IMG/VR virus record: IMGVR_UViG_3300025070_000024
Span: 1 to 64,000 of that record
Reading direction: 5' to 3' (one strand)
Origin: a virus
Length of the DNA stretch: 64,000 nucleotides
This document shows, in pieces, positions 1 through 64,000 of this stretch. Both the position numbers and the translations under genes were made by a program. The notes below the pieces were generated by a model. It did not search any database, was not told where the DNA came from, and saw only the letters and a list, made by a program, of their open reading frames with translations. Positions within the stretch are counted from its first letter, which is position 1; every line of letters starts with the position of its first letter.

Positions 1-3000
1 TACAGGTACTACAACTCGAGTCCTAGGAGAAGCAGAGAAGAGACTGCCATCGCCATCATCGTCAAAATCCATATTATCATAGTCTGCAGCTTCAGTACCT
101 GTAATTAATGAATCTGTAGTTTTGTCATCACCTTCAGTACCAAAAGCTTTTTCTACTGCGGGATTGTCCTCAACAGTAGTTGTGCCATTAGTATCAGTAC
201 CACTTCCGAAAGGATCTCCGTCATCGAATTCTTCAGCGTCGTCAAAATCAGCCTCGGAGAAGCCTTCATTGTCACTGTAGTCTTCATTTTCTTCTGAGGG
301 TTTTACGCGCTCTATTTCTATCTCAGAAGTAAATCCTGTAGAATTACCTTCTTCATCTTGCGCGTAGCTACTGTACTCTTTATGCAAGAAGTTGCCTTTG
401 ATGCCTTGTAACTGTATAGCCTCATAATAGTCCCACGGAACACCATCGACGAGTTCTGTGCGCAGCCATTTGCCTATTTCGTGAGGTCTGTTAGACTTTT
501 TATCGCGGAAAAATCCAAAATTTAGAGTAGCATCCCTATCGCTCTGACTAGCCTCTGGACTACCATTTTTGAATCCGATTTCAATAACCGTTCTTTCTGT
601 AGGGTCTTCTTCCTGGGTACGCACTACATCTTGACCAAACTCTGGTGCGCGAGGAATCAAAGTGTGGTTATGCATCACAATTTGCCTATGCGCCTCAGTA
701 TTCCAAAACACACTGTCCTTGTCCACCGCATTCATTAACTCTTGCCGGATACCATTCTCTTCTAAGTACTCTGCTAAAACATACTTAGAGAAAGAGCGAG
801 AACCCAAGCCCCCTCCAGTAACTAAAGAGTACAATACAACAGACTTTCCAAGCTCTCGCACTTGTTTTTCTTTGTGCGTAAGGAGATCGTGCATACCAGC
901 CAAAATCTCTTGACTCGTAACATTAAGATTGCGATCCCCTGTAAACTCTACTGTATAGTATCCATGAGCACTAGTATCTACGTTAAGTATAAGGTGCTTT
1001 AAAAAAGGATTCTTCTCTAGGCTAGGAAAATCTTTTTTAGCCTGAGTGATTTGTGACGCCAAGTTTGTGTCTGGATCGACGAGTAGGGAATTACGGATTT
1101 CTCGAGCATTCCTACTACCATCAATTTTTTCTGCCAGCCTAGCGAAGTGATACGACCGCAAGCCTCTAAGCCAGCTATGCATCTTTGTAACGCTTTGGGT
1201 TTGCTCCTGGAAGTAAGCTAAAGCAGTATCATACATACGGGTTCTATCCACATGCTCTTCGCTTAAACTAAAGACACCATCAGCCTTCAAGTTCATAACC
1301 AAATCAGCTAACTGCCCTGGATGGGTATTCTGCAAAATTTGAGTACGCAAGCGTTCCATTTCAGCTTGCTTGAAAGCATTCAAAGCTCCTTCACTTTCTT
1401 TATACTGCTTGCTCTTTGCTCCATATTTATTCTTTGCTTTCAGGCTAGCGTTAGCAAGAGTCAAAACTTTATTCCAATCTCCAAACGCGATTCCATTAGA
1501 CTTAGCCATACTGTCTTCTCCAGGAAGATTCAACAAGCCATTCATTCCCCTAATAGGATAGTAGTAAACAGTAGTATCCTGAATCATCATGTTCAGCTCC
1601 TGTCTATGTGCTGGGAACACACTATCTCTACGCAAAGTGTCTGAGAATTTAGCTAAGCGCTTTCCTTGGTTAATCGTTTTCAAGAACAGCTCTAAAAGCC
1701 CCAACTCATAGACTTGACGCTCACGTTCTTCAAGTTCTTGGCCTTTGAAATCTGCAACCAACCACTCTTTATTTACGGCGAAATTGACCTTATTTGATCT
1801 ACGCCACTTAGTATATTCCTTGGATGCCTTAGAAATAGCAACTTCCAATTCCTTACCTTCTAAAGTGTCAAACTTTTCAGTAGAAAAGCCTTGAAGTATT
1901 TCTGTCCTTCTGATTTTTACTTCGTTAGACAAGTACTTAGGCAGCTCGAAGTAGTTGCCATTTGTCATAGCACTTCTAGACTTAGAAACCTCTACAACAT
2001 TTTTGATTGCACTAGAGCTGACAATTAACTCTATTGTTTCTTGGTTGTATCCATGGTGAGTAAGCATACTCCACAACGGATAGGTCTCTCTAGAAATCCT
2101 GAGGTCTCCTAACAAGCCATTGTTTTGGTTGTCCAAAGCATGGTTCATCATGCGGTTGAACTGCTTAGTAACAGTACCGGCTTTTGTTTCTTTGTCCAGC
2201 AAGATAAAACTGTCGTCCAGTATTTCATCTTTACCAAGCTTAGCCCAAGCTGCTTTACTAATCGCTTGACCCTTGCGCATCAAGCTTTGACCCTTACTCT
2301 GACCAATCTCTACAACATCCATGTAGTTTCCTTGGGCCAAATAGATATCAAGCTGATTAGAATTGATAACTGCATGAAGACTTCCTTGTACGGCAAATAC
2401 ACCTAGAGCTGTAGCTCCTGCACTTGCATCAGCAGTAGTAAAGTCATTGTAACTCACGCCCATGGGATCTAAAATCAAATCCCCTTTTGCATTTACAATC
2501 TCAGCTAAGTCTTCTGCATAGCCATCGCCAATAGGCTCATGGATAATCTTACGGACTTTCTCAGACGTGTTTCGATGTGAGCTATGGTACACATCAATCT
2601 GAGTGTTTCGCGCCCGGCTGATAAGCTCTTCCAAAGCTTCCACATCCATAGCCTCTAAAGACTCATTTAAAAGCTCTTTATCAGTGTAGCTTTCCACTTC
2701 AGATTTGCTTAAGCTCGCCTTCTTAACAAGACGAGGCTTATCAACCTCAGTATCAGACAGCTCATGGTCAAACATGAGCGTAAACAGTTTGTCAATATCG
2801 TAGTCTTGACCGATACGCCCAACCAATTCTTTAGGGACAATAATTCTATCGCCCACTTCAGGACCAGAAAATCCTACAACACGGAAAGAAGAGCTAGAAG
2901 CTTTTGCCTGAGTAGGCAAACGATATCCAAATACATCTAAGAGCTGACTATCAATACGGTTGATATCAATATTGCCATTTTCATCTTGGAACTTACCTAA

Positions 3001-6000
3001 GTCAGCCTTGAACTTCCAAGGTAAAATAATTTCATCGTAAGGTTTGGCCTTAGTGGTAGTTTCTAAAGAGTTGCCTTTCCATATAGGCTGACCTTCAGAG
3101 TTAGTCACCCATGAAATAGAGCTTTTCTGCGCTTTTGACAGCTCTTCAAAAGCATACCCTATCTCAGGAGCAATAGGTCCAGAGAAACCTAACGTGCGAG
3201 GTTTAATTACTTCTGACTCTACAATAGAGATAAGTAAGCTATCAATACGCTGAGCACTAGCAGTACCCCAGAGAGGAACTGAAAACACTTGAGTATCTGG
3301 GTCAAAGTGTAAGGCAGCCATTTCATTCATGCCGTAACCCCGATTAGCACCTTCCTCACGAAGACGTGCTGCCATCTTAACCTTATACTCTGGAGTTCCT
3401 ACACCGTACTTTTTGTAGAAGGCTACTTTTTTAGCCTGGTTTTCTATTCCTCGTGCGTTGTTATAAATGACTTTCAGGTTTTTACCACGAAGCTTTCCAT
3501 CTTTTCTAAAGGCTTTGAATACTCCATACTCATCAAAACCTGTTTCGTTTTGCAGGCCTACATCAAAGAGTCTAGAGATTTGAGTACCGTGAACAGTCTC
3601 AAGTTTGGTTTTAACTGGAACTTGTTGCTGAATTTTGAAAGTACTACGGTCTTGATCGTAACGCTTGCCTGTCAGGTTTTCTGCTACATCCTCAATCTCT
3701 TCAACAGTAAACTTCCGGACACTACCATCATCCTCATAAATGTCGATAGCTGTGTTAGCTCGACGTCCTACTTTATATGCACTTTCATGAGTAGCTCTAC
3801 CGACATTGGTAGCAACCATGAAATCATACAAGTTCATTAAACTCGTGCCTTGTATATCGCTAGGCAGCAACACAAACTCAGCACTTTTAATATAGAAATG
3901 GTGCGTACCATGATCGCCTGCTGCTACAGGTTTTCCTGGACGGAAATATCCCATCTCTTCTTTTTCTAAAGTCTGACCACTTTCTGCTTTAGCTAAAAGA
4001 CCGCTGAATTGTTTTCGGCTAATCTTACCTTCCGCTAACAAATTAAGCAGCCGCTCTCGTGGAGTAATGTACTCTGCGGCATCTGTAGTCTCTATGTTTA
4101 GATATGCGGATAGTTCTGAGTTTGGTAAAAGCTTTTTAAGTTCTGCAATGTTAGAAGCATCAGTCTTAAAATCTTTAATGAGAATTCTTTTGACTACAGT
4201 ATTACCCATAGAATCTACTCCCGGAGTATTCGGGATATCCTCTTTAGTAATACTAGGGACTACAGTACCTGGAGCGATCAATGCAGCAAGACGCTTCTGC
4301 ATATTCTTTAGGGTCGAGTTGACATCCTTTTTCCAGTAGACGCCTACGTCTCCTGTAACTGCCTGCACTGTATGTGCACGTACAGCTCTAGACTCTGCCA
4401 CAAACTTAGCGTGATATGCTAAGAACATTTGCTTTGCAGGAATATTGTTGTCTGCTTCTAAGCCTAAATGATTAGCTATAAACTCTTGGCTTGACTTGCC
4501 TGTAACATCTCCTTTAGCCAATAAGTGCGCCTTATTGAAGAACCTCAAAGTAGATATAGCTCCTTCTTGCCGAATCCTTGGTATCTCATTCCCTTCGGAA
4601 TCTGTAAATACTGTACCGTCTGGACCAGTTTTCTCATACAAATCAAATATACCAGAGTGATGCATTTGTGTTAAACCCTCCTGCATATCTCGATTCAAGG
4701 CTGCAGTAATAATTACTTCTGCATCTTTATGGAAAGCAGCTCTGTCGCCAGATCCTTTCATACTACTGAGAGGATGCTTGTCAAGCAACACATTCAACTC
4801 AGGGAACATGATGATTTTATTTGCTTGTCTCTGCGCTTCAGTTGGAAGCTCGCTAAAGTTTTCCTCTTCAATATTGTTTATGCGAGTTAGCTCTTGATCT
4901 ACCAGAGATTTGATATTGTCCTTGTAGTAGTTACGGGTATTTATAAAATGCTCTATACGCAAATCTTGTATAGGCATATCTTTTTTAGATACCCCATTTA
5001 AAAGAATCCTATTGTTTACCTGTACAGATGCTGAAGCAACTTGTATAACAGGCATAGTTTCCTTATCAGCTATTGTAGGCAGCGTAAAGCGAGAAAGCAT
5101 AATCTTCTTCCCGTTACGTTGTATGTAGGTATTATCGTTCCCATAAAGAATAAGCTGAGCTAGCTTTCGATCGCCAGGACTCATCTTCAACCATTCTCTA
5201 GGGTTCATGCTAGACCTTAGCTTACTGTGAGCGTCGTAGTAATCGACCTTCAGCTTACTTGCCATCAACGCACTGTCTCCAGACATCTGATACAAAAGAT
5301 TCTTCTGCAGATATACCGAAGCCTCTTCTATCTCTTCGTCAGTTAAGTTCTTGATTGACTTAATCTTATCGCTCAAAAGCTTAGGCATAACATAGTGCCA
5401 CCTAAGATTACCTGCAGCATCCTTACTCGTATTTTGAATCAAGTCATCACCTTGAGTCGCACTAAGCATAAAGAATTTCTTGAACTGCATCGTCTGAGGC
5501 AGCGACATAATATTTGTAGTCTTAGAAACCTGACCCGTAGCAACGCTACGCATTACATACCGCAAATGTCCAAAAGCACTGACAGGATCCATTTTGCTGT
5601 TTCCTATACCCAACTCAGCCTCGATATCTTCCATACCTGGCACTTCACTAGTAAATAAGTGCGCTGGAATAGTCATCTTTAGCTCACGCTCGAACAGTTG
5701 ACTAATTAAGTCTGCTTTCGTTTTTGTAGAATCTTCAGTTTCTGTAATCGCATCAAGTTCAGCTACAAAAGACTGGAACTTCTTTTTATTTATTTCAGGA
5801 ACGCCTTTCGTGTAGTTGTAGAACCCATTTGTCACAAGCTTAGATAAAAAGTTTTGAAGCGCATGGACTCCCATGTTCCGCTCATTACTACTAAACAAGT
5901 AGACTGTACCAAAAGCACCCTGATTTATGTTGTGCTTTGTGCTCAGGTATGTAACAGCATCTTTAGATGCAAACACCACAAACTGCTGGCGCAGCTGAAG

Positions 6001-9000
6001 CATGGTGTTCAGCTTTTGATTGTAGAAAGGGTCTTTTACATCTAAAGTTTTAATGTCCATAGACTTTAAGATGTCCTTTACATAAGGATACTGAGCTACT
6101 GACTTTTCTAATTTCTCCTTTACATCCCTGAAGTTAGGCTTGATGCCTGCTAACTCCTGATTCAGTATACCTGATATCGTATTGTGATCTATGTACTTAC
6201 GAAGTCCTAAGAACGTTTTAGTGTTACTGTCTGTATGCGTATGACGTATTGCCATAAGCTGCCTACGCAGCAATACTCCTTGAGTAGCTTTCGGGTCTAC
6301 AGTAAAACTGAACTTATCCTCGAACTCTTTCATAGAAAGATCTGCTCGGTCGTAGCTTTCCTCAGTTAAATCTGTGAGACCATCATAGGCTTCAGAAAGT
6401 TCGTTCAAGTTTTGCGCTCCAAGCTTCAACAAACCATGTGTTCCTAGCACTAATCTTTGCGCTGCTAAAAAGAAGGCTTGGTCAAACATTAAACTGTACC
6501 CAACTTCTTTTTTACTGGTGCCTGCGTTAGAATTTTTAAGAAAAATCTGAATTTTCTTTTGGTCAGCCTCAGGTAACTGATTGAATACTTGTTTTATAGG
6601 ACTCGGTCTTTTATTCGTTCCTATAAGCACCCGATAAACATTCCTTTTTAAACTGCCCAAAGTCATAGCCTGATTCCTACGTTTAGTAACAGAATGCACT
6701 TGTACTAAACGAGCAGCAAGACCCACAATAATATTGATAGCCTCTTCAGTTTCTTTAACTGTAAGACCTGACACACGCATATTCTTACCAGCCCTATCCA
6801 TAGGACTAAGCTTAGCTTTAGATTCAGACCCCCTTGGCGAAAAAGAGATTGAATCCTCGTCAGTTGTCTCTGTTCGAGCAGAAGGGGAATAAAGACCACC
6901 GTCGTCGTCATCGTCAAAGTCTATGTCGTCATAAGCCGAACCACTGTCTTCATTACTACCTGTATTAACCGAAGGGTCAATAGCTCCTCCCTGGAGTTCA
7001 GAATCATCATATTCTGTGTCTCCCTCTGTATCAGTATTGAAGAAACTGTCATCAGATGTAGAGCTAGGAGTAGATTCAGTATCTCCTTCCGTGTCTTGTT
7101 CTGAAGATGAAGATGGGATTGGGGCGATATCTGCACCTACAGGTACAATATTCATCTGCTTTACTCGGTTAGCATATACTTTACGCTCACCCGTAATCGG
7201 ATCTATAATTTCTAAAGGCCCACGGTCTCCTCGATTTGCTTTTCTTGTGTCGATATATGAACCAAACAGAAAGTTATTTGCAATAAACTCATAGGACTCT
7301 AAAGGCTCTACTTTCAATCCCTGAGCAGTAGTACCATCTTCATAAAGCGTACTTCCAAACTCTAACTGAGACATTACTTTCCCTGCACTTTTAAGCAGGC
7401 TACGTTGTTCTAACGTAGAAGAATGTCGAATACCACCAAGTAGCCTTAAAAAGTCTGACCGTCCTTCTTTTGAGGTAGTATCAGACTTCCAAGAACTTTT
7501 AACTCTATACGGCTTATTCTTCGCATCAACTCTTGGGTTGCCTTGGCCATCCAGCAGTAGCTGCATAGGATCTATACCAGCTTTATAGACTACAAGTTGA
7601 GCGCCCTTCTTATTGTTAGAAGGGAAGATTTGTATCTGATTTGTTTTGGCGTTCTTTTGACCTTCTCGTATTTCAGAGACATCCTTAAATGCATTTACTC
7701 CAGAAATAGAACGGATAACTTTATTAATCTGTTTGGCTAAATCAAAACCCTCTTGTCCAAAATCTATATCGAAATGCTCTTCTAATTGGCGCACATTATG
7801 ATCATACTCTTGATCGCTCATTTGGTGCTGTTCTTTAGTCTGAGCACCAGAAGCAATATTCAAAGTCTGCAATGCCCTAAGAATAAACCTAGAAGACGCA
7901 ATGCCTATAGAGTTTCCTTTAATAGCAGCGAACGTAAGATTCTGAGTACGACTGTCTCGAACTATTGCATAGTGAGAACCCGTCCGCAAGCCCGACCTAG
8001 TCTTTGTGTTTTCTGCTAAAAAGGTTTTAATCTCCTCATTACTAGAGTTAGAGATGTCTTTACCTGTTAAAGCACTGAAGAAAGTTGTAGCGTTTTCAGA
8101 GTCTCGTACAGAATAAACAACTTCTATAAGTTGATTCTTAGGGTCAGTAAGGACATCACCTACTATTTGTGGACCTCCCTTAATCTTTCCTTCTTTATCC
8201 AAGTAGTGCATCAGCACTCCACTGCCATAGGACTCAATCTCTAGAGAGAACGTATACCCCGCATCAGAATTAGCTAGAGCTAAAGAACCTTCGCCAAAAA
8301 CGTTTTCAAAGTTAGAAACACCAATAGACATAAGTTTATTGCCGCCAGGGAAAGTTGGAAGATTCCCCTTTACACTTTCTACAACAATCTCAACCTCGTT
8401 TCCATTTATTTGAATAGCCCTAAATATTAACCCCTCACTTCCATTTAACGCTAAGTGCTTTTGAACATCTGTCACATCAGGCTTAAGCTTACCCTCTACT
8501 TCTATGTCTAACCACAGCTTTCCAGTAGAAGTGACATTTGATGGAGTAGCTTTATCTTCTGGCACTACCTCTTTTTGAGGAGCAGGATCATTTTCTGAAT
8601 TTGTACTAGTTTCTGTTTCAGAAGAAGGAGGAGGCTGAAATTTCTTGACGCTATCGTCTTCAGTTAACTTGCCGTCAGAACTTTCTTCTGCCTGCTCATA
8701 ATCTTCTTCAGAAAACTCAGACCCTGAGTCGCTATCAGCTTCAGCAGCAGCTTCGGCTTCGGCTTTAGAATTGTCAGCATCATCGTAGTAGTTAGGGTCT
8801 TCGTTGATGCTCTCATCTATATCTTCTGTGATCACATCATCATCCTCATCTGTAACTTGAAACTTTTCAGAATTTATATCTGAGGCGTTGTCTTCGTTAT
8901 TTTCCGCACGTTTCTTAAGAGCTTTGTTTATCTCTGCGCCTGCAGTAATTACACCCTCAATAGAAGCTATGTAATTAGCCAAGCCACCATCTTCTAAAAG

Positions 9001-11661
9001 CTGATTGTGCAGCCTAATTAACGCAATGCGGTCTTCACTAAGCTCAAACAGACTAGCGACAACGTCTTGAATCTCAGGCACATTCAACTCTGTGTCTACC
9101 AGAGAAATAGCATCCAAAGCTTCGTGCATGTCCACGAGAGCATTGATACGCGCTACCTGTTCGTCTCTATTAAAATTATATTCTCCCTCAATAGCTCCCC
9201 TAGACATAAAGGCTTGAGTTAGGCTTTCTTCTTGCTCTCTAAGACGTTCTAACTCTTGCTCAGCTTCTTGAGTTTCTTGTTGTCTAGCTGCAGCTTTCTC
9301 TGCATTAATATTCTTAATAATCTTACGCTCAAGCTTTGTCTGCAGACCTTTTTCGATTCTGCGAATTTTCTCACGTAAAGCAGACATCTTTTCGATGTCT
9401 TGCATACTGATATTTAAATAATGCTGTATGCGCTGACCGCTAAGAATAGTGTCTGCATTAAGAGTTTTAATATTGTCGGCTAACGTCTGGGCTAATTTCT
9501 TTTCGCGTACATCGTATGCTTCTATATTGTACAATGTGTTTGCAATAGCCGTGTTTACTTCGGGGTCGCGCCCGCGATAAATCTCCTGGCTTCGTTCAAA
9601 AGCTGTCTTTGCAGCCTTCATTTGGTTTTCGTAAGTCTCGTAGACTTCAATTTTCCGTGCCAAGACCTCCTGATCAGACATAGAGTCTCCATCTTTACCT
9701 AGCAACTGCCGGTAATCGTCCGCAGTCATGTCATCTAGGATAGACTTAGCTTCTACTAAAGCATCATCATACCTGCCTGTAATAATTTTACTTGCTGCAT
9801 GACTAAATATTTGGTTTTGCTCAATGTCTTTCATGCGCTTGAAGTCTCCAGCTAAAGCTGCAGCATCCATATCGCGTTGAAGACCATTCTGCACTACACT
9901 ATTCTCTACTTCTGCGCGTAAAGTCTCAAGAACACCTCCGTCTTTTTCATGCAGATCTAAGATGCGCTGCATCTTTTCATCTCTCTCTAAAATTCCTTTT
10001 CGAACATCTTGGTAACCGCCTAAAAGCCGTAGCTTATAAACGTCTTTTTTCCCATCTTGGCTTTTTACTTTAGCTGCCCAAGGTGCTCCCATTATACCTA
10101 AGAGCATACCAATACCTACCTCTTTAAGTCCTTCTTTTGTACCGTATGAACCTTGAAAGCCAACGCTCAAGTTGTCCATAAAGTTGACAGTCTGAGTTTG
10201 GTTTTCTTCGTCGTACTTGTGCCGCAAGTAATCTTTTGTGCTTCGAGCAATTACACCTTGCAAACCTTCCTCTACAACACCTTCATACGCACCCCTACGC
10301 AAAATAGCTGTACCACGAGCTAGCTTACCCATATTAGTAGCTTTACCAAAGCCCAAAGTATTCAAGTCAAATGACCCTCTACTTTCTATATACTTAGGTA
10401 GAGCAGATTTGTCAACTCCTAGCCTCCGCGCTAACCGTGTTTGTTGGGAGGTACTCATTTTATTTACGTCCCTAAGACGTGTCCGAAACATTTGTCCCCG
10501 CATACGAGTACCAAATATTTTTGGAAACATCACCATATTACTGACTCCAACTAAAGCAAAGTTTGCCAAGAATGCCGCATTTGTATGAGGCTCATATTGC
10601 TCTCGTACAGCCTGTTCTTTTTCATCTGTAAATGATCCAGCACCGTACCGAGATTCGTACTCTCTACGCTCTTCTTCTACAGCTTCATTCAAGGTATGCC
10701 TAGCTTCCATAGAAGCCTCCATACCAGCTCCTGTAAACCACTGGCGAGCTACGCGACCATACGTATTGTAGCGCATCGCTTTATTTACCTGAGAAGATGC
10801 TGAGGTAATTCCTCCTGCAGCAGCTACTCTAGTAGCATCATCTCCTAAAGCACTAATTCCTCTCGCTACTTCATCTACATATTTACCGCTAATGACTCTG
10901 CGACCGCCATTAGCAATGTTTTTCATAATACGTGAACCCCTAGCAACTAAACCAGCTGTTGCTGCGGCTTGAATTCCTGCGGCGCCACCGCCTGTACCAA
11001 CGGTAACTGCACTCAAAATTGCTTCTGTTGCAACAGCACCAACTAAGAAAGACAGACCTCCAAAAAGATCATTGAAAATAAAATTAGCTCCTTGTTTTAT
11101 GCCTCCTTGGTCACCGCCTGTTTTTACTTCAAATGTCTTACCCCAATATTCCTCAGCACGATCAAGTGCATTGGTTACAGAGTTGTCGTAAAACTTAGAA
11201 AACTCTTGATTAGCAATTGCAGAACCCAATCCATAAAAAGTTCCGCCAATACCCTGACCTATATTTAAAACAGTGTCTCCAGCAAATTGCACAGACCCGT
11301 TAAATATCTTCTCAAATACTCCTTGAGCTTCTTGAGATTTGTCATACAGACGTGCAGGGTCATCAAAGGTCTCGCCTTGATCTAGACCGGTCACAAATGT
11401 GCGGTCCATCAAAGGGTCAAGATCCATTCCTAAATAACCATCTTGGTTATTCTGAATACGAAGACGAAGATCTTTATCTAAATACCCTAAGTCAGAAAAA
11501 TCAACTCCTTTAGCAACAACGTTTCCAGCTTGATACTCTTCCGCTCGAAGCTCTCGGTCAGTTTTTTGTACTGTACTAGGCTGACCTGTCAAAGCTTCAT
11601 CAACTTCTTCCGGCTTTGCATTCGTCAGCGGAATAAGCTTGTCGTTTAAATTTTCCTCCAT
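1..11661 (-). CDS. Giant virion-packaged DNA-dependent RNA polymerase (crAss-like vRNAP polyprotein), truncated at the window edge, at least 3887 aa
   Basis: ATG at 11661 (MEENLNDKLIPL...). The frame was open at every point I spot-checked down to base 1. It contains FGYRLPTQ...GDRIIVPKELVGRIGQDYDIDKL (DYDID at 2791-2805), matching the two-barrel RNAP DxDxD catalytic motif and its GYRxPTQ context in crAss-like vRNAPs. It is absent from the ORF track because the stop codon lies outside the window. Confidence 0.92.
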   Translation of the reverse strand, partial: MEENLNDKLIPLTNAKPEEVDEALTGQPSTVQKTDRELRAEEYQAGNVVAKGVDFSDLGYLDKDLRLRIQNNQDGYLGMDLDPLMDRTFVTGLDQGETFDDPARLYDKSQEAQGVFEKIFNGSVQFAGDTVLNIGQGIGGTFYGLGSAIANQEFSKFYDNSVTNALDRAEEYWGKTFEVKTGGDQGGIKQGANFIFNDLFGGLSFLVGAVATEAILSAVTVGTGGGAAGIQAAATAGLVARGSRIMKNIANGGRRVISGKYVDEVARGISALGDDATRVAAAGGITSASSQVNKAMRYNTYGRVARQWFTGAGMEASMEARHTLNEAVEEERREYESRYGAGSFTDEKEQAVREQYEPHTNAAFLANFALVGVSNMVMFPKIFGTRMRGQMFRTRLRDVNKMSTSQQTRLARRLGVDKSALPKYIESRGSFDLNTLGFGKATNMGKLARGTAILRRGAYEGVVEEGLQGVIARSTKDYLRHKYDEENQTQTVNFMDNLSVGFQGSYGTKEGLKEVGIGMLLGIMGAPWAAKVKSQDGKKDVYKLRLLGGYQDVRKGILERDEKMQRILDLHEKDGGVLETLRAEVENSVVQNGLQRDMDAAALAGDFKRMKDIEQNQIFSHAASKIITGRYDDALVEAKSILDDMTADDYRQLLGKDGDSMSDQEVLARKIEVYETYENQMKAAKTAFERSQEIYRGRDPEVNTAIANTLYNIEAYDVREKKLAQTLADNIKTLNADTILSGQRIQHYLNISMQDIEKMSALREKIRRIEKGLQTKLERKIIKNINAEKAAARQQETQEAEQELERLREQEESLTQAFMSRGAIEGEYNFNRDEQVARINALVDMHEALDAISLVDTELNVPEIQDVVASLFELSEDRIALIRLHNQLLEDGGLANYIASIEGVITAGAEINKALKKRAENNEDNASDINSEKFQVTDEDDDVITEDIDESINEDPNYYDDADNSKAEAEAAAEADSDSGSEFSEEDYEQAEESSDGKLTEDDSVKKFQPPPSSETETSTNSENDPAPQKEVVPEDKATPSNVTSTGKLWLDIEVEGKLKPDVTDVQKHLALNGSEGLIFRAIQINGNEVEIVVESVKGNLPTFPGGNKLMSIGVSNFENVFGEGSLALANSDAGYTFSLEIESYGSGVLMHYLDKEGKIKGGPQIVGDVLTDPKNQLIEVVYSVRDSENATTFFSALTGKDISNSSNEEIKTFLAENTKTRSGLRTGSHYAIVRDSRTQNLTFAAIKGNSIGIASSRFILRALQTLNIASGAQTKEQHQMSDQEYDHNVRQLEEHFDIDFGQEGFDLAKQINKVIRSISGVNAFKDVSEIREGQKNAKTNQIQIFPSNNKKGAQLVVYKAGIDPMQLLLDGQGNPRVDAKNKPYRVKSSWKSDTTSKEGRSDFLRLLGGIRHSSTLEQRSLLKSAGKVMSQLEFGSTLYEDGTTAQGLKVEPLESYEFIANNFLFGSYIDTRKANRGDRGPLEIIDPITGERKVYANRVKQMNIVPVGADIAPIPSSSSEQDTEGDTESTPSSTSDDSFFNTDTEGDTEYDDSELQGGAIDPSVNTGSNEDSGSAYDDIDFDDDDDGGLYSPSARTETTDEDSISFSPRGSESKAKLSPMDRAGKNMRVSGLTVKETEEAINIIVGLAARLVQVHSVTKRRNQAMTLGSLKRNVYRVLIGTNKRPSPIKQVFNQLPEADQKKIQIFLKNSNAGTSKKEVGYSLMFDQAFFLAAQRLVLGTHGLLKLGAQNLNELSEAYDGLTDLTEESYDRADLSMKEFEDKFSFTVDPKATQGVLLRRQLMAIRHTHTDSNTKTFLGLRKYIDHNTISGILNQELAGIKPNFRDVKEKLEKSVAQYPYVKDILKSMDIKTLDVKDPFYNQKLNTMLQLRQQFVVFASKDAVTYLSTKHNINQGAFGTVYLFSSNERNMGVHALQNFLSKLVTNGFYNYTKGVPEINKKKFQSFVAELDAITETEDSTKTKADLISQLFERELKMTIPAHLFTSEVPGMEDIEAELGIGNSKMDPVSAFGHLRYVMRSVATGQVSKTTNIMSLPQTMQFKKFFMLSATQGDDLIQNTSKDAAGNLRWHYVMPKLLSDKIKSIKNLTDEEIEEASVYLQKNLLYQMSGDSALMASKLKVDYYDAHSKLRSSMNPREWLKMSPGDRKLAQLILYGNDNTYIQRNGKKIMLSRFTLPTIADKETMPVIQVASASVQVNNRILLNGVSKKDMPIQDLRIEHFINTRNYYKDNIKSLVDQELTRINNIEEENFSELPTEAQRQANKIIMFPELNVLLDKHPLSSMKGSGDRAAFHKDAEVIITAALNRDMQEGLTQMHHSGIFDLYEKTGPDGTVFTDSEGNEIPRIRQEGAISTLRFFNKAHLLAKGDVTGKSSQEFIANHLGLEADNNIPAKQMFLAYHAKFVAESRAVRAHTVQAVTGDVGVYWKKDVNSTLKNMQKRLAALIAPGTVVPSITKEDIPNTPGVDSMGNTVVKRILIKDFKTDASNIAELKKLLPNSELSAYLNIETTDAAEYITPRERLLNLLAEGKISRKQFSGLLAKAESGQTLEKEEMGYFRPGKPVAAGDHGTHHFYIKSAEFVLLPSDIQGTSLMNLYDFMVATNVGRATHESAYKVGRRANTAIDIYEDDGSVRKFTVEEIEDVAENLTGKRYDQDRSTFKIQQQVPVKTKLETVHGTQISRLFDVGLQNETGFDEYGVFKAFRKDGKLRGKNLKVIYNNARGIENQAKKVAFYKKYGVGTPEYKVKMAARLREEGANRGYGMNEMAALHFDPDTQVFSVPLWGTASAQRIDSLLISIVESEVIKPRTLGFSGPIAPEIGYAFEELSKAQKSSISWVTNSEGQPIWKGNSLETTTKAKPYDEIILPWKFKADLGKFQDENGNIDINRIDSQLLDVFGYRLPTQAKASSSSFRVVGFSGPEVGDRIIVPKELVGRIGQDYDIDKLFTLMFDHELSDTEVDKPRLVKKASLSKSEVESYTDKELLNESLEAMDVEALEELISRARNTQIDVYHSSHRNTSEKVRKIIHEPIGDGYAEDLAEIVNAKGDLILDPMGVSYNDFTTADASAGATALGVFAVQGSLHAVINSNQLDIYLAQGNYMDVVEIGQSKGQSLMRKGQAISKAAWAKLGKDEILDDSFILLDKETKAGTVTKQFNRMMNHALDNQNNGLLGDLRISRETYPLWSMLTHHGYNQETIELIVSSSAIKNVVEVSKSRSAMTNGNYFELPKYLSNEVKIRRTEILQGFSTEKFDTLEGKELEVAISKASKEYTKWRRSNKVNFAVNKEWLVADFKGQELEERERQVYELGLLELFLKTINQGKRLAKFSDTLRRDSVFPAHRQELNMMIQDTTVYYYPIRGMNGLLNLPGEDSMAKSNGIAFGDWNKVLTLANASLKAKNKYGAKSKQYKESEGALNAFKQAEMERLRTQILQNTHPGQLADLVMNLKADGVFSLSEEHVDRTRMYDTALAYFQEQTQSVTKMHSWLRGLRSYHFARLAEKIDGSRNAREIRNSLLVDPDTNLASQITQAKKDFPSLEKNPFLKHLILNVDTSAHGYYTVEFTGDRNLNVTSQEILAGMHDLLTHKEKQVRELGKSVVLYSLVTGGGLGSRSFSKYVLAEYLEENGIRQELMNAVDKDSVFWNTEAHRQIVMHNHTLIPRAPEFGQDVVRTQEEDPTERTVIEIGFKNGSPEASQSDRDATLNFGFFRDKKSNRPHEIGKWLRTELVDGVPWDYYEAIQLQGIKGNFLHKEYSSYAQDEEGNSTGFTSEIEIERVKPSEENEDYSDNEGFSEADFDDAEEFDDGDPFGSGTDTNGTTTVEDNPAVEKAFGTEGDDKTTDSLITGTEAADYDNMDFDDDGDGSLFSASPRTRVVVPV

Positions 11662-11665
11662 GTGA

Positions 11666-13288
11666 TTAGTTTTGACCGGTAGCGTAAGTATAGTACAGCT
11701 TACCAATGATATTTCTCATCTCCGATTCACTCATTGCTTGAATAGGAATCTGTCGTCCATCTAAAATAGTTCGGACATTACGTCGACCTATCTTTGACTT
11801 CAAGTTGTACTTACCTTCATCTCTACCTTCTAAAATTCTTTCTACATATACTCCTGTAGGGCGATTGTCATTGGTAGACAAGACTAACCCAGGAACATCG
11901 TGAAATTGATACTGATCAACCTCATCGATATTTTTCATCCAAGTACCTAAATATGGGTCTCTCATCATACTAAGTATTGGATATGCCATTTTACGGGATT
12001 CAAAATTATTATTATTCATGCCCTGTTGAAGCATAAAGTCATCCATACTTTGATTTGCGAACGTTGCATAATCAGCAGGGGACATCGAGATATACCCTAC
12101 CTGTTCGCTGTTTTGCGTAGCATCGCCTGCCTTACTATTATTCATTGTAACCCGTACAATAGGCTCTCCATTGATAGGATTAATAGCAGGCGTTAAATGA
12201 GCACCTACAATTTGACCTTCATCTACAGTAGTACGTTGCTTAGTAGAGAACTTCGATCCCATAGGTATATACTCTAAGTTTGCATCACCTGAAATCATAT
12301 TGACTAAAGTCCTTTCTAAGCCGTCTCCAGGAGCATTAGTAAAATACGTAGGAATAGAAATGTCATCTGCATCAGATCCTTCTGTCACTATTGACTCATA
12401 GTTACCTGTAACATCAGGACTTCCCGCATCATTCAGATACGCATACCTTGGATCTTTAAGCCGAGTACTGTTAGAACCGCTATTGTATTTACCTACGCGA
12501 GACTCCCCAGCAGCTTTGAGTGCATTTTTAACTGCCTCTACAACTTTTGGTTGTTGTGTCTCGGGATCTAAGCGCAAGAAAGGTTTTTCAAACATGCTGC
12601 GAGCCATATCATTGATATGTATTCTCCCTGCCTGTGTACCTATCCACATATCATAGCCTTCATCCTCAATGAAATCTCGGACACCTGCACGAGTTTGGGT
12701 TACCTCCAGTCTCGGAGTAAACATTTTCTGCATCTCAGTGGTGTAGTTAGGACGAGCTGTAGGCACACCATTAAGTCGATTCATCTCTCCGTTAGGTCCG
12801 ATACTACTGAAGCCGTCTTTATAGTAGTCTCCTGAAAAAGTTACATTTTCTGCCCCTAACTCAGATACCATTTTGTTGTACATGGTCTGCTGCTCCTCTC
12901 CCATAGCCATCTGTTTCTTGATGTGCATATAGTTAGGATTACCAGTTATGTTTCTAGCTAAGTCTCGGACTTGTCTCACTCTATTGTGAAAGTCGTTTTT
13001 AGTACTAGCATCGGTAATGACATTTTTTACTTGGTCATACATGCCCTGCAAGTACACTCGATCATCATCACTAGCATTAGCCACGTCTTTAGCTAACATC
13101 TCTTGCATAGTGCTCAAAGAGTTTTGGCCTTCATAATAAGCTTTGTCCATTCTATTAAATAGATTGCCTATTGCTTCATTAGGAATACTTCCAAAGCTCC
13201 CAGGCTGGTATTGGTTTGCCAATACTGCGCCTAAAGCATTTGCAGGAATAAAAGACCTATTGCTTTGAGTCGTACTTTTTTTAGCCAT
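11666..13288 (-). CDS. Putative virion cargo/ejection protein, 540 aa
   Basis: Long ORF directly upstream of the vRNAP with a helical N-terminus. This position matches crAss-like ejected cargo genes. Confidence 0.6.
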   Translation of the reverse strand: MAKKSTTQSNRSFIPANALGAVLANQYQPGSFGSIPNEAIGNLFNRMDKAYYEGQNSLSTMQEMLAKDVANASDDDRVYLQGMYDQVKNVITDASTKNDFHNRVRQVRDLARNITGNPNYMHIKKQMAMGEEQQTMYNKMVSELGAENVTFSGDYYKDGFSSIGPNGEMNRLNGVPTARPNYTTEMQKMFTPRLEVTQTRAGVRDFIEDEGYDMWIGTQAGRIHINDMARSMFEKPFLRLDPETQQPKVVEAVKNALKAAGESRVGKYNSGSNSTRLKDPRYAYLNDAGSPDVTGNYESIVTEGSDADDISIPTYFTNAPGDGLERTLVNMISGDANLEYIPMGSKFSTKQRTTVDEGQIVGAHLTPAINPINGEPIVRVTMNNSKAGDATQNSEQVGYISMSPADYATFANQSMDDFMLQQGMNNNNFESRKMAYPILSMMRDPYLGTWMKNIDEVDQYQFHDVPGLVLSTNDNRPTGVYVERILEGRDEGKYNLKSKIGRRNVRTILDGRQIPIQAMSESEMRNIIGKLYYTYATGQN

Positions 13289-13292
13289 CGAT

Positions 13293-16200
13293 TCAGTTAT
13301 TTGTCTTCTCTTCCTCTAATCCCTGCATCTGGTTAGGGAGCATGGTAGCTGCATCATAGGGTCGCCCCATTGCTTGAATTTTAGCTACGTATTGAGGTGA
13401 AAGAACGTTTTGAATATAATCTTGTGCAAAGCTACCAACGTTTCTTGCACCTTGAGCAGAGTTTGTTCCCAGAAGAATTTCTTTCTGGTTGTTAAACTGA
13501 GTCACATCATTATTGTACTGGTTCCGCAAAGCATTATTTGCCGATCTAGCTTGGGTAGCTAAGTTCTCGTATTGTGCTTGCGCTCGTTGTCGCATTAGGT
13601 TGTCTGATGAACGCAATCTAGCATCTTGCTTAAATCGCTGAGCTAAAGCTGCCTGTTGATTAGACATACCTGAAGCCGTAGCAGGACTACTTTGCATTAC
13701 TGCACGAGCAGCATCACGATTGTCTTGAAGACTCTGACCTATATTACTCTGATAATTAAACTTAGGAATAACTGTAGTGCTAGGAGATGCAGGAGCCTGC
13801 ATATTCTCAATAGCCTTACGCATATCCCTTGTAGCTTTCATATTAGCAGCTAAAGGAACTATGCTCAAAGGAGTTTTAAAGTCTGGAATTTGTTCAGGGG
13901 CGGCTGGATCTGCTACTTCCCCATCTTCATACTCTGCACCAGAAGCGCCCTGCGTACCGCCAGTACCTTCACCGTCTGTACCAGTATCTCCATCACCTTG
14001 ACCACCTGTTTCTCCTTGTGCTAATTCTTCTTGTGCTAATGCTTCTTGATACTCTTCTTCAGACATTCCTGGTTCTCTTTGAACTGCCCTTCTTTCATTA
14101 GGAAACTGTCGAGCATCAAAATCAGGGAGCAGAGCTGCATTAGCTAAACCTGTGGCTAAGCCATTGTTTATTCCAAAAGCATTACCAAAAGTAGATACTG
14201 GCCTATTGCCAAAGAACTTAGGTGTTAAGACAGAGTGCGGAACATCCATTGTGCCTCCAGAAAACGGAAGAGGCTGACTACCACCAAAGTATGTAGAAGG
14301 TCTACCGACAGCACCACTTTGTCGTGCTAAGCCAGTATTTGCATTTCTTACAGACAATCCTCCCGGTTGCGCATACCGCTGCAAACCAGTTACTTGCGGA
14401 GTAAAGCCTCGTCCTGTACCCATAACACCTCCTCCAGGAATCAAAGTCTGTCCAGGTCTTAAAACACCTCCTGTCTTTCCAGCAAATTGACCTAATGCAT
14501 TACGAGACTGACCCGCACCAATACCCGTAAACACTCCTTGACCAGCACCTAAGTTATTTAAAGGTGCTTGATTAGGAAGAACTAGTCGATTACCTCCAAA
14601 CTGACCTAGCGCATTTCTAGTCTGTTGACTAGCCAAATACTCTTTAGCCTTAGGACCATACCCAGTAAACTTTGCAGCTCCTGCAACTTTAGGAGTAAAC
14701 CCACTTGATGCCGTAGCTTGAAAAGTAACTGGCTGTCCAGCTGCTGCAGTACCTGGCTTAAAAGTAAATCCCCGTCCAGGCTTACCTCCAGCTACTATAT
14801 TTCCACTAGTCCCAATCTGTTTTACATTAGGATTTGCTGCTGAAGCTACTTCTGGAATAGCTCTTTGAGAACTACCTAAAAGAGATGTCTGTGGTTTACT
14901 AGTATTCCAATTAAAAGACCTTGCTCCATCTTCACCAATAATGATTGTTCTAGGAGTCTTACCTACATTTTGTGTACCTCCTTTTACAGCAGTCCTTCGC
15001 CACTCACCCATAGTGGACTTAACTAGCTCTCTTCCTGTTACTGCCGCACCCGTCGCACCTTTTGCACCTTTAACAGCTCGTCCCCCCGGCATTAATAACG
15101 AACCACCTAGACTCTGAGTTGAGGCAGCTAATTGAGCACCGCTTTGGATTTCAGAGTCTTCGGTAGCATAAGATAAATAATCAGAGAAAGGAGTGTATCC
15201 CCCAACTCCTATATGAGATCCGCCTTTTTCATCTGTCCATTTTGTAGTTCCAGGGTTAGCAGCTACTTCAGCAGTTATTTCTTCTATTTTACGTTCATAC
15301 AGTCGTCGAGCTTGAGGGTCTTTTGGAACTGTTTCGTAGCGCATACTAGAGCCTGGAGCGACTCCGCCAATTTGCGATCCTGGTATTAGTCTTCGTTCTG
15401 TTTCAGGCTCAGTTATTCCTCTCTCCTCAGCGATACGCATGACGACGTCTTCAAAACCTCTGCCTGCTCCCGATGCTACACCTTCTCCGTAATGACCAGC
15501 AATATTTGTAAACCCTATACGCTGCGAATGACCGAAGCTGGGGTCAAAAAATCCTGGCCTATTTCCACCATCAGCATATCCTATATCGATATCGCTCATA
15601 TTACTCCCAAGACCGATATCTAACATCTGAGATGTTGTTCGCAGATCTACGCTAGTCTCGTAGGGTATACCTGAACCTCCACGAGCTGTAGCACTAGATA
15701 TGGACTTTTCAGGATTAGCTAAATCAAACTCCCCCTTCTTTACTACATAAGTATTTCCGTCTTTATTCCTAACGTTATAGTCGCCGTAAATATTTTCAGC
15801 ATAAATACTACCTGCATCTGTCTTGCCTGAATTATTTCCGCTGAACGGAACCCTATCAAAATTTAAAACCTCTATATCTTCTCCAATACTTTTCTGTAAT
15901 TCCTCAGGAGTTTTAGCTCTTGGTCCTGATGGAGAAGCTGTGTTTGGCTGCTCAGATGCAACACGCTCTGCTTGTGCTTCTGGAGACAGCATCTCAAACG
16001 GAGTAGTGTCTTCTACTGGCGTAGTAGATGTTTCAGCCTGAGCAGATGTTTCTGAAGGAGTATATTCAGATTGTGCAGAGTTGTACCACTCTTGCATCTT
16101 CGGCATGTTTTCCGTAAACAAAGTGTCTGACGGATCATACGTAACATCCGGACCATCTCCTGCAGTTTTTTTATACGTAGACGTCATTAAAGACTTTGCC

Positions 16201-16976
16201 TGCTCTTCAGTCAAGTCTTGAGTAACATCTATTCCGTATTTAGATAAAGGAGTCCCTTGCCCTTCATAATACCATCCTAATACCTGCGCCCCAATCTTTG
16301 GGTCGGTCGAGACTAGATCAGGATTTTTTACAAGCCTATCATCACCAAAAATTTTCTCACTAGCTGCGGCATACTGAGATTTACCTGTTAGTTGATTTGC
16401 ACCACGACCTCGGTATTTATAGCCATCACCAGGTTCAGTATTTCCTAAAGAATCTCGAGCGTATACGAAATCAAAAAACTTCTGGTCATCAGCCTTAAGC
16501 TTAGTTATCTCACTATCAGACATGTTCTTGAACAAACCTGTCTTCTCGAAAACTTCTTTAATTCGCTTGTTAGAAGTATTCTTATAGCTCTTCTCTTGCT
16601 GAGAAAGCTTTCCTCCGGATTCTTTATGAGTTACAGCAATAGCAGCTAATGCAGCGGAAGGACTATAGTTATAGTCTTTCATAAACATGTCCACTAAAAG
16701 ACTTTGATCGTCGGTAATAGTGTCGCCCCCGTCACCATACTTAGGCACAGTAGAACCGCCGTAATTCATTGCCGGTGTCTGAGCTTCTTTGCCTAGGCGC
16801 ATCTCTTCATTCTTTGCCTTCAACGCATTCAAAGCTTTCATACCCTTTTGCAGGTTAAGCTTAGCTGCATTCGCCATCGGACCTACAGGATAACGCGACA
16901 AAGTGTCCTCCTGCTTTTTAATAAAGCGACTGATTTCAGCTGCAATAGTTGCAGGAGTTTGTTTTTTCTTTCTCAT
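13293..16976 (-). CDS. Virion cargo protein with a GH19 chitinase/lysozyme-like peptidoglycan hydrolase domain, 1227 aa
   Basis: Motifs HKESGG, YARDSLGN, GDGYKYRGRGANQLTG and LVKNPDLV are typical of the GH19/phage lysozyme fold (~16270-16660). A long Gly-rich low-complexity region and a coiled-coil C-terminus follow. Confidence 0.8.
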   Translation of the reverse strand: MRKKKQTPATIAAEISRFIKKQEDTLSRYPVGPMANAAKLNLQKGMKALNALKAKNEEMRLGKEAQTPAMNYGGSTVPKYGDGGDTITDDQSLLVDMFMKDYNYSPSAALAAIAVTHKESGGKLSQQEKSYKNTSNKRIKEVFEKTGLFKNMSDSEITKLKADDQKFFDFVYARDSLGNTEPGDGYKYRGRGANQLTGKSQYAAASEKIFGDDRLVKNPDLVSTDPKIGAQVLGWYYEGQGTPLSKYGIDVTQDLTEEQAKSLMTSTYKKTAGDGPDVTYDPSDTLFTENMPKMQEWYNSAQSEYTPSETSAQAETSTTPVEDTTPFEMLSPEAQAERVASEQPNTASPSGPRAKTPEELQKSIGEDIEVLNFDRVPFSGNNSGKTDAGSIYAENIYGDYNVRNKDGNTYVVKKGEFDLANPEKSISSATARGGSGIPYETSVDLRTTSQMLDIGLGSNMSDIDIGYADGGNRPGFFDPSFGHSQRIGFTNIAGHYGEGVASGAGRGFEDVVMRIAEERGITEPETERRLIPGSQIGGVAPGSSMRYETVPKDPQARRLYERKIEEITAEVAANPGTTKWTDEKGGSHIGVGGYTPFSDYLSYATEDSEIQSGAQLAASTQSLGGSLLMPGGRAVKGAKGATGAAVTGRELVKSTMGEWRRTAVKGGTQNVGKTPRTIIIGEDGARSFNWNTSKPQTSLLGSSQRAIPEVASAANPNVKQIGTSGNIVAGGKPGRGFTFKPGTAAAGQPVTFQATASSGFTPKVAGAAKFTGYGPKAKEYLASQQTRNALGQFGGNRLVLPNQAPLNNLGAGQGVFTGIGAGQSRNALGQFAGKTGGVLRPGQTLIPGGGVMGTGRGFTPQVTGLQRYAQPGGLSVRNANTGLARQSGAVGRPSTYFGGSQPLPFSGGTMDVPHSVLTPKFFGNRPVSTFGNAFGINNGLATGLANAALLPDFDARQFPNERRAVQREPGMSEEEYQEALAQEELAQGETGGQGDGDTGTDGEGTGGTQGASGAEYEDGEVADPAAPEQIPDFKTPLSIVPLAANMKATRDMRKAIENMQAPASPSTTVIPKFNYQSNIGQSLQDNRDAARAVMQSSPATASGMSNQQAALAQRFKQDARLRSSDNLMRQRAQAQYENLATQARSANNALRNQYNNDVTQFNNQKEILLGTNSAQGARNVGSFAQDYIQNVLSPQYVAKIQAMGRPYDAATMLPNQMQGLEEEKTNN

Positions 16977-19900
16977 GAGATCATTTTCAAGAATTCGGAC
17001 GCATCAATCTTCATGTCTGTAGCATCGCTAAATACATATGGACTTTCAACTGGCTGACCTGTAATAGGATCAATATAACTTTCAGTAGCACCTTGTGTCA
17101 AAACACCTCCGCTTTCATGCTTCGGGCCTTGAACTTGATACATATTAGATGCTACCTGTTTGTAGTTGCCATTATTAGTAGCCATAGGAGGGTCTTGAGG
17201 ACTTGCCATCATCATCTCCCCACCTTCAGTTTCATATTGCGGTGCATTCATAGCACCCCCATAGTTAGCAACAGTGTTGTACCCTGCTCCCCGCTCGTTC
17301 ATTACTGAATTTACTTGCTGAGAATAGTCTGCCAAAGCTCCTCTAACTGCCTCACCTGTTTGCAGATTAGCAGCATTGTCTGCTTCATTTGCAAGACGAC
17401 GATCCCGACGCTGCTTTACCAACCCTGCGATACCTGCTATTGCCGCAATAGGAGCTGCCCCAGGTATACCTAGCATTAAAGCTCCTGCGCCACCCTTAAG
17501 TGCGTTGCCTGCAAAAGTTCCAAAGCCGTCATCTCCACTAGTCATAGTGTCAGCAGCCTTTCCAACTATTTGATTTACTCCAGCTGAAGCAAGATTCTTC
17601 AAGCCACCTGCCATTTTTGTGAAATCTGCTATTCCCGTGCCTCCAGGATTCAGTAATTGATTGACGAGCTGAGCACGTCCCTCTTGACCTGCTGCTCCTT
17701 TTACATTATCAAGCATAGAATTTAATCCTCCTGATTGTTGCATCTGATTAAAAATGCCTTCCAAATTTTGAGGGTTCATCGGTGCATTAGAGTTGCCTCC
17801 AGGAACTGGAGTAAACTCAGGAATATTTAGTGCAGGCATAGAAGCATTCATAGAGTTACTAGCTTGATCAGCCATAGAACCCTGAGATCCAAAAGGAGTG
17901 CTATTTCCTGCGCTTTGAGCTTGATCTAAAACTGGCTGCAACAAATCCTGAGAGTAGTTAGCAGTATTGCCTTGAGGATAGCTCAACATTCTGGCATTCA
18001 TACTTTGCTCTGGCAGAGGCTGATTGTACTCAGGATTACGAGGGCCAGCTGTATTTTGATTATTTATTGGACCACCAGGATATTGCCCAGTATCATTCAT
18101 ACTGAACAGAGGGAATGTGCTAGTGTCTTGATCTTGGAAAGGAAACCCAAAAACACCATTACCTTGAGGATCTCCAGCAGTAGGTTGTGCAGGTCGATTT
18201 TGAGCATGGTACGCCATGAGCTGCTGCTCATTACTCAACGTTGGGTTATTCATAATGAAGTCCATAGGCAAGTTCATCGCCCGTGGCTGCAAAATATGTT
18301 GCTTCAGTCCTTGACCTAAAGACATACCTGTAGGCACAGCTAAAGTTGTATCACCAAACTGCCCGTAATGCTCTGTAAGCTCTCCTACGTTAGCCGAGGT
18401 ATCTTGGCTCCCTAACATGCCTAACAGCTCTGACACAGGACTGCCATAATTTGCTTTTGGAGGCGCAACTCGTGGTTTGGTCATCGTACCTCCGAAAAAC
18501 CCTGTAGGTAGGTTTAGGTGTTTTTGAAGTGATGGTGGGATATCTAGCTTAGGAGGCGTAACTGGTGATACTGGTGGTTGGGTTTGAAACCTAAGCAACC
18601 CATCATTAGTTTTTAATCTCATAACACCTTCCATTGCACGTTTACCGGTTAATTTATCTGGATACCCCATACCTCGAACTCCTAAACCAGATCGAACTTC
18701 ATCCATATACTCTACAGGGTTTGTATATGCTCCAGCTTGGTTCTGTCCCGGGAATGGACGAATGGGACCATACCGAACTTGTAATTGCTGCAAGTTCTTT
18801 GGACTAGAAGCCGAAAGCTGTGGGACGTTTTCTAAATCGTAGAAATCAAATTGTCCCGTGTTTTTATTATAGTTGATATTCCCTCTGATATTGTCTAAGT
18901 CCAGACCGATACCTCTGTCCCGAAGCTGTCTTACTTGTTTCAGAGCTGATGCATAAGCATCTCTTGTCGGGAGTTCAGGTGCTCCTGGAACTGCTTCTTG
19001 TTTTTGCAAGTTCCTCATTATAGTTAAGTCATTCTGACTACGTAGTGGAGCTGCTACATTTGGCATATCATCAGCAATCTCGCTAGTCCTGGCTATGAAA
19101 TCATCAGTTGTTCCAGAATACCTGCTAGTCGGCAAGACAGCATTAGGATTGCTAAATTCTTGGTGAGGAAATTTTATTGCATAAGGACTATTCTTGAACT
19201 CATGTACAGTTCCAAAACCTCCCGATCCTAACTGTTCACCAAAGGGTGTTTTAGCATAAAGCTCCGCATCCAATCTATCCGCATGCCCCCAATTAAGACT
19301 ATTGTTTCTACTAACGCCTTCCGCAAGTTGATTGAATCCTGCCTCTGGATTCAAGTCCATTCTCATTGGATCAATAGGTTTATTGTAACCGAATAAAAAA
19401 TGAGGCTTGTCTCCAACATTTCTAAATCCCATAGGATTTTTCAGTGCAGGGTTTGCCTTATACAGATTTTTTACTCCAGTAACGCCTGCTTGCTTTAGAG
19501 CTTGTCTTGTTCCTGCTCCTGTTATACTTATTCCAGGTATTGCTCCAAGCGCATTTAATCCTGCACCAATAAAATTACCTTGACTTGCATCCCTTAAAGC
19601 ATTCTTCCCATAGTTTACCCAAGCAGCAGGGTTGACTAAATCATTTGCCACCTGCCCAGCTATAGTACCTTTTCCTTTGGCCTGATCGAACTCTACTTGA
19701 GAAGGCATTCCTTCTACGCTTGGGTCGAGGATTGTTCTAGCAGTGGTGATTGGGTTAGCTGCCATCTCTAAAAGAGACGGATTGTCCTCTATGATATTGC
19801 CGTCTTCATCTACCTCAAAATCCCCTTGGGATATACGAGGCATTGCATTTAATTGAGACAGTGCATCTGAAGCAGCTAAATTTTGCTGCAGTGCATCTAG

Positions 19901-20128
19901 ACCTCCCGCTCTTTCAATCTGTTGAGCGATTAGTGGGTTGTACCCAGAATTGGTATCAGAAGTAGCTGTTAACGGCTTTAGTGGGTCTGTTTCACCACCA
20001 AGTTCATATGTGTAATTTTTAGGACGCGGTTTTGCCTTAGAGCGATTTTTGCTCTTAGACTTTAAACCCAACACTACTTCAGCGAGGTTCCTTTTCTCAC
20101 ACCTATGACCGTTAAACTTTTTGCTCAT
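16973..20128 (-). CDS. Putative virion cargo protein with an internal protein-kinase-like domain, 1051 aa
   Basis: Kinase-like motifs LGSGGFGTV, YAIK, GIGLDLDNIRGN and FDFYDL. The C-terminal ETEGGE...GPKHESGGV motif is of the kind seen in crAss-like cargo proteins. Confidence 0.7.
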   Translation of the reverse strand: MSKKFNGHRCEKRNLAEVVLGLKSKSKNRSKAKPRPKNYTYELGGETDPLKPLTATSDTNSGYNPLIAQQIERAGGLDALQQNLAASDALSQLNAMPRISQGDFEVDEDGNIIEDNPSLLEMAANPITTARTILDPSVEGMPSQVEFDQAKGKGTIAGQVANDLVNPAAWVNYGKNALRDASQGNFIGAGLNALGAIPGISITGAGTRQALKQAGVTGVKNLYKANPALKNPMGFRNVGDKPHFLFGYNKPIDPMRMDLNPEAGFNQLAEGVSRNNSLNWGHADRLDAELYAKTPFGEQLGSGGFGTVHEFKNSPYAIKFPHQEFSNPNAVLPTSRYSGTTDDFIARTSEIADDMPNVAAPLRSQNDLTIMRNLQKQEAVPGAPELPTRDAYASALKQVRQLRDRGIGLDLDNIRGNINYNKNTGQFDFYDLENVPQLSASSPKNLQQLQVRYGPIRPFPGQNQAGAYTNPVEYMDEVRSGLGVRGMGYPDKLTGKRAMEGVMRLKTNDGLLRFQTQPPVSPVTPPKLDIPPSLQKHLNLPTGFFGGTMTKPRVAPPKANYGSPVSELLGMLGSQDTSANVGELTEHYGQFGDTTLAVPTGMSLGQGLKQHILQPRAMNLPMDFIMNNPTLSNEQQLMAYHAQNRPAQPTAGDPQGNGVFGFPFQDQDTSTFPLFSMNDTGQYPGGPINNQNTAGPRNPEYNQPLPEQSMNARMLSYPQGNTANYSQDLLQPVLDQAQSAGNSTPFGSQGSMADQASNSMNASMPALNIPEFTPVPGGNSNAPMNPQNLEGIFNQMQQSGGLNSMLDNVKGAAGQEGRAQLVNQLLNPGGTGIADFTKMAGGLKNLASAGVNQIVGKAADTMTSGDDGFGTFAGNALKGGAGALMLGIPGAAPIAAIAGIAGLVKQRRDRRLANEADNAANLQTGEAVRGALADYSQQVNSVMNERGAGYNTVANYGGAMNAPQYETEGGEMMMASPQDPPMATNNGNYKQVASNMYQVQGPKHESGGVLTQGATESYIDPITGQPVESPYVFSDATDMKIDASEFLKMIS

Positions 20129-20256
20129 CCACTGCAGCTTTCACAATCCTCAGGACTGTCGGTATTACATGTAAGTTCACCACTCTTCAGTTTGTCAGCT
20201 GTATCCTTTAATTTCTTAGGATCCAGAAAAGTCGCTTCTTTCCATTCTTCTTCCAT
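20125..20256 (-). CDS. 43-aa Cys-rich microprotein resembling the class Ia RNR C-terminal tail
   Basis: MEEEWKEATFLDPKKLKDTADKLKSGELTCNTDSPEDCESCSG*. Start and stop overlap the neighbouring genes (TAATG and ATGA coupling). It is below the ORF-track cutoff. Confidence 0.75.
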   Translation of the reverse strand: MEEEWKEATFLDPKKLKDTADKLKSGELTCNTDSPEDCESCSG

Positions 20257-20450
20257 TACTTCTTCTTTTTACGGGGTTTCACCACAGCCTTCTTAGGCAT
20301 TTTGCTAGTACTAGTCTTACCACCGTATCCATATTGAGTCATTACTGAGCTAGGAGTTTTACCTCCGCGTCTCATAGAGCCAAGCATTTTCATAACGACA
20401 TTTTTTGGGATTCCCCTTTTCATAAGGGTTTCAGCTTTTTTGTTTTTCAT
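20256..20450 (-). CDS. Small basic protein, 64 aa
   Basis: MKNKKAETL...RRGG...YGYGG...KPRKKKK. The ATG at 20450 lies just after the upstream stop, so it is preferred to the 20552 start in the track. Confidence 0.7.
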   Translation of the reverse strand: MKNKKAETLMKRGIPKNVVMKMLGSMRRGGKTPSSVMTQYGYGGKTSTSKMPKKAVVKPRKKKK

Positions 20451-20454
20451 GGTA

Positions 20455-20760
20455 TTAACATTTCCAACGTCTACGTGCTTGACGTATACGTGAGTTAGGG
20501 TTGTTACGAGTTTTTGCACTGCTACGTTTGAGTTGTCCCAAAGAGCGAGCACAATATGATTTACGACGTCCTGCAGCCTTACTACCTTTTTTCACTTTTC
20601 CAGTTACAGCAGTTTTTAATTTACTTCCTGGATTTGCTTTACGATATGCCCGGACACCTTTTTTGGTCATCCCTGCACCAGATTTAGTAGGTCTGTAGTT
20701 CGCAGATTTTCCTTTCGTTGTTTTACGAATAGGAGTAGACTTTTTTCGTTTAGCAGGCAT
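20455..20760 (-). CDS. Small, highly basic phage protein (DUF6321-like)
   Basis: GAGMTKKGVRAYRKANPGSKLKTAVT...RRKSYCARS...SRIRQARRRWKC is a motif pattern widespread in aquatic phages. Confidence 0.7.
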   Translation of the reverse strand: MPAKRKKSTPIRKTTKGKSANYRPTKSGAGMTKKGVRAYRKANPGSKLKTAVTGKVKKGSKAAGRRKSYCARSLGQLKRSSAKTRNNPNSRIRQARRRWKC

Positions 20761-20933
20761 TACTTCTTCTTCTTTTTACGACGAGTAGTTTTCTTCGCCG
20801 TTTTTTTAGAATCCTTAAAAGCTTTAGAAGTGGGAGCACCTTTAGCTCCTTTTTTGCGCATAGTCTCACCAGACCCTGCCTTAATACGTTTACGCTTAGC
20901 GTGAATGTTTGCGTACAATCCTTTACGTGCCAT
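20760..20933 (-). CDS. Small basic protein, 57 aa
   Basis: MARKGLYANIHAKRKRIKAGSGETMRKKGAKGAPTSKAFKDSKKTAKKTTRRKKKKK*. The stop overlaps the next ATG. Not in the ORF track. Confidence 0.75.
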   Translation of the reverse strand: MARKGLYANIHAKRKRIKAGSGETMRKKGAKGAPTSKAFKDSKKTAKKTTRRKKKKK

Positions 20934-20935
20934 AG

Positions 20936-21142
20936 TTATTTGTCCATTTGATTACGAGCTAAGAGCAGTTTTATTTCTGCTAAGTCGTCGACTACTTGCT
21001 CTAGCTTCTTATCTACCTTTTCATTGTTATTCTCTAGAGAATATTGCTGTGCTTTTATAGTCATTACTTCACTATGAAGTTTGACATAAATGCCTACCAT
21101 ACCTATGGCAAGTCCTATTATTTCATAATCAGTCAAACTCAT
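20936..21142 (-). CDS. Small membrane-anchored coiled-coil protein (holin/spanin-like?)
   Basis: N-terminal hydrophobic helix followed by a heptad-rich segment. Confidence 0.55.
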   Translation of the reverse strand: MSLTDYEIIGLAIGMVGIYVKLHSEVMTIKAQQYSLENNNEKVDKKLEQVVDDLAEIKLLLARNQMDK

Positions 21143-21172
21143 TGTTGTTGAATATCTATTTTCATGACTACC

Positions 21173-24100
21173 TCACCCCCTAGCAGTAGGTCTAACTTTC
21201 GCAGATATATCATACAAATATAATCCAATACCATCTTGACCGCTATCGCTACTTTTTATATACAATCGAATTACAGCATAGTCAGATTGTATACGCCTTT
21301 GCTCATACCACTCCAATGTGCTACTAATATTAGTAGTAATCAGCTCCAAGTCTTCAGTCAAAAAAGGAAGAGATCTATCAGCAACAAGATCCCTAAAGCC
21401 ATTAAAGTGCCAGCGTTCATGAGTGTGCCGCAAATTGTGTCCTGTAGTAAGACCTTCAGGAACAACTAAGTCGATAAACCCGCTGCAGTGCGTATCTGTA
21501 TACACCAACGCTTTAGTGAAGGTATTTTCATAGTGAGTAAATCGCTCTTCTGGAAAAGACACAACACGAGTGTCCCAGTTAAAGCTGCTAAATACTCCTG
21601 ATTGCCCTATCGGTGATGGAGCATCAATTGTAGACTCATGCACTACCCCGTGAAACTTTCCAAAGGTGCCTGCTTGATTGTGAAACTTAGCAGAACGCAC
21701 TTGTGGAGATAGAGTACCATCGATATTAATATTTCGAACGCGCAGAGCATACACAGTATTCAGACCTTCTAACAAAGCTGTACTGTCATAGGTATGTCTA
21801 CTAACCCACGCTTGGTTCAAGTAGCTGTAACTAATGAATTCATCTTTAGATTCAATACCTGCATTCTCATTGTACTCATCTTGAGTGTCGATTAGATAGC
21901 CTGCACTAAAATCTCCTGTGTAATCTGCGTTTCTGATTAAGAGTATAACTCTATCGTACCGAGAATCATACGTAGCATGAAGGCCTGGGAAGAATTTGAA
22001 AGTATTAGAGGAAGAGAAAGTTGTATCTAGTTTCAGTTTTTCCTGAAACCAATCTTTCATTCCAGACCTACTAATTTCTTTCAGGTCTGTTCCTGCTAAA
22101 GAAAAAACTTTGCGTTGGTCTGCGTCAACAAAGAAATACCCATGAGGCGTTAAAACACAAGATAGCAGATGTTGTGTGCCTGCATAGCCTTTATCGCTGG
22201 GTCGTATCTCTACAGGTTTTGTAGCCAATATGTCTGATTGACCTAAAGCTAGCTCTCCTGCTGTAGTCGATATCTTCTCCTGACCTTGAGTCATAAATAA
22301 CCCCCGCTCATGGTGAATAATAAGACGATCACCATAACCTTGAAGATTTTCAATCTCGCCACGGTCACGCTGCATATCAAAAAACTCTATGGGCTTAAAC
22401 GCGATAACGTTTGTAGATACTCCTAAAGACCCAATTTCACTACTGCGGACAATCCGATGGGGAAAATTATTTACGAATGTTTGCCCACTGCTAAAGATTC
22501 CTACAGGCTGATATACATTTTCTGCATACAACCGTGACGGGTAATCATATAGTTGATCATTACCAGGGCTAGCAGCTCTAAAAACATATTCGTTAGCTGA
22601 TAGATTGACAGGATTGTCTAACTCATAGTTCAGATACTCGAACTTAGTGCGACCCTGAACCCTGTAATTGTATACTTGCGAAAGAATACCACGAGTAGAG
22701 TCTACGGTTGTGACTCGATTAGTACTTAGTAAATCAACAAGTTGCGTGGCATTGTTTCCGTTCGCTACAGCATCAACACCTACAGGAGCTGTTAGCCTAT
22801 GCTTATAGAAACTCCTTACAATATCCCCAGCAACAAATGTGGTATCTATGCTACCTACATTAACAGATTCCCCATCAATTTGACCCAGCTCTGCAGAAGC
22901 TAATTTAGTGTAGGGAATCACTCCTGTACACGCTACTAAATCTTGTGCAGCATAATTTTGGTAACAGGTAAATAGATGCTGTTTCAGATTTGTAATCCAT
23001 ATCGGATTCGAAGCCTGCGCTCCTGTATGTCCTGCAGTTAAGTTGCTGTTGATTCTAAAACCTGTGCCTGGATTCGAGGTGTTCCCTAAGTGCGTACCAC
23101 TGGTGCTTTTTAAAAAGTCTTTCCAGTCTGTACTGCTTGTCGAATTCGCATATTCAATGTTAAACCCTATACAAGTCTCACAAAACCTATTGTCAATTTC
23201 TAACTCATCATCGATAGCGTTCGTTTCAACGTATCGGACAGTGCTGACCTTTCTGATTCGTACATTATTAGTAAGACTTACCTGCCTTCCATTCTCAGGA
23301 AAGAAAGCTTTGCCTCCTACCGTAAGGGCATTTGGAGCATTAAGTATATCTGAGTCACCCCAGTAACCATTGTCTGAATTATTAGTTACAAGACCATCTC
23401 CTATAAGCCCTACTTCACCAGTAGAACTTAAACCATAATCAATCCTATAATCGATGTTTTCAATGTAAGCCGTTTCAGGAAGATTTACTCTAGACCGCAA
23501 TGCCTCAAAGCAGTACATCCTACCCGTGGTTTCCTTTATCCCCGCAAACCAAGCATCATTATTAAGCTGGTCTGTCGCACTAGATATCGTGTCTATGTCA
23601 GAAACTTCTTGAGAATTGTACTGAGGCAAGTTCATACCATGAGAACTTGTATAGTCATGGTAATCAGTTACAGTTTCAGCAATGTTAGAGTAGTGATTGT
23701 AGCTGCCATGAATCAAAATACTCTGTCCAATATGCAGACTATTGGTCAAATCTCTTTTAGCATGAAACATTCGTACACCTACGTACCCCGCAGGCATAGG
23801 AACATTTGCAAACCGTATCCGCACTAAATCTGTAGCATCGCCCAGTATTGGGATTTTGTGATGACGAACTGGCTCACTAGCAAGAGTGTAGTCTGTAATA
23901 CTGCCGGAGTTATCAGAAGTATCTTCTACGGTCCATTGCTGAACAGGGAAGTTTGAAGGATACGTTTCTGCAGAGTTTTCCCAGTAACCGCAAACACCTA
24001 CGCCACTTGTCACACCAGTAGGAGTGTAAGCACTTGCATCTCCAAAGTACTCATGGGTATTCCGGGTATGGAAATACTTCATACCACTAACAGCTATATC

Positions 24101-25324
24101 GTTATCGTCTTCGAGATAACTCAGACTAGAGTTTGCTGCTATCAACGATGCATCTGTAGATCGTATAGTGCCAGAAGCTCCTGTTTCTACAGCAGTAAGA
24201 TGAGGCTGTCCTATTGACCTTGGTGGAGACCCAGGAATATGGAAGGCTGGAGTTAGCGAACCGTCCTCACGCACATAGCTAACATAAAAAGCGTATACCT
24301 CTCCAGGTTGAAAGGCAAGTCCTCCAAAATTTAAGTCTTGTTCCTTGTCATTGCCATTGAAGCCTACTGTAGATACACCGTCTTCTGTGTGACCTCCATA
24401 GTATGTTTGATACAATACCTGAATACGATTGGCGTACTGCTGAAGATCAGTAACATCTGCAGTTGCAACATTGCCCATGTACAACCGATTTCCTTGTAGA
24501 GTCAAGGTTTTAGCTTGGCTGTAAACAATGTTCTGAACTAGGATTTCATCTAAAGAAATATCTTTTTGTAAGATGCCAGTCAGAGTAATAGTAGTTTCAT
24601 TACCCTCATAAGGAAAGAAACCGGTAATGCCTGTGCTGACAGAATCATCATATACCGAAACAAAAGCTGCTGCTATGTAAGAATAATCAGAGTCTAAGTT
24701 GCTTAGCTTCAAAGAAATAGTTTTCCCAGAATCATAGACGACATATGGTCCATTTAGATTATTGAACTCTAGGTAACTCTGGTCTTCGTAGGCATAAGCA
24801 ATCGCGATATAGTGAGTACCAGAATTAAAAAATCCTTGACCGCCTAAAGAGACTTGGTTCTGTTCTATGTAAACAGGGTCGTGCGTAGGGCTGACCAAAC
24901 TAGGTACAGCAGTGGTGTCTACATTTAGGTATTTCGGAGGAGAAACATCGTCCGTAAGAATAACAAAAGTTTGCCCAGAAGTAGTTTTAAAAGAGACTGC
25001 ATCAATAACTGCATCATCTGAAAATCCAAACACTCCGCTAGACAAAATTGTAGTCAGCGTCCCAACAACTTTTACTACGTAGTTTGTCGTACTGTCTGGG
25101 CGTTTGCAAAAAAGAATGATTCCATCGTCAACTAGCCCACAGCCACCTAAGATGTAAAACTTAGGAGCACTATCGTCTGTAACACTTGAGTCATTTGTGA
25201 ACCCGGCTTCTTGTAGAAGAGAGTCCATGTGCTCTCCATAAACAAAGTTTACTGCGTCTATGTAGAGACCCTCTGATACTTTGCTAGGATGTACATCCCG
25301 CATCATTCCTTTTAGTGGTCTCAT
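21173..25324 (-). CDS. Tail stabilisation/muzzle (nozzle) protein, 1383 aa
   Basis: N-terminal KGMMRD...YIDAVN and a beta-rich body. C-terminal GYAGTQH, YFFVD, EISRSGMKDWF, YDSRYDRVIL and WVSRH motifs are typical of crAss-like stabilisation proteins. Gene position fits. Confidence 0.8.
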   Translation of the reverse strand: MRPLKGMMRDVHPSKVSEGLYIDAVNFVYGEHMDSLLQEAGFTNDSSVTDDSAPKFYILGGCGLVDDGIILFCKRPDSTTNYVVKVVGTLTTILSSGVFGFSDDAVIDAVSFKTTSGQTFVILTDDVSPPKYLNVDTTAVPSLVSPTHDPVYIEQNQVSLGGQGFFNSGTHYIAIAYAYEDQSYLEFNNLNGPYVVYDSGKTISLKLSNLDSDYSYIAAAFVSVYDDSVSTGITGFFPYEGNETTITLTGILQKDISLDEILVQNIVYSQAKTLTLQGNRLYMGNVATADVTDLQQYANRIQVLYQTYYGGHTEDGVSTVGFNGNDKEQDLNFGGLAFQPGEVYAFYVSYVREDGSLTPAFHIPGSPPRSIGQPHLTAVETGASGTIRSTDASLIAANSSLSYLEDDNDIAVSGMKYFHTRNTHEYFGDASAYTPTGVTSGVGVCGYWENSAETYPSNFPVQQWTVEDTSDNSGSITDYTLASEPVRHHKIPILGDATDLVRIRFANVPMPAGYVGVRMFHAKRDLTNSLHIGQSILIHGSYNHYSNIAETVTDYHDYTSSHGMNLPQYNSQEVSDIDTISSATDQLNNDAWFAGIKETTGRMYCFEALRSRVNLPETAYIENIDYRIDYGLSSTGEVGLIGDGLVTNNSDNGYWGDSDILNAPNALTVGGKAFFPENGRQVSLTNNVRIRKVSTVRYVETNAIDDELEIDNRFCETCIGFNIEYANSTSSTDWKDFLKSTSGTHLGNTSNPGTGFRINSNLTAGHTGAQASNPIWITNLKQHLFTCYQNYAAQDLVACTGVIPYTKLASAELGQIDGESVNVGSIDTTFVAGDIVRSFYKHRLTAPVGVDAVANGNNATQLVDLLSTNRVTTVDSTRGILSQVYNYRVQGRTKFEYLNYELDNPVNLSANEYVFRAASPGNDQLYDYPSRLYAENVYQPVGIFSSGQTFVNNFPHRIVRSSEIGSLGVSTNVIAFKPIEFFDMQRDRGEIENLQGYGDRLIIHHERGLFMTQGQEKISTTAGELALGQSDILATKPVEIRPSDKGYAGTQHLLSCVLTPHGYFFVDADQRKVFSLAGTDLKEISRSGMKDWFQEKLKLDTTFSSSNTFKFFPGLHATYDSRYDRVILLIRNADYTGDFSAGYLIDTQDEYNENAGIESKDEFISYSYLNQAWVSRHTYDSTALLEGLNTVYALRVRNINIDGTLSPQVRSAKFHNQAGTFGKFHGVVHESTIDAPSPIGQSGVFSSFNWDTRVVSFPEERFTHYENTFTKALVYTDTHCSGFIDLVVPEGLTTGHNLRHTHERWHFNGFRDLVADRSLPFLTEDLELITTNISSTLEWYEQRRIQSDYAVIRLYIKSSDSGQDGIGLYLYDISAKVRPTARG

Positions 25325-26121
25325 CGCATTAGACGTTCTTGAGTGTTATTCCCAATAAAGAAATCGGAGTGGGCATTCAGGTTTGGAACCATGCGCACCC
25401 ACATATTTTTGAAGCTTTCCATCTTGTCGATACTCGGATATGCTGCATCGTTCTGAGCTTTCAGGCAGTACTCCCCCCACTTCTGATCCGCTGTCTGCCA
25501 ATTGAACACAGGATGTGTGTACCCTCCCATTATCATCTGCCTTAGTATGTACCATTCAAGAGCTTGTTTGTAGTAAATGTTGTCAGGTACTTTAGGGTAC
25601 CCATCATCACATACTGGATAGGCTGTAAAGTGAATCTTTATATTTCCTTCTTCGAAAGAAGTCTGAATATAATCAGGGTTAATCACATAATAGTCACCAC
25701 CTCCATAGCTAGACGCTTTTATTGTTTTCTGCTGCTTGTATGTATTGTTGCCTAGGGGGTGTTCATTTGCTTGAGTTTGGAATACCGCACCTGTAGTAAT
25801 TTCAGAGGGCGTGTATGGCTGAGGATTTGTAGTGCGTTCAGCATTGGGCAGGTCATATCCTGTAACATCAGACCCGTAATGCAGATGGCTCCCGTTATAT
25901 TCTACCTGGATAATGTCTACTAGTTCACAAGGCAGGGGAGAGCGGTGGTTGGAAATAGATACCGTACTTGCTTTCTTTTCTAATCCAGCAGAATACCCAA
26001 TGTATTCTAAGCCCTCACCTATCCACTCAACAGCGTCAATAACCCAATTGTCCGTAGTAGGTTTTAAGTCCCGGAATACTTTGGCAATGACTGCCTTCGA
26101 CGATACGGTTTTGTAAATCAT
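25321..26121 (-). CDS. Tail ring (adaptor) protein
   Basis: Motifs VIEW-like (AVEWIGE), YIQTSFEEG, DDGYPKVPD and ALEWYI. It lies next to the muzzle gene, as in crAss-like phages. Confidence 0.7.
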   Translation of the reverse strand: MIYKTVSSKAVIAKVFRDLKPTTDNWVIDAVEWIGEGLEYIGYSAGLEKKASTVSISNHRSPLPCELVDIIQVEYNGSHLHYGSDVTGYDLPNAERTTNPQPYTPSEITTGAVFQTQANEHPLGNNTYKQQKTIKASSYGGGDYYVINPDYIQTSFEEGNIKIHFTAYPVCDDGYPKVPDNIYYKQALEWYILRQMIMGGYTHPVFNWQTADQKWGEYCLKAQNDAAYPSIDKMESFKNMWVRMVPNLNAHSDFFIGNNTQERLMR

Positions 26122-26576
26122 TTTTTAAAATTCAAGTATGCAAACTCATCTTCTCGTAGTTTTTTAACCAATGCTTTTTTATTTCCTGCAGCCCCTGCCG
26201 TAGGAGAAAACGTGTATACACTCTTGTTCTTTACCATACATCTGTGCTTGTCCCAATTCCATCTGAAGTAGTAATCATCCGTGTAGTAGATAAGCTTGTT
26301 TATCCCTTCTTTCTTCAGCTTGTTAGTTTCATGCCAATCAATTGTGGGCTTATTAAATGACCTAGGAATACGCTTTATGCGGATCGTACCTAATCTATGC
26401 CCCATATTAAATACCCTGCCATCTAAAATAACTTTAGAAAGTTTCTTGTTAAACTCCGAAATGATATGCTTGTACAAAGCATAAGTAACGGGTGTTGTAG
26501 GGTTGTTCTTACAATAAGACTTGTAGGAATCCTTAGTGCTATATCTACTCTCGCAGCTGTACTTCGTCGTTGTCAT
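26118..26576 (-). CDS. IHF/HU-like basic DNA-binding protein
   Basis: ILDGRVFNMGHRLGTIRIKR...IDW. A crAss-like IHF-family gene sits between ring genes in related phages. Confidence 0.6.
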   Translation of the reverse strand: MTTTKYSCESRYSTKDSYKSYCKNNPTTPVTYALYKHIISEFNKKLSKVILDGRVFNMGHRLGTIRIKRIPRSFNKPTIDWHETNKLKKEGINKLIYYTDDYYFRWNWDKHRCMVKNKSVYTFSPTAGAAGNKKALVKKLREDEFAYLNFKK

Positions 26577-27195
26577 CTTGTCTATTCTCTAAACGCATTT
26601 CTGTTCCTAGGATACTTTGGGTGATCCGTTGAACCATGTCCATTGAAATTGGATATTCTTTATCTGCTGTAAAAACAGTAGTACCATCACAGCATGTGTA
26701 ATTTTCTAACTCTTCTGGTTGCTCAAAAATGCCTTTTACCAGAATACTTTTAGGCCGAGAGTTGAGCACGTAGATTCTGTCCTTAGTATAGATGTACTGA
26801 GGAAGTTTATTGACGTACTTATTGTGTTTACCGTACTCGGCTTGAACTGGCGTAGTTCTTTGGAAAGGTTCTTTTGCATCTGCCGTGCCTACAAATGCAA
26901 ACTCGGAACCGTCATAAATGCGAACAGGCTTTGGGATAGTCTGTTTAGTACGCCAGACGTCGCACCCAATATCGACAGCAGAGCAACACTCTAAAGCGCT
27001 AGAAGCTTCCATATCCAAACAATCTAAAGATTGTACAAGCTGACTAGGAAGACTGTGATTACGGCGCTGATCTTGCCTTACAAACTGCGCACGGTAGTAC
27101 CCTACCATAAACTTAAGACGTTCGCGTAAGACCGCATCATCTCCACGCTCTAGTTGTTCTGCGATATTGTAGATGATTTCGTTTAGCGTTGCCAT
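26545..27195 (-). CDS. Tail ring (adaptor) protein
   Basis: MATLNEIIYNI..., Cys cluster, IPKP, GIFEQPEE and YPIS motifs typical of crAss-like ring proteins. Confidence 0.65.
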   Translation of the reverse strand: MATLNEIIYNIAEQLERGDDAVLRERLKFMVGYYRAQFVRQDQRRNHSLPSQLVQSLDCLDMEASSALECCSAVDIGCDVWRTKQTIPKPVRIYDGSEFAFVGTADAKEPFQRTTPVQAEYGKHNKYVNKLPQYIYTKDRIYVLNSRPKSILVKGIFEQPEELENYTCCDGTTVFTADKEYPISMDMVQRITQSILGTEMRLENRQDDNDEVQLRE

Positions 27196-27635
27196 GGCAA
27201 TTGATTTTTATCGATAGTGCGTACCACAAAGTAGCCCCCTATAGAAGTCATAAGAATGGTTTCATACATGTTTACCCAGACCTCACGGATTTCATACTCT
27301 ACTGCTAAGGTGTCTAGTAGAATAAAAACAACTAAAAAAAGAACTAAGACCCCTACTATAGCAGGACGGATATTACGAGACAACCAACTTTTGCCCGCAA
27401 CATCTGATTGCCAACGTTTAGTTATTTGTTTCTCGCTAACTATGCGCACAGAAGCTTTGAAGAGTTCATTAAACTCTTCTTTATCTCCAGGCGTCAGGCT
27501 TGCATCCGAATCTACTAAGTTCTTTATTACTCCTAGTATTCCGCTGTCAGGCAGTGCATCTGCTACTGACTCAAACAACTTTGGAGATTTCTTCTTAAGC
27601 CACGACCCTACTTTGGTGTCGCGCAATTTTTTCAT
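27183..27635 (-). CDS. Holin (3TM/GTA-type holin family)
   Basis: ITKRWQSD...SWLSRNIRP followed by two TM helices and GGYF. Confidence 0.8.
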   Translation of the reverse strand: MKKLRDTKVGSWLKKKSPKLFESVADALPDSGILGVIKNLVDSDASLTPGDKEEFNELFKASVRIVSEKQITKRWQSDVAGKSWLSRNIRPAIVGVLVLFLVVFILLDTLAVEYEIREVWVNMYETILMTSIGGYFVVRTIDKNQLPWQR

Positions 27636-27790
27636 TACAGTCGTACTGTAAAGTTAAACAAAGTCAGTTGATATTGCTTTGAGCCAAAGTCTAATACTAA
27701 ATCGTATACAGTGACTTTACCGAGCCTTATTTTGACAATGAACTTATCGCCGTGTTTGTGGGGATTACCCCATGTGTTTGTAACCTTCAT
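27635..27790 (-). CDS. Hypothetical 51-aa protein in the lysis cassette
   Basis: MKVTNTWGNPHKHGDKFIVKIRLGKVTVYDLVLDFGSKQYQLTLFNFTVRL*. It fills the gap between genes and its stop overlaps the holin ATG. Not in the ORF track. Confidence 0.65.
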   Translation of the reverse strand: MKVTNTWGNPHKHGDKFIVKIRLGKVTVYDLVLDFGSKQYQLTLFNFTVRL

Positions 27791-28271
27791 CAAAGTTTTG
27801 AATTTCAATTTCTACATGCTCTCCCTTTTCTAAGGCTTGAGCGATGGCGGGATAAACAGCATTGTACGCCTGAGTACTGTTGTGCAACTCAAACTCTCCT
27901 CCTTGTACCAATGCGGGTCGGTAGCCTAGCAAAAGGCAACCAGCAGTGTGCTCGTCAGTATTGCCACAATGAACAAGAATGTCAGTAAAGCCTGGGACGT
28001 TTTGCAAGTGAAGCATACCCTTGTGGATTTTAAGAAAGCGTGTGCGGTACCGATCATGGAACCCCCCAGTCTGCTTTAAACACACATCATATATGCCTTG
28101 AGGTATTCGTGTTTCTCCATACACTTTAGTCTCTCGATACTCATCCTCGAGAGTAAAGCAGAGAAACTTAAAAACCCTCTTCCCTATCTCGTATGTACTT
28201 AAAGTATTCATATACAAGACACCTAAAGTGCTGTCTCTGTTCGAAGAGATTCGTTGAAGTAAAAGCTTCAT
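27765..28271 (-). CDS. DUF5675-family putative endolysin (L,D-peptidase-like)
   Basis: Motifs STLGVL, CFTLED, GETRIPQGIY, NVPGF and ILVHCGNTDEHTAGCLLLG. Adjacent to the holin. Confidence 0.8.
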   Translation of the reverse strand: MKLLLQRISSNRDSTLGVLYMNTLSTYEIGKRVFKFLCFTLEDEYRETKVYGETRIPQGIYDVCLKQTGGFHDRYRTRFLKIHKGMLHLQNVPGFTDILVHCGNTDEHTAGCLLLGYRPALVQGGEFELHNSTQAYNAVYPAIAQALEKGEHVEIEIQNFDEGYKHMG

Positions 28272-28302
28272 GACGGGGTTATGCTAAAGATAACAGGGAA
28301 TA

Positions 28303-28569
28303 TTACTCTAAAATATCAGTAGGAAGGAAGTCTTCTGCAGGCCAACCAACCTTATTCAGCTCCAGCTTAACTTGATCATAGTCGTATGGACCTAGATATC
28401 GGTTTGTTGTTGCGGGAGTGTAGTTACGGTCATCAGTTTTAATGATGAAGTAAAGCCCGTCACTACGATATGAAAGATTGTCTGATGCCTCCAACACTTT
28501 GCTGAAATCAATATCGTTGAGGTCTAAGGCATCAATAAAGAAATACCTTCTTGTTGCTGGTATAATCAT
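28303..28569 (-). CDS. Hypothetical protein, possibly a tail-fibre accessory/chaperone
   Basis: Translationally coupled to the LamG gene. Confidence 0.55.
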   Translation of the reverse strand: MIIPATRRYFFIDALDLNDIDFSKVLEASDNLSYRSDGLYFIIKTDDRNYTPATTNRYLGPYDYDQVKLELNKVGWPAEDFLPTDILE

Positions 28570-29567
28570 ATTGCTCCGTACCTATCTACATATGCATCAA
28601 AGTTCTGCTCTATCTCTGTGGCAGACAACACCCTGTTATACATCATTAGCTCATAGGTATTTGTAGACAAAGAATTAGAACTGACCCTTGGATTTCCATT
28701 GTATTGAGTGTTCAATGGCGACACACCATGATGCCAATATTGACTGCCGTCTTTAATCTGGCTAGTAGTGTCATAAGTCAGGTTTGCACTAGACCCGCTA
28801 AGATTACTCATTGACCCCTGTGATGCGCTGGCAGTAAATGTTTGACCATTAATATAACAGATAAGGTTATTGCTTGAGCTAGAGGTTAAGTCAACGGTCA
28901 TAGCAACATGGATCTTAGTGTTGGGCTTTAGTTCGTACTGACTTCGACTACTATTGTAATGGAAGTAAGTTGACATATTACTAGGAGGCTTTAGTCTAAC
29001 AAGAGAGCCATAGTAATTACTATGGTCAAACCCGTAAAGACCATATCTTAGGAGTGTACCTCTGGTAGAGGAAGAATAAGTTTGCCTTCTGCGCCTACTT
29101 GCCAATCCACAATATGCGTCGCTTACTACATACCCCGTGCTTCCATTTTCAGGAAAAGACAAGACAGCCATAAAGGTATATTGGTCCTGATCGTGGGTTT
29201 CACTACCACCAGAGGCCGAACCCGTTCCATAAAAGTAGTCACCTGAAGAAACGCTTATTTCGCCATAGTCATCAACCCCATCAAACTGTATGTAGTTGTC
29301 CCCTGCGTTAGGCTCAGTCGGACCATTGTTAAGGGCCATACTATATCCGTTAGAGCTTATGTCCGTCCATGTACTTGGGTTTGTGGATGAGTTATAACTG
29401 TTCTCATCTCCTGCATTAAAATGCATCTCCAAGCCACTACTTACATAGTCGGTCAAAGATACAGATGTCGCCTCAGATCCGTTAAACTTCGCAATGCTTG
29501 CCTTAGCCGTGCTGTTAATCTCAGCAATAGAGCTTAGGGCTAAAGAATTTATTTTCTCAATAGCCAT
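28566..29567 (-). CDS. LamG/concanavalin A-like lectin-domain tail protein
   Basis: VSSGLEMHFNAG, WTDISSNG, FDGVDDY, HVAMT, YING and MYNRVLSATEIEQNF. Confidence 0.8.
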   Translation of the reverse strand: MAIEKINSLALSSIAEINSTAKASIAKFNGSEATSVSLTDYVSSGLEMHFNAGDENSYNSSTNPSTWTDISSNGYSMALNNGPTEPNAGDNYIQFDGVDDYGEISVSSGDYFYGTGSASGGSETHDQDQYTFMAVLSFPENGSTGYVVSDAYCGLASRRRRQTYSSSTRGTLLRYGLYGFDHSNYYGSLVRLKPPSNMSTYFHYNSSRSQYELKPNTKIHVAMTVDLTSSSSNNLICYINGQTFTASASQGSMSNLSGSSANLTYDTTSQIKDGSQYWHHGVSPLNTQYNGNPRVSSNSLSTNTYELMMYNRVLSATEIEQNFDAYVDRYGAI

Positions 29568-30712
29568 TATGAAAGCTCTACGTAATCATCAGAAGGATTG
29601 AAGTAAATAAGCCCCGTGCTCAGAGCGTAACCCACTATACGAACTATGTCACCTGTAGTGTAAGAGCTGATGTCATTTGTAATCCCTGCGGCTGTAAGGC
29701 TTACATAAAGCGTGTCTCCTGGAGTGAAGCTATTGCTGAACGAAATGACACCTTTGATAAACATGCCATCGGTTGTAGCACTTGAGCCTAAAGCAATGCC
29801 TAACATACCCGCAGTTGTTGACTCTGCATCAGCATCTGCATTAGCCCATCTTGAGGAAGCAGGAGAACCTGCTGCACCCATATATCTTAACTGCCCAGCA
29901 GACATGCTGCTAGCGTTGCCCCACTTCAGCACCTCTCCTTCGTATGAGTCATTGGAGTACGCAGTATCCCTAGTTTCAACTTTTAGGTAGACGCCGTCTA
30001 ATATGTACGGATCCCCTGGTATCGTAGGTGTGTTAGAAATATCTCCGTAATCGATACCGCTGGTATCACCGCTAAATGTTACAGTGTTTGCAGCACCAGA
30101 GAATGTAACATCTCCAGATACATCCAAAGAGCTGGTGTTCAAGTCTACTGCAGGAGCTTGTACGATGTTACTCATCTGCATATCTAGAACCTCAACTGGA
30201 GTGCCTGCATTTTCTAGATACACTTCCAACCTTCCATACGCAGAGTTCTTACCAGACGTATTGTTTAGGTCGTCCTCGGTAATTTTTAAGTAGCTACCAT
30301 ACAACCCAATAGATGCGCTGTGCAGATTTAATTCAAGTGTACCTGCATCGTCTCTGTCAGCTCCACCAGTGCCTTCTTTATGTCGAATCTTAGTGGTTCC
30401 AGAGTTATCTGAGTTTTCATCTTTTACTAGAAAGTCATCTATGACTTTTTTGTCGAAGATTGCATTAAGATCAGTTACAGTAGCAGCACGACTACTGTTC
30501 AGTACAGTACCGCTTTCGTCTTCTATTCCTCTATAGTCTAGTCCACTAAACACTACCGTAGAGGTAGTAGTATCTGTAATATCAATTCCTACAGAAATTA
30601 TGCTGTTGTTACTAGCAGATAGTACACCTCCTCCATCATAAACTAGCCCTGTCCCTACGTCCGCTTTTAGAATAACCAGACCACCCTTGCTGTATATCTG
30701 AATAGTTTTCAT
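29567..30712 (-). CDS. Tail fibre/spike-associated protein
   Basis: Beta-rich sequence. The C-terminal WANADAD...LGIAL...GDTLYVS...VRIVGY...YFNPS domain is common in phage tail and decoration proteins. Confidence 0.6.
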   Translation of the reverse strand: MKTIQIYSKGGLVILKADVGTGLVYDGGGVLSASNNSIISVGIDITDTTTSTVVFSGLDYRGIEDESGTVLNSSRAATVTDLNAIFDKKVIDDFLVKDENSDNSGTTKIRHKEGTGGADRDDAGTLELNLHSASIGLYGSYLKITEDDLNNTSGKNSAYGRLEVYLENAGTPVEVLDMQMSNIVQAPAVDLNTSSLDVSGDVTFSGAANTVTFSGDTSGIDYGDISNTPTIPGDPYILDGVYLKVETRDTAYSNDSYEGEVLKWGNASSMSAGQLRYMGAAGSPASSRWANADADAESTTAGMLGIALGSSATTDGMFIKGVISFSNSFTPGDTLYVSLTAAGITNDISSYTTGDIVRIVGYALSTGLIYFNPSDDYVELS

Positions 30713-32274
30713 CCTTGCTCACACTTTGCTGTTACGGACAGATTTAACAAATAGAATACTGCACTAGGTGCATCAGGAACATAGTAGTCATACTCTATTT
30801 CAATTCTAGTTGTAGCACTTATTACGTTATTAGCAACTCCTACATCAGTATCCCCAAATTCGTTTTGGTTTGCAAAATCTACTAGTGTAAGCGGTTCTTG
30901 GTTAGGTCTCGCATCGAAGGCTTCAGTAAAACCACCAGAAATTGCAGTGGTGGGACAATTTACCACCCAATTAAAATATTTTGTCTGCAGTACAGTTCCT
31001 GAACTGTTTTTCAGCCTCACCCTCGCAATAAATCCTAAGTTGTGATTTCCTTGGAGAATTCGTGTAAAGCCAATTACAGTAAACGCAGATAGTTTAATTT
31101 TTACTAGCCCATCTTGGAAGGTAGGGTCGCTTGCCCCTCCTGCATATTCAAATCCAAAGAAGCTTCTGTTAGAGCTTGTGGCACCTATGGATTCAAATAC
31201 ATCCCATGCTCCTACACCAGGGGTACCATTTGCTGCTGTAAAGAAAAATTCGGTTTGATAGTCTGTACTGCCACTTTGAAGATCTGTAGCATCAGGCCCG
31301 CCTGCTGTAGCCCAGTCATCATTCTGGTAAGCAGTCTGAATCATTTCCACTGCATTAGTGGGGTCTGTAAGACCAGATGAACTTATCACGTATGAGGATG
31401 TAGATAGGGATAGATTTCCTGTGGGGTCGCCTAGGTTTGAGCCAAATCCCCCTAGGAAAATAATGAGGTCAGCAGAACCAACAATGCCGTCGCCGTCAAA
31501 GTCACCAATTACTCCGTTGTCTGGGTTTGTGTATGTAGTCTCTGTTCCTAGCCCAGCCTCAACAACAGCCTGTATCATTTGCTGCAAAATACTCCCAAGG
31601 AAATCATCAAAGCTCATCGCCTTGTTCCTCTTGTCACCTGTATCGTATATAGGAAGTCTATAGTCTTCTGCGTCGTCTTGAAGGTCTTGTCCTGGAACTG
31701 TAGGATATGCATTGGCAGCTAATCCTATTTCAACCCAGTTATCTTCGCTTTCCCAATCGTCAAGTTCTATTGCGCTGTTTATATCTTCATCAGTAACAGA
31801 AACGTTTTCACTGCCTCCTCCAAGGACGGCACTCGCTCCTCCACTACTATGATCTAGACCAAACGGTTTTGTCTTGTAGACAAAGATTCTGGTTGAAGTG
31901 TCAAACCCATAAAATTGCTCGCTGCCTGTTATTACAGTACCTGTTAACCCAACTACTTCAGTAAAATCTGTTGCTGCATAAGTACCGTCTGCGTTAAAGT
32001 CGTATTCTGGAGAGGAGGTGCTGGTTGTTGGTTCATCGTCCACATCAAGAGTGCTATCAAAAGCACTAACCTCATTGTAAATCTTATCCCCATACAGAAC
32101 GACTGCTACGTACCCATAGCATCTTTTGTTTTCGGGTACAGCATCTCTGTCGGAAAAATTCCGGAAAATACCAAACCCTTTTATACCACCCCCAGAAGTA
32201 GCGTCCTTTGACGCATCAATAACTGGATAGTCAGAGTTTACATTCTCAATTACATCAGCTAGCTTTATCGGCAT
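30709..32274 (-). CDS. Tail protein with a dockerin/EF-hand-like Ca-binding motif
   Basis: GDFDGDGIVGSADLIIFLGGFG. The N-terminus resembles that of the 34923-37013 product. Confidence 0.6.
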   Translation of the reverse strand: MPIKLADVIENVNSDYPVIDASKDATSGGGIKGFGIFRNFSDRDAVPENKRCYGYVAVVLYGDKIYNEVSAFDSTLDVDDEPTTSTSSPEYDFNADGTYAATDFTEVVGLTGTVITGSEQFYGFDTSTRIFVYKTKPFGLDHSSGGASAVLGGGSENVSVTDEDINSAIELDDWESEDNWVEIGLAANAYPTVPGQDLQDDAEDYRLPIYDTGDKRNKAMSFDDFLGSILQQMIQAVVEAGLGTETTYTNPDNGVIGDFDGDGIVGSADLIIFLGGFGSNLGDPTGNLSLSTSSYVISSSGLTDPTNAVEMIQTAYQNDDWATAGGPDATDLQSGSTDYQTEFFFTAANGTPGVGAWDVFESIGATSSNRSFFGFEYAGGASDPTFQDGLVKIKLSAFTVIGFTRILQGNHNLGFIARVRLKNSSGTVLQTKYFNWVVNCPTTAISGGFTEAFDARPNQEPLTLVDFANQNEFGDTDVGVANNVISATTRIEIEYDYYVPDAPSAVFYLLNLSVTAKCEQG

Positions 32275-32638
32275 CTTCTTTCACGATTAAGTAGTCCATA
32301 GCTGCAAGCAGAACATTAGGCTCAATCGTCAAAGTGCCATCATCTATAAGAGTGACCTTCTTTAAACGGATTTTCTGTTCCGTATTTAAAAGATCCTCTA
32401 CTTGATCACGAAATGCCGAAGCATCTTCTTCACTTACTTCTGGCTCTCCCTTCGCATCTGTAGATGCTTTGGTTTTTAGAACTGCGATATGAGTCTCTCG
32501 TTGCTCTTCAAATAACTCTACTACAGGCTTAAGTTTTGAGATATTCTGAGCGAGCATCCAACTTGTTTTAAGTGGCAGCGTGTTAGTGCTGATTTGCTGG
32601 AAGGCACGGAAAACGTTGATACATTCTTTGAGTAACAT
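32255..32638 (-). CDS. Hypothetical helical protein, probable tail-fibre chaperone (DUF1617-like)
   Basis: LPLKTSWMLAQNISKL...FRDQVEDLLNTE pattern. It lies directly after a fibre gene. Confidence 0.5.
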   Translation of the reverse strand: MLLKECINVFRAFQQISTNTLPLKTSWMLAQNISKLKPVVELFEEQRETHIAVLKTKASTDAKGEPEVSEEDASAFRDQVEDLLNTEQKIRLKKVTLIDDGTLTIEPNVLLAAMDYLIVKEDADKAS

Positions 32639-32668
32639 GAATACTATTCTTTGGTATGCTAATATACA

Positions 32669-34912
32669 TCAACCAATGATAACGATGTCAAATGCGTCGC
32701 CCGCAGTAGCGGCTGCAATGTATATCTTCGCCTTTTGAAGATCGTTGGCAATGAACTTGACATATACAATTTCATCACTATCGTTGGTGACTTGTACCAA
32801 GATTCTTTTCGTATTCAGATTGTGCGTTATTTCCGCATAGCCAGCAGTCACATTTGCTTCAGTCCACGCATATGCGTCAGACACAAACTTCTCTGCAATC
32901 TTGTTTTCTACAGAAGCTGCGTGGCTCCAGTTGTTGACTGCCCACACACTAGCACTGTGATCAAAGACAACTTTTGGATACTTATTAGCATCATCGGTAA
33001 CGTAGCCTTTCTTAAATGCTTCAATACCTATGTCAGTAGCCAGCTCTGCAGCATCATCATAGTCAGCATCAAGAGCGTCATCAGCATTACCAAGTGTAAT
33101 GATGGCGTCTTTCATGTAGATATTCTCCTGCTGCAGATTGATTATAGTGCCACCACCAAGCACAGTAAAGTCTCCTTTTACAAGCAAGTCACCAGTAGTC
33201 AGCTTACCTCTATCAGCGGTACTTGAGGGAGTGAAGGTGAGATCATTTGTATCAATCTGCACACCGGTTACGGTCTCGCCATTGCCGGCTGTGGTTAGAA
33301 CCACTTTGTGTGCGTTAGCATCGGTGCCTTCGGCAACCCCAACGTTAGTAAAAGTCTCTGACGTTAGGTATGTTCCGCTAATATCAGGTATATCATCTGC
33401 TGTTAGATCTGCACCTGCAGTAACCAAACCGTTAGCATCATACGTTATCTTGGTCTTTGTAGCACCTGTGATAGAAGCATTGGCTGTGAGTTTGGCATTG
33501 ATTTGTGTCTGTATGGCTGAGGTAACTCCAGCTACATACCCGAGCTCTGCGGATGTAACAGCAGAAACACCAACTTTACCCGATGCATCAGATACCAGCG
33601 CTTTGCTTGCAGTAAGGTTATCACTGACTATCGTTGTAGCACCACCCGTAATGGTAGCTTGCTTGGCGTTGATTTGAGCCTGTATTCCACTCGTCACCCC
33701 ATCAAGGTACCCAAGCTCTGTAGCAGTTACATCGGATACTGCAACTTTTCCCGATGCATCAGAAACCAGTGCTAAGCTAGCCCCAAGATTGTCACTAACG
33801 ATAGTAGTAGCACCACCAGTTATTGTGGCTTGCTTAGCATTAATCTGTGCTTGAATGCCGCTAGTTACTCCGTCTAAATGTCCAAGTTCTGTAGCAGTAA
33901 CGTCTGAAACAGCTACTTTTCCAGAGCCGTCAGAAACCAATGCAAGTGATGCTCCCAGGTTGTCGCTAACAATGGTTGTTGCGCCTCCCGTGATAGTTGC
34001 TTGCTTACTATTAATCTGCGCTTGGATACCACTAGTCACCCCATCCAAATATCCTAACTCTGTAGCTGTGACATCAGACACGGCCACCTTTCCAGAAGCA
34101 TCGGAGACAAGTGCTAGGCTAGTACCAAGGTTATCAGATACAATGGTAGTTGCACCCCCAGTTATTGTACTTTGAAAACCGGTTAACAGGGGTGGAGTAT
34201 ACGTAAACTCACCAGCTTCATCATACGTAAGAGTACCAGTTCCAGATGCTGCATTTTGAGTAACATCAAAGTCTGTAAGCTCGATTCCCCCTCCTACACC
34301 AAAGTCACCAATATATTTATAGCCTTGGATGTAGACTTTGTCGGTACCAGCAATAGACCCAGTCAGCGACGTTGAAGCTCCAAGCGTACCGGATTCGTTT
34401 TCGTTAACCCAGTATAGAATACCTGCCTGGTAATCAAAGTACCACTCTGCGGTATCATTACCCGGCTCAACTTGGAATACCTGTGCTCCCGTACTAGTTC
34501 CATTTGTACCTCCAACAGTTGTTGCAACAGCGTCGGTGCCATTCCAACCGGCGGGTCCAACATATACTTTGACCAAGTAGTTAGCACCAAACTCCGGTGG
34601 AATCCAGTCTGTTTGTCCTGTTGTCCAGGACCGCTTAAATCCACTAATATTCGTGTTCTGTGCGGCAGACACAGCTGTACATTGTACAGTATCTGCACCA
34701 GTGTACAGCTCGACTTGAGACGTATCCGCACCTGGGGGAGACGTAGGAATACTACCTGCTTCTCTCCACAGCTTATCCGCACGCAACAGCAATGGACTCG
34801 CTGTAGCTTCACCAAACGGATCTGTATTTTCAGACGTTTCAGTCTTAGCCTTACCAAAAGCTATCTTCTTGATAAGAAGATCTAGTTTCTCTTCAGTAGA
34901 AAATGATGACAT
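32669..34912 (-). CDS. Tail fibre protein with four 57-aa tandem repeats
   Basis: TELGYLDGVTSGIQAQIN repeats, KITYDANGLVT fibre motif and a C-terminal ITHNLNT domain. Confidence 0.8.
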   Translation of the reverse strand: MSSFSTEEKLDLLIKKIAFGKAKTETSENTDPFGEATASPLLLRADKLWREAGSIPTSPPGADTSQVELYTGADTVQCTAVSAAQNTNISGFKRSWTTGQTDWIPPEFGANYLVKVYVGPAGWNGTDAVATTVGGTNGTSTGAQVFQVEPGNDTAEWYFDYQAGILYWVNENESGTLGASTSLTGSIAGTDKVYIQGYKYIGDFGVGGGIELTDFDVTQNAASGTGTLTYDEAGEFTYTPPLLTGFQSTITGGATTIVSDNLGTSLALVSDASGKVAVSDVTATELGYLDGVTSGIQAQINSKQATITGGATTIVSDNLGASLALVSDGSGKVAVSDVTATELGHLDGVTSGIQAQINAKQATITGGATTIVSDNLGASLALVSDASGKVAVSDVTATELGYLDGVTSGIQAQINAKQATITGGATTIVSDNLTASKALVSDASGKVGVSAVTSAELGYVAGVTSAIQTQINAKLTANASITGATKTKITYDANGLVTAGADLTADDIPDISGTYLTSETFTNVGVAEGTDANAHKVVLTTAGNGETVTGVQIDTNDLTFTPSSTADRGKLTTGDLLVKGDFTVLGGGTIINLQQENIYMKDAIITLGNADDALDADYDDAAELATDIGIEAFKKGYVTDDANKYPKVVFDHSASVWAVNNWSHAASVENKIAEKFVSDAYAWTEANVTAGYAEITHNLNTKRILVQVTNDSDEIVYVKFIANDLQKAKIYIAAATAGDAFDIVIIG
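33488..34173 (-). repeat. Four in-frame tandem repeats of ~171 bp (57 aa) in the tail fibre
   Basis: ATITGGATTIVSDNLGASLALVSDASGKVAVSDVTATELGYLDGVTSGIQAQINAKQ occurs four times with minor variation. Confidence 0.9.
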
Positions 34913-34922
34913 TATTCAAGTA

Positions 34923-37013
34923 TTAGACAGACCGAAGTCCAAGTTTAGAAACCTTATCTCCGGAATCTAGTTTGATTCTTACATAGATGTGCGAAGCGTA
35001 CCCCCACCGGCTTGCACCTGCGTCAAGAGTAACTTCTCTATCAGTCTCGTTACCATCTAGCACATTAGCTGCGCCATCAGCAACACCCGCTGAAGGTACC
35101 CCTTCATCAGTAACTGCGCTTGATTTAGTGACATGGCAGCTCAACCATCCATTTGTTGCAGAAGCAGCAGTCTCAAGACTATAGTCAGTAGGAGCAGTGC
35201 TGGAATCAAATGTCTTTACTAAAATAGTATCAAATGTACCATTGACAAACAGCTTAATCTTCTGCGCAACATTGTTCGTATCAAGCGCAATCTTAAACGT
35301 AGCAAATTGAGAGCCACTTCTACCGCTTGTAGTATCCGGATTGTTTGTATCCGCAGGCAAGTAAGCGGTGTTACTGTAGTCTGTACCGCTCACGTGCTGA
35401 ACCCCGTCTGGCAACACCATAGCATCTTTTACATCCAAGTTTAAAGATCCGCTTTGATTGTTGCCAAACTGCCGGCTCCAATCTCCAAGCGCCCCACTAG
35501 GATCATTAGTATAGGTACTTCCACTAGGTTCTGCTACCCGAATGCCATCTGTAGATCCTACTCCGTTGGAGATGCTATCTTCCATAACCAAACTATCGCT
35601 TTCGCTCTGAGTGCGGTCGCTGAACTGCATTAAGTAAAAAGCAGTGCTGGTATTAAAGTCTTGGTTCGCTAAGTTACCATGCACCGACTTGAAGTCATAT
35701 CGCGGCCCGTTGCTACTGTCAGACAAGTCAGAAATAGCATTCAGGCTTTGAAGCGGTACATCTTTACCAAAGGTGTAATCTGCAAGTCCTGGCGCGACAG
35801 ACGTGTTGCTTGTTACATCAGGGTGATCTGTGTAGGCAAGGGAGGTGCCTGCAGCAAAGCATCCATGACTATTACCTACCGCCCAGTTAAAGTCTGTAGC
35901 GTTATTAGTGGTTGCTCCGTAAATCTTGGCGTCTGACGGTACTATGTCTACAACCGTGCAGGTAATATTCATAGTAAAGTCATTATTACCGCAGTATTTA
36001 ATACCACTGCTGTAGTAATACGCTGCTCCAGAACCGGGAGTAAGGGTGCTTGACATCACCTTACCCTCATTTGACTCGCTGCTAATAGCAATGCTATTTA
36101 CAGAGTTAGACTCTTGATACCACAGCTTGTCGATGTTTGTAGTACCGTCTTCGGTAATTCGAAGTCTGTGGTAACCTACACTAAAGCTGGTTCCTGTATA
36201 GCTCCAAGCCAAACTTGTAACACCGGTGTAGAAATCCTCACCACTACCCGACGTAGGAAACCCTTCAGTCACCTTAGTCAGCGTCAAGTCTGACGTGGTA
36301 ACAGTATCATCTGAATCGTCTGCAGCAAGGGTAGCAGTCACATCATCTAAACTATCTTTAGTCAGCTTAGCTTGGTACTGAACGTTCTTAAGATCTGCAG
36401 TAGGTGAAGTAAGCACAGTTTGGCTTAAAGCAGTATTACCGTTCCTCCAGTTTACTATGTCTCCTGCGCTAAGACTACCAAGCCCATTTACGGTGTGCGC
36501 AGTGTTTGTTACTCTGTTCTGGTTCGTGCTGGGAGTACTAACCACCCACTCGCTATTAGCTCCTGCTACTTGAGTAGCAAAGGTCTGTGGCGCTGTTGGA
36601 ACTAAAGCACCCAACGTTTCATTCAGCTGATCAATAGCATCTACAATTAACGTATTTGCAGTAAACGATGCGATTGCAGGACTATTGTCTATTAAGGTAC
36701 CGGAAGAAGGACTACCTAAAGTAGTGCTTCCCGCAGGAATCCAGTTTGTGCCTGCAGGATGGCCCCACTCATTACCAGAGTCGTTATTGCCGGTAATGAT
36801 GCTATTACCTGTCCCTTTAAAGATGTAGACCTTGCCAGTATCTTTTGCAACAACGATAGACCCCGTACGTCGGGCATTTACCGGGATTGCAATGAGATGA
36901 TCATTTGCAAAGTCGTCTACAATATGCACTCCTGCAACATTATCCCCGACCACATCCACAATCGGGTATGCGGTGTTTTGATTTTCAATTGTATCACCAA
37001 ATTTAATTGCCAT
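34923..37013 (-). CDS. Tail fibre/spike protein, 696 aa
   Basis: Ser/Thr/Asn-rich beta composition, DAIDQLNETL coiled segment, located in the tail module. Confidence 0.65.
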   Translation of the reverse strand: MAIKFGDTIENQNTAYPIVDVVGDNVAGVHIVDDFANDHLIAIPVNARRTGSIVVAKDTGKVYIFKGTGNSIITGNNDSGNEWGHPAGTNWIPAGSTTLGSPSSGTLIDNSPAIASFTANTLIVDAIDQLNETLGALVPTAPQTFATQVAGANSEWVVSTPSTNQNRVTNTAHTVNGLGSLSAGDIVNWRNGNTALSQTVLTSPTADLKNVQYQAKLTKDSLDDVTATLAADDSDDTVTTSDLTLTKVTEGFPTSGSGEDFYTGVTSLAWSYTGTSFSVGYHRLRITEDGTTNIDKLWYQESNSVNSIAISSESNEGKVMSSTLTPGSGAAYYYSSGIKYCGNNDFTMNITCTVVDIVPSDAKIYGATTNNATDFNWAVGNSHGCFAAGTSLAYTDHPDVTSNTSVAPGLADYTFGKDVPLQSLNAISDLSDSSNGPRYDFKSVHGNLANQDFNTSTAFYLMQFSDRTQSESDSLVMEDSISNGVGSTDGIRVAEPSGSTYTNDPSGALGDWSRQFGNNQSGSLNLDVKDAMVLPDGVQHVSGTDYSNTAYLPADTNNPDTTSGRSGSQFATFKIALDTNNVAQKIKLFVNGTFDTILVKTFDSSTAPTDYSLETAASATNGWLSCHVTKSSAVTDEGVPSAGVADGAANVLDGNETDREVTLDAGASRWGYASHIYVRIKLDSGDKVSKLGLRSV

Positions 37014-37016
37014 AGC

Positions 37017-38051
37017 TTATGTAGTAAGAGTGATTGTTAAATCGATATCGTCATCAAATGCTCCGGTCTGGATAGACCTATAAACATTGTAATTTCTTGT
37101 GGCAGTTCCTGCTGTTTGGTTAAACCCACTTCCACCGTTGTCGTATAAGACAAAGCTATCAGTGTAATCGGCAACCCCTAAGCCGCTAGTAGTAGCAGCT
37201 ATTTCTGTAGCTGTAAAGATACTCGGAATAATTAAGTAAGTGTACTTAGTAGTATCCGCAGTATTACTGCTGCAAGCAAAGGTAATAGTTTGCGATGGCT
37301 CATTAGGGTCAGCGTCCAAAAGTGTTCTCACTTGGTTGCCTGTGCTAATAAGGGATGCTATATCGCTAACTGTTGCGCTAGTGTTCGCGTAGACATATAC
37401 AGGATGCCTGTAAATAATCTTAGTCTGTTTTGTAATCGGAACTAAGGAACCCGTGCCATCTGTTAGATAACCTAAGGTGTGCGTGACTGTGTACTGCAGT
37501 CCATTGCTAGTTAAAGCACTGCCAGAAGGTGTTATATGGTTGCCTGTAGAAGCATTGTATGGGCTTGAAATATTAGACCAGTTAGGAGTACTGTCAATCA
37601 AAGAAGTTCCCTGATTGTAGTTGTAGGTAACCTCTAGTCCTGCAGTACTGTCTAGGTTTCCAATATTTGAAATAGTATAAATAAAGCCTCCAATAACTCT
37701 GTTGTCAAGACCAGTCTGCACAACATAGTTTTCTCCTTCGATTATATCAGGGAAGTTGGTTGACGACGGAATAACAGATACAATAACTGGCTCTAAGAAT
37801 GGAGCTAGCAGGTCTTGAATAATCGTTTCTAAGTTCGTTCCTGCGCTGTATGTAGTTACACCCGCAATAGCATCACCAATAGAGTTGGTGACAACCAAAT
37901 CAGAACCTAATTCAAACGAAGATGCAGAACCGCTAGAGCCAGCACTAACAGAAAGAGATAACCGATTCTCACTAATAGTAACGGTGTTATTACTTTCTGT
38001 AATTTTAACCACATTAGCTATAGGCTGCGTTATGATGATTTTGTTTGCCAT
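37017..38051 (-). CDS. Tail-associated structural protein
   Basis: Beta-rich ORF in the tail module, coupled to the upstream gene. Confidence 0.55.
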   Translation of the reverse strand: MANKIIITQPIANVVKITESNNTVTISENRLSLSVSAGSSGSASSFELGSDLVVTNSIGDAIAGVTTYSAGTNLETIIQDLLAPFLEPVIVSVIPSSTNFPDIIEGENYVVQTGLDNRVIGGFIYTISNIGNLDSTAGLEVTYNYNQGTSLIDSTPNWSNISSPYNASTGNHITPSGSALTSNGLQYTVTHTLGYLTDGTGSLVPITKQTKIIYRHPVYVYANTSATVSDIASLISTGNQVRTLLDADPNEPSQTITFACSSNTADTTKYTYLIIPSIFTATEIAATTSGLGVADYTDSFVLYDNGGSGFNQTAGTATRNYNVYRSIQTGAFDDDIDLTITLTT

Positions 38052-38434
38052 CACTCAGTAACCTGTGGCTTGACTTTGAATTTCCCTTCAATGATTCTTT
38101 CTACGGAAGAGTCACTGTGCACTAGTTCTAGGTCATACACTCCCTGGTTAAAGGTCATTGCATCAGTAGTACTCGAAGGAATAGTCAGAGTGAACTTGCC
38201 GATATCGTCTCCTGATTGTGTAGGAATATCGAAGTGAGCTAAATACCCTGTGTCTGCAGTATCGTTACTAGTAGCCCGATACACAAACTCCGTGTCTGTA
38301 ATATGGTCTTTTACAGCCATACGCACCCTAGCACCAGTTAAACTGATTCCTGCATTAGAACTGTTCTTATACACAAATGTGACCTCGTGCTGAGATCCCT
38401 GCTCTACTATGAAGTTGTATTTACCAGATGCCAT
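38051..38434 (-). CDS. BppU/LtfC-like Ig-fold tail adaptor protein
   Basis: YNFIVEQG...LTGARVRMAVK...GVYDLEL...RIIEGKFKVKPQVT. Confidence 0.7.
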   Translation of the reverse strand: MASGKYNFIVEQGSQHEVTFVYKNSSNAGISLTGARVRMAVKDHITDTEFVYRATSNDTADTGYLAHFDIPTQSGDDIGKFTLTIPSSTTDAMTFNQGVYDLELVHSDSSVERIIEGKFKVKPQVTE

Positions 38435-39660
38435 TACAATACATATTCAAAAACGTTTGGTTTGCCCCTACCGTTATTCTCAATAACTGTATAACCTGGA
38501 CTACTATTCCAACCATTACTCTCTGAGTAAAAGTTGCCTGTAAATAAAGGTGCTACAGCAATTTGGCGGTAGTTTGCTTGATCTACGAGTTTTTCTTCTA
38601 TAGTAGAGTATACTCTTTTTCCTTTGCGGGAATGCCAATGGCCTCCTAACATAACATTGTACATACCCTGCTTTCCATGCTCCCAAAAAGCCTTACCTAA
38701 ATCACCTTTAGATATGTTGTAATGATTGTGGGTAAGCAGGTAGAATATACCGTCTACTTCTATTCCTAAAAGTAAAGGATGATGCTCAATATTTAAAGCA
38801 GTGTTTTCTTGCAGCATATAAGCAAGAAGTGACGCCACAGAACCTTGAGGGTCTCCAGTTAGTTTTGGGCTTGTCCTGTCGTGGTTTCCACTAACTATAG
38901 CAACCCTGACGGCATTATTTAAACTGGTCAAAAAGCGTTTGAGGATCGTATACGCTGTAATCACTATGTGCGAACCGTATCCATCCTTTTCTAACTCTTT
39001 CCAAGTTGATTCGTGGTTAATACCAGTAAAGGATTCTATAAAATCTCCTAGCAAGCATACCGTAACCTTCTTGTATTTGTGAGTATTTACGTTAGTAGCA
39101 ACCTCTTGTAGTCGTGACACTACATCCTTAGTACTGAAGCTAGGGGTATTCCCTATAGCGTCTACTTGTGCACCTATGTGAAAGTCGCTAAGAACAAGCA
39201 CACACTCGTTTGTACCTGGTTGAGTGTAAATCTGAAAACCATCTACACTGGTATTCAAGTCCTCTTTGATTCTTGCCCAATCAACAGTTGACACTTTGGG
39301 CGTTAAGTGAACTTTTACCTGATAGAAGGTTTTAGAACCTGTTTTTGTCGGAGCATCCCAACTGTTACAGGTATAGCGTTCTACTTCCCAAACATTTAAG
39401 TCTACTTTAAAGTGCTTTATAGCTTTATCTAAAGAGTCTATTTGCTCCGGTCCCTTGTAGGTCAGTACAGCATCTTTAGAAGATAGTGATTTACCTGTAC
39501 AGGATTTAGGGCCGTTGCGTAACTCTCCTATTTTTCTACGTAAAGTTCGGTGACTTAAAGAAAGGGTATCATAATCTAGCAGAATAGTAGACGCAATCTC
39601 TGAATGAGATTTTTCTGAATACCTGTTACAGTAGTCGGCTATTATTTCTTCTAAGCTCAT
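38434..39660 (-). CDS. Calcineurin-like metallophosphoesterase with an N-terminal helical/HTH-like domain
   Basis: All five metallophosphoesterase motifs are present: SDFHIG, LGDFIE, SGNHDR, LTHNH and GGHWH. Confidence 0.85.
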   Translation of the reverse strand: MSLEEIIADYCNRYSEKSHSEIASTILLDYDTLSLSHRTLRRKIGELRNGPKSCTGKSLSSKDAVLTYKGPEQIDSLDKAIKHFKVDLNVWEVERYTCNSWDAPTKTGSKTFYQVKVHLTPKVSTVDWARIKEDLNTSVDGFQIYTQPGTNECVLVLSDFHIGAQVDAIGNTPSFSTKDVVSRLQEVATNVNTHKYKKVTVCLLGDFIESFTGINHESTWKELEKDGYGSHIVITAYTILKRFLTSLNNAVRVAIVSGNHDRTSPKLTGDPQGSVASLLAYMLQENTALNIEHHPLLLGIEVDGIFYLLTHNHYNISKGDLGKAFWEHGKQGMYNVMLGGHWHSRKGKRVYSTIEEKLVDQANYRQIAVAPLFTGNFYSESNGWNSSPGYTVIENNGRGKPNVFEYVL

Positions 39661-41360
39661 GCTTCAGAAATACTATACCTTATTTTGATTCGGTCTACAG
39701 GAAGAGTAGACCACAATATATTATTCCTAGCAAAAGTCCAAGAACCTGTACCTAGAGAAGACGACGTTGCTGTAGTAATGAAATTAGTTTGATTCAGTTC
39801 TAGCGTAGGGAACAGATCAATTTCGTAGTCTGAAGCTGTAATGCCTTCATTAGCAGTAAACGTAATCGTTATTGTCTCTGCAGCATCGTCTGGATCCCAA
39901 TGGTTAGGGGACACTGACAAGGATCCAACAGTAGCTAAATCCACCGGGGTGTCAGATACAGCTTCAAAATATATAAGATTACTTACTCGTTGGGATACCC
40001 AGCTAGTTTTAAAATACAAATCTCTGTCTACAGTAGCAGGTAGTGTTACTGCAGTAGAACTCATAAATCCACCGTTGTCAGGTACAGAAATGGAAATGGT
40101 TTCGCTGACTTCAGGAACCCCACTAAAATCTGAAGATGTGTAACCCTCTACCTTAATGGTGCTGTTATATACCTGAGAATACAGGCTGTAATAGATAAAG
40201 CCGGATGACGCAGGCTCATTCAACCGGAAGTTTACTACGTCAGACGGCTCAAAATCTACAGTAGTAGTAGTAGTACTATTAACCCAAACACTTGCTGCAG
40301 AAAGAGTAGCGGTTTGATTCGATGTAGGTAGAGTAAGAGTATTCTTTGCCTCTAGGACATAAAATACCAATGCTACTGTACTATCAAAGTCGTCAGACAG
40401 ATTGACGCTAGAAACATATGTGCCATTTGCTTGAAGCGAAGTAAAGTCTAGACTGTGTGTAGAGACAGTGGAGCCATTTGACACCAGAACCTTTGCAGTA
40501 AGATCTGCTAATCCTTTCTTTTGCCCAGAATAGCTAGGGCCACTGCTAAGTGTTTGGAAGCTGTAATCAGTGGTTACAGGGGATATAGAAAACCCTACTT
40601 GATTATTAGGAATGAGCGGATTGTACTCAGATGTGTATAGCGTAACATTCAAGTGTTTAGCCGCACCTAAGCGAAAATCATAGGTTCTCCCTTGGTGAAG
40701 CAGGGTGTCAGCAACCGCGAGAAGGCCATCATTATTTAAATCTCCTAATGGAACATCTGGGAATGTTGTAACCAACCCTACAGAATCAGATGACTCTAGA
40801 GTTCCTAACGAATATGGTGACTCGCTGTACCCTAGCTTAACGGCTTGAGTGATAGCACCAGCTAATGCTGTAGTCACGGTGATTACTCCTGAATATGTAT
40901 TCGGTATAGTAAAGGAGAAATCAGCATCATTATCCTCGGCATTTACTAAAACAATATTTGATGCAGAGTCTCCATATTGAGTGCTGATTACTGCATTAAC
41001 CTCATATCCTGTTATTGGAGATAAGTCAGAAACACCGATAACCTCAAACGTTATAGTTCCCCCAGGAGAATATGTTGCTGTAGTGTTTTGGTATGTAGTA
41101 AAATTACCATCATAGTACACCACATCGTAAGTGACGACAGGAGGGGTGTAGTCATCAAAGCCTGGATCTTCGGGGTCGTCTACATAGCCGTTTTTAGCTG
41201 TGTAGAGGAGGGTATTAATAAAGAAATCTTGCTTATCACAATCCCTATGCAGATCATACTCTGCCTTAGCAATATAGATTGCAGATGCGCCTGAGAAGTA
41301 CTCATCTAGAGCAACATTCAGGTCTGTAGTAGTATCGTAGTCAGCAGGTAAGAAAAACAT
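39657..41360 (-). CDS. Structural/tail protein with a dockerin-like motif
   Basis: The ATG at 41360 overlaps the upstream stop (TAATG). Beta-rich, contains GDLNNDGLLAVAD. Confidence 0.55.
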   Translation of the reverse strand: MFFLPADYDTTTDLNVALDEYFSGASAIYIAKAEYDLHRDCDKQDFFINTLLYTAKNGYVDDPEDPGFDDYTPPVVTYDVVYYDGNFTTYQNTTATYSPGGTITFEVIGVSDLSPITGYEVNAVISTQYGDSASNIVLVNAEDNDADFSFTIPNTYSGVITVTTALAGAITQAVKLGYSESPYSLGTLESSDSVGLVTTFPDVPLGDLNNDGLLAVADTLLHQGRTYDFRLGAAKHLNVTLYTSEYNPLIPNNQVGFSISPVTTDYSFQTLSSGPSYSGQKKGLADLTAKVLVSNGSTVSTHSLDFTSLQANGTYVSSVNLSDDFDSTVALVFYVLEAKNTLTLPTSNQTATLSAASVWVNSTTTTTVDFEPSDVVNFRLNEPASSGFIYYSLYSQVYNSTIKVEGYTSSDFSGVPEVSETISISVPDNGGFMSSTAVTLPATVDRDLYFKTSWVSQRVSNLIYFEAVSDTPVDLATVGSLSVSPNHWDPDDAAETITITFTANEGITASDYEIDLFPTLELNQTNFITTATSSSLGTGSWTFARNNILWSTLPVDRIKIRYSISEA

Positions 41361-41959
41361 TAAGAACAGCCGCAAATACAGGTGCAAGAACTTCCGGTAC
41401 AGATGTTAGACATCAATGTGACTTTTCGTTCTGCTGCTGTATAACGGGCTGCATTAACATCAAGTTGTGCACCTGTTCTAAGTGACACTAGCTCTTGCAG
41501 TGTCTGTAATTGCTGGGTCTCTTTACACTTATCGCATGAACTAGCTAAATAAGTGTCGAGCTTGGTAGAGATGCACGTATCTATAGTAGCTAAGTACAAA
41601 GTGTACTCGTCAAAACTATAGGTAGTGCCTCCAAATGAGTAGTCAACTTGAAAACGATAAAGACCGTCCGGAAACGTACTGGTAGTTATCGAGGGAACTT
41701 TGGACGGAGTAATCTCTAACGGATTACCCCAAGGTTGGGCTAGAACATAATTGTATCCTGCATTAGATACAATCGCTTGTTCCTCAGCAGCATTTGCTCC
41801 TGTAGAAGTGTCTAACAGAGTTTCTTCCTCAGGAACAGTATGTCGACTTGGAGTATTGACCTTAAGAAGTAAATCTTCACGTGCCGTGGCGTTAGGGGTG
41901 TGATCCTGTAATTGGAACACACCCCCGACAACCTTAATTCTCCAATATCCTGTAGCCAT
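41360..41959 (-). CDS. Tail hub-like structural protein with a Cys-rich C-terminus
   Basis: FPDGLY motif, C...CDKC and terminal CTCICGCS. Position matches crAss-like tail hub genes. Confidence 0.5.
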   Translation of the reverse strand: MATGYWRIKVVGGVFQLQDHTPNATAREDLLLKVNTPSRHTVPEEETLLDTSTGANAAEEQAIVSNAGYNYVLAQPWGNPLEITPSKVPSITTSTFPDGLYRFQVDYSFGGTTYSFDEYTLYLATIDTCISTKLDTYLASSCDKCKETQQLQTLQELVSLRTGAQLDVNAARYTAAERKVTLMSNICTGSSCTCICGCS

Positions 41960-41969
41960 AGTTTAAGGC

Positions 41970-42779
41970 TTATGCCAAGAAGGTATCCAACGTACCGTTC
42001 AAAGTAGTGTTAGAAGCAAGGGTATACAAAACAATCTCGTGAATGTCTGTACGGTCCCCATGCGTCTGCTCTACAAACAAACAAGTCCGATCGTATGTAT
42101 AGGCTCCAGTAACAACTGCAGGCTTTACTACGTTGGGTCCAGCAATGTTAGTCACACCTTGAATAGGAAGAGCAGCTTGAACTTCGGCATTTACATCAGC
42201 TGCAGTACCAATAGTAAACTCAGCTGGAGTAGCGTTAGTAACAGCACTAGATGCATCATTAGCTGCACCTCGCATATTAACGTTCAAAGGCATTGTGATT
42301 TGAATCACAGTAGTAGCACCACCCTTCTCAGCAGCTTCAACATCTTTGAAGATATCACGCTTAGAAGCATTGATGGCAATAACTAACTGATCAACAGCAG
42401 CAGCGTCATTAGCTGCTCCTACTGCTTCAAAAGTCGCAATAGTAAACTTCTCACGGCCTTCAGTAACATTAATCAGCTTAATGTATGCAGAACCATCAGC
42501 TTCAATCTTAGGAGTAACCTCCAGGATTTGCTGAGTGCCATTATTGTGATCTTCAATTGTAGATGATTTTACATCTGCTCCTTTAAAAAGCAAAGAGCTT
42601 CCTTCACCAGTTTGAAACTGAAAAGTTTTAGCTGCAGAATCAGCAGCATTAATAGCAGGCCATGGTGCACTGCTAACAGTAGCAGTACCATCAACAAAAG
42701 CGACAAGTTTACCGGGATCTACAGTTGTAGCAGTGGCGGCGGCGTCATTAGAGACGAGAACAGTCTTAGTATGAGACAT
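41970..42779 (-). CDS. Capsid decoration/auxiliary structural protein
   Basis: Ala/Thr-rich, downstream of ring protein 1, resembles the neighbouring 392-aa gene. Confidence 0.55.
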   Translation of the reverse strand: MSHTKTVLVSNDAAATATTVDPGKLVAFVDGTATVSSAPWPAINAADSAAKTFQFQTGEGSSLLFKGADVKSSTIEDHNNGTQQILEVTPKIEADGSAYIKLINVTEGREKFTIATFEAVGAANDAAAVDQLVIAINASKRDIFKDVEAAEKGGATTVIQITMPLNVNMRGAANDASSAVTNATPAEFTIGTAADVNAEVQAALPIQGVTNIAGPNVVKPAVVTGAYTYDRTCLFVEQTHGDRTDIHEIVLYTLASNTTLNGTLDTFLA

Positions 42780-42811
42780 TTGTATGTATTAAAGAATTAG
42801 AGAATTGTCAA

Positions 42812-43990
42812 TTATGCGACTGTTGCTGCAGTATCTGTAGCTGCAGTTGATACGTTACCAGAAGTATCTGTAATAGTGGCGGTCGCAGTAAGCGTTACAG
42901 ACGCAGCATAGCTATCGGCGGTTACGCCAGTATTTATTACACGAGCAGTAGTCGCATCAACAGCTACATTAATAGTAACATCTGCTTCTGAACCACTGCT
43001 GCTCAGTACAATTGTACCGTTAGCTGCATCAGAGGCAAATGAGCCAGCAAGCGATACGAAGATTGCATCTGCATCACTAACATCATAAGTACTAGCAGAA
43101 GTCCCTTCCGCATCACTTGCAAATGCAACTGAAGTAAACGCGGCCGGAGCAGTTAAGTCAACCACTGCACTGCCGAACATCTCTTCTAGCACCTCAAGTA
43201 AGTTGCTGTCACCTTCGTCATCAGCAATACAGATCCGCACGACTTCGTTCACTTTGCGGCGATTTGGAAGTGATTTTTCAATTTCGACAGTATAGATGCT
43301 GTAGTCAAGCCCTGTGCCAGTAGCAGAAGCAGGCACTACAATTGGAAACTCGTATTGATTGTAAGCACCCGCACTGATATATGCACGAGTCTCCAAATCA
43401 ATGACATTTGATTGTTGGCCTAAGCGCCCATTGTTATCGCCAGAGACACTAACAGTTAAAGCGTCGTCACCAGTTACAACTACATCGCTTCCACGAGGAG
43501 TCACTGTGATAGCAACGTCTGATCCACTAACAGCCATTGTTACGTTCTTAAAACGCTCTGTATCAGAACGTCCTGCGAAGTTGGCTACTATTTCGGTAGC
43601 GTTTTTGCCTGTCACGCCTAAAACATCGTATAACTCTACGCCGTTTTTTGCTTCTAAACGAATAGAGTTCATGGATGCCACGATATTACCTACTGTAATA
43701 ACTTGATTAGTACCGGCATTTGGCTGAGAGAACTTGATATTTTTAATATCACTCCGCAAAAACTCTGTACTACTTAACGTGGCTAAACTTCCATCAGGTT
43801 GAGTATGAGCAGCAGTAAGCTTGATAAGACCATTTAAGGCTCCAGAAGAGTTACCAGCAATAACAGCTCCATCATGCTGCACAAATAGCTTCCCATCAGT
43901 AGCCGCATTTGCAACACTTGTGGCTAAGCAGTTTGCTGCAGTAGAGTCGATGTCGCCGCGTACAACAAGAGTAGTTTCAGTAAAACTCAT
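42812..43990 (-). CDS. Capsid decoration/auxiliary structural protein with a C-terminal Ig-like extension
   Basis: Position in the capsid module. The C-terminal DLTAPAAF...TATATITDTSGNVS segment has an Ig/Big-like pattern. Confidence 0.55.
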   Translation of the reverse strand: MSFTETTLVVRGDIDSTAANCLATSVANAATDGKLFVQHDGAVIAGNSSGALNGLIKLTAAHTQPDGSLATLSSTEFLRSDIKNIKFSQPNAGTNQVITVGNIVASMNSIRLEAKNGVELYDVLGVTGKNATEIVANFAGRSDTERFKNVTMAVSGSDVAITVTPRGSDVVVTGDDALTVSVSGDNNGRLGQQSNVIDLETRAYISAGAYNQYEFPIVVPASATGTGLDYSIYTVEIEKSLPNRRKVNEVVRICIADDEGDSNLLEVLEEMFGSAVVDLTAPAAFTSVAFASDAEGTSASTYDVSDADAIFVSLAGSFASDAANGTIVLSSSGSEADVTINVAVDATTARVINTGVTADSYAASVTLTATATITDTSGNVSTAATDTAATVA

Positions 43991-44682
43991 TATTCAGATT
44001 TTGATTGTTCAATCGAATTTGTTTGGTATCTAGGAGACTCAATAGCCTCTATAATATTCTTTACTGCTAGGTCCACAATCTCTTGGTGAGTGTGGGTTGC
44101 AAGCTCGCAATCTAGGGACGAAGATAGGTTAATCTGTACCGGATTGCGAATATAGTCGACGAATACCGTTTTTAATATATACTTTTCGCCATCCTGGAAG
44201 ACTCTTATTTCGTCATCATGGATGAATCCAGAAGGTGCTACTTTGCTGGGTTTGGCGAAAGGATTCTCTATATGAGAATACATTTGATCTTGCTCTACTA
44301 TACGAAGTTCCCGCTTAACTAAACTATCTGACGTGCTAACTGCAGTCTTACAATTATTAGTATGAAACTCTATTCTAGCATTGATTAAAAACATGTAGTC
44401 TACCGGAAGGTCGAAGTTCACAAACTCCAAAGCAGAGTTTGGAACAACGCCATCCGTGTAGTCTACCGTAATAACTAAGCGCAGGTCATCAACACGTTTT
44501 TGCAACTTGCTGAATCCGAGCTTTTTGCTATCAAATACAGGTGCCAAGCGATGCTTTATATATCGATCCTGAGCGCGGTTTAACCAAAAGTCAACCTCTT
44601 CAGGAAGGAAGTAATCGTAAACTGAGGATGCTACCTTTTGCAATCCCTGGTCTACGGCATAGTGCATCTCTTGTACAGTCAT
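43990..44682 (-). CDS. Head-tail ring protein 1 (portal-proximal adaptor)
   Basis: MTVQEMH...FLPEEVDFWLNRAQ...KRVDDLR...LPVDYMF...YIRNP...CEL...HQEIVDLAV matches a conserved crAss-like structural family. Confidence 0.75.
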   Translation of the reverse strand: MTVQEMHYAVDQGLQKVASSVYDYFLPEEVDFWLNRAQDRYIKHRLAPVFDSKKLGFSKLQKRVDDLRLVITVDYTDGVVPNSALEFVNFDLPVDYMFLINARIEFHTNNCKTAVSTSDSLVKRELRIVEQDQMYSHIENPFAKPSKVAPSGFIHDDEIRVFQDGEKYILKTVFVDYIRNPVQINLSSSLDCELATHTHQEIVDLAVKNIIEAIESPRYQTNSIEQSKSE

Positions 44683-45489
44683 TTATGCGTAAGCCTTTAG
44701 TTTGGCTTTTATAGAAGTTAAAACATTGGAGTTCTTCTTATCCTTCAAAAACAAAATTGCTGCCTCCATAGAGTCTCCTAAAGATACATCTCCGTCGAGT
44801 ATTGTATTCCCTACTTTTCTCAATACTTCTGTAGTCAGGCATTCGTTAATCAAAGACGTCAAGTCTAAGTTTTTATCTGTAACGATATCTAGGAAGTACT
44901 GAGGGTTGTCCTCAAGAAGTTCTTCTAACTGCAGCTCCTTCTCCTCAGCTTTTAAGTCTTTTGGTTTGTATCCATAGATAATAAGAACCTTGTCCATACG
45001 GTCAGAGTTGTCAGAAAGCTTGATATACTCCTTGTAAGCACTCTTACGTAAGTCTAAGCCCATCTTAGCCTGCTTCAGCTCTCTGCGGTTATCAGACAAG
45101 TAATACTGATGCTTCTTACTAGCAGACAAGTCTTCTTCATCCTGCACCACATATGGGTGGGCTAAAGCAAATTTGTAGCGAATAAAATCAGCACGGTTCA
45201 AAGGGTAGCCCTCTTCGTCTACTCCAATTTCTAAATCGACACCTCCCATAGGAATTTCCACTGTGAGATTCAGGTAGTAGTCTTTACAGGCTCTACCAAA
45301 GTTTGGGTCTTCTGCGCTTACGCCTAAAACTTCTGGCAGCAACTTTCGCTGTTCCGCAAAAGTCAGACCTCTAATGATATCACCGCTTCCGGTGTAAACA
45401 GATCCAATACGACGTTTGGCTTCGGTGTAAATGTCATCCGGAAGGTTTGTAGGGTTCGGGCGACGGTTAAGTGTAACTATATGTGACAT
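44683..45489 (-). CDS. Conserved crAss-like structural protein following the MCP (portal-vertex/auxiliary-like)
   Basis: Likely start is MSHIVTLNRR at 45489, because the longer start in the track runs through the terminator. Conserved position after the MCP. Confidence 0.6.
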   Translation of the reverse strand: MSHIVTLNRRPNPTNLPDDIYTEAKRRIGSVYTGSGDIIRGLTFAEQRKLLPEVLGVSAEDPNFGRACKDYYLNLTVEIPMGGVDLEIGVDEEGYPLNRADFIRYKFALAHPYVVQDEEDLSASKKHQYYLSDNRRELKQAKMGLDLRKSAYKEYIKLSDNSDRMDKVLIIYGYKPKDLKAEEKELQLEELLEDNPQYFLDIVTDKNLDLTSLINECLTTEVLRKVGNTILDGDVSLGDSMEAAILFLKDKKNSNVLTSIKAKLKAYA

Positions 45490-45520
45490 ATCTATTGTAA
45501 CTAATGGGTTTCTAGGAATG

Positions 45521-45556
45521 AAAAAGGGGAGAGGGTACATTTCCCTCCCCCCTTTC
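45521..45556 (-). terminator. Rho-independent terminator after the major capsid gene
   Basis: On the minus strand a G-rich arm, the loop and a C-rich arm (...GAGGG AAATGTA CCCTCTCCCC) are followed by TTTTT. Confidence 0.8.
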
Positions 45557-45574
45557 TCGGTTTTGTAAGTCTAA

Positions 45575-47005
45575 TTAAGACTTAGTGCACTCTAAGTGCA
45601 AGCAATTGGTAGCGCGACGAATCGCAACACCACACTCCTTCATGAAGTGGACAGAAGATCCGTCAACATCAGTAGCGCGGAGAGCGTTACCACCAAATCC
45701 TGGAGGAACACTAGCACCTGCAACTGCCCAACGAATCAGCTCACGTCCCTTACGAGAAATGTACTGAACATTCTTCTCTCCATCGTATGTGCTCATATCG
45801 AGGAAGATCATCCGATAGCTCTCCATAGGGAGACCAGTGACCGGGTGACGATCAGCATTCAACGCACGAGCACCATGGTCAAACAAGGGCAAGTGGCGAA
45901 CAGTGATGGTATGACCATCAATGTGCTGATAAGAAGTAAAGAAGCCACCAAGCTGCAAGTTGCTTCCGCTTCCGCTGATAAAGCTACCTGGGTCAGTGTT
46001 CTTAATGTATTGTCCTGAGCTAATCTCAGACTTCATAGCATTGTCGAACTCTTCCATTCCACCGATACCAGTGAACAGAACGATGTTCATCTGCTGAGCA
46101 TCGGTAGCTCCATACAGAGCATCACGAACAACAGACTTCAACTTAGAAGCAGTCAACTGAGAGTATGTATCCACGTTAGGAATCTGCTCAAGCACACCAG
46201 AACCAATGGTAATTGGCTTGCCGTTGTCATCCTTCAAGTGAATAAGTCCGTTAGCATCACGGTTGTACTGGCTGTACCACAGTGCATACTCAGACTCTTC
46301 CTTCCAACGCAACATATGCTGATACTCCTCAAAGTCGTACCACAAGTTGGTTGAGCGTCCACCAACATTGAACTCGAAGTTCACAACGCGATCAGGCATG
46401 TTGCCTTCATACGCATAAGACTTACGGATCAAGCTGATTTGGTTACGCATCTTGGAAGGAGCAACCCAATGGCTTTCGTTTCCGCGAGATCCGCTCATTG
46501 CAGCTGGAGCATACAATTGAACAAACATCTTGTTTACGAAAGTGTCAGAAGCAGCAGTTGCTGCACCATCGGAAGCAACAAGCTGAACGCTATACTCATA
46601 GCCGTCGGCTACGGGAGTAGGGTCATCCATCACACGCACTTGAGTTCCATCAGGAGCCTCCAAGATGTATTGACGCACGAACCAACGCTCAGGGAACGTT
46701 AACTTGATCCGGGTGTGGTTTGCACCTTGACCAGATTGTCCAGTACACTCAACAGCCTTGTTCATACGACCCATAACTGGGTAATCGTACTCAACGTCGT
46801 TGATGTATTTAGTAGCGCCCATGCCTTCAGTTAAAAAGCTAAGCGGGAAACGCTTGTCTTCTTGACCAGAGAGATGAGTGATAACAGGAGACAGCACATC
46901 AGGCTGAGTGAGGAGAGCAGCAGCTAAGCTGTTCTCGTCAGTCATCGAGGAGCTGTTAAAGGTGTCTTCGTATAGACGAAGTTTTTTCAAGTTGTCTGCG
47001 GACAT
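45575..47005 (-). CDS. Major capsid protein (crAss-like)
   Basis: 476 aa with MTDENSL, FPLSFLTEG, MRNQISLIRKS, GSGVLEQI, TGIGGMEEFD and FTSYQHIDGH. Strong codon bias, a downstream terminator, and the order portal-scaffold-MCP all fit. Confidence 0.9.
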   Translation of the reverse strand: MSADNLKKLRLYEDTFNSSSMTDENSLAAALLTQPDVLSPVITHLSGQEDKRFPLSFLTEGMGATKYINDVEYDYPVMGRMNKAVECTGQSGQGANHTRIKLTFPERWFVRQYILEAPDGTQVRVMDDPTPVADGYEYSVQLVASDGAATAASDTFVNKMFVQLYAPAAMSGSRGNESHWVAPSKMRNQISLIRKSYAYEGNMPDRVVNFEFNVGGRSTNLWYDFEEYQHMLRWKEESEYALWYSQYNRDANGLIHLKDDNGKPITIGSGVLEQIPNVDTYSQLTASKLKSVVRDALYGATDAQQMNIVLFTGIGGMEEFDNAMKSEISSGQYIKNTDPGSFISGSGSNLQLGGFFTSYQHIDGHTITVRHLPLFDHGARALNADRHPVTGLPMESYRMIFLDMSTYDGEKNVQYISRKGRELIRWAVAGASVPPGFGGNALRATDVDGSSVHFMKECGVAIRRATNCLHLECTKS

Positions 47006-47025
47006 GTGTAGTAATTATATAAAGG

Positions 47026-48138
47026 TTAGAGTAGTTCAGATAAACTGGGCAGCTTATTGCCTTTACTAGAGTTTTGTGTACCACCTTTCATCCGTTTGGA
47101 AGCAGGCTGGTTGTTCTGCAAACGCTTCTTGAGATTCTGAGCCTTTTGAGTTGCTTTAACGCCTTGAACTAACTTGTTCAAGTCAAACTTTTTATAGAGT
47201 AAATACTCCATAGCCAGTTGAGTTTCTAAATCCATTCCTTCTTGATCAAGCATGCGCTGTGTGCGTCCTTGATTGTCTTTGGCATCACTCATCCAAGAAT
47301 AAAACTTAGACTTGTCAGATTCAGGAACTGTGAATCCTCGTAGCTCGCCTTGCTTAATAGTATCTTGAATATTGACCCATTGCTGCTGCACTTGTTGCTG
47401 ATATTGCTCAGCTTCTTTCCTTTGAGACTCAACCACATTTTTGGCTTGGCGCTCTTGAATGACCTTCAATTTAGACAAACCGCGATTAGCATGTTTTTCT
47501 AAAATACCTGCATCAATGTAATCTTGAACAGTTTCTGAAATTTCTTCCTCGCTGTAATTCATCATACGCAGATGTTCTTGAACTACTGCACGTTGGGTGC
47601 TTACGTCGTCTGCTTCAATTTCTAGGGAGTTGTAATCCACTGTTGGTGAAGAAGCTTGGAAGTATTTTTTGGGGTCGCCGCCGTTGTAGCGAAACTGCAA
47701 ATACTCTTGAACATCTGGAAACTGAGAAAATACAGAGTCTAGTTGCTCTTTTGCCATCTCTCCCGCTACAGTTTGAGTAAACTGTGCTACTCCATCGTAG
47801 TCTTCGGTAAAATCGCCTACTACATCGTAACCCATTTTCTCTTTCAGAACATCGATTACCGTAAGGCTATCTGAAGCATCCTCATCTTCTCGCTCAGATT
47901 CGATAGGAGCTTCAGGTGTGTTTTCTGTGTTATCGACTTTTTCAGGTTCTGAAACTTCTTCAGGTTGTTCCGCAACACTTTCTTCTGATACCTCAGCTTC
48001 TGGTAAGGAATTCTCTGCTTCTTCAGGTACCGATGATTCGGCTGAAACCTCCTGTTCTAACACCGGAGCAGGCGCTTTGTCATCAATAAGGTTATTGAAT
48101 GACACTTGGCTTAAATCAAGCTTTATTTCTTCTGACAT
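47026..48138 (-). CDS. Putative scaffolding protein
   Basis: Acidic disordered N-terminus and coiled coil, located between portal and MCP. Confidence 0.65.
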   Translation of the reverse strand: MSEEIKLDLSQVSFNNLIDDKAPAPVLEQEVSAESSVPEEAENSLPEAEVSEESVAEQPEEVSEPEKVDNTENTPEAPIESEREDEDASDSLTVIDVLKEKMGYDVVGDFTEDYDGVAQFTQTVAGEMAKEQLDSVFSQFPDVQEYLQFRYNGGDPKKYFQASSPTVDYNSLEIEADDVSTQRAVVQEHLRMMNYSEEEISETVQDYIDAGILEKHANRGLSKLKVIQERQAKNVVESQRKEAEQYQQQVQQQWVNIQDTIKQGELRGFTVPESDKSKFYSWMSDAKDNQGRTQRMLDQEGMDLETQLAMEYLLYKKFDLNKLVQGVKATQKAQNLKKRLQNNQPASKRMKGGTQNSSKGNKLPSLSELL

Positions 48139-48143
48139 CTATA

Positions 48144-48151
48144 CAAAAGTA
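48144..48151 (-). promoter_or_regulatory. Bacteroidota-type -7 promoter element (TACTTTTG) ahead of scaffold/MCP
   Basis: Exact TAnnTTTG match 5 nt upstream of the ATG, in an AT-rich intergenic gap with a TTG about 22 nt further upstream. Confidence 0.6.
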
Positions 48152-48208
48152 TTATTTATACCAATAATTAGGACAACTCTGAATACCTATAAAAACCTGT
48201 TTATTATA

Positions 48209-50398
48209 TCAACTTTTTGAACGCGCAGCGTCTACTTTCTTACGTTCTATTTCTAATCTTTGACGATCAATGTCGTCTCGCCGACCATTCCCATCCGCAT
48301 CGCTGCTCACTTTAGTAGCGACTTTCATTCGTTCCACCTCTAGTTTGACCACGCGGTCTTTCTCGTTTTGGTCTGCCTCAAATGCCTGCTGCTGATTCTG
48401 AATCTGTTGTTGAGCCTCAGCTACTTGCTGTTGTTGCTGTTGTTGCATCTCTTGTTGCATCTTCTGAAGCTCTTTTTGCTTTTCGTCTACCTCTTGTAAG
48501 AGCTTTTTGACTTTACTGAAGTTGTTACTATCAATAATTTCAGCAACTGTTGCTGGTTGCTGACCATTTTGAGCAAACGCCATAGCCAATCCTTTAAGCT
48601 GTTGCAGCTTATCCATTTCACGACTACTGCTTTTGACAAAGACTCCGTACTCAGACTCTTGATACTCTTCGGGATCGATATTGAGCAAGGCAGTTCTTAA
48701 ATCGCTCGCGACATACGTCATCTTTTTTCCGTCTCTCCAGGCAATCTTGCTTGTGTCTAGCAACCCAGCATACTCACGCTCCATAAAAGCCTCAAACCTT
48801 CTAAATATTTCTTCAGAAATAACTGAAGATTGGAAAATAGCGCGTTCGGTAGTGCCAACGCCGTCTGAAGAATTGACCTGACCCTTACGCTGCCTAGAAA
48901 CACCGACCATTTCTTCCCACTCTGTCTTAATGGCTTGAAGAAGCTGGAACTGGGCAGCGATATATTGCCCCAAAGACATATCCAATACTTGGTACTGGTT
49001 AAATGTAACCCTCTCTCTGTTTTTGCCCTCTGCAGTAGAATCAACAAAAGCAAATCCCATGGCATCAGCGTAGTACATGAATTTTTCCTCATCCCAGCCG
49101 TGTCGTTTTGGGATAGTATTCATTTCCATAAGCATAATCTTGTCCTTGTTTTTAGCAATGGACAATTCTAAGCGGTAGTGGAAGACATTGTACAAGACCT
49201 GGTAGGCCAAGCCCATAGAAATGATAGATATGCTGTCAGAGTGCCTGTTACTGTATACTCTGCCATTGTAGGGCATCTTACACACAGACAAGTTGTTCAT
49301 TTCGTTGCGTTGCACAACATGGGGATTCATACTGACATAAATGTTATTGTCAATTTGATATCCTTCCCAAACCTCATTTACCCAGAAATATTTTATTTCT
49401 TGGCCCTCGTCTTTTTTGTACGTTTCGTCGACCACCATCTCTTGAGGAGATCCCATCTCATCTGTATAGGATAGAATGCCAACTCTAGCAAAACTCTTCC
49501 AACAAACATGAAGCACTTCCACCATCCGATCACTTTCGTCATCTTCCGGCTTGTTGACGAACATGCTTTGGTGTCCTCCGTAGCCATCTCTATATTTTCC
49601 ATGAGGAGCTTCTAAATTGTCGATGTCTTTAGGAGACAGCACATCGTAAAAACGATCAACTACCTCATTTACACTCATAATCTTGCGACGCACAACCCAA
49701 TCAGCGTCTTCAATGTAGTCCGTATCAGGAGACTTCTCATAGTCGATATCCAAGGGGCTTACGACTTGATAGTCCACATCATTCATGCATACATCCTTAT
49801 AGGTGTAGCATTCACCGGCAACTAACCAGTCGAAAAACAATTTTTGAATGTTGTCTTCTAGACCGAGCCAGTCAAAAAGATAGTTCAGTGCTTCCTGACC
49901 TACAATGGCTCTAGAGTCTCTGTAGTTAGAAAGAACTTGTTCCTGATAGTTCTTAGGGTCTTCTTCTGGAGCGTCAGGTTCTTCTCCTTTAGCTTTGCTC
50001 ATCTCTGAAACAAAAATCTGTTCCAGATATTCTTGGTACTGCTTCTGCCGATACTGGTCAAATCGTGATTGTATGTCTGCATTGCGAACAACTACTTGGT
50101 ATGCTTGGGGACGCTTTGCTTTTTCTCCTAGCAGTAAGTCTACGACAGGCTTTAGGATATTATAATTGCGTAATCGCGCAGGGAAGTTCTTCTTAGCCCA
50201 AGCCTCGCTATTGTAGGGGTTTGTAACATAGTTGTAATCAGACTCCTGAATATTACCGTTGTAAGCCTCGTAATACTTTTGAGTAGTATGTTTGGTGCTA
50301 CTACTAAATGCAGACCTATTAATAAAAGCCCTTATAGTGTCTTTAGCCCAATCTTTGGTTTTACGTGATCGGGGGACTTTTTGTTTAGGTATATGCAT
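48209..50398 (-). CDS. Portal protein
   Basis: 729 aa after TerL with FPARLRNYNILKPVVDLLLGE, WVNEVWEG and GVSRQRKGQ, plus a Q-rich coiled C-terminus typical of crAss-like portals. Confidence 0.9.
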   Translation of the reverse strand: MHIPKQKVPRSRKTKDWAKDTIRAFINRSAFSSSTKHTTQKYYEAYNGNIQESDYNYVTNPYNSEAWAKKNFPARLRNYNILKPVVDLLLGEKAKRPQAYQVVVRNADIQSRFDQYRQKQYQEYLEQIFVSEMSKAKGEEPDAPEEDPKNYQEQVLSNYRDSRAIVGQEALNYLFDWLGLEDNIQKLFFDWLVAGECYTYKDVCMNDVDYQVVSPLDIDYEKSPDTDYIEDADWVVRRKIMSVNEVVDRFYDVLSPKDIDNLEAPHGKYRDGYGGHQSMFVNKPEDDESDRMVEVLHVCWKSFARVGILSYTDEMGSPQEMVVDETYKKDEGQEIKYFWVNEVWEGYQIDNNIYVSMNPHVVQRNEMNNLSVCKMPYNGRVYSNRHSDSISIISMGLAYQVLYNVFHYRLELSIAKNKDKIMLMEMNTIPKRHGWDEEKFMYYADAMGFAFVDSTAEGKNRERVTFNQYQVLDMSLGQYIAAQFQLLQAIKTEWEEMVGVSRQRKGQVNSSDGVGTTERAIFQSSVISEEIFRRFEAFMEREYAGLLDTSKIAWRDGKKMTYVASDLRTALLNIDPEEYQESEYGVFVKSSSREMDKLQQLKGLAMAFAQNGQQPATVAEIIDSNNFSKVKKLLQEVDEKQKELQKMQQEMQQQQQQQVAEAQQQIQNQQQAFEADQNEKDRVVKLEVERMKVATKVSSDADGNGRRDDIDRQRLEIERKKVDAARSKS

Positions 50399-50409
50399 TT
50401 TCGGTATTA

Positions 50410-52413
50410 TTAGAAGAAGTCACGATTAAAAAAGCTGTTGGCGTCATTCTGCTCTGCTTTTTCGACTTCTAAATTAGATAAGTCTTTCAAGTGGAACATA
50501 CCTACAAGCATTGCAGATACCCTGTCAAAGTTACCTCTAGAGTTGTATTTAATTAGTTCGTCTATTAATGCAATATCGTATATATAGTGCAAGTTTAACT
50601 TAGCTTCTCCTGTTTCTGTCTTGCCCCTCTTAGTCTTCAACCAGTCTCGTAAGTACAGCTCTGCTTGGCTTTTACGCTCTTTGCTACCCATGCTCATGCC
50701 GTACTTTCTTCCAAGCTTTTTGATTTTAACATTTTCAGATTTGTCAAAAATCTCAGCTTCTGGCATAAGCATATGTAGTTGCTTTGTACGCTTAGCGTAT
50801 GGTATTACTTCTCCCCGGTCATTCTCAAATCCTATACGGGCGTTATAATACTCTGAAAGCAAAAATAGTGAATTATTGTATTCATCCTGAGAATCTGGTC
50901 GTCCTACATAAGATGCTACAATCATATCGTCAGGACTTGAGATAGAATTGACTCTTTTTATTACATAAGCTGCTCCCAAAGAAGTGCCGTAGCCATCTTG
51001 TGCATACGGGTCGTGGACAATAATGTACAGATCGTCAGGTGTAGATCCTTGCGAGTATGGTGCTTGGTAAATCACTACGCATCCTCGGATATCATCTCCT
51101 TTTTGAGCAGGAAACTTTTCTATAGGGCGCAGCATGTCATCTGGCATAAACTTTAGACCTTTTTTGCCTGTGATTAGTTTGCCTGCAACACCAATATTCC
51201 TGTAAGCCCCAGAGCGCATGAGTTCATTGCGCCATTCTAAAAGTTGAGCAGAAGGAAATATGTTAGAGGTGTGCTGCATAAACGCCTCCTTAGGTGTAAA
51301 GGGATACTCTGTAATATGCTTATCTAAAACACCTCCGTCTTTTGTGTCTCTCTTAATCTGCTCACGTCGTGCTTCTTCAGCTTGCTTTGCATTCTCGATA
51401 TTACTGTTGCCCTGGTTGTCCATGTACCCCACCATGTTTTTGTAGGCTGGAAAAAAGAACCCGCAGTTAGAATGCTCTGAGCCATTGTCCCAAGTATTTT
51501 GTACAGGTAAAAGATTGTATGCTAGAGGGTTATAAAACATTGACTCAAAGTCTATAGTTCCACCAGACATGTCTCCACCAGTACCAAACAAAATCATTTG
51601 GCCTGTTGTAATTCCGCCATCCTCAACTGTCGGCTTAGTTGCCAAAAATGAAGCTTTGAGGTTGTCGAAAGCTCCGCACTCCTCGAATATCACAATGCTT
51701 GCATCTTTACCACGAGCTGCATCAGGGTTGTCTTTAAATGTAATGGCTTCGACTTCGGATTTATAGCCCTTCTCAATAGGCTGCCCACCGACGTACTCTA
51801 AAAAGCTAGCCCTTCTGTGATTCTGCTTATCGACAACTTGTCGTCGCTTGCCCCAGCCGGTATGCTCGTTTAAGAAGTTCATATTGTCGGTAACCATAGC
51901 CATGATTCCCTTCGGGTACAAGTACTTTTTGTCAAACGCACAAAGTAAAGTGTAGCTGTTTCGATCATTATTGAACGTGTTAGCTACTAAAGCAGCATTC
52001 TTGTATGAAAATCCCTTACGTCTAGCTTTACCTACTATCAAATGCCGACCTCCAGACATAAACTCAGGGTCGACAACAGTCGAAAGGTTTAAGCTTTTGT
52101 ATTTATCTGCAGTAATGCCTTCTCTGGCAATGTTTTGCAGCCAAAAGTATTCGTAGTCTCCATCCCAGAAGTTTGGGAAAGCAACAATCTTTTTATTTCC
52201 CTTAGCGGTCAGTTTAATCTGAACGAAGTTCAGGTAGAAGTAGTGGTGACCGGTAATGGTTGTGTCTCCTACAGTATAGCCGTGGGTACAACGACGAAGT
52301 CGTTCGGCCCAGTACTCATAATGACCTGCGGTTCCTTCTGGCTGGCTACAATAGTACCCATGCTTCAGGAAGTGTTGAGCGTCACGACAAAACTCTTGAG
52401 TATTGACCAGCAT
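50410..52413 (-). CDS. terL: Terminase large subunit
   Basis: ITGHHYFYLNF, Walker A KARRKGFSY, Walker B IFEECG, GTGG, nuclease HDPY and GNFDRVSA. Confidence 0.95.
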   Translation of the reverse strand: MLVNTQEFCRDAQHFLKHGYYCSQPEGTAGHYEYWAERLRRCTHGYTVGDTTITGHHYFYLNFVQIKLTAKGNKKIVAFPNFWDGDYEYFWLQNIAREGITADKYKSLNLSTVVDPEFMSGGRHLIVGKARRKGFSYKNAALVANTFNNDRNSYTLLCAFDKKYLYPKGIMAMVTDNMNFLNEHTGWGKRRQVVDKQNHRRASFLEYVGGQPIEKGYKSEVEAITFKDNPDAARGKDASIVIFEECGAFDNLKASFLATKPTVEDGGITTGQMILFGTGGDMSGGTIDFESMFYNPLAYNLLPVQNTWDNGSEHSNCGFFFPAYKNMVGYMDNQGNSNIENAKQAEEARREQIKRDTKDGGVLDKHITEYPFTPKEAFMQHTSNIFPSAQLLEWRNELMRSGAYRNIGVAGKLITGKKGLKFMPDDMLRPIEKFPAQKGDDIRGCVVIYQAPYSQGSTPDDLYIIVHDPYAQDGYGTSLGAAYVIKRVNSISSPDDMIVASYVGRPDSQDEYNNSLFLLSEYYNARIGFENDRGEVIPYAKRTKQLHMLMPEAEIFDKSENVKIKKLGRKYGMSMGSKERKSQAELYLRDWLKTKRGKTETGEAKLNLHYIYDIALIDELIKYNSRGNFDRVSAMLVGMFHLKDLSNLEVEKAEQNDANSFFNRDFF

Positions 52414-52976
52414 CAGTCTTCAAACATTCCTTTTTTACCTCCTCCCTTAATCCGAGTATCACTGGCTTGCTCTTTCTTTATTTTCTCTTCTAGGGTCGAG
52501 ATGTTGTCTATTACCTTAGGCAGCTTTTCTCCGATTTCTAGCATTCGTTGCACACTACGCACTAATCCGTCTAAGTCCTCAACTTCATCTTGCTTTAGCT
52601 CTCTCTCTATACGTATACGCAATGTGTCAATAAGCCTTGAACTGGTCAACAAACCTTCACGGATCGAGGTCAGTGTTTTAATTGTTGGAGTCTGTGCAAA
52701 TTTGAGATACTTCTCAATGGCTGCTTGCACTTTGAGATCTGGGACGTAGTCCTCCGCCAAACCTAAATCTTTACTTACCCGGATCAACCGCTCGTCAGAA
52801 GCATAAATAGCATAAGGGCTTTTGTGGTCGTGCATAAAATAGATGTACGCCAACTCCCGCACACAACCTTGCTTACTTTGACTTCTGTCACGTTTATACA
52901 AAGCTTTGAACTCTGGTATCAGCTGCACTTCGGGGTCAGGAACGACCTTAAACTTTTCTTCTCTTAGTAAGCGCAT
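52413..52976 (-). CDS. Conserved protein upstream of TerL, possibly the terminase small subunit
   Basis: Helical 187-aa protein coupled to terL. Confidence 0.5.
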   Translation of the reverse strand: MRLLREEKFKVVPDPEVQLIPEFKALYKRDRSQSKQGCVRELAYIYFMHDHKSPYAIYASDERLIRVSKDLGLAEDYVPDLKVQAAIEKYLKFAQTPTIKTLTSIREGLLTSSRLIDTLRIRIERELKQDEVEDLDGLVRSVQRMLEIGEKLPKVIDNISTLEEKIKKEQASDTRIKGGGKKGMFED

Positions 52977-53181
52977 GATTGAGGTTGTATAAACGCCTAG
53001 GTTTCACATAAAACTTGCCTAAGTATGGCATACGTACTTGAGAAAAGTCTCCCTTCTCCATAGTCTGGCAAAGAAACTTAAACTGGCTCTCTACTATATC
53101 CTGAATCTCTACCAGGCTCCCACCATTCTCCTCTACAATCTCTAAGCAGATTTCTTTTTTTATTTTATTCGTTCTAGCCAT
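52948..53181 (-). CDS. IHF/HU-like DNA-binding protein
   Basis: IVESQFKF...VRMPYLGKFYVK fits the HU/IHF pattern. Confidence 0.7.
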   Translation of the reverse strand: MARTNKIKKEICLEIVEENGGSLVEIQDIVESQFKFLCQTMEKGDFSQVRMPYLGKFYVKPRRLYNLNHALTKRRKV

Positions 53182-53315
53182 ATATAGTATAGTCTAATAA
53201 ATAGCAAAACTCCCCTATAGAAAGTTGACTGTCGTACTGCACACATTGAAGACTCATCAGAGATGCTATACGCATCTCAAAACTCAGAACTACGTCCAGG
53301 TCGTACAGCTCATAA

Positions 53316-53663
53316 CTAAGCTGGTACTTTGGAGTCTGAGAAGATGAACTTAAAGGTAATGGAGTCAAGATCAGAGGGGGGTTTAACAATAGGTATATAG
53401 CGGTAGACTCCTTTAGAATCCTTACCAATAATTTTCTTGTCCTTCAAGCTCTTTACGTAGTTGTTTAATACACTTACGCTTTTGAAGTTCATAGCATCAG
53501 AAACATACTTCCTAGAAGCCATGCTACATGCCACCTCTGGGTCGTACTCTATGAACAACACTAATGAGTCTAACTCCCGTGGAGTCAACCTCAAAATACC
53601 ATTAAGTAATTCTAAGTAGTTCCTTAGAAAGTTCTTCTTACTTGTCCGAATACTCAGCTCCAT
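53316..53663 (-). CDS. Winged-HTH protein (RepL-like)
   Basis: LTPRELD...LNNYVKSLKDKKII...YIP is a wHTH pattern. Confidence 0.55.
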   Translation of the reverse strand: MELSIRTSKKNFLRNYLELLNGILRLTPRELDSLVLFIEYDPEVACSMASRKYVSDAMNFKSVSVLNNYVKSLKDKKIIGKDSKGVYRYIPIVKPPSDLDSITFKFIFSDSKVPA

Positions 53664-53946
53664 TTTGCTCTTGATATTTTGCTACTCTGTCAATCTTACG
53701 ATTCAATCTCTTCTTGAACAGATTCCTCACATTCTTCAGTAGAAGAATACAACACTGGTTCTCGACAGAAAAGTTTTTCTTCTGTAGTTCATACAACCTG
53801 TCAATTAACATAGACACTACCTCCTCATTGGTAGTTCCAGAGTTGTATGCAGATCCCTGCTTCTCAGTAAACCTTACAGTTTGATACTCAGTCTCAGACT
53901 TAAAATTATGTAGTCTGTATTCGATACCTGGCTTTACAACATCCAT
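53638..53946 (-). CDS. Acb2/Tad1-like hairpin protein (putative immune-signal sponge)
   Basis: GTTNEEVVSMLIDRL...FSVENQCCI resembles the G.TNE...IDRL...F.CREN..A pattern of Tad1/Acb2-family phage proteins. Confidence 0.55.
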   Translation of the reverse strand: MDVVKPGIEYRLHNFKSETEYQTVRFTEKQGSAYNSGTTNEEVVSMLIDRLYELQKKNFSVENQCCILLLKNVRNLFKKRLNRKIDRVAKYQEQNGAEYSDK

Positions 53947-54034
53947 AGCAGTTCTGTTCAAGTATAAATATAAAACTTCTATATAATACTACCGCATTGC
54001 CTAGGGTCATGTCAGCTTAGTATAGAGGTTTCTA

Positions 54035-54184
54035 TTATTCTGTGTAAACAAGCTGCGCTATAGTATGGTCTACAAATTCGCCTGAATAGGTGTAAGCCAA
54101 AATCAACTCAGAGTCATTAGGCAGAGTATACGCAACAAATATTGCCCCCTCTACCACAGCTATCCCCTCTAAAAATTTTAGCAT
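54035..54184 (-). CDS. Hypothetical 49-aa protein, first gene of the late strand
   Basis: MLKFLEGIAVVEGAIFVAYTLPNDSELILAYTYSGEFVDHTIAQLVYTE, with a promoter element immediately upstream. Confidence 0.5.
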   Translation of the reverse strand: MLKFLEGIAVVEGAIFVAYTLPNDSELILAYTYSGEFVDHTIAQLVYTE

Positions 54185-54188
54185 GTTC

Positions 54189-54196
54189 CAAAGATA
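54189..54196 (-). promoter_or_regulatory. Bacteroidota-type -7 promoter element (TATCTTTG) at the strand switch
   Basis: Exact TAnnTTTG match 4 nt before ATG 54184. Confidence 0.55.
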
Positions 54197-54299
54197 TGAG
54201 TTTGAGTACCACCACGATTTAACTCCCCCCACCAAAAACGGACAAGAACCACCCCCCTGCTCCGCCTGCAAAGGCAATGACAAACCCAAATTCAACAAC

Positions 54300-54629
54300 A
54301 TGATTGAAATTAATTCTCTCAGAGCACAGCTCGTCAAAAAGATTGGCGATAACAAGAAGAATGGTCAGAAGTACAAGAAAAACGTTTTCGTTATTCATGC
54401 ACCGAACCATCCTGCGCCGGAAGGACTATGCATTATCGATGCCTTTCATACCAAGGCTCTTTACCAAATGATTGGTGAGGCCAAGGTGGACAGGCTGAGA
54501 CAAGGCGTAAACTTTCCTGCAGTGCAGCAGACGAATGATGGCGATTGGATGCGCATCACAGTGCGTCCGAAGGTTAACGACCCTAGAAAGTCGTACTTCG
54601 ACATCACACCCTGCTCAGCTCCTAAGTGA
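54300..54629 (+). CDS. Hypothetical early protein, 109 aa
   Basis: ATG at 54300 follows an A/C-rich leader. First plus-strand gene. Confidence 0.55.
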   Translation: MIEINSLRAQLVKKIGDNKKNGQKYKKNVFVIHAPNHPAPEGLCIIDAFHTKALYQMIGEAKVDRLRQGVNFPAVQQTNDGDWMRITVRPKVNDPRKSYFDITPCSAPK

Positions 54630-54633
54630 TTAC

Positions 54634-54722
54634 GGGGGGCTAACAACCCCCTTAACGCATCACTATCATCAGCACGACAACACTGCATGCATTCTCATAC
54701 CAGGGAGTGTGTGCAGTGTTTT
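54634..54722 (+). terminator. Two tandem hairpins, terminator-like
   Basis: GGGGGG-CTAACAA-CCCCC-TT, then AACACTGCATGCATTCTC...GGAGTGTGTGCAGTGTT-TT (54679-54722). Confidence 0.5.
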
Positions 54723-54784
54723 CAATGAATTTGGGTATTCAACACGACAAAACTTTCATTGATATAAACTTTACAACTACTCTC

Positions 54785-55006
54785 ATGAACATTGAAGCAA
54801 GACAAAAACGTGAAGAGCTATGCTCTACATTACAGCAACAGCATACCACAGCATGGAATGAGTACCACATGTTGGTGCAAGATCTAAAGCAGCACATCCC
54901 TTCAGATAAGCAGGATGAGGTTATGACTATCGTGAAGCGCATGTGTGATGCACACGGCAAAGTCATGGTAGCTAACCATCGCTACGAGGAAACAATGAAA
55001 TCTTGA
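54785..55006 (+). CDS. Hypothetical helical protein
   Basis: MNIEARQKREELC..., with an A/C-rich leader before the ATG. Confidence 0.55.
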   Translation: MNIEARQKREELCSTLQQQHTTAWNEYHMLVQDLKQHIPSDKQDEVMTIVKRMCDAHGKVMVANHRYEETMKS

Positions 55007-55023
55007 ACACAACAAGCAAGACA

Positions 55024-55614
55024 ATGGGTATAGTATACTTAGGGATATTCCTACCACAGAAATCTATTGACCAGCTATTGGTTCCAATAGACACAAACAT
55101 CAAGCATCCACACATTACCATGAAGTACTATGGTACATGGAATCTTGATAGGCTATCTGAAGAAGATCACAGTAAAGTAGGAATACATACTGAGATACAT
55201 CCTTGGGCTATGATTACCTCTAAGGATATTGATGTCCTTATATGTAGAAGGAGTCATGAAGGGATGGGTGATATGCCGCATGTCACTCTGCGGGCGTCTA
55301 ATGGTGCTTTGCCTGTGAACTCTAACAAGTACACAGAAGCATACACTAAGATATTCAAGGCTAGGGTATTCGACTCTAGTCCTCTTGGTGATGCTCAATA
55401 CGAAGCCCTAGACTTCTTTGCCAAAGAGCATCCAGATGCTAAAATCTTCAAGTATGGTACTATTTCACCCATTGCCGCAAGGTGGGGTGTATATACTAGC
55501 GAAGGTGTTAAGTATCAACTGCCATCTAAAAGACTGCCAGGCCCAGATACAATAAGTATCCACCATCCAGACAACTGGAGGTGTATCGAGCCTGAGTATG
55601 ATGCATATGACTAA
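55024..55614 (+). CDS. 2H phosphoesterase (tRNA-ligase CPD/CNPase-like)
   Basis: Two HxT motifs (PHITM, PHVTL) followed by G.LPVNSNK, as in 2H cyclic phosphodiesterases. Confidence 0.7.
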   Translation: MGIVYLGIFLPQKSIDQLLVPIDTNIKHPHITMKYYGTWNLDRLSEEDHSKVGIHTEIHPWAMITSKDIDVLICRRSHEGMGDMPHVTLRASNGALPVNSNKYTEAYTKIFKARVFDSSPLGDAQYEALDFFAKEHPDAKIFKYGTISPIAARWGVYTSEGVKYQLPSKRLPGPDTISIHHPDNWRCIEPEYDAYD

Positions 55615-55828
55615 TAACATGATTATGAAGAACAACGCTATTCTTACAGCACTAGTCTCTTTTATTACATGTATCTATACATGTACCATTGGACTACTCG
55701 TAGGTCTCATCAACTCTGATGACCTACATCCTGACCCCAACGCAACACTTCTATTGGCTCTCATTGGAGGGCTAATAGTTGTGTGCCTATGGATTGCTTT
55801 AGCATCTGCCAACAACAAAGAATCTTAA
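55598..55828 (+). CDS. Small membrane protein with two TM helices
   Basis: Two hydrophobic helices. Confidence 0.55.
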   Translation: MMHMTNNMIMKNNAILTALVSFITCIYTCTIGLLVGLINSDDLHPDPNATLLLALIGGLIVVCLWIALASANNKES

Positions 55829-55830
55829 TC

Positions 55831-56499
55831 ATGTTAATACATCAAGTAATTATCTTACGAGGTCTGCCCGGTGCCGGTAAAACTACCGTGGCTTCTACCT
55901 TAGCATTAGCGTCACGTGGTACAATATGCTCTGCTGACCAATACATGGTTGACAGCAATGGCGAGTACCACTTCGACCCAAAGCGACTGAAAGATTGTCA
56001 TAACCTCTGCTTCGATAAATTCTGCAAAGAGTTAACCAATGCAGTTCAAGACAAGCATTACGACCTTCGTAATCAGGCGTACACTATCATTGTAGATAAC
56101 ACCAACACTCAGTATTGGGAGTTCCAGAAGTATATCAACAAAGTAGCGAACGTGAATCTTCTGCTGAAAGAACTCGGCTCTAGCGACAAATTCATTGTTA
56201 CTCAGCTCATCGTCGAGAATCCATCAGGATTTCAGTCTACACATGATGTTCCTAGTGCTACTATCGCCGCGATGAAAGACCGGTTTGAGGTTTATTTAGG
56301 TCCAGACCATCAGCTTAGTGACTGTCAGGAAGAACAGGTTCAAGAACATCCACCTTACGAAGAAGACGAGTGTGTAGGGTGTGGCAATTTGTATGATGTC
56401 AATGACCCACATTGTGAATGCACTGATCGCGAGGAGCAAGCTCAGGCTATGATGACCGAAGACATGCAAGATTCTATAGACCCTGACTATGATGAATAA
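55831..56499 (+). CDS. P-loop polynucleotide-kinase-like protein (AAA_33/N4BP2-like)
   Basis: ILRGLPGAGKTT, ICSADQY, IIVDNTNTQYWE and HDVP...MKDRFE, with an acidic Cys-containing tail. Confidence 0.85.
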   Translation: MLIHQVIILRGLPGAGKTTVASTLALASRGTICSADQYMVDSNGEYHFDPKRLKDCHNLCFDKFCKELTNAVQDKHYDLRNQAYTIIVDNTNTQYWEFQKYINKVANVNLLLKELGSSDKFIVTQLIVENPSGFQSTHDVPSATIAAMKDRFEVYLGPDHQLSDCQEEQVQEHPPYEEDECVGCGNLYDVNDPHCECTDREEQAQAMMTEDMQDSIDPDYDE

Positions 56500-56809
56500 G
56501 ACTCTAACTAAAATGAGTAGTAGACAGATTCAACACATCTTACGTGATGAGCTTAGGAATCAAAAGCTCAAGCACAGGTCTATGGCATATTTAGCTGACC
56601 GGCATCTGTCAGAACTAAAGAAGTATGCAGCCCTTAAAAACTTTGAGCAAATAGATATTCAATCTCGTTTGCACTCTGAATTTTGCCGAGAGCAACATAT
56701 ATCTAGTGTTGAAATCACGCGTTTAGAGAAAGAGCTGAAATATCAGCAACCTGCACCCAACAGAGTTGCTAAGTTTGTGATGAAACTTAAGATGAGGTTT
56801 AACCTATAA
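56489..56809 (+). CDS. Hypothetical protein
   Basis: ORF overlapping the upstream stop. Confidence 0.55.
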   Translation: MMNKTLTKMSSRQIQHILRDELRNQKLKHRSMAYLADRHLSELKKYAALKNFEQIDIQSRLHSEFCREQHISSVEITRLEKELKYQQPAPNRVAKFVMKLKMRFNL

Positions 56810-56814
56810 CATTG

Positions 56815-57150
56815 TATGATGCCTTGCCTAGGCACCTCAATCTTAAGTAACACGGGGTTTGACTGTGCCTTGTTACCCAATTCAGTTACTATCTAAAAGT
56901 CCTACGCTAATCAATCGTAGGCATTATTTATCAGTCAAGCAATAGTGTACGTGTTACCGCTTGATGTATAGACCACGTACCTGTCCCAGCTTGGACAGCT
57001 TAGTCATAGTTAGAGGGGGTGTAGCTGTTAGTGACGACTACGGTCTCAGTACACCCCTTCCATTTCAGCACAGTCAGGTTTGATAAGCATTTCATTTCAT
57101 CAGAATGGATTACAAAATGCTTATGTGGTTCAATTCCACACTGTGCTCAA
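56815..57150 (+). ncRNA. Putative structured non-coding RNA ending in a tRNA-like domain
   Basis: Several helices, an H-type pseudoknot and a cUACGg tetraloop. 57067-57148 forms a 7-bp acceptor stem plus a 5-bp T-arm with a TTCAATT loop. Confidence 0.55.
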
Positions 57151-57177
57151 TCAACTAAAACATCGAATACACACAAG

Positions 57178-57693
57178 ATGGATATCAGCAAAACAAAGTT
57201 CATTAAGAACCTAGTGTTCAAACAGAGAAGCTACATCGAAGGAGGCAAAGTGTCTTACGGTGACAACCAGAGACACATCAACTATCAAGCTTGGCTTCAC
57301 CTTCCAAACAAGTACAAGCTCTCAATTATCACTGGCCCTGTTGGGACAGGACTAAAATCTGTTCCTAACGTCTATGAAATTGGGTTCTTCTCTTCACTTC
57401 ATGGAGAGATGATTAAGGCACACAAAGAGGTGTACTGTTTCACCAACAAAGAAGGTGTAGAGAAGGAAGTTATTGACTACGATAGCACTGCTGGCTACTT
57501 CACTCTTGAAGGGCTTGAAGAATACCTCGTAGAGATTAGTGGGCGTCCAACTCGTACCATCGAAATGGAGATCGAAGAGGGTTACCTCTGTTCAGTACAT
57601 AAGACAGAGTTAGAATACTCTACCAATAGCCAAGTAATGGAACGCGTGTGTCCTAAATGCGAACCTGGACTCTTTAAATCTGAAGCCGAGTAA
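57178..57693 (+). CDS. Hypothetical protein with a C-terminal zinc ribbon
   Basis: Likely start MDISKTK, with CSVH...CPKC near the end. Confidence 0.6.
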   Translation: MDISKTKFIKNLVFKQRSYIEGGKVSYGDNQRHINYQAWLHLPNKYKLSIITGPVGTGLKSVPNVYEIGFFSSLHGEMIKAHKEVYCFTNKEGVEKEVIDYDSTAGYFTLEGLEEYLVEISGRPTRTIEMEIEEGYLCSVHKTELEYSTNSQVMERVCPKCEPGLFKSEAE

Positions 57694-57695
57694 TC

Positions 57696-58160
57696 ATGAA
57701 AACTATTAAAGAAGATATCTTTTTAGGATGGACAGCAGGTGAACTAGCTATAACATACAAAAGGGCAGCGCTAGATGGACCAACCATCAAAGCACCTGAG
57801 CATACTATCAAACTACTACGTAGATGCTACTCAGATACTATTGAGATACGTGAGTCAGCTATATGCATAGGTATATCCCGCGCTAATAGAATACGCTCAG
57901 TATTTATAGTAGGGGAAGGCGGTACAGCCGGATGCGTGATTGACCCTAAGCTAGTATTCAGCAGACTGCTGCTAGAAAACTGCTCTGCCTTTATCTTATC
58001 TCACAACCATCCTAGTGGCAACACAAACCCTAGTATGGCAGATAAGAAATTGACACGTGATTTTCGAGCTTGTGGTAAAGTACTCGACATACCCTTGCTC
58101 GACCACATAATAGTCACCGACAACTCACACTTCTCGTTTGCTACACACGATATGCTATAA
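57696..58160 (+). CDS. radC: RadC-like JAB-domain protein
   Basis: E...GGTAGCVIDP...SHNHPSGNTNPSMAD...LLDHIIV. Confidence 0.9.
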   Translation: MKTIKEDIFLGWTAGELAITYKRAALDGPTIKAPEHTIKLLRRCYSDTIEIRESAICIGISRANRIRSVFIVGEGGTAGCVIDPKLVFSRLLLENCSAFILSHNHPSGNTNPSMADKKLTRDFRACGKVLDIPLLDHIIVTDNSHFSFATHDML

Positions 58161-58170
58161 CACTATCATC

Positions 58171-58434
58171 ATGCCGCATCCTAAACTCACTCCGACACTC
58201 AAGTCCAAGTATCAAAACAAATGGTACAAGGCCTTAGTAGACAAGATCCAAAAGGATCCCAATGTTCCAGATTGCGAAAGAGTTCAACTCAAACAAGGGT
58301 ATATATTCATTTCTCGTGCTGTAGAACTTGTATTCGAGCACAGCGCAGAAGCACATGCTCTTCTACTAGAACTAAATGAACAGGAACACCTGGATACAGA
58401 TCCAGATGCTACTCGTCTTTTTGATCCGCAATAA
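58171..58434 (+). CDS. Hypothetical protein
   Basis: ATG at 58171 (MPHPKLTP...). Confidence 0.55.
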   Translation: MPHPKLTPTLKSKYQNKWYKALVDKIQKDPNVPDCERVQLKQGYIFISRAVELVFEHSAEAHALLLELNEQEHLDTDPDATRLFDPQ

Positions 58435-58585
58435 CTCTATTTCGGAGATACGCTAGTTCTTGATGAAGCTCTCCTATCATTTGTATGAGCTTTAAGTTTT
58501 GCTGACGCAACTCATCTATTGTTGATTCCAAATGCTGGATTCTATCCATCATTTTCAGTATAAGTTTCGTCTTCTTAAACATCAT
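58409..58585 (-). CDS. 58-aa coiled-coil microprotein on the opposite strand
   Basis: MMFKKTKLILKMMDRIQHLESTIDELRQQNLKLIQMIGELHQELAYLRNRVIADQKDE*. A TATTTTTG element lies upstream. Not in the ORF track. Confidence 0.6.
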   Translation of the reverse strand: MMFKKTKLILKMMDRIQHLESTIDELRQQNLKLIQMIGELHQELAYLRNRVIADQKDE

Positions 58586-58624
58586 TGCAGAGTATTCTCA
58601 AAAATACGATAATTATAGTAAACT

Positions 58625-58915
58625 ATGACGTCTATACTTCAAACAGCTGAGCGCAAACACATGCATTCTATTGTTCAATCATATGAATCTATCAGAATAA
58701 ACTTAATATTAGTTTACCTCTTGATTTTTCTGTGTCTACTTTCTATGTGCCTGTTTGCCCTTATAAGCAAATCATACACTGCAGATCTGTGTATACAATT
58801 CGTACACTCCCTAGGTTTTTTGTATATTGGTATTCGGTATGCTCATACCCGCATACTGCTGAAAAAAGCAAAAGAACAATATGACGTTGCCTTCGAAACC
58901 AGAGGTGTCCTCTGA
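58625..58915 (+). CDS. Small membrane protein
   Basis: Two hydrophobic segments. Confidence 0.5.
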   Translation: MTSILQTAERKHMHSIVQSYESIRINLILVYLLIFLCLLSMCLFALISKSYTADLCIQFVHSLGFLYIGIRYAHTRILLKKAKEQYDVAFETRGVL

Positions 58916-59048
58916 ACCAGTACGAATTTATACTTACTTCCGCAGCGGAGTAGAATTGATTAGCCCCTCTCTGAATATTTCTTTATCCAGGAATGATGGG
59001 CATCAACAAGTAACTTACATAGAGTACAACTATGATGAACCCTCCTGA
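58881..59048 (+). CDS. Hypothetical 55-aa protein
   Basis: MTLPSKPEVSSEPVRIYTYFRSGVELISPSLNISLSRNDGHQQVTYIEYNYDEPS*. It bridges the gap and overlaps both neighbours. Confidence 0.5.
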   Translation: MTLPSKPEVSSEPVRIYTYFRSGVELISPSLNISLSRNDGHQQVTYIEYNYDEPS

Positions 59049-59304
59049 TGACCCAGAGCTTAAGCTCTATAGTGGCGACGTATTTTTAACGATATGCGTT
59101 GTACACACAAAGACAGAAGCTTCTTCTATAGAAGAACTAGAGCAAGACACTCTAAAAGCTGTCAGACGTTTGCTTTCTCCTGATAGTTCAGAGATTGCTA
59201 GCATCAACATAGAGTTAGAAGACTCTGATTTAATGCAAGTCAATCGCGAGCCAGACTGGTGGGATAAAGTTGATGAGGCTAGGGATCATCTTAAAAATAA
59301 ATAA
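59032..59304 (+). CDS. Hypothetical acidic protein
   Basis: ORF in the early cluster. Confidence 0.55.
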   Translation: MMNPPDDPELKLYSGDVFLTICVVHTKTEASSIEELEQDTLKAVRRLLSPDSSEIASINIELEDSDLMQVNREPDWWDKVDEARDHLKNK

Positions 59305-59309
59305 TCTAA

Positions 59310-59504
59310 ATGGCTACGATTTTTGAAAATGTATTCAAATGTGTAGTAGTGCGAGACAAACAATATCGCACTGCTTTCTATTCTCACACAGCAGAACTAG
59401 CTAAGCGAGAAGCACGTATTTATGTACGTGCAAACAAAGACAAAAACATTACTTATGAAATCACACAGCCTGTACAGGTATTTGTGAATAGGCCATATAT
59501 CTAA
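59310..59504 (+). CDS. Hypothetical protein
   Basis: ORF with an A-rich leader. Confidence 0.55.
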   Translation: MATIFENVFKCVVVRDKQYRTAFYSHTAELAKREARIYVRANKDKNITYEITQPVQVFVNRPYI

Positions 59505-59516
59505 TATCTATATGTA

Positions 59517-59547
59517 CTTGCTCATATCAAATAAAGCAGTATATTTG
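59517..59547 (+). promoter_or_regulatory. Canonical Bacteroidota sigma-A promoter (-33 TTG, -7 TATATTTG, 19-nt spacer)
   Basis: CTTG at 59517-59520 and TATATTTG at 59540-59547. Confidence 0.7.
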
Positions 59548-59673
59548 ACTGTGTAGTATAGAGTATATGCAAGTAAGAATGTTTTTCCAAAGTACCTCTT
59601 GCACTCACAATATAGACTTCATATATGTGACGAAAGAGACGTTGTAAGCAGTTTGTTTTATTTGGTTATAGGT

Positions 59674-59700
59674 AAGAGGGCTTCGGCCCTTTTACTTTTT
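59674..59700. terminator. Hairpin terminator with a UUCG loop between convergent units
   Basis: AAGAGGGC-TTCG-GCCCTTTT-ACTTTTT. Confidence 0.8.
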
Positions 59701-60000
59701 CTTCGTGTTTCGGCGACGAGATGAGGGTTTTTTCCCCTTCTTCATGCCATTACGAGCACGATTCTTTGACTGTGATTCCATCACAATCTTACCGCCTTTT
59801 GTATGGGAGGCATCCTTTTTATCCTTATTACCATACGTCCCTGCGCGTCTGTTAGCTCTATTAGCAGCGACGCGCTTCTTTACCGCTGATTTTTTCTTCT
59901 GGTATTGAGCATCATACTTACGCTTCTTTGCGATACTCCTCGCAGTCATGCCACGTTGTTTATACGTGCGCCCTTTACCAGCTAATGAGTTACGTGCCAT
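59692..60000 (-). CDS. Highly basic protein with a degenerate HNH-like motif
   Basis: K/R-rich, contains KKDASHTKGG...ESQSKNRARN. It is a minus-strand gene inside the early region. Confidence 0.65.
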   Translation of the reverse strand: MARNSLAGKGRTYKQRGMTARSIAKKRKYDAQYQKKKSAVKKRVAANRANRRAGTYGNKDKKDASHTKGGKIVMESQSKNRARNGMKKGKKPSSRRRNTKKK

Positions 60001-60056
60001 GCCCTAAAATTTAATCAGTACTAATTTAAATCTTTTACCTCTATTTTTTAAGTATC

Positions 60057-60569
60057 ATGAGTAATCAAGCTAAGAACTTTGTTCGTGTAGTATCCCATTC
60101 TATTCAATCAGACAAGAATGGTCGTGAGTATAACCGTGTGACTCTTCAACAGTTGCAGGGTCGTGAAGAGATTGCTGACCCTGAGACAGGCGAAGCACTG
60201 GCTGTCATTGGTCCAGAGATGACTGTCAATATTACTGGATACAAAATCCCGTACTACTTTGAGCTGGATGACCCGAAGGCACGTCCTGATTATGTGTGGA
60301 ATGCACGTGAAGGGCAGGCTATTCAAGGTGTCATTGTTCGCACTACGGTAGAGCCATATATGATTGGTGAACGTACTGTCTCTACAGCTACTGTGTTTGT
60401 GCAGGGCGATCCAGACGGTGCCGACTTTGAGATGCGTAAGTCTCAAGCCTTTGAGCGTAGCGGTCGCACAATTGTACATCTCGGTGCATTGTTTAGTGAC
60501 GACAGCGTAGTACCTACTCGCGGCAATCGCATTGTAGTACCCGTGTCAAACGAGTCTATCGAGATTTGA
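60057..60569 (+). CDS. Hypothetical protein, possibly OB-fold ssDNA-binding
   Basis: Beta-rich, with biased codons and its own terminator, upstream of the DNA polymerase. The function is an inference only. Confidence 0.45.
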   Translation: MSNQAKNFVRVVSHSIQSDKNGREYNRVTLQQLQGREEIADPETGEALAVIGPEMTVNITGYKIPYYFELDDPKARPDYVWNAREGQAIQGVIVRTTVEPYMIGERTVSTATVFVQGDPDGADFEMRKSQAFERSGRTIVHLGALFSDDSVVPTRGNRIVVPVSNESIEI

Positions 60570-60587
60570 GCACTAAGTAGGTCTTAA

Positions 60588-60623
60588 GAAAGGGGGAGTG
60601 GCAAATGCTGCTCCCTCTTTTTA
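60588..60623 (+). terminator. Rho-independent terminator
   Basis: AGGGGGAGTGGCA-AA-TGCTGCTCCCTCT followed by TTTTT. Confidence 0.8.
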
Positions 60624-60647
60624 TTATCGAGAAGTAAAATATTCAAC

Positions 60648-60980
60648 ATGCCAGTAAAAATACCAACTGAACCTAATGAGGTAGTATACCGTGATAAGAA
60701 CGGTAGAGAGTTTAGCATCGACCAATTAAGCGAAAGCCAGCTCGCGGTAGCACTGTATGATATGTTGCAGAGAAAAGCCAGACATAATCATAAGGTAAAT
60801 AAGATGTTTGACGTAGCTGACAAGCTTAGTCAAGTCGTTGTAGCTATCCACAAAGAGCAAGCATCACGCAAGGCTCCTATCACACTAGAGCCTTACTATA
60901 AATTGCAATGTGCTGCAGACCAAGGCACATTGACATGGGTGCAAACCCAAGTAAACCTCGTGATAGAAGAGGATGAGTAA
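60648..60980 (+). CDS. Hypothetical protein
   Basis: ORF with an A-rich leader. Confidence 0.6.
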   Translation: MPVKIPTEPNEVVYRDKNGREFSIDQLSESQLAVALYDMLQRKARHNHKVNKMFDVADKLSQVVVAIHKEQASRKAPITLEPYYKLQCAADQGTLTWVQTQVNLVIEEDE

Positions 60981-60993
60981 CTAATTTAACGTA

Positions 60994-62889
60994 GTGAAAT
61001 ACGTTATCTACCCTCCATCAGTATCTGTCCCTGACTCTACACAGTATGAGCGTATGACATTTAACAATGCGTGTGCTGCATTGCATAGTGCTACATTCTT
61101 ATACATAGACTTAGAGACTACAGGTTTTGATTTTCTCAATGATGATATACTTACTGTACAGATGGCTACCGATCATCTTAATCAGTATGTATTCATCTTG
61201 GGAGATGACCTAGATATACCTGACTTGATACCTACCCTAGAATCAGCATCTATGCTTGTAGGTCACAACATAAAATTTGATCTCAAGTTTCTACGTCGAG
61301 AGCCATACAGCTATTCAGCTAAGAAGGTGTTCGACACTATGATTGTAGAACAGATACTGGTCAATGGCACTAATCAACGTGCGTCTCTACTAGCTGTGGT
61401 TCAACGCTACTGCCAAGTAGATTTAGATAAATCTGTCCGCGCATCATTTGGCAATACCAATGGGAATGTTATGCTCACTGAACGTCAGATTCTGTATGCT
61501 TTAGACGACGTAGTATACCTACCAAGTATACTCACGACGCAGATAGAATCTCTTCAAGAGCACAATCTTATGAAGATTGCTGAACTAGAATGCCATGCTG
61601 TCCTCGCCTTCACTGAGATAGAATACAACGGTCTCAGTATAGATGTAGACCGGTGGAAGAAACAGGTAGAAAGTCTTAAGGTTGAAGCTATACAGCTAGA
61701 GATCGATATGAATACTATGGTCGACACCGACCCAGTATTTGATTCGGCTCGACATACAACATATCAAACGGATATGTTCTTATCAGATTCTGACGTATCC
61801 GGTACACGTATTAACTGGGAGTCTCCTATGGAAGTGCTCAAAGTATTTCAGTGTATCGATAAGAAGTTAGAATCTTTTGGAGATAGCGAAATCATCAAGA
61901 TGATGAGCAAGACTAAGCTCGCACCTATGATGAAGGAGTACCGAGAAAAGTCCAAGAAAGTATCTTCCTTTGGAGATAAGTTCTTGTCTAATATGTGGAG
62001 TGATGGCAAGATTCATCCTCGATTTATTCAGATCAAAAGGACTGGTCGTGTATCCTGTAAAGAACCTAACATGCAGCAGATACCTGCAGATAACAGCTAT
62101 CGTAACTGTTTCATCACAACGCCAGGTAATGTCTTCGTGTCAGCTGACTACTCTTCCCAAGAGTTATGCATTATAGCGCACGGGTCTAAAGACCCTGTGT
62201 TTAATCATGCTTTGCAGCAGAAGCATGATTTGCATTCTGTATGTGCAGAGCTTGTATTCGGACAGGAATGGAAAGATGCTGCATTAGATGACTGCGCATA
62301 TTATGCCGGCAAGAAAAAATGCAGCTGCCCTGAACACAAGAAGCTACGGACTACTGTAAAGAGTATCAACTTTGGACTTGCTTATGGTATGGGGCCGAAG
62401 AAGTTATCTGAAACTATGAGCATACCTATGAAGGATGCTTCAAGTTTAATAGATAAATACTTCCAAGCTTTTCCAACTATTAAAGAGTTCCTAGATTCAC
62501 AATCACGTTACGGAGTACGTAACGGTTGCATCAAAACATTCGACCCTTGGGGACGTATACGTTGGTTTGACGATTGGTCACCAGGGTATATGGACATGGC
62601 AATCAAGGGAAGGATAGAAAGGATTTCAAAAAACACACCTATTCAAGGTACTGCAGCAGACATGACTAAGCATGCCTTAGTACTTTGCCACAGCTATATC
62701 AGAGATAACAACTTCCCTGCTACTCTCGTCATGACTGTACATGATCAAATAGATACAGTCTGCGCAGAAGAAAATGCAGATGAGTGGGCTGCTATTCTAA
62801 AAAAGCTAATGGAAGAAGCAGCACAACACATAATGGGAAATGACCTACTCAAAGCAGAGGTCGAGATAACAGAAAAATGGAGCAAGTAA
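60994..62889 (+). CDS. polA: Family A DNA polymerase with 3'-5' exonuclease
   Basis: ExoI DLETTG, ExoII GHNIKFD, ExoIII YALDD; TGRVSC.EPNMQQIP; motif A ADYSSQEL; motif B RTTVKSINFGLAYG; NTPIQGTAAD; motif C VHDQ. Confidence 0.95.
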   Translation: MKYVIYPPSVSVPDSTQYERMTFNNACAALHSATFLYIDLETTGFDFLNDDILTVQMATDHLNQYVFILGDDLDIPDLIPTLESASMLVGHNIKFDLKFLRREPYSYSAKKVFDTMIVEQILVNGTNQRASLLAVVQRYCQVDLDKSVRASFGNTNGNVMLTERQILYALDDVVYLPSILTTQIESLQEHNLMKIAELECHAVLAFTEIEYNGLSIDVDRWKKQVESLKVEAIQLEIDMNTMVDTDPVFDSARHTTYQTDMFLSDSDVSGTRINWESPMEVLKVFQCIDKKLESFGDSEIIKMMSKTKLAPMMKEYREKSKKVSSFGDKFLSNMWSDGKIHPRFIQIKRTGRVSCKEPNMQQIPADNSYRNCFITTPGNVFVSADYSSQELCIIAHGSKDPVFNHALQQKHDLHSVCAELVFGQEWKDAALDDCAYYAGKKKCSCPEHKKLRTTVKSINFGLAYGMGPKKLSETMSIPMKDASSLIDKYFQAFPTIKEFLDSQSRYGVRNGCIKTFDPWGRIRWFDDWSPGYMDMAIKGRIERISKNTPIQGTAADMTKHALVLCHSYIRDNNFPATLVMTVHDQIDTVCAEENADEWAAILKKLMEEAAQHIMGNDLLKAEVEITEKWSK

Positions 62890-63134
62890 AAACCCGCATA
62901 AGAGTACCTAATAAAGAGTACTACTTGATGAATCAGCAACAGCGTATTAATTACTGGGCTGATTATTTGAACCGATTAACTAGTTACATGGCTATTGAGG
63001 AGAGCCTATCTCCCCTACAAATTCAACGGATTTCTAACGAGATTCAACACATAACCCAATACCTTAAAGTTTTAAGTAATGCCCCAGCACGTACCCATAA
63101 AAGCGGGACCGACCTCTCGCCAAGCAATGTTTGA
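62877..63134 (+). CDS. Hypothetical protein
   Basis: ORF overlapping the polA stop. Confidence 0.45.
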   Translation: MEQVKTRIRVPNKEYYLMNQQQRINYWADYLNRLTSYMAIEESLSPLQIQRISNEIQHITQYLKVLSNAPARTHKSGTDLSPSNV

Positions 63135-63837
63135 TGTACCTGTACCTACAGCAACACGTACATATGGACCTATACCTAACGCAGACCTCTACAACTTTGT
63201 AGTTAGTCGTATCAAAGAACAGAACCTCTCTATTACCAATGAATCTTTTGGTACAGATGCGGGAGGACAAGTGATGCTATGCAAGTTGCACATCTCTAGC
63301 AATGACCTAGAGATGGACCAAATGCTAGCCTTTTGGAATAGCTACAATAAGACTCGTGCAGTAACATTTACTACTGGCAGTGTAGTGCGCGTATGTACAA
63401 ATGGCATGATGTGGTCTGATGGAGATATCCAAAGACACAGGCACTACCGGGATCGTTGGCAATCTATTCAAGACGACCTAGGTAAGGCTATCGATAAGAT
63501 TGAACCTAAGTTCAAGAAGTGCCAAGCGCTGCGTAAAGAATGGAAGCGTGTGCCTATTGACTATACTAACACCGGCAAGCTTGCAGGGCAGCTATATTTT
63601 GACAATATCATTACGCCTCGTATGCTTAGTGATATCAAGAAAGAGACAACAGAGAGTGAGAACTTCTCATATGTCAATGCCGATGGTGAGCTTCGTGGCA
63701 ACATGTGGCAGTTCTATAACAACTGCACTCAAGCATTGAAGCGTAGTCGTGCCTCTACTTACGGTGAGTACAATGATCGGTTGACTAAGCGGTTGGCTCA
63801 CGTCACTGGTCATGCCGACATTGTAATGGGAGACTAA
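63079..63837 (+). CDS. DUF932/DUF945-like phage protein
   Basis: TYGPIPN, FWNSYNKT, VRVCTNGM, HRH and WQFYNNCT motifs. Confidence 0.75.
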   Translation: MPQHVPIKAGPTSRQAMFDVPVPTATRTYGPIPNADLYNFVVSRIKEQNLSITNESFGTDAGGQVMLCKLHISSNDLEMDQMLAFWNSYNKTRAVTFTTGSVVRVCTNGMMWSDGDIQRHRHYRDRWQSIQDDLGKAIDKIEPKFKKCQALRKEWKRVPIDYTNTGKLAGQLYFDNIITPRMLSDIKKETTESENFSYVNADGELRGNMWQFYNNCTQALKRSRASTYGEYNDRLTKRLAHVTGHADIVMGD

Positions 63838-63838
63838 G

Positions 63839-64000
63839 ATGGACATCCGTGAACTCTCAACAGTTCAAGCGGCACTGAGTGAGGCCCAGCGTGTAAGTAA
63901 AGCACTGACTATTAGTAGCCAGGATAAGTCTTTCTTCCGCTGGGCTATACTCAAAGGCCCCCACCCAAAGACCTCAAGCAACGAAATATTCTACATACTT
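63839..64000 (+). CDS. Hypothetical protein, truncated at the window edge
   Basis: MDIRELSTVQAALSEAQRVS... is open to the end of the window. Confidence 0.5.
   Translation, partial: MDIRELSTVQAALSEAQRVSKALTISSQDKSFFRWAILKGPHPKTSSNEIFYIL

Follow-up and report, generated by a model that had tools for sequence, protein, structure and literature searches.

The Gly-Gly peptides described here are genuine and conserved, and they mark the seams at which exchangeable modules of a marine crAss-like phage's cargo proteins adjoin. They occur in three proteins encoded in the window, a 64,000-nucleotide stretch of the IMG/VR record IMGVR_UViG_3300025070_000024 (Table 1). Our best explanation, which we hold tentatively, is that the motif is a hinge-and-dock element retained at the seams between the modules of crAss-like cargo (ejection) proteins. 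A preliminary description of this DNA had listed seven such strings, and all seven were found in the ORF translations, on the minus strand and at the places it described.

Table 1. Features of the cargo region; positions are those of the window.
Feature	Residues	Position	Strand	Basis or remark
1227-aa predicted cargo protein		13293..16976	-	N-terminal helical hairpin, seam, GH19-like lysozyme cassette, Gly-rich middle, conserved C-terminal region
N-terminal helical hairpin	1-62 of 1227-aa protein	16791..16976	-	Conserved in 11/11 rows
MNYGG	70-74 of 1227-aa protein	16755-16769	-	M70, G73 and G74 invariant in 11/11 rows
KYGDGG, second motif	79-84 of 1227-aa protein	16725-16742	-	Poorly conserved
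GH19-like peptidoglycan hydrolase cassette	about 100-250 of 1227-aa protein	16227..16679	-	Pfam, PHROG and PDB matches
Conserved C-terminal region	1020-1227 of 1227-aa protein	13296..13919	-	Match to L004
1051-aa predicted cargo protein, relative of crAss001 C1 (gp45)		16973..20128	-	ORF; family of 81 representatives; hhalign to gp45 domain
N-terminal basic module	1-40 of 1051-aa protein	20009..20128	-	Conserved in relatives
YELGG, seam after N-terminal module	41-45 of 1051-aa protein	19994-20008	-	
Variable cassette ("kinase-containing" block)	161-504 of 1051-aa protein	18617..19648	-	Match to L003 protein
FFGG	544-547 of 1051-aa protein	18488-18499	-	Not conserved
Gly/Ala-rich hydrophobic segment	879-904 of 1051-aa protein	17417..17494	-	Conserved block in family alignment
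ANYGG, seam directly before C-terminal domain	954-958 of 1051-aa protein	17255-17269	-	
C-terminal domain	end of 1051-aa protein	16976..17242	-	81 family matches; AF2 model; hhalign to gp45
64-aa basic protein with two motifs (MRRGG, YGYGG)		20256..20450	-	ORF; L001 copy
MRRGG	26-30 of 64-aa protein	20361-20375	-	
YGYGG	40-44 of 64-aa protein	20319-20333	-	
101-aa basic DUF6321 protein, constant neighbour of small motif proteins		20455..20760	-	Pfam DUF6321 7.1e-11

Taken alone, the window does not show the motif beyond chance, since its three proteins hold 6 [FYWM]xxGG sites (3.07 ± 1.74 in shuffles), a count of at least 6 is reached by 45/500 shuffles, and GG dipeptides are close to expectation in both large proteins (21 vs 17.1 in the 1227-aa protein and 13 vs 12.4 in the 1051-aa protein). 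Across 79 proteins of the 1051-aa protein's family, however, the pattern occurs 178 times outside the C-terminal domain against 59.2 ± 7.4 expected, and none of 200 shuffles reached this count (maximum 76).

The family proteins also allowed the motif to be refined. The spacing [FYWM]xxGG gives a z of 16, while [FYWM]xGG is close to expectation (72 vs 60.4, z 1.5), and at position -3 from GG, Met, Phe and Tyr are enriched 2.5-3x. The motif had been proposed as aromatic/basic-x-x-GG; the aromatic part stands, but basic residues are not enriched at -3 ([KR]xxGG 39 vs 51.2 expected), although Lys is enriched 2.0x one position earlier, at -4. After GG, Pro occupies +1 at 74/524 sites (2.5x background), Thr is enriched 3.0x at +2 and Gly 2.0x at +3, so that positions on either side of GG (-3, -1, +1, +2 and +3) are informative. 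In sum, the motif is an invariant Gly-Gly with Met, Phe or Tyr two or three positions ahead of it and, in many cases, Pro, Thr/Val/Ile and Gly after it.

The 1051-aa protein runs from an N-terminal basic module through a seam, variable cassettes, a Gly-rich hydrophobic segment and a second seam to the C-terminal domain. Its two ends are conserved and its middle is variable; family members are between 109 and 1123 aa long and differ in their middles. Over residues 1-42, L004 and L007 share 59% identity with the N-terminal module, which is a free-standing 54-aa ORF in L005/L006. In 24/24 proteins with this module, GG lies at residues 36-55 (the YELGG junction) with F/Y/W/M/L at -1 to -3, and 25/55 other proteins also carry a motif 10-55 residues from a basic N-terminus. 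At the ANYGG position, GG falls at most 12 residues before the C-terminal domain in 78/78 family proteins, a count that takes in those with enough sequence upstream of the domain. ANYGG itself falls in low-confidence residues of the AF2 model (pLDDT below 50), just before the folded domain (pLDDT 80-95 from residue 21 of the modelled piece). Not every site is of this kind; the orthologue P0001/L001, although 90% identical, lacks the stretch bearing FFGG (1017 vs 1051 aa).

Between the seams, residues 161-504 are 41% identical to residues 713-1088 of an otherwise unrelated 1403-aa L003 protein, which also bears an HExxH motif. This cassette had been called kinase-containing; it has no Pfam kinase match even at E<=1, and its Gly-loop resembles that of a kinase by eye only. 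The segment at residues 879-904 is probably membrane-inserting; its sole PDB profile match, to a comparable Gly-rich part of a tape measure protein, has an E of 0.22, and gp45 of crAss001 has a predicted transmembrane helix at 136-158 according to the available text of PMC10172136.

The 1227-aa protein repeats this arrangement. Its modelled N-terminal hairpin (helices 8-28 and 33-62, pLDDT 80-85) is followed by a pLDDT<50 stretch (residues 61-98) that holds both MNYGG and KYGDGG and leads into the lysozyme-like part. In the 11 orthologue rows (about 9 distinct), this linker varies except for the M, G and G of MNYGG. Since the Gly codons differ among 9 orthologue rows (GGC GGT, GGA GGA, GGG GGG, GGA GGG), selection acts on the protein rather than the DNA. 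Only the window and L001 have KYGDGG; the second motif of L091 and of L100 is looser. The GH19-like cassette scores just under the Pfam GH19 cut-off (25.1 vs 25.5 bits) and matches PHROG endolysins (1.4e-19) and PDB endolysins (down to 4.2e-8). GH19 is present in 8/11 rows and other domains take its place in three, while residues 1020-1227 retain 40% identity to the end of an 847-aa orthologue (L004). That the cassettes are swappable, as had been suggested, is thus borne out by both large proteins, and by the L003 block and a gut phage insertion described below.

The association of the motif with module boundaries also holds across relatives: 13.3% of 1591 internal alignment end-points lie at most 5 residues from a motif, compared with 7.1% of random positions, and the motif is kept in lineages that are only 40-50% identical elsewhere. 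Of the sites at domain boundaries in the preliminary description, ANYGG, YELGG and MNYGG are conserved there, whereas FFGG and KYGDGG are not.

Similar motifs occur in small proteins. The 57-, 101- and 64-aa proteins of the window, all strongly basic, lie just upstream of the cargo genes, and both MRRGG and YGYGG recur in an 80%-identical L001 copy of the 64-aa protein, with like motifs in 75/76-aa basic proteins of L092-L095. The DUF6321 protein is 84-94% identical across 80 loci (those kept of 590 confirmed IMG/VR stretches). In 29 of these 80 loci, in other phages, tandem arrays of 5-8 motifs make up very basic, Lys-rich proteins of 57-183 aa, and 28 of the 29 array genes lie at most 1.6 kb from the DUF6321 gene, whose product is equally basic.

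The link to a solved virion comes from crAss001. Profile comparison shows the C-terminal domain, which ends the protein in nearly all of its 81 matches, to be homologous to the portal-bound domain of crAss001 gp45 (hhalign, 79 vs 7 sequences: 95.7%, E 9.7e-9, 65 columns); the homology covers the second half of the domain only. No BLAST-level similarity links the 1051-aa protein to gp45, and the domain model has no fold match in the PDB, the gp45 structure included. The C-terminus of the 1227-aa protein is unrelated to that of gp45 (hhalign 1.2%). From synteny with crAss001 and this domain homology, we predict that the 1051- and 1227-aa genes are cargo genes.

According to the available text of Bayfield et al. 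(2023, PMC10172136), which does not mention the GG motif, residues 425-552 of gp45 are bound to the portal wing in the crAss001 virion. The PDB chain follows the numbering of the translation, and F426-G427-G428 therefore lies inside the modelled stretch. Because this stretch includes A425-F426-G427-G428, the chain is continuous across G428-W429; the seam is thus uncut after GG in the solved virion, which excludes a cut after G428 only. The seam stands directly before the portal-bound domain in 7/7 gut gp45 homologues, which also all have GG at the column of residues 209-210. In gp45 itself, GG is frequent (21 vs 13.3 expected), with an aromatic residue or Met at -1 to -4 in 12 cases (4.65 expected; 12 reached in 7/2000 shuffles). 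Its tblastn matches in other crAss phages begin at residues 422, 425, 427, 369-372 and 254/264, adjoining its GG sites at 427, 373 and 263, and the gp45 homologue of the gut phage cr85_1 carries an additional inserted module flanked exactly by two GG seams.

We propose that the motif stays in the mature protein, where its hydrophobic residue would serve as a peg beside a tight turn at Gly-Gly, closing one module and opening the next. Beyond the last seam, the C-terminal domain would dock the protein on the portal within the head and thereby load the 1051-aa protein into the capsid; the seams would allow insertion or exchange of cassettes, lysozyme-like or other, with loading and ejection undisturbed. 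We infer that the seams of the marine phage are likewise uncut, that its C-terminal domain docks on its portal, and that the peg touches a partner (the portal, tail ring, capsid wall or DNA). The information on both sides of GG and the frequent Pro at +1 fit an uncut motif, and the tandem arrays fit a multivalent contact motif.

Cleavage, as the preliminary description had it, seems to us unlikely. On this view, a protease of the phage or host would act at the seams of the cargo and small basic proteins, either while the head matures or once they have been injected, and would free cassettes and short basic peptides, as in adenovirus and T4 core proteins. An invariant short motif in disordered linkers would suit such a protease, and where it follows a basic leader near the N-terminus it resembles a processing site with a targeting leader; the tandem arrays could be precursors of basic peptides of ~12 residues. 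The ordered pieces of gp45 also start at or just after motifs: one (214-245) begins four residues after GG 209-210, and a cut just before A425 would equally explain why order starts there. However, the chain is unbroken across G428-W429, and Pro at +1, enriched here, is not accepted by most endopeptidases. The motif's likeness to the adenovirus cleavage consensus is offset by a different spacing. A search of the genome for a protease, which had been suggested, found no prohead, C39, CE-clan or S49-type protease, nor any other head-maturation protease family, among the scanned ORFs (80.8-kb genome), and no peptidase domain was detected by Pfam in the 1051- or 1227-aa protein. The fused, RNAP-containing giant cargo protein has no motif in 5253 residues, although it has a single HExxH, at residue 3972, which matches Tox-MPTase4 below threshold (E 0.11, 12.9 bits). 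In its available text, the Drobysheva preprint considers the fused polyprotein "likely cleaved" and reports a Zincin-like protease domain in gp65 orthologues. We found no cleavage data for any relative in the literature; the stems "cleav" and "proteoly" are absent from both crAss001 papers, and the gel bands listed for crAss001 in the available text (150, 270 and >300 kDa) would fit uncut large cargo proteins.

Still less probable is that the motif chiefly contacts or condenses nucleic acid, with the small proteins forming a "histone-like" core and the cargo riding with the DNA. Lys-rich stretches, a hydrophobic residue and a flexible Gly-Gly would bind packaged DNA; the basic tandem-array proteins beside DUF6321, the basic proteins upstream of the cargo genes and the Lys at -4 all favour this. 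However, many seams of the large proteins lie in non-basic surroundings (such as the Q/P/A-rich linker of the 1227-aa orthologues), [KR] is not enriched at -3, no match to a known DNA-binding family was found, and the sole crAss001 seam seen is in the portal-bound stretch, not on DNA.

The seams might also be scars or hot-spots of module shuffling, where recombination swaps cassettes and the motif is kept by descent rather than function. Cassettes do change between relatives exactly at seams, and inserted modules bear GG at each end (e.g. cr85_1 and DAC15). Yet a five-residue motif, two of whose positions are free, gives too short a sequence for homologous recombination, nucleotide identity at seams does not exceed that of the flanking codons in 9 rows, and the motif persists between otherwise diverged lineages. 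With different Gly codons in different orthologues, the constraint is on the protein, and we regard this explanation as very unlikely. Chance (Gly-rich linkers yielding GG near aromatic or basic residues, picked out by a loose pattern) would account for the near-expected counts in the window and for the unconserved FFGG and KYGDGG, but is hardly credible, being contradicted for 5/7 sites by the conservation at three seams (78/78, 24/24 and 11/11) and the shuffle counts.

The motif and the proteins that carry it can be compared with several known systems. The closest is crAss001 C1 (gp45; PDB 7QOG, 7QOI, 7QOJ, 7QOL, 8CKB), whose gene follows the muzzle gene, as here. Both proteins have a basic N-terminus, a Gly-rich hydrophobic segment, a string of modules, hydrophobic-x-x-GG seams and a homologous domain with S-H-E and Y-V-F-S-D signatures. 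However, this domain ends the 1051-aa protein while gp45 runs on for ~290 residues, and the 1227-aa protein, the second large cargo protein of the marine phage, has no counterpart in crAss001. Polyvalent proteins of phages and conjugative elements are likewise multidomain and virion-delivered, with shuffled enzymatic domains, and zincin-like metallopeptidase domains are predicted to process them (Iyer et al., 2017, PMC5512222, available text); the words "glycine" and "linker" are absent from that text, which describes no junction motif. The HExxH motifs of the giant protein and of the L003 relative of the variable cassette recall these proteins, unlike the 1051- and 1227-aa proteins with no detectable peptidase domain.

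Two viral proteases offer further parallels. Adenain cuts adenovirus precursor and core proteins after the second glycine of (M/I/L)-X-G-G-X. As here, a hydrophobic residue precedes Gly-Gly in DNA-packed proteins, small and very basic ones included. Here, however, that residue lies one place further from GG (z 1.5 at the adenain spacing vs z 16), Pro is frequent after GG, the search for a CE-clan protease found none and cleavage is putative. In T4, the prohead protease, whose gene adjoins the head genes, removes a capsid-targeting sequence from internal proteins; this tag occurs only at the N-terminus, and its last residue is Glu. Both systems place a short shared peptide on diverse head-packed, injected proteins, with swappable enzymes behind a common tag, although the motif here is internal and repeated and no such protease was found. 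Loading in the marine phage is better explained by the C-terminal domain than by a T4-like tag.

The phage is an uncultured crAss-like one with a circular genome of 80.8 kb, most of which the window covers (the contig has 80,916 bases, the first 50 of which are repeated at base 80,765). Pfam recognised its capsid protein (Crass_capsid, 2.2e-84) and tail-ring proteins (CrAss_Ring_1, 2.2e-48; Ring_2, 7.7e-33; Ring_3_4, 6.7e-8), and PHROGs the terminase, portal and capsid; gut crAss phages show 33-36% identity to the capsid protein. With a 1383-aa muzzle-like protein related to gp44 of Bacteroides phage crAss001 (E 8e-6), the virion gene module of Crassvirales is present. All virion genes are on the minus strand. 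Terminase, portal, capsid and tail genes come first, followed by the muzzle-like protein, small proteins of 68, 57, 101 (DUF6321), 64 and 43 aa, the 1051-aa, 1227-aa and 540-aa proteins, and finally an ORF that leaves the window and reaches 5253 aa once the circle is closed. In crAss001, the genes for cargo proteins gp45 and gp46 occupy the equivalent place, along with those for the virion RNA polymerase proteins. The giant protein, mostly unannotated, is this polymerase block in fused form; acidic strings resembling D-x-D-x-D occur in it (one of them at residue 2968), and HExxH occurs once, at residue 3972.

Several other features of the genome and its relatives are included in the table. A RadC-like JAB protein (1.5e-30) and a DUF932 protein (3.3e-9) both lie among the early/replication genes, a pairing typical of mobile-element anti-restriction regions. 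One 322-aa protein combines a GGACT domain (gamma-glutamyl cyclotransferase-like, 6.7e-18) with a weak glutamine amidotransferase match, which is odd for a phage. The short ORF between the 64-aa and 1051-aa genes, kept in three related loci (L004, L095 and L098), encodes an acidic product with three Cys towards the C-terminus. For the portal, homologues with ~50% identity (P0198 and P0201) come from a Prolixibacteraceae MAG and from a contig of 1.6 Mb that bears the name Zeaxanthinibacter, which suggests prophage-like or host-linked copies in Bacteroidota.

Positions of features in the window, the closed genome and related IMG/VR loci (L numbers)
Feature	Position	Strand	Remark
5253-aa giant ORF	window 1-11706, continuing at genome 76709-80764	-	joined across contig ends
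C-terminal domain of 1051-aa protein	window 16976-17242	-	
43-aa ORF	window 20125-20256	-	stop overlaps 1051-aa start; under usual ORF length cut-off; unannotated
101-aa DUF6321 protein	window 20455-20760	-	
RadC-like JAB protein	window 57696-58160	+	
DUF932 protein	window 63079-63837	+	
322-aa GGACT protein	L008 9548-10516 = genome 72547-73515	+	
1403-aa protein	L003 5865-10076	+	unrelated viral contig
712-aa protein	L004 3731-5869	+	also in L096, L098
346-aa protein	L004 5866-6906	+	also in L096, L098
Basic proteins of 74 and 101 aa	L092 ~8084-8610	+	in L092-L095

The preliminary description picked out seven short strings ending in GG in the 1051-aa, 1227-aa and 64-aa proteins and took them for a shared head-packaging or protease-cleavage signal. 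All seven were found where it placed them. Within the window, counts are near those expected from glycine content, so that frequency there speaks roughly against such a signal: GG occurs 21 times vs 17.1 expected in the 1227-aa protein and 13 vs 12.4 in the 1051-aa protein, while the three proteins together contain 6 [FYWM]xxGG motifs vs 3.07 +/- 1.74 after shuffling (6 or more in 45/500 shuffles), and the remaining 62 ORFs contain 15 vs 12.25 expected. Across the protein family, however, the excess is clear. A HMMER search with the last 112 residues of the 1051-aa protein gave 81 representatives at E<=0.001 (39 at 1e-10), 109-1123 aa long and with the match almost always at the extreme C-terminus; we excluded P0048 and P0079, repeat proteins with scattered short matches, and kept 79. 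Outside the C-terminal domain (33,881 residues), these contain 178 [FYWM]xxGG motifs vs 59.2 +/- 7.4 expected (200 shuffles, maximum 76; z 16), a statistic that overstates independence since the sequences are related. The same proteins contain 72 [FYWM]xGG vs 60.4 expected (z 1.5) and 39 [KR]xxGG vs 51.2.

The motif is also clearly conserved in homologues. GG occurs within 12 residues before the C-terminal domain in all 78 proteins with at least 12 upstream residues, and in all 24 of the 79 proteins with a window-type N-terminal module it falls between residues 36 and 55 and follows a hydrophobic residue placed at -1 to -3. Among the other 55, 25 combine a basic N-terminus with a motif in the first 30 residues. 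Upstream of GG, the enriched residues are P at -5 (2.2x), K at -4 (2.0x), M/F/Y at -3 (2.5-3.0x) and Y/H/I/V/T at -1 (~2-2.5x); downstream, they are P at +1 (2.5x, 74/524), T at +2 (3.0x) and G at +3 (2.0x). The observation is real, and the motif can be refined to hydrophobic-x-x-G-G, in many cases with P-T/V-G after it. When the proteins are aligned in pairs, 211/1591 internal end-points (13.3%) lie no more than 5 residues from a motif, vs 7.1% of random positions. Middles and post-seam domains vary among relatives, which supports the earlier proposal of swappable cassettes. One of the original strings, FFGG, lies in a stretch missing from a 90%-identical orthologue. Literature searches found neither the motif nor cargo cleavage described.

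In the 1227-aa protein, we aligned 11 orthologue rows (~9 distinct) from syntenic IMG/VR loci; a search for related loci with the narrower alignment A3 gave 11. M70, G73 and G74 of the MNYGG seam are invariant in all rows, the linker is Q/P/A-rich with many indels, and the domain after it is GH19-like in 8 rows and of another kind in 3. The Gly codons of MNYGG vary between the 9 rows printed, so the constraint acts on the protein. KYGDGG is weakly conserved among these orthologues. In an AlphaFold model of residues 1-300 (mean pLDDT 56.6), a helical hairpin is predicted at residues 8-62 (pLDDT 80-85), followed by residues 61-98 with both motifs (pLDDT <50) and then a lysozyme-like part. The cassette matches the GH19/phage endolysin family, with 25.1 bits in Pfam (slightly below the cut-off of 25.5), 1.4e-19 against the PHROG endolysin family phrog_181 and 4.2e-8 to 1.1e-6 against endolysins in the PDB. 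Nothing besides GH19 was found by phmmer for either large protein in the PDB, and a homologue search with residues 1-100 of the 1227-aa protein returned just 3 close relatives.

For the C-terminal domain of the 1051-aa protein, the model shows a small, confidently predicted beta fold, with pLDDT 80-95 from residue 21 of the modelled piece onwards, whereas the ANYGG seam before it has pLDDT <50. E29, E32, H65 and S95 of the 112-residue piece are invariant. Foldseek and VIA-align found no PDB match to the model at E<=0.001 (best Z 2.8), the best ESM Atlas score (0.81) fell on viral clusters without a name, and the profile of alignment A1 matched a Gly-rich tape-measure stretch alone in the PDB (E 0.22). 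The whole 1051-aa protein had no tblastn match among 50,697 phage records, and neither it nor the 64-aa protein matched a family in Pfam or PHROGs. As for the putative kinase block, Gly-loop-like and Lys-containing strings were spotted by eye only; Pfam gave no family for the whole protein at E<=0.01, and neither residues 230-520 nor the short relative P0069 matched a kinase family there at E<=1. The variable cassette recurs, at 41% identity over ~340 residues, in the 1403-aa protein of L003. With an HExxH close to the C-terminus and several x-x-GG strings rich in K/Q, that protein resembles the polyvalent proteins described by Iyer 2017.

Profile comparison by hhalign links this marine domain (79 sequences) to the portal-bound domain of gp45 (residues 425-552; 7 sequences; 95.7%, E 9.7e-9, 65 columns), the match covering the second half of the domain only; a single-profile HMM gives a weak score (12.8 bits). 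Gene order is also that of the C1 (gp45) cargo family: the 1051-aa gene follows the muzzle-like 1383-aa gene and five small genes, while in crAss001 gp45 comes after gp44. Because the C-terminal domain is homologous to that of gp45, we infer that the 1051-aa protein is a C1-type cargo protein whose last domain would dock on the portal. Seams of the same kind are present in gp45 itself. In an alignment of seven gut homologues from named records, GG is found at the column of gp45 residues 209-210 in 7/7, following a hydrophobic stretch rich in Gly and a charged helix. The domain with the S-H-E and Y-V-F-S signatures has a GG seam before it, directly so in cr116_1, and in cr85_1 and DAC15 additional modules sit between two GG seams. 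According to Bayfield et al., gp45 residues 214-245 line the tail barrel. We dropped the idea of a split gp45, with its C-terminus in the 1227-aa protein (hhalign 1.2%).

The solved structure bears directly on cleavage. The gp45 chain in the PDB has 842 residues and aligns with the translation from 1 to 842; with identical numbering, the modelled stretch 425-552 begins A-F-G-G-W. The chain is unbroken across the bond after GG, which excludes the originally proposed cut at this seam, although a cut could still fall before residue 425. Tentatively, we prefer a reading in which the seams would remain uncut and work as hinge-and-dock elements. Cleavage at the seams, which we rank second and consider unlikely, would fit a motif that looks like a processing site and follows basic leaders, but Pro is enriched after GG and the hydrophobic spacing is unlike that of adenain sites. 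In favour of cleavage, the lone HExxH of the giant protein comes with a match, below threshold, to a family of metallopeptidase toxins (E 0.11). Against it, this fused protein, called a likely polyprotein in the Drobysheva preprint, has 0 motifs and fewer GG than expected (19 vs 24.5). No maturation protease family was found among the scanned ORFs; Pfam scans of the ORFs of the entire 80.8-kb genome gave no peptidase family (a divergent protease could escape them), neither the interval from portal to capsid nor any other part of the genome showed a prohead protease family, and the genome has no C39 peptidase or ABC transporter. The stems 'cleav' and 'proteoly' are absent from both crAss001 papers, and section 7 of Shkoporov 2018 mentions no more than 'moderate' size discrepancies on the gel. 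The RadC-like JAB protein was dropped as a GG-specific protease, lying among early/replication genes on the opposite strand; Iyer 2017 argues that RadC is without a groove for a ubiquitin-like tail and likelier to be nucleic-acid directed.

The motif is also found in small basic proteins encoded near DUF6321. Of 590 confirmed IMG/VR stretches, 80 loci were retained, and in these the basic DUF6321 protein of 101 aa shows 84-94% identity, which is unusually high for so small a protein from phages. These loci (L010-L089) represent phage types other than crAss-like; we dropped them as syntenic crAss relatives, as they are without the N-terminal modules or C-terminal domain. In PHROGs, several larger families end in a DUF6321 domain, and DUF6321 is unmentioned in the literature searched. 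In 29/80 loci there is a Lys-rich ORF of at most 200 aa with 3-8 motifs, often in exact ~12-residue tandem units, and in 28 of these 29 it lies within 1.6 kb of the DUF6321 gene. Of the plus-strand ORFs of at least 200 aa in these loci, 289/348 have no motif; two larger motif-rich proteins have a tape-measure match at their C-terminal ends and are encoded in the structural module. The 64-aa protein of the window and the 75/76-aa proteins of four related loci (L092-L095) belong to the class of small Lys-rich proteins with the motif. Beside the latter are two more very basic proteins with Cys and Tyr, so the small basic set differs between relatives. In L004, L096 and L098, two genes missing from the window lie between the muzzle and DUF6321 genes. 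One product is Cys-rich and 712 aa long, the other has 346 aa, and each begins with what resembles a signal peptide. By eye, the 712-aa protein seems to end in a type IX secretion sorting domain; this would suggest a host among Bacteroidota.

Perhaps these proteins share a process resembling adenovirus core maturation. Across tailed phages of aquatic Bacteroidota, crAss-like and others, M/Y/F-x-x-G-G would be cut on ejection proteins and on DNA-associated basic proteins, the latter being the tandem arrays beside the strongly conserved DUF6321 gene. The protease, so far unrecognised, might be the giant protein's HExxH segment, and the cuts would free ~12-residue basic peptides and enzyme cassettes. 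We hold this to be still less probable than cleavage at the seams as such. If true for gp45, no single chain would run through the portal; the tail-barrel piece and the portal-bound piece would be distinct fragments.

Few phages known are as abundant as crassviruses, and the seams may matter for the loading, storage and ejection of their cargo proteins, which amount to megadaltons. The seam motif extends from the marine relatives to the structurally solved gp45, with a shared, putative portal-docking domain behind the last seam. Hundreds of further viral contigs have small basic proteins built from it beside DUF6321, a hint of a broader and as yet undescribed grammar of head-packed phage proteins. 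Beyond the preliminary description, our analysis adds the domain homology to gp45, the reading of one seam in a solved structure, the giant fused protein without the motif and the tandem-array proteins. Motif and domain together supply residues to mutate and places for cutting, tagging or swapping cassettes, and the motif allows cargo processing to be tested directly. If the seams are only hinges, they offer no new mechanism but a rule that helps to annotate cargo proteins.

The seams can be compared with several known systems. Adenain (CE clan) cuts at a consensus of hydrophobic P4, Gly P2 and Gly P1; the corresponding spacing, [FYWM]xGG, is not enriched here, although a subset with GGG fits both spacings. 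In T4, an N-terminal leader is cut by a prohead protease of the head module, whereas here the motif is internal and repeated. Double-glycine leaders of C39 exporters are likewise N-terminal and end in GG, unlike these mostly internal motifs. Polyvalent proteins carry several unrelated effector domains in one virion-delivered polypeptide, often with a zincin-like peptidase (Iyer 2017). In the 1051-aa and 1227-aa proteins the cassettes are shuffled, no more than one enzymatic domain per protein is recognised (GH19), and no peptidase domain was found.

Follow-up and report, generated by a model that had tools for sequence, protein, structure and literature searches.

A putative minimal protein-kinase-like domain in a modular, cargo-type protein of a marine crAss-like phage

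The stretch of DNA that was analysed (the window; 64,000 nucleotides of the virus record IMGVR_UViG_3300025070_000024) carries on one strand, in this order, TerL, portal, MCP, tail genes, Ring1, a 1383-aa protein, a 1051-aa protein (P0001), a GH19 protein, a 540-aa protein and a virion-type RNA polymerase (vRNAP). Upstream of P0001, the tail ring protein CrAss_Ring_1 (25321-26121, minus strand) is recognised by Pfam PF24228 at 2.2e-48, and the 1383-aa protein (21173-25324, minus strand) matches phrog_15100, 'virion structural protein', at 3e-23; the latter was considered as a muzzle protein, and neither a PDB sequence search nor Pfam tied it to one. The gene of P0001 itself occupies 16973..20128 (minus strand; ORF list and translation), and within 18600-19600 the minus strand holds no other ORF of at least 35 aa. 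Its 1227-aa neighbour (13293..16976, minus strand) has a GH19/endolysin-like domain (Glyco_hydro_19 at 1.8e-5, just below the cut-off; PHROG endolysin at 1.4e-19). It had been predicted that P0001 belongs to a block of ejected cargo upstream of the vRNAP, and the gene order agrees with this, with a giant RNA polymerase ORF of at least 3902 aa (1..11706, minus strand) that lies downstream, runs off the window and is matched by phmmer to PDB 6vr4, DNA-dependent RNA polymerase, at E 1.8e-17; the order of the window is also kept in contigs L001 and L002. The gene is covered in part, 18915-19645 among other stretches, by contigs of two marine metatranscriptome libraries (five pieces in X21 and one in X22, 90-99% alike); since such libraries can hold DNA, this cover is not counted as expression, and its lack elsewhere in the gene carries no meaning.

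As a whole protein, P0001 matches no Pfam family at E≤1 and no PHROGs family at E≤0.01. It opens with a conserved basic leader (aa 1-45, MSKKFNGHRCEKRNL...YELGG; 19994..20128, minus strand), which is common to the kinase-less proteins P0008, P0009, P0121 and P0123, and in the alignment of this leader family the aligned N-termini are closed by an x-x-x-GG motif. This is followed by a conserved N-module (aa 112-206; 19511..19795, minus strand) with the pattern ANP...D..NPAAW.NYG...G.....N.LGA.P over 43 aligned rows, many of which come from proteins that have no kinase, while some proteins hold two copies. The segment at aa 184-206 of this module is mildly hydrophobic and Gly/Ala-rich, with a hydropathy peak at aa 184-188, and includes the string GNFIGAGLNALGAIPG (aa 184-199; 19532-19579, minus strand), which the original prediction had likened to the PT-TG pre-toxin linker of polymorphic toxins. 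The string is real and lies in a conserved domain of about 100 aa, but TG occurs in only two of the 43 rows, and the pre-toxin identity was not borne out: the PF14449 model did not hit aa 1-250 or the six-frame translation of the genome at E≤10, nor was PT-TG found at E≤0.01 among 10 proteins with the N-module alone. The sole hint of PT-TG is an Atlas language-model neighbour, 57% of whose members have PT-TG, and its score of 0.83 falls short of the 0.9 level of that tool.

Behind the N-module lies a predicted minimal domain of protein-kinase-like type, bordered by helices (aa 262-481 in all; 18686..19345, minus strand); its core spans aa 296-436 (18821-19243, minus strand), and it is supported by AF2, Foldseek, VIA, BFVD and profile matches to SteC and NleH1/2. 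The domain is followed by a low-complexity linker rich in Pro, Gln, Asn and Gly by composition (aa 500-800; 17729..18631, minus strand) that varies in length, with a natural 114-nt variant at 18481-18596 in a marine run; P0003 is 34 aa shorter than P0001. Further on, a strongly hydrophobic Gly/Ala-rich segment (aa 876-906; 17411..17503, minus strand; Kyte-Doolittle up to 1.88 in a 19-aa window), followed by KQRRDRR, is a candidate membrane-inserting helix and is kept in the four kinase-less proteins that share the leader. The conserved C-terminal domain (aa 955-1051; 16976..17266, minus strand; YETEGGE...GPxHExGG...SPYVFSD, with GPKHESGG at aa 1001-1008) begins directly behind ANYGG and is present in nine further proteins with other middles; it has no Pfam match, no PDB sequence matches it below E 1.1, and comparison with the neighbouring DUF6321 protein gave no similarity. 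P0001 is probably built of five parts: the leader (aa 1-45) and the C-terminal domain are constant, and between them stand an exchangeable cassette of some 440 aa (aa ~63-506), a linker that is disordered, and a hydrophobic helix. The cassette would in turn consist of the N-module of about 100 aa and a minimal protein-kinase domain, which takes up aa ~296-436 and is followed by two or three short helices.

The exchangeable nature of the cassette can be followed in both directions. P0008, P0009, P0121 and P0123 share with P0001 the N-leader and the C-terminal 240 aa and have no kinase, and a profile of the cassette found matches in none of the nine proteins that share the C-terminal domain (E≤10). 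In four other proteins with this domain the kinase is replaced by DUF2272. Conversely, the cassette stands at differing positions in P0005, P0006, P0007, P0010 and P0011, and other kinase-bearing relatives carry GNAT and ART-PolyVal (P0038), ADPrib_exo_Tox (P0050), LysM and YkuD (P0052) or PG_binding_1 (P0035). It had been proposed that the kinase sits in a polymorphic effector slot, and the homologues of the GPxHExGG domain, with their kinase-less middles, sustain this proposal; the evidence supports a modular protein with a variable effector slot, encoded in the late structural operon next to the virion RNA polymerase. The combination of constant ends with a swappable middle suggests a scaffold of general use for the packaging and ejection of crAss-like cargo.

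The kinase assignment was approached through structure prediction. The AF2 model of aa 262-500 (pLDDT 84.5, pTM 0.80) has the topology b1-b2-b3, aC, b4-b5, aE, catalytic loop, b7-b8, with an N-lobe of five strands and helix C; about 50 structured residues follow D431, and the substrate-binding C-lobe is missing from the model. This domain-only model, made on a deeper alignment, replaced an earlier one of the whole cassette (pLDDT 50.5, N-module below 50, Z≤7.3). When it was searched against the PDB with Foldseek, the top match was OspG (4q5h; E 2.8e-4, TMt 0.52), followed by RIO1, RIO2, RIOK3, NleH2 and HopBF1, while VIA-align against 48,161 chains returned 36 chains at Z≥8, with named kinases making up 49 of the best 50 (Z 7.8-9.2), among them NleH1 (4lrj) at Z 9.1 and rmsd 3.9 with 141 of 160 residues aligned. 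The top entries of a BFVD search were solely viral kinases. These structural scores are moderate, with a best Z of 9.2 where unrelated models typically give 7-8, a Foldseek E of about 1e-4 and TM of at most 0.53. A kinase fold had been anticipated from the motifs, and the AlphaFold and Foldseek comparison upheld it in that it gave kinase matches only, the best being the minimal kinases OspG, NleH and RIO. Secondary-structure order and structural matches in the model together point to a protein-kinase-like fold at superfamily level.

None of the Pfam kinase models applied recognises the domain. Pfam-A gave nothing on P0001 at E≤1 and nothing on aa 250-450 at E≤10, and the Pkinase, Kinase-PolyVal, OspG_kinase and YrbL models gave nothing against the whole phage genome. 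Pkinase (PF00069) did not match P0001 or the genome at E≤10, and the domain has neither an HRD motif nor the complete C-lobe (activation segment, helices F-I) of the canonical Hanks-type kinases, to which, by sequence and model, it does not belong. At E≤10, Kinase-PolyVal (PF18762) matched neither the genome nor the records that hold L003, L005, L006, L007 and L011, and OspG_kinase (PF22303) gave nothing, whereas in the reverse direction a profile of the family does reach PDB sequences of SteC (3.2e-4), NleH1 (6.4e-4) and NleH2 (1.7e-3). The HMMER alignment to NleH1 spans the whole domain including the K, D...N and D residues, with K319 opposite the lysine of VLKM; in the catalytic loop, D and N fall on the D...N of NleH1 once one inserted residue is allowed for. 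In the Atlas, the nearest named clusters are all kinase-clan families, including YrbL, ABC1 and APH, which serves as a lead only; a cluster in which 80% of the members have PF18762 comes no higher than rank 28 (score 0.91).

The motifs on which the original prediction rested are present, in the order it gave, in the minus-strand translation of 16973-20128. These are the Gly-rich loop LGSGGFGTV (aa 300-308, with G301, G303 and G306; 19205..19231), YAIK (aa 316-319) with the beta3 lysine K319 (19172..19174), the catalytic-loop string RGIGLDLDNIRGN (aa 405-417; 18878-18916), in which D410-L-D-N413-I-R-G-N417 occupies 18878..18901, and FDFYDL (aa 427-432; 18833-18850), in which D431, the DFG-equivalent Asp in FYDLE, is encoded at 18836..18838, all on the minus strand. 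When 1.84 billion representatives were searched with a profile, 108 proteins reached E≤1e-3; 64 domain rows span the kinase core and 61 were used for residue counts, P0003-P0005 (more than 75% identical to P0001) and the identical P0002 being left out. The Gly loop is kept at G301 in 60, G303 in 61 and G306 in 57 of the 61 rows, K319 in all of them and the acidic residue at 343 in 49. In the catalytic loop, D410 is kept in 59, N413 in 52 and N417 in 61 rows, and D431 is kept in 60 rows, the remaining one being truncated. The catalytic loop named earlier is present, but its key residues are D410 and N417 (plus N413) and not the second Asp, D412, a position which is D in only 16 rows. Position 310 is E in 33 of the 61 rows. 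The 36-sequence alignment A2 gives a similar picture, with G303, N417 and D431 invariant and G301, G306, V308, K319 and D410 at 90% or more.

Because these kinase motifs are kept across 61 divergent relatives, sequence comparison confirms that they exceed chance. The full catalytic residue set of the protein-kinase-like superfamily is present, and the domain retains all residues for ATP-Mg binding and phosphate transfer (G301/G303/G306, K319, acidic 343, D410, N417 and D431). In this family, positions 408-409 ahead of D410 are variable and Leu in the 61 rows, with no His-Arg, and the spacing from D410 to N is unusual, with N417 at +7 and the Asn of most relatives at +6, as opposed to +5. The loss of the HRD His/Arg and this spacing, together with the constant parts of the protein, which suggest a structural role, would suit a pseudokinase or a purely structural module for packing or ejection that performs no catalysis. 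This reading is highly improbable, as ATP/Mg-binding and catalytic residues that are near-invariant among kinase-domain relatives only 18-48% identical to P0001 form a pattern unexpected without catalytic selection.

Granting that the domain is active, it may still be asked what it would phosphorylate. The missing C-lobe is the part that binds substrate, the structural neighbours found by Foldseek extend to the RNA kinase TkArkI (7vnx) and ABC1-type Rv3197, the Atlas neighbours include YrbL, ABC1 and APH as mentioned above, and cell-wall enzymes occur in neighbouring genes and in relatives, all of which would fit a kinase-fold enzyme acting on a small molecule, a lipid, a cell-envelope sugar or RNA, or some other ATP-using transfer of the sort known from some enzymes of this fold. 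Such a non-protein substrate is nevertheless improbable, in that the top profile matches are protein kinases of the NleH/SteC type and the best-covered structures are OspG and NleH. We also know of no periplasmic ATP source for an envelope-acting kinase, which counts against it. A protein kinase is thus the preferred reading of the domain.

No match to P0001, to its kinase part or to the distant members P0040 and P0039 was obtained by tblastn in 50,697 GenBank phage records, and two short-peptide-pattern scans of 185,579 prokaryote genomes gave no confirmed relative, scans of a kind that does not prove absence from prophages. The sequence evidence is compatible with a family of unannotated, phage-only minimal kinases with 108 representatives, whose nearest characterised sequence relatives are NleH, OspG and SteC. 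Pfam and PHROGs are blind to this family, and with an HMM made from A2 more than 60 regions in giant phage proteins, otherwise 'hypothetical', would gain an annotation; at about 190 residues the family also lends itself to testing, and mutations that serve as clear controls are at hand.

The position of P0001, between the tail genes and the virion RNA polymerase, is that of gp45 and gp46 in crAss001. In a phmmer search of P0001 against all PDB chains no similarity was detected, and no crAss001 chain was found at E≤10 (rows for T4 lysozyme at E≥0.19 were rejected as chance-level noise from a Gly/Ala/Asn-rich region); since, in addition, the 1383-aa protein is not tied to a muzzle, the 'cargo slot' of P0001 is a positional one. 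From this position and by analogy with the crAss001 cargo, packaging of P0001 in the virion and its injection may be inferred. The gene lies in a late structural operon, and the kinase could equally act late, inside the producing cell, on phage virion or assembly proteins or on host proteins, its packaging being incidental or absent; the same argument has been made for a HipA-like kinase encoded between portal and MCP genes in other gut phages, as described in the relevant passage of Benler et al. (2021; PMC8008677). This alternative is rather unlikely in view of three features of the family. The cassette is flanked by a constant leader and C-terminal domain common to proteins with other enzymes; it moves between two gene slots, both of which flank virion components, the kinase-bearing gene standing directly after the portal gene in the crAss-like contigs L003, L005, L006 and L007, and after a homologue of the 1383-aa protein in L011; and in its relatives the fusion partners are ART-PolyVal and domains that bind or modify the cell wall, as is typical of injected polyvalent proteins.

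We consider it somewhat probable, from sequence, model and analogy taken together, that P0001 is a modular virion cargo protein of the 'polyvalent' type from a marine crAss-like phage, injected with an active minimal kinase. The fold, the conserved residues, the gene position and the fact that the cassette moves are the observed starting points, from which the following steps are proposed. P0001 would be made late and packed in capsid or tail like crAss001 gp45/gp46, and would be extruded before the DNA in a partly unfolded form. The kinase would then refold in the host cytoplasm and phosphorylate Ser/Thr of one or more host proteins with host ATP, at about the time when the co-injected RNA polymerase begins early transcription, while the hydrophobic segments and constant ends may serve packaging and envelope passage. 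If delivery and activity hold true, the phage would directly exemplify the injection of a ready-made kinase with the DNA and the modification of host proteins before phage gene expression. An injected phage kinase was predicted by comparative genomics in 2017, in the portion of that work concerned with polyvalent proteins (PMC5512222), and for crAss-like phages no demonstration was found in the literature searched; this literature was limited, and no paper on crAss-like cargo kinases or crAssphage polyvalent proteins was found in it. A bolder combination, in which crAss-like phages inject proteins through their tail/capsid cargo route, with a hot-swappable kinase as the warhead between Gly-Gly seams, and phage cargo kinases are also the evolutionary pool of the minimal effector kinases of enteric pathogens, is a speculation to which we give little credence.

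Among known phage kinases, T7 gp0.7 is a Ser/Thr kinase whose action on host proteins falls early in infection, according to summaries in two papers (PMC5512222, PMC8008677); it differs in being an early product made after entry, whereas P0001, from a late structural operon, would need delivery as a protein. A closer parallel is found in the polyvalent proteins, for which cassette-like variability and injection with the DNA have been proposed, and whose kinases are reported for the most part from Bacteroidetes and Verrucomicrobia (pro)phages (Iyer, Burroughs, Anand, de Souza and Aravind, 2017, J Bacteriol; PMC5512222). The idea of C-lobe-less kinases in phage polyvalent proteins, with predicted packaging and injection, is thus not new and dates from 2017, so that the 'new system' of the original prediction is not supported (PMC5512222). 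As far as Kinase-PolyVal (PF18762) is described there, the likeness to P0001 extends to the Ser/Thr/Tyr kinase superfamily, the lost C-terminal subdomain, the intact active site and the placement in multidomain phage proteins encoded among virion genes, and ART, GNAT and peptidoglycan-related partner domains are found in both. The clade marks given for the polyvalent kinases are a Glu near strand 2, a Gln in the last N-lobe strand and an insert between a conserved His and Asp (PMC5512222); in a comparison with these marks by description only, the P0001 family differs in having no conserved His ahead of D410, and PF18762 is silent on it.

For the route of delivery, the nearest model is crAss001, in which gp45 and gp46, encoded between muzzle and RNAP, are reported in virions by mass spectrometry, gp45 with a predicted TM helix, and in which extrusion of these proteins (C1 and C2) before the DNA, in a partly unfolded form, has been proposed, as set out in the cargo-related part of that study (Bayfield et al., 2023, Nature; PMC10172136). 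P0001 resembles them, as described there, in its position after tail/muzzle genes and before virion RNA polymerase genes, in its size of about 100 kDa and in a hydrophobic helix in the N-terminal third. It differs in that gp45 and gp46 are proposed channel formers, not enzymes, and it has no detectable sequence similarity to PDB entries; the word 'kinase' is absent from the main text of the crAss001 paper (PMC10172136). For the kinase itself, the nearest models are NleH1/NleH2, OspG and SteC (4lrj, 4lrk, 4o96, 4q5h, 8jbi). These are bacterial effectors that act in eukaryotic cells, they share about 14% identity with the phage domain, and their catalytic loop is one to two residues shorter between D and N. 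Like the phage domain, they have a minimal architecture that dispenses with the activation segment and the GHI helices, and they are type III-secreted and so delivered ready-made into the target cell, as may likewise be the case for P0001.

The kinase-like motifs lie in a single long ORF on the minus strand (window 16973-20128; ORF list and translation), whose 1051-aa product, P0001, contains every string quoted in the original prediction in the order given: GNFIGAGLNALGAIPG (aa 184-199), the Gly loop (aa 300-308), YAIK (aa 316-319), RGIGLDLDNIRGN (aa 405-417), FDFYDL (aa 427-432) and GPKHESGG (aa 1001-1008). No part of P0001 is recognised by Pfam-A or PHROGs, none matches PDB chains by sequence, and two segments, aa 184-206 and aa 876-906, are hydrophobic and Gly/Ala-rich. 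The gene is found in marine and seawater metagenome runs, nine of which contain 50% or more of its sampled words; five of the nine are possibly the source sample, and the remaining four represent four studies. A natural variant in one marine run has 114 nt of the post-kinase linker (18481-18596) replaced by 12 other letters, which agrees with the relative P0003 being 34 aa shorter than P0001; in nature the length of this linker varies.

A word-indexed search found 13 relatives of P0001, and pairwise BLAST showed that five of these share only aa ~63-506 with it, at very different positions within each protein. When a profile of seven such cassettes (alignment A1) was searched against 1.84 billion representatives, it matched 108 proteins with E values up to 1e-3 (59 with E<=1e-10, 18 with E<=1e-30), and the matches fall into two independent pieces, an N-module (profile ~20-140) and a ~190-aa core (~165-357). 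One relative of 1855 aa, P0015, carries a tandem pair of complete N-module plus kinase cassettes (aa 971-1384 and 1443-1848). Identity of the core rows to the query is only 18-48% (alignment A2, 36 kinase-domain sequences). Across 61 core rows, counted with four identical or near-identical rows left out, the Gly loop is retained (G301 in 60, G303 in all 61, G306 in 57), as are K319 (61/61), the acidic residue of predicted helix C (49/61), D410 (59/61), N417 (61/61) and D431 (60/61). The catalytic loop has an Asp-to-Asn spacing of 6-7 residues versus the usual 5, and the His and Arg of HRD are absent. A pseudokinase, with the fold kept and catalysis lost, is the least likely rival reading, because the conservation pattern of the kinase residues speaks against it; the domain is likely to be catalytically competent.

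An initial model covering the entire cassette had low confidence (pLDDT 50.5). Modelling aa 262-500 on the 36-sequence alignment gave a good result, with a pLDDT of 84.5, a pTM of 0.80 and the strand and helix order of a kinase. The domain is a minimal kinase, in which D431 is followed by just two or three short helices. The top Foldseek matches in the PDB were OspG, RIO1/RIO2/RIOK3, NleH2 and HopBF1 (E from 2.8e-4; TM up to 0.53 on small effector kinases). An independent structural alignment against representatives found 36 chains at Z>=8, with named kinases in 49 of the best 50 rows; for NleH1, the alignment takes in 141 of 160 residues (Z 9.1, rmsd 3.9). A viral structure library again returned kinases. 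Searched against PDB sequences, the family profile matched SteC (3.2e-4), NleH1 (6.4e-4, spanning the Gly loop, Lys, D...N loop and final Asp), a Legionella Dot/Icm effector (6.7e-4) and NleH2 (1.7e-3), with one non-kinase, protein A (1.1e-3), among them. Each of these scores is moderate by itself, Z 7-8 being common for unrelated models, and the Pfam kinase models run on the genome do not detect P0001; neighbours in the Atlas language-model resource also point to a kinase. Since residue conservation, predicted topology and structural, sequence-profile and language-model neighbours agree, a kinase fold is very likely, in support of the original assignment. With the substrate-binding lobe absent, the kinase's target cannot be read from sequence, and a domain acting on a non-protein substrate is a rival to a protein kinase.

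GNFIGAGLNALGAIPG, which had been likened to a PT-TG pre-toxin linker, is part of a well-conserved N-module of ~100 aa (ANP...D..NPAAW.NYG...G.....N.LGA.P in 43 rows) that often lies upstream of the kinase, elsewhere stands alone, and occurs in two copies in some proteins. Identification as PT-TG was rejected: the Pfam PT-TG model does not match this part of P0001, ten proteins that carry the N-module alone or the whole genome, the TG dipeptide is present in only 2 of the 43 rows, and one Atlas neighbour cluster (PT-TG in 57% of members) scored 0.83, below the tool's own lead level. The N-module is possibly a conserved, partly hydrophobic adaptor preceding variable enzyme domains.

A polymorphic slot was also proposed, and this is supported by the proteins sharing the last ~95 aa of P0001. 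This C-terminal domain (YETEGGE...GPxHExGG...SPYVFSD; 16976-17266) is strongly conserved among 10 proteins whose middle parts are unrelated, and has no match in Pfam, PHROGs or the PDB; it may be a packaging or portal-binding anchor. The cassette profile matches none of the nine other proteins, even at E<=10, of which four (P0008, P0009, P0121, P0123) additionally have the N-terminal leader and all of aa 815-1051 in common with P0001; in another four, DUF2272 occupies the middle. An x-x-x-GG motif closes the leader, and xYGG immediately precedes the constant C-terminal domain. Motifs of the form aromatic-x-x-Gly-Gly mark the borders of modules. In 120 family proteins, [YFW]xxGG was counted 229 times versus 78 +/- 9 in 200 shuffles; it lies within 90 aa after the kinase core in 31 of 61 (commonest offset exactly +28) and within 95 aa before it in 0 of 61.

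Elsewhere, the kinase core is found in giant proteins with GNAT and ART-PolyVal (P0038), ADPrib_exo_Tox (P0050), LysM, YkuD and DUF5872 (P0052) or PG_binding_1 (P0035). In four crAss-like loci the kinase-bearing gene lies directly after portal and before MCP (L003, ~1326-3821; L005, ~7798-12009; L006, ~3662-10405; L007, ~3780-6875), and these post-portal carriers often have a weak DUF192-like domain at the start; in L011 and the near-identical L001 and L002 it follows the 1383-aa protein, as in the window, in a slot adjoining the RNA polymerase block. These two gene slots and varied fusion partners indicate that the cassette is mobile, both from protein to protein and between two slots that each lie among virion genes; such mobility is the signature of the 'polyvalent proteins' described by Iyer et al. 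(2017; PMC5512222).

The genes identify the window as a crAss-like phage: among them is one for the tail ring protein CrAss_Ring_1 (PF24228, 2.2e-48), and the terminase, portal and major head protein belong to PHROG families also found in related Crass_capsid-bearing contigs. The source record (80,916 bp) is rated complete by CheckV. The order on one strand is TerL, portal, MCP, tail genes, Ring1, a 1383-aa virion structural protein, small basic proteins, P0001, a 1227-aa protein with a GH19/endolysin-like domain, a 540-aa protein and the virion RNA polymerase (at least 3902 aa; 1-11706, same strand as P0001; match to 6vr4, E 1.8e-17). A muzzle identity for the 1383-aa protein was not confirmed by PDB sequence search or Pfam. 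The very small, extremely basic proteins (DUF6321, 101 aa, and ORFs of 98 and 57 aa; 20256-20933) could be DNA-associated internal proteins. Separately, an ORF of 408 aa among the tail genes (38434-39660) matches Metallophos_2 (calcineurin-like phosphoesterase) below threshold, with E 1.7e-4 and 22 bits where the cut-off is 27. In crAss001, gp45 and gp46, encoded at the corresponding place, are cargo proteins seen in virions by mass spectrometry (PMC10172136); P0001 corresponds to them in gene position only.

P0001 is modular, carries a minimal kinase domain with its catalytic residues complete, and lies among virion genes. It would be made late in infection, and a rival reading has the kinase acting late in the producing cell. 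For a virion-delivered kinase, packaging would proceed via the constant leader and/or C-terminal domain, and the protein would then be extruded through the tail before the DNA, in the manner proposed for the crAss001 cargo proteins. The hydrophobic segments might assist membrane crossing or anchoring, and the kinase would refold in the cytoplasm and phosphorylate host proteins.

The Pfam model Kinase-PolyVal (PF18762), which we take to represent the polyvalent-protein kinase group, does not detect the present family in the phage genome or in five related contigs; the family is therefore a divergent branch of the group, or else its sister. Iyer et al. (2017; PMC5512222) describe the kinase domains of polyvalent proteins as a monophyletic group in which the C-terminal subdomain has been lost but the active site is intact. 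They report these domains chiefly from (pro)phages of Bacteroidetes and Verrucomicrobia, note their cassette-like variation and compare them to the T7 kinase. Under either placement the kind is already known, and the suggestion of a new system is not supported. The new elements are modest: a family of ~100 representatives that is annotated by no library and has no tblastn match in 50,697 GenBank phage records, whose nearest characterised sequence relatives are injected effectors of the NleH/SteC/OspG type, and which is placed in the leader/cargo/anchor scaffold of a marine crAss-like phage.

What the first reader, a model, noticed from the sequence alone, without database searches (positions are those of the whole stretch)
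20125..20256. Stand-alone 43-aa mimic of the ribonucleotide reductase C-terminal redox tail
Seen: the peptide ends CNTDSPEDCESCSG*. Known: class Ia RNR large subunits end in a flexible C-x7-C-x2-C tail (human RRM1, from memory, CSLENRDECLMCGS) that shuttles electrons from thioredoxin or glutaredoxin to the active site. The Cys spacing is the same. Inference: a trans-acting redox shuttle, RNR modulator or thioredoxin decoy. It is oddly placed among late virion genes and coupled to the kinase-cargo gene.
Basis: partly seen in the sequence, partly recalled or inferred. Interest (0 to 1): 0.7.

Follow-up and report, generated by a model that had tools for sequence, protein, structure and literature searches.

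The report
Phage peptide copying host RNR tail
A 43-residue gene of a marine crAss-like phage belongs to a large, unnamed family of phage peptides whose last 16 residues closely match the redox-active tail of the ribonucleotide reductase of Bacteroidota, so it may be a new way for phages to act on the host's DNA-precursor supply.

Summary
ORF 20125..20256 (-) encodes the stated 43 residues and overlaps both neighbouring genes.

It is a real gene. Across 89 distinct DNA versions pN/pS is 0.20, with synonymous sites near saturation. Relatives lie in at least 118 viral contigs and form 20 clusters at 50% identity. Neither Pfam nor PHROGs has a family for it.

The likeness to the RNR tail goes beyond cysteine spacing. 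A family profile searched against all PDB sequences hits only yeast Rnr1 at E below 1, at its last 16 residues (E 0.0027). The same tail ends the RNR alpha subunit in Bacteroidota, the host phylum of crassviruses. It was nearly absent from a Pseudomonadota sample.

The phage has no RNR, thioredoxin or glutaredoxin gene.

My reading is a stand-alone copy of the alpha tail that acts on host RNR or on its thioredoxin. I could not test this, and I cannot say whether it would boost or block the enzyme.

Its place among late genes, next to lysis genes in other phages, argues against a simple replication-time helper. The "kinase" label of the neighbouring gene was not confirmed. Earlier notes of this scan hold only this same stretch.

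The parts
20125..20256 (-). 43-aa ORF including its stop codon; a member of an unnamed family of small phage proteins
   Evidence: Searches give the sequence. Searches give relatives. One search gives pN/pS 0.197. Searches find no Pfam or PHROG family.
20128..20175 (-). Tail module, residues 28-43 (LTCNTDSPEDCESCSG); resembles the C-terminal redox tail of class Ia RNR alpha
   Evidence: profile positions 31-46 align to yeast Rnr1 873-888, E 0.0027. Bacteroidota RNR alpha tails; best six-frame match in whole genomes; modelled mostly as coil, block-mean pLDDT 55-69.
20176..20232 (-). N-terminal module, residues 9-27 (TFLDPKKLKDTADKLKSGE); conserved F-L-D ... K-L-K ... S-G-E, predicted helix; partner unknown
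   Evidence: F, L and G are invariant in 89 of 89 distinct sequences and use 2, 6 and 4 codons; helix 13-25, block-mean pLDDT 80-84. Searches found no significant match of this part to RNR.
20256..20450 (-). Upstream 64-aa basic ORF; its TAA shares a base with the peptide's ATG
   Evidence: Found only in the window and in L033 among 118 loci.
16973..20128 (-). Downstream 1051-aa ORF at the position of crassvirus cargo protein C1; its ATG overlaps the peptide's TGA
   Evidence: Gene order R1, 1383-aa ORF, small ORFs, this ORF, compared with the order given in passages of PMC10172136. No Pfam or PDB match that supports a kinase.

Best explanation
The ORF encodes a free-standing copy of the flexible C-terminal redox tail of the host's class Ia RNR alpha subunit, joined to a short conserved helix. 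In RNR, the tail's cysteine pair enters the substrate pocket, reduces the active-site disulfide after each turnover, and is then re-reduced by thioredoxin or glutaredoxin. This is established knowledge; I read passages of PMC3483043, PMC6382339 and PMC11903788. I infer that the phage peptide, made late and possibly packaged with the cargo proteins, engages the same partner as the native tail, namely the RNR alpha active-site pocket of a Bacteroidota host. It would act either as an extra diffusible dithiol shuttle that speeds re-reduction, or as a competitor that blocks substrate or native-tail access. Shown here: it is a selected gene, its tail matches RNR alpha tails of the host phylum, and the phage has no RNR. 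Inferred: any binding, any redox activity, and the direction of the effect.
For: Real gene: pN/pS is 0.197 with pS 0.88 over 89 distinct DNA versions. Residues outside the search pattern are invariant with 2 to 6 codons each.

Tail match, tested without prior choice: a profile of 13 family members searched against 177,635 PDB sequences gave four hits at E up to 10. The top three are yeast Rnr1 at E 0.0027, aligned to its last 16 residues. The fourth has E 1.5.

Of these, 119 are the C-terminus of an RNR alpha-type ORF, about 790-950 aa where the ORF is complete in the locus. 75 of the 80 record titles shown are Bacteroidota.

The first Cys (118 of 118) and the Ile two residues before it (102 of 118) agree with the peptide although the pattern did not require them.

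Six-frame profile search of whole genomes: in 4 of 4 Bacteroidota genomes the best match is the end of a roughly 800-aa ORF, E 9e-5 to 3e-3. In an even sample of 301 Bacteroidota genomes, 14 matches end at the last profile position in ORFs of 786-835 aa. For 6 of these the RNR core motif was read directly.

In the control phylum, only one of 300 other genomes gave a match. It lies in a 986-aa ORF that I did not examine.

Both ending variants, CSG and CGS, occur in the peptides and in RNR alpha.

The phage, 80,916 bp and 100% complete by CheckV, has no RNR alpha, RNR beta, thioredoxin or glutaredoxin match. Only 1 of 12 near-complete peptide-bearing viral records has an RNR, and that one has a different tail.

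Crassvirales infect Bacteroidetes (abstract of PMC10136315). The window is crAss-like: capsid, portal and ring proteins 1, 2 and 3/4.

Variants with other N-terminal parts keep the tail (P0006 and P0008; L259).
Against: There are no functional data of any kind.

The gene sits among late virion genes here. In other phages it lies directly after a holin-like gene (32 of 118 loci), an M15 endolysin (27) or an SLT-domain internal virion protein (21). It is not found with replication genes, which is odd for a dNTP-supply helper.

The statistics rest on a 16-17 residue match: E 0.0027 against PDB, and 1e-4 to 4e-3 per genome.

Only 14 of 301 sampled Bacteroidota genomes pass that threshold. The actual host is unknown.

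A single-sequence search with the window peptide did not reach RNR in PDB or in the 1.84-billion-protein library.

The conserved N-terminal helix has no counterpart in RNR, so its partner is unknown.

One relative lacks the first Cys.

No deposited phage genome among 50,697 carries the gene, so no cultured system is at hand.

Metatranscriptome contigs gave almost no cover of the ORF.
Confidence: 0.5

Rival explanations
1. A peptide aimed at thioredoxin rather than RNR. The tail is the part of RNR that thioredoxin recognises. The peptide would titrate host thioredoxin, or recruit it through the N-terminal helix to a late process such as virion assembly or lysis timing, with no direct action at the RNR active site.
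For: It shows the same tail match as the main reading. It lies in the late, virion and lysis gene neighbourhood. The conserved N-terminal helix has no RNR counterpart and could be an adaptor. [quoted passage not shown]
Against: No thioredoxin-dependent step is known for these phages. The thioredoxin-fold ORFs near the gene in 5 of 13 phage records carry signal peptides and lack CxxC, so they are not partners in the cytoplasm. A reduced decoy does not consume reducing power unless something oxidises it.
Confidence: 0.2
2. A small structural protein that binds metal or forms disulfides, associated with the virion or cargo. The likeness to RNR would be convergence on a Cys-rich acidic C-terminus.
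For: It overlaps the start of the cargo-position gene, whose N-terminus MSKKFNGHRCE is conserved. Three cysteines are conserved. Some relatives carry extra Cys-rich N-terminal stretches (P0006 and P0008; L259). It sits among late genes.
Against: The match to RNR tails includes I, D, P, E, E, and S/G-G/S, as well as the exact end of the chain, not only the cysteines. There is only one CxxC and three Cys, which is short of a four-ligand site in one chain. The downstream partner differs in most of the 118 loci. The tail is modelled mostly as coil with low confidence.
Confidence: 0.15
3. A regulator of lysis, for example a modulator of holin or endolysin.
For: It lies directly downstream of a phrog_3427 'holin' homologue in 32 of 118 loci and of a Peptidase_M15_3 endolysin in 27. 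A roughly 69-aa membrane protein follows it in 10 loci.
Against: Position alone is weak evidence in small phage genomes, where accessory genes gather at module borders. In the window it is not next to such genes. This reading gives no explanation for the RNR-type tail. The peptide has no signal peptide or membrane segment.
Confidence: 0.1
4. A dead remnant of a captured nrdA 3' end, or a chance ORF.
For: It is short, and nothing in these data shows translation (one search was inconclusive).
Against: pN/pS is 0.197 at near-saturated synonymous divergence. The gene is conserved across unrelated gene neighbourhoods. Its start and stop overlap both neighbours. The ESM Atlas holds a cluster of 1033 viral members.
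Confidence: 0.02

Closest known systems
C-terminal redox tail of class Ia RNR alpha (yeast Rnr1 residues 873-888; NrdA of Bacteroidota)
   Same: It has the same C-x7-C-x2-C-x2-end layout and the same non-cysteine residues (I.C..D.PE.CE.C followed by SG or GS). It sits at the very end of the chain and is predicted to be flexible.
   Different: It is not attached to an RNR catalytic domain. It is a separate 43-aa gene product with its own conserved N-terminal helix, encoded by a phage that has no RNR. It differs consistently at three positions: N where RNR has S, D where RNR has N or G, and S or N where RNR has M.
Synthetic C-terminal peptides of the RNR small subunit (P7, N-AcFTLDADF)
   Same: These are short tail-derived peptides that act on RNR alpha in trans and inhibit by competition (passages of PMC3483043). 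The Bacteroidota NrdB genes next to the matching NrdA end in F(S/T)LD(E/A)DF.
   Different: Those peptides copy the beta tail, are man-made, and block subunit association. This peptide copies the alpha tail and is natural. A by-eye likeness between the peptide's FLD.D stretch and the beta tail found no support in the profile searches.
Small intrinsically disordered RNR regulators of yeasts (Sml1, Hug1, Dif1, Spd1)
   Same: They are small proteins that bind RNR subunits and tune dNTP supply. Sml1 binds Rnr1 and Hug1 binds Rnr2 (passages of PMC4245953). I recall, and did not read here, that Sml1 competes with the Rnr1 C-terminal domain (Zhang et al. 2007).
   Different: No sequence relation was found (Pfam gave nothing). 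Those proteins are cellular and not redox-active, and none copies the alpha tail.
Thioredoxin, glutaredoxin and NrdH as diffusible dithiol reductants of RNR
   Same: They are diffusible carriers of a redox-active cysteine pair in the RNR electron chain.
   Different: Those are folded thioredoxin-fold proteins of about 75-110 aa that reduce the tail. This peptide is a 43-aa copy of the tail itself and matches no thioredoxin or glutaredoxin family.

Membership tests
Class Ia RNR alpha C-terminal redox tail | Cysteine pair (CX2C in the eukaryote-like type) within the last few residues of the chain, with a third Cys seven residues upstream | tested here: met
   (C30, C38, C41, two residues before the end). 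16 of 20 family clusters keep this layout exactly. The same spacing holds in 118 of 118 RNR alpha tails.
Class Ia RNR alpha C-terminal redox tail | Sequence likeness to bona fide tails beyond the cysteines | tested here: met
   The profile search against PDB gives yeast Rnr1 873-888 as top hit, E 0.0027. It is the best six-frame match in 4 of 4 Bacteroidota genomes and matches 14 of 301 sampled genomes.
Class Ia RNR alpha C-terminal redox tail | Being the end of an RNR catalytic subunit (PF02867 barrel) | tested here: not met
   The ORF is 43 aa with no Pfam family. There is no PF02867 match anywhere in the 80,916-bp phage record. It is therefore a copy of the tail and not an RNR.
Class Ia RNR alpha C-terminal redox tail | Flexible, disordered segment | tested here: inconclusive
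   The AlphaFold2 model from 24 sequences shows the tail mostly as coil (a three-residue helical turn at 35-37) with block-mean pLDDT 55-69. A prediction for so short a chain is weak evidence.
Class Ia RNR alpha C-terminal redox tail | Reduces the active-site disulfide and is re-reduced by thioredoxin or glutaredoxin | not testable with these tools
   This needs enzyme assays.
Thioredoxin / glutaredoxin / NrdH | Thioredoxin fold with a CxxC active site | tested here: not met
   No Pfam match. The chain is 43 aa with one helix.
Zinc ribbon or zinc knuckle proteins | Four metal ligands, usually two CxxC or CxxH knuckles in one chain | tested here: not met
   Only three Cys, one CxxC and no His. 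Zinc binding by a dimer or with a partner is not excluded.
RiPP precursor peptide | Modifying enzyme genes next to the precursor | tested here: not met
   Among the ten largest neighbour clusters across 118 loci, those with a Pfam or PHROG match are lysis or virion genes (SLT, M15, holin-like), DUF5675, a PHROG of unknown function or an EF-hand motif. None matches a modifying enzyme.
Sml1 / Hug1-type RNR regulators | Sequence membership in those families | tested here: not met
   The Pfam scan of the peptide returned no family at E up to 0.01.

The most novel reading that the evidence does not exclude
Many uncultured aquatic phages of Bacteroidota carry a 40-odd-codon 'portable RNR tail'. This would be a minimal host-directed metabolic gene that plugs into the electron path of the host's class Ia RNR. 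It might even be delivered with the virion's cargo proteins at infection. It would either replace the tethered tail as a faster diffusible shuttle or jam the active site to control the host's dNTP supply. The peptide endings (CSG or CGS) would track the tail variants of the hosts' NrdA.
Probability: 0.3. Interest if true: 0.85.

Novelty: new variant of a known kind. Interest (0 to 1): 0.72.

Why it matters
RNR is the only de novo route to DNA precursors. Many marine phages carry whole RNR genes to secure that supply. A natural, free-standing copy of the alpha tail would be a different and much cheaper way to act on the same step. It would be the first natural trans-acting alpha-tail peptide that I could find. 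It would also give RNR enzymologists a ready-made probe for the poorly resolved re-reduction half-cycle. It would put a testable function on a large unnamed family of viral small proteins: at least 118 IMG/VR loci and an ESM Atlas cluster of 1033 members. The tail variant might also hint at the host lineage of uncultured phages.

Tried and rejected
Pfam and PHROGs scans of the peptide found no family.

tblastn of the window peptide and of P0007 against 50,697 deposited phage records gave only chance-level hits (E of 2 or more) or none.

A single-sequence phmmer search against PDB found no RNR. Only the family profile reaches it.

I looked for fused forms. The 'longer' search with the single sequence found none. 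With the profile it returned 7 proteins. Several look like read-throughs with unrelated neighbouring sequence on short contigs, for example P0026 with an M15 peptidase. Two (P0028, P0029) are longer N-terminal versions. None is fused to a redox or RNR domain.

I considered a phage-encoded thioredoxin as the reductant. The weak PF00085 matches in 5 of 13 phage records are secreted thioredoxin-fold ORFs without CxxC, so I rejected this.

I considered that the peptide's N-terminal FLD.D stretch also copies the NrdB tail F(S/T)LD(E/A)DF. It looks similar by eye, but no profile match to NrdB appeared. I keep it only as a lead.

Two other genome matches were checked. The match in G333 lies antisense inside a 542-aa gene and is a chance hit. 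The match in G235 (64 aa with an internal TAG) was fetched but not examined further.

Expression: three metatranscriptome runs from one study hold small shares of the stretch. Their contigs mostly cover the DUF6321 gene of relatives. One contig of a relative (35 differences in 268 bases) spans part of the ORF. This shows neither transcription nor its absence.

The kinase identity of the 1051-aa neighbour found no support in Pfam or PDB.

Literature: searches found no paper describing a phage or viral stand-alone alpha-tail peptide. Supplementary files were not consulted. Zhang et al. 2007 was not read; it is known to me only through citing passages of PMC6382339 and from recall.
Full report
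The observation. Window 20125..20256 on the minus strand runs from ATG to TGA and encodes 43 aa, MEEEWKEATFLDPKKLKDTADKLKSGELTCNTDSPEDCESCSG. That gives C-x7-C-x2-C followed by two residues and the stop. Its ATG shares a base with the TAA of an upstream 64-aa basic ORF (20256..20450). Its TGA overlaps the ATG of the 1051-aa ORF 16973..20128. No intergenic base lies on either side.

The setting. The window lies in an 80,916-bp IMG/VR virus record rated 100% complete. It is a crAss-like phage. Pfam finds the crassvirus major capsid protein, a P22-like portal, and tail ring proteins 1, 2 and 3/4. The gene order is ring protein 1, a 1383-aa ORF, five small ORFs, then ORFs of 1051, 1227 and 540 aa, then an open frame of more than 3902 aa. 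This parallels the order R1, muzzle, cargo C1, cargo C2 and RNA-polymerase proteins described for PhiCrAss001 (passages of PMC10172136). I did not test the identity of the 1383-aa ORF or of the long open frame beyond their position. The peptide gene is the last of the small ORFs, between the muzzle position and the C1 position.

It is a real gene.
- Close relatives of 42-43 aa exist.
- A HMMER search of 1.84 billion representative proteins gave 21 hits at E up to 0.001. Twenty are family members. The other, P0022, is a repeat protein without the tail.
- 115 of the 118 loci give a tblastn hit to the window peptide at E up to 1e-3. The remaining three are cut by the locus end or too short.
- Over the last 35 codons, 89 distinct DNA versions give mean pS 0.88 and pN 0.17, so pN/pS is 0.197.
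- Positions the pattern did not fix are invariant although they use several codons: F (2 codons), L (6), G (4) and the first Cys (2), each in 89 of 89.
- Columns 27-35 of that set were fixed by the search pattern and say nothing. The independent HMMER set shows what really varies there: C-(E/K/L)-(S/N/M/A)-C followed by SG or GS.
- In that set, 16 of 20 clusters have exactly C-x7-C-x2-C-x2-end.
- The ESM Atlas places the peptide nearest to a viral 'hypothetical protein' cluster of 1033 members.
- Neither Pfam nor PHROGs has a family for it.
- None of 50,697 deposited phage genomes carries it.

The likeness to the RNR tail. This was the key question, and it can be tested without choosing the answer beforehand.
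- A profile of 13 family members searched against all 177,635 distinct PDB sequences returned four hits at E up to 10. The top three are yeast Rnr1 at E 0.0027. Profile positions 31-46 align to residues 873-888, the very end of the 888-residue chain: IACAIDNPEACEMCSG against the consensus itCniDnPEdCesCsg. The fourth hit has E 1.5.
- 119 of these are the C-terminus of an ORF with the RNR alpha core motif, about 790-950 aa where the ORF is complete in the locus, typically ending IACSLDDPE(N/G)CEMCSG. One is a stand-alone 44-aa peptide on a 10.8-kb contig.
- 75 of the 80 record titles shown are Bacteroidota.
- In the 118 RNR tails with 18 residues available, the first Cys (118 of 118) and an Ile two residues before it (102 of 118) agree with the peptide family, although the pattern did not ask for them.
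- Searching the profile in six frames through whole genomes gives, in each of four Bacteroidota genomes, one best hit: the last 17 residues of a roughly 800-aa ORF, E 9e-5 to 3e-3 per genome.
- In an even sample of 301 genomes of that phylum, 16 had a match at E up to 0.01. Fourteen of these end at the last profile position in ORFs of 786-835 aa.
- I read the RNR motif directly in six of the 14. For the other eight, identity rests on ORF size.
- One of the two remaining matches is a chance antisense hit.
- The same search in 301 genomes of the phylum of G034 found, apart from G034's own stand-alone peptides, one match in a 986-aa ORF that I did not examine. G034's record title names Parvibaculum, which is Pseudomonadota.
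- Other Bacteroidota RNR alpha chains end in CE(M/A)CGS, and several peptide clusters also end in CGS. Both ending variants therefore occur on both sides.
- The NrdB genes beside these NrdA genes end in F(S/T)LD(E/A)DF, the same as the mammalian R2 heptapeptide cited in PMC3483043. These are RNRs of the eukaryote-like type.

What the phage lacks. The complete record has no match to RNR alpha (PF02867), RNR beta (PF00268), thioredoxin (PF00085) or glutaredoxin (PF00462). Of 30 peptide-bearing viral records, one has an RNR. Among the 12 that are at least 90% complete, it is one of 12. That RNR ends in a different tail. The peptide is therefore not an accessory to a phage RNR. If it acts on an RNR, that RNR is the host's. 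Crassvirales infect Bacteroidetes (abstract of PMC10136315).

Anatomy.
- AlphaFold2 with 24 sequences gives mean pLDDT 72. It models a helix at residues 13-25 and, apart from a three-residue helical turn at 35-37, a coil for the tail, with block-mean pLDDT 55-69.
- The N-terminal half (acidic start, F-L-D, K-L-K, S-G-E) is conserved but has no significant counterpart in RNR.
- Relatives with other N-terminal parts, some Cys-rich, keep the tail (P0006 and P0008; a 57-aa ORF in L259). The tail is the constant module.

Neighbourhood in other phages.
- Only about a tenth of the 118 loci share the window's crAss-like context: 9 have the C1-position protein downstream and 10 have the DUF6321 gene nearby.
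- Elsewhere the gene lies directly after one of three neighbours. A 146-aa homologue of phrog_3427 ('holin') precedes it in 32 loci. A Peptidase_M15_3 endolysin precedes it in 27. An SLT-domain internal virion protein precedes it in 21.
- A roughly 69-aa membrane protein follows it in 10 loci.
- It therefore behaves as a small mobile gene that settles at the borders of late modules.
- The overlap with the cargo-position gene is a feature of this lineage only. In 6 of 7 loci found with that protein, the peptide ORF sits directly upstream. The seventh match starts at residue 161 and is uninformative.

Mechanism. The following is established, from passages I read. After each turnover the active-site cysteines of class I RNR are oxidised. 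They are reduced by the cysteine pair of the flexible alpha tail. That pair is then reduced by thioredoxin or glutaredoxin (PMC3483043; PMC6382339; PMC9669993). Tail binding and substrate binding in the pocket are mutually exclusive, and thioredoxin binding depends on the tail's oxidation state (PMC11903788).

A free peptide with the same tail should therefore meet the same two partners. My best reading, at about 0.5, is that it acts at the host RNR alpha active site. Two outcomes are possible, and I cannot choose between them from sequence.
- It may be an additional diffusible dithiol shuttle. That would be useful if re-reduction limits steady-state turnover, as I recall from E. coli kinetics but did not check here.
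- It may be a competitor that occupies the pocket.

The late-gene position argues against a plain replication-time helper. It fits a late function, or delivery with the virion's cargo. Neither is shown.

Rivals.
- A thioredoxin-directed decoy or adaptor (0.2) shares all the sequence evidence and fits the late position.
- A metal- or disulfide-linked virion component (0.15) fits the position and the Cys-rich variants. It does not explain the agreement at non-cysteine residues and at the chain end.
- A lysis regulator (0.1) rests on position only.
- A dead fragment of nrdA (0.02) is contradicted.

Novelty and limits. Five full-text searches found no description of a viral or phage stand-alone alpha-tail peptide. 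The nearest known things are synthetic beta-tail peptides, the yeast regulators Sml1 and Hug1, and thioredoxin-type reductants. The scan's earlier notes hold only this same stretch, read twice.

The case rests on a 16-17 residue match with modest E-values. It is strengthened by the position at the chain end, the restriction to the host phylum, the extra agreeing residues and the shared ending variants. The host of this phage is not known, and only 14 of 301 sampled Bacteroidota genomes pass the threshold. No expression or protein data were obtained; two searches were inconclusive. Every functional statement above is inference.

Noticed in passing
window 20455-20933 (-): The DUF6321 gene (20455..20760) and a 57-aa basic ORF (20760..20933, phrog_16028) match pelagiphage, cyanopodovirus and roseophage genomes at 70-77% DNA identity. 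These are small basic genes shared by otherwise unrelated marine phages. The DUF6321 stretch also has the highest summed depth in marine metatranscriptome contigs.
   Followed up: partly
window 20256-20552 (-): The listed 98-aa GTG ORF overlaps the end of the DUF6321 gene in another frame. The likely gene is the 64-aa version starting at the ATG at 20450.
   Followed up: partly
window 16973-20128 (-): The N-terminus MSKKFNGHRCE(K/R)RN of the cargo-position protein stays conserved even where the rest has diverged to 34-48% identity or matches only residues 1-40. The 'kinase' label found no support in Pfam or PDB. Only a glycine-loop-like GSGGFG...AIK stretch is visible by eye.
   Followed up: partly
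window 13293-16976 (-): The 1227-aa ORF at the position of cargo protein C2 carries a lysozyme or chitinase-like stretch at residues 114-252 (phrog_181 endolysin E 1.4e-19; Glyco_hydro_19 just under its Pfam cut-off).
   Followed up: no
L252-L256, also L005 4201-4566: Several peptide-bearing phages encode a 121-128-aa thioredoxin-fold protein with a signal peptide and no CxxC motif (VVEFNA.FN in its place). In some loci it lies a few genes from the peptide.
   Followed up: partly
L126-L245 (for example L139, L155): NrdB of these Bacteroidota ends in F(S/T)LD(E/A)DF, and in some genomes in exactly FTLDADF. That is the heptapeptide known as an inhibitor of mammalian RNR (PMC3483043).
   Followed up: no
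L259 2928-3101 (+): A 57-aa ORF has a Cys-rich N-terminal part and the same tail (ending CENCGS). It lies between small membrane/coiled-coil ORFs and a DUF5675-like ORF on a 30-kb contig of a MAG labelled Parvibaculum. This is probably phage DNA.
   Followed up: partly
L246 1-348 (+): The one peptide-bearing phage record with an RNR (G007) has only the last 115 residues of the gene at the contig start. Its tail is a different CxxC type.
   Followed up: partly
window 20936-21142 (-): A 68-aa ORF with one N-terminal membrane segment and a coiled-coil-like tail (phrog_6179) recurs as the gene directly after the peptide in 10 other loci, at 28-33% identity. It may be a lysis or membrane component.
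   Followed up: no
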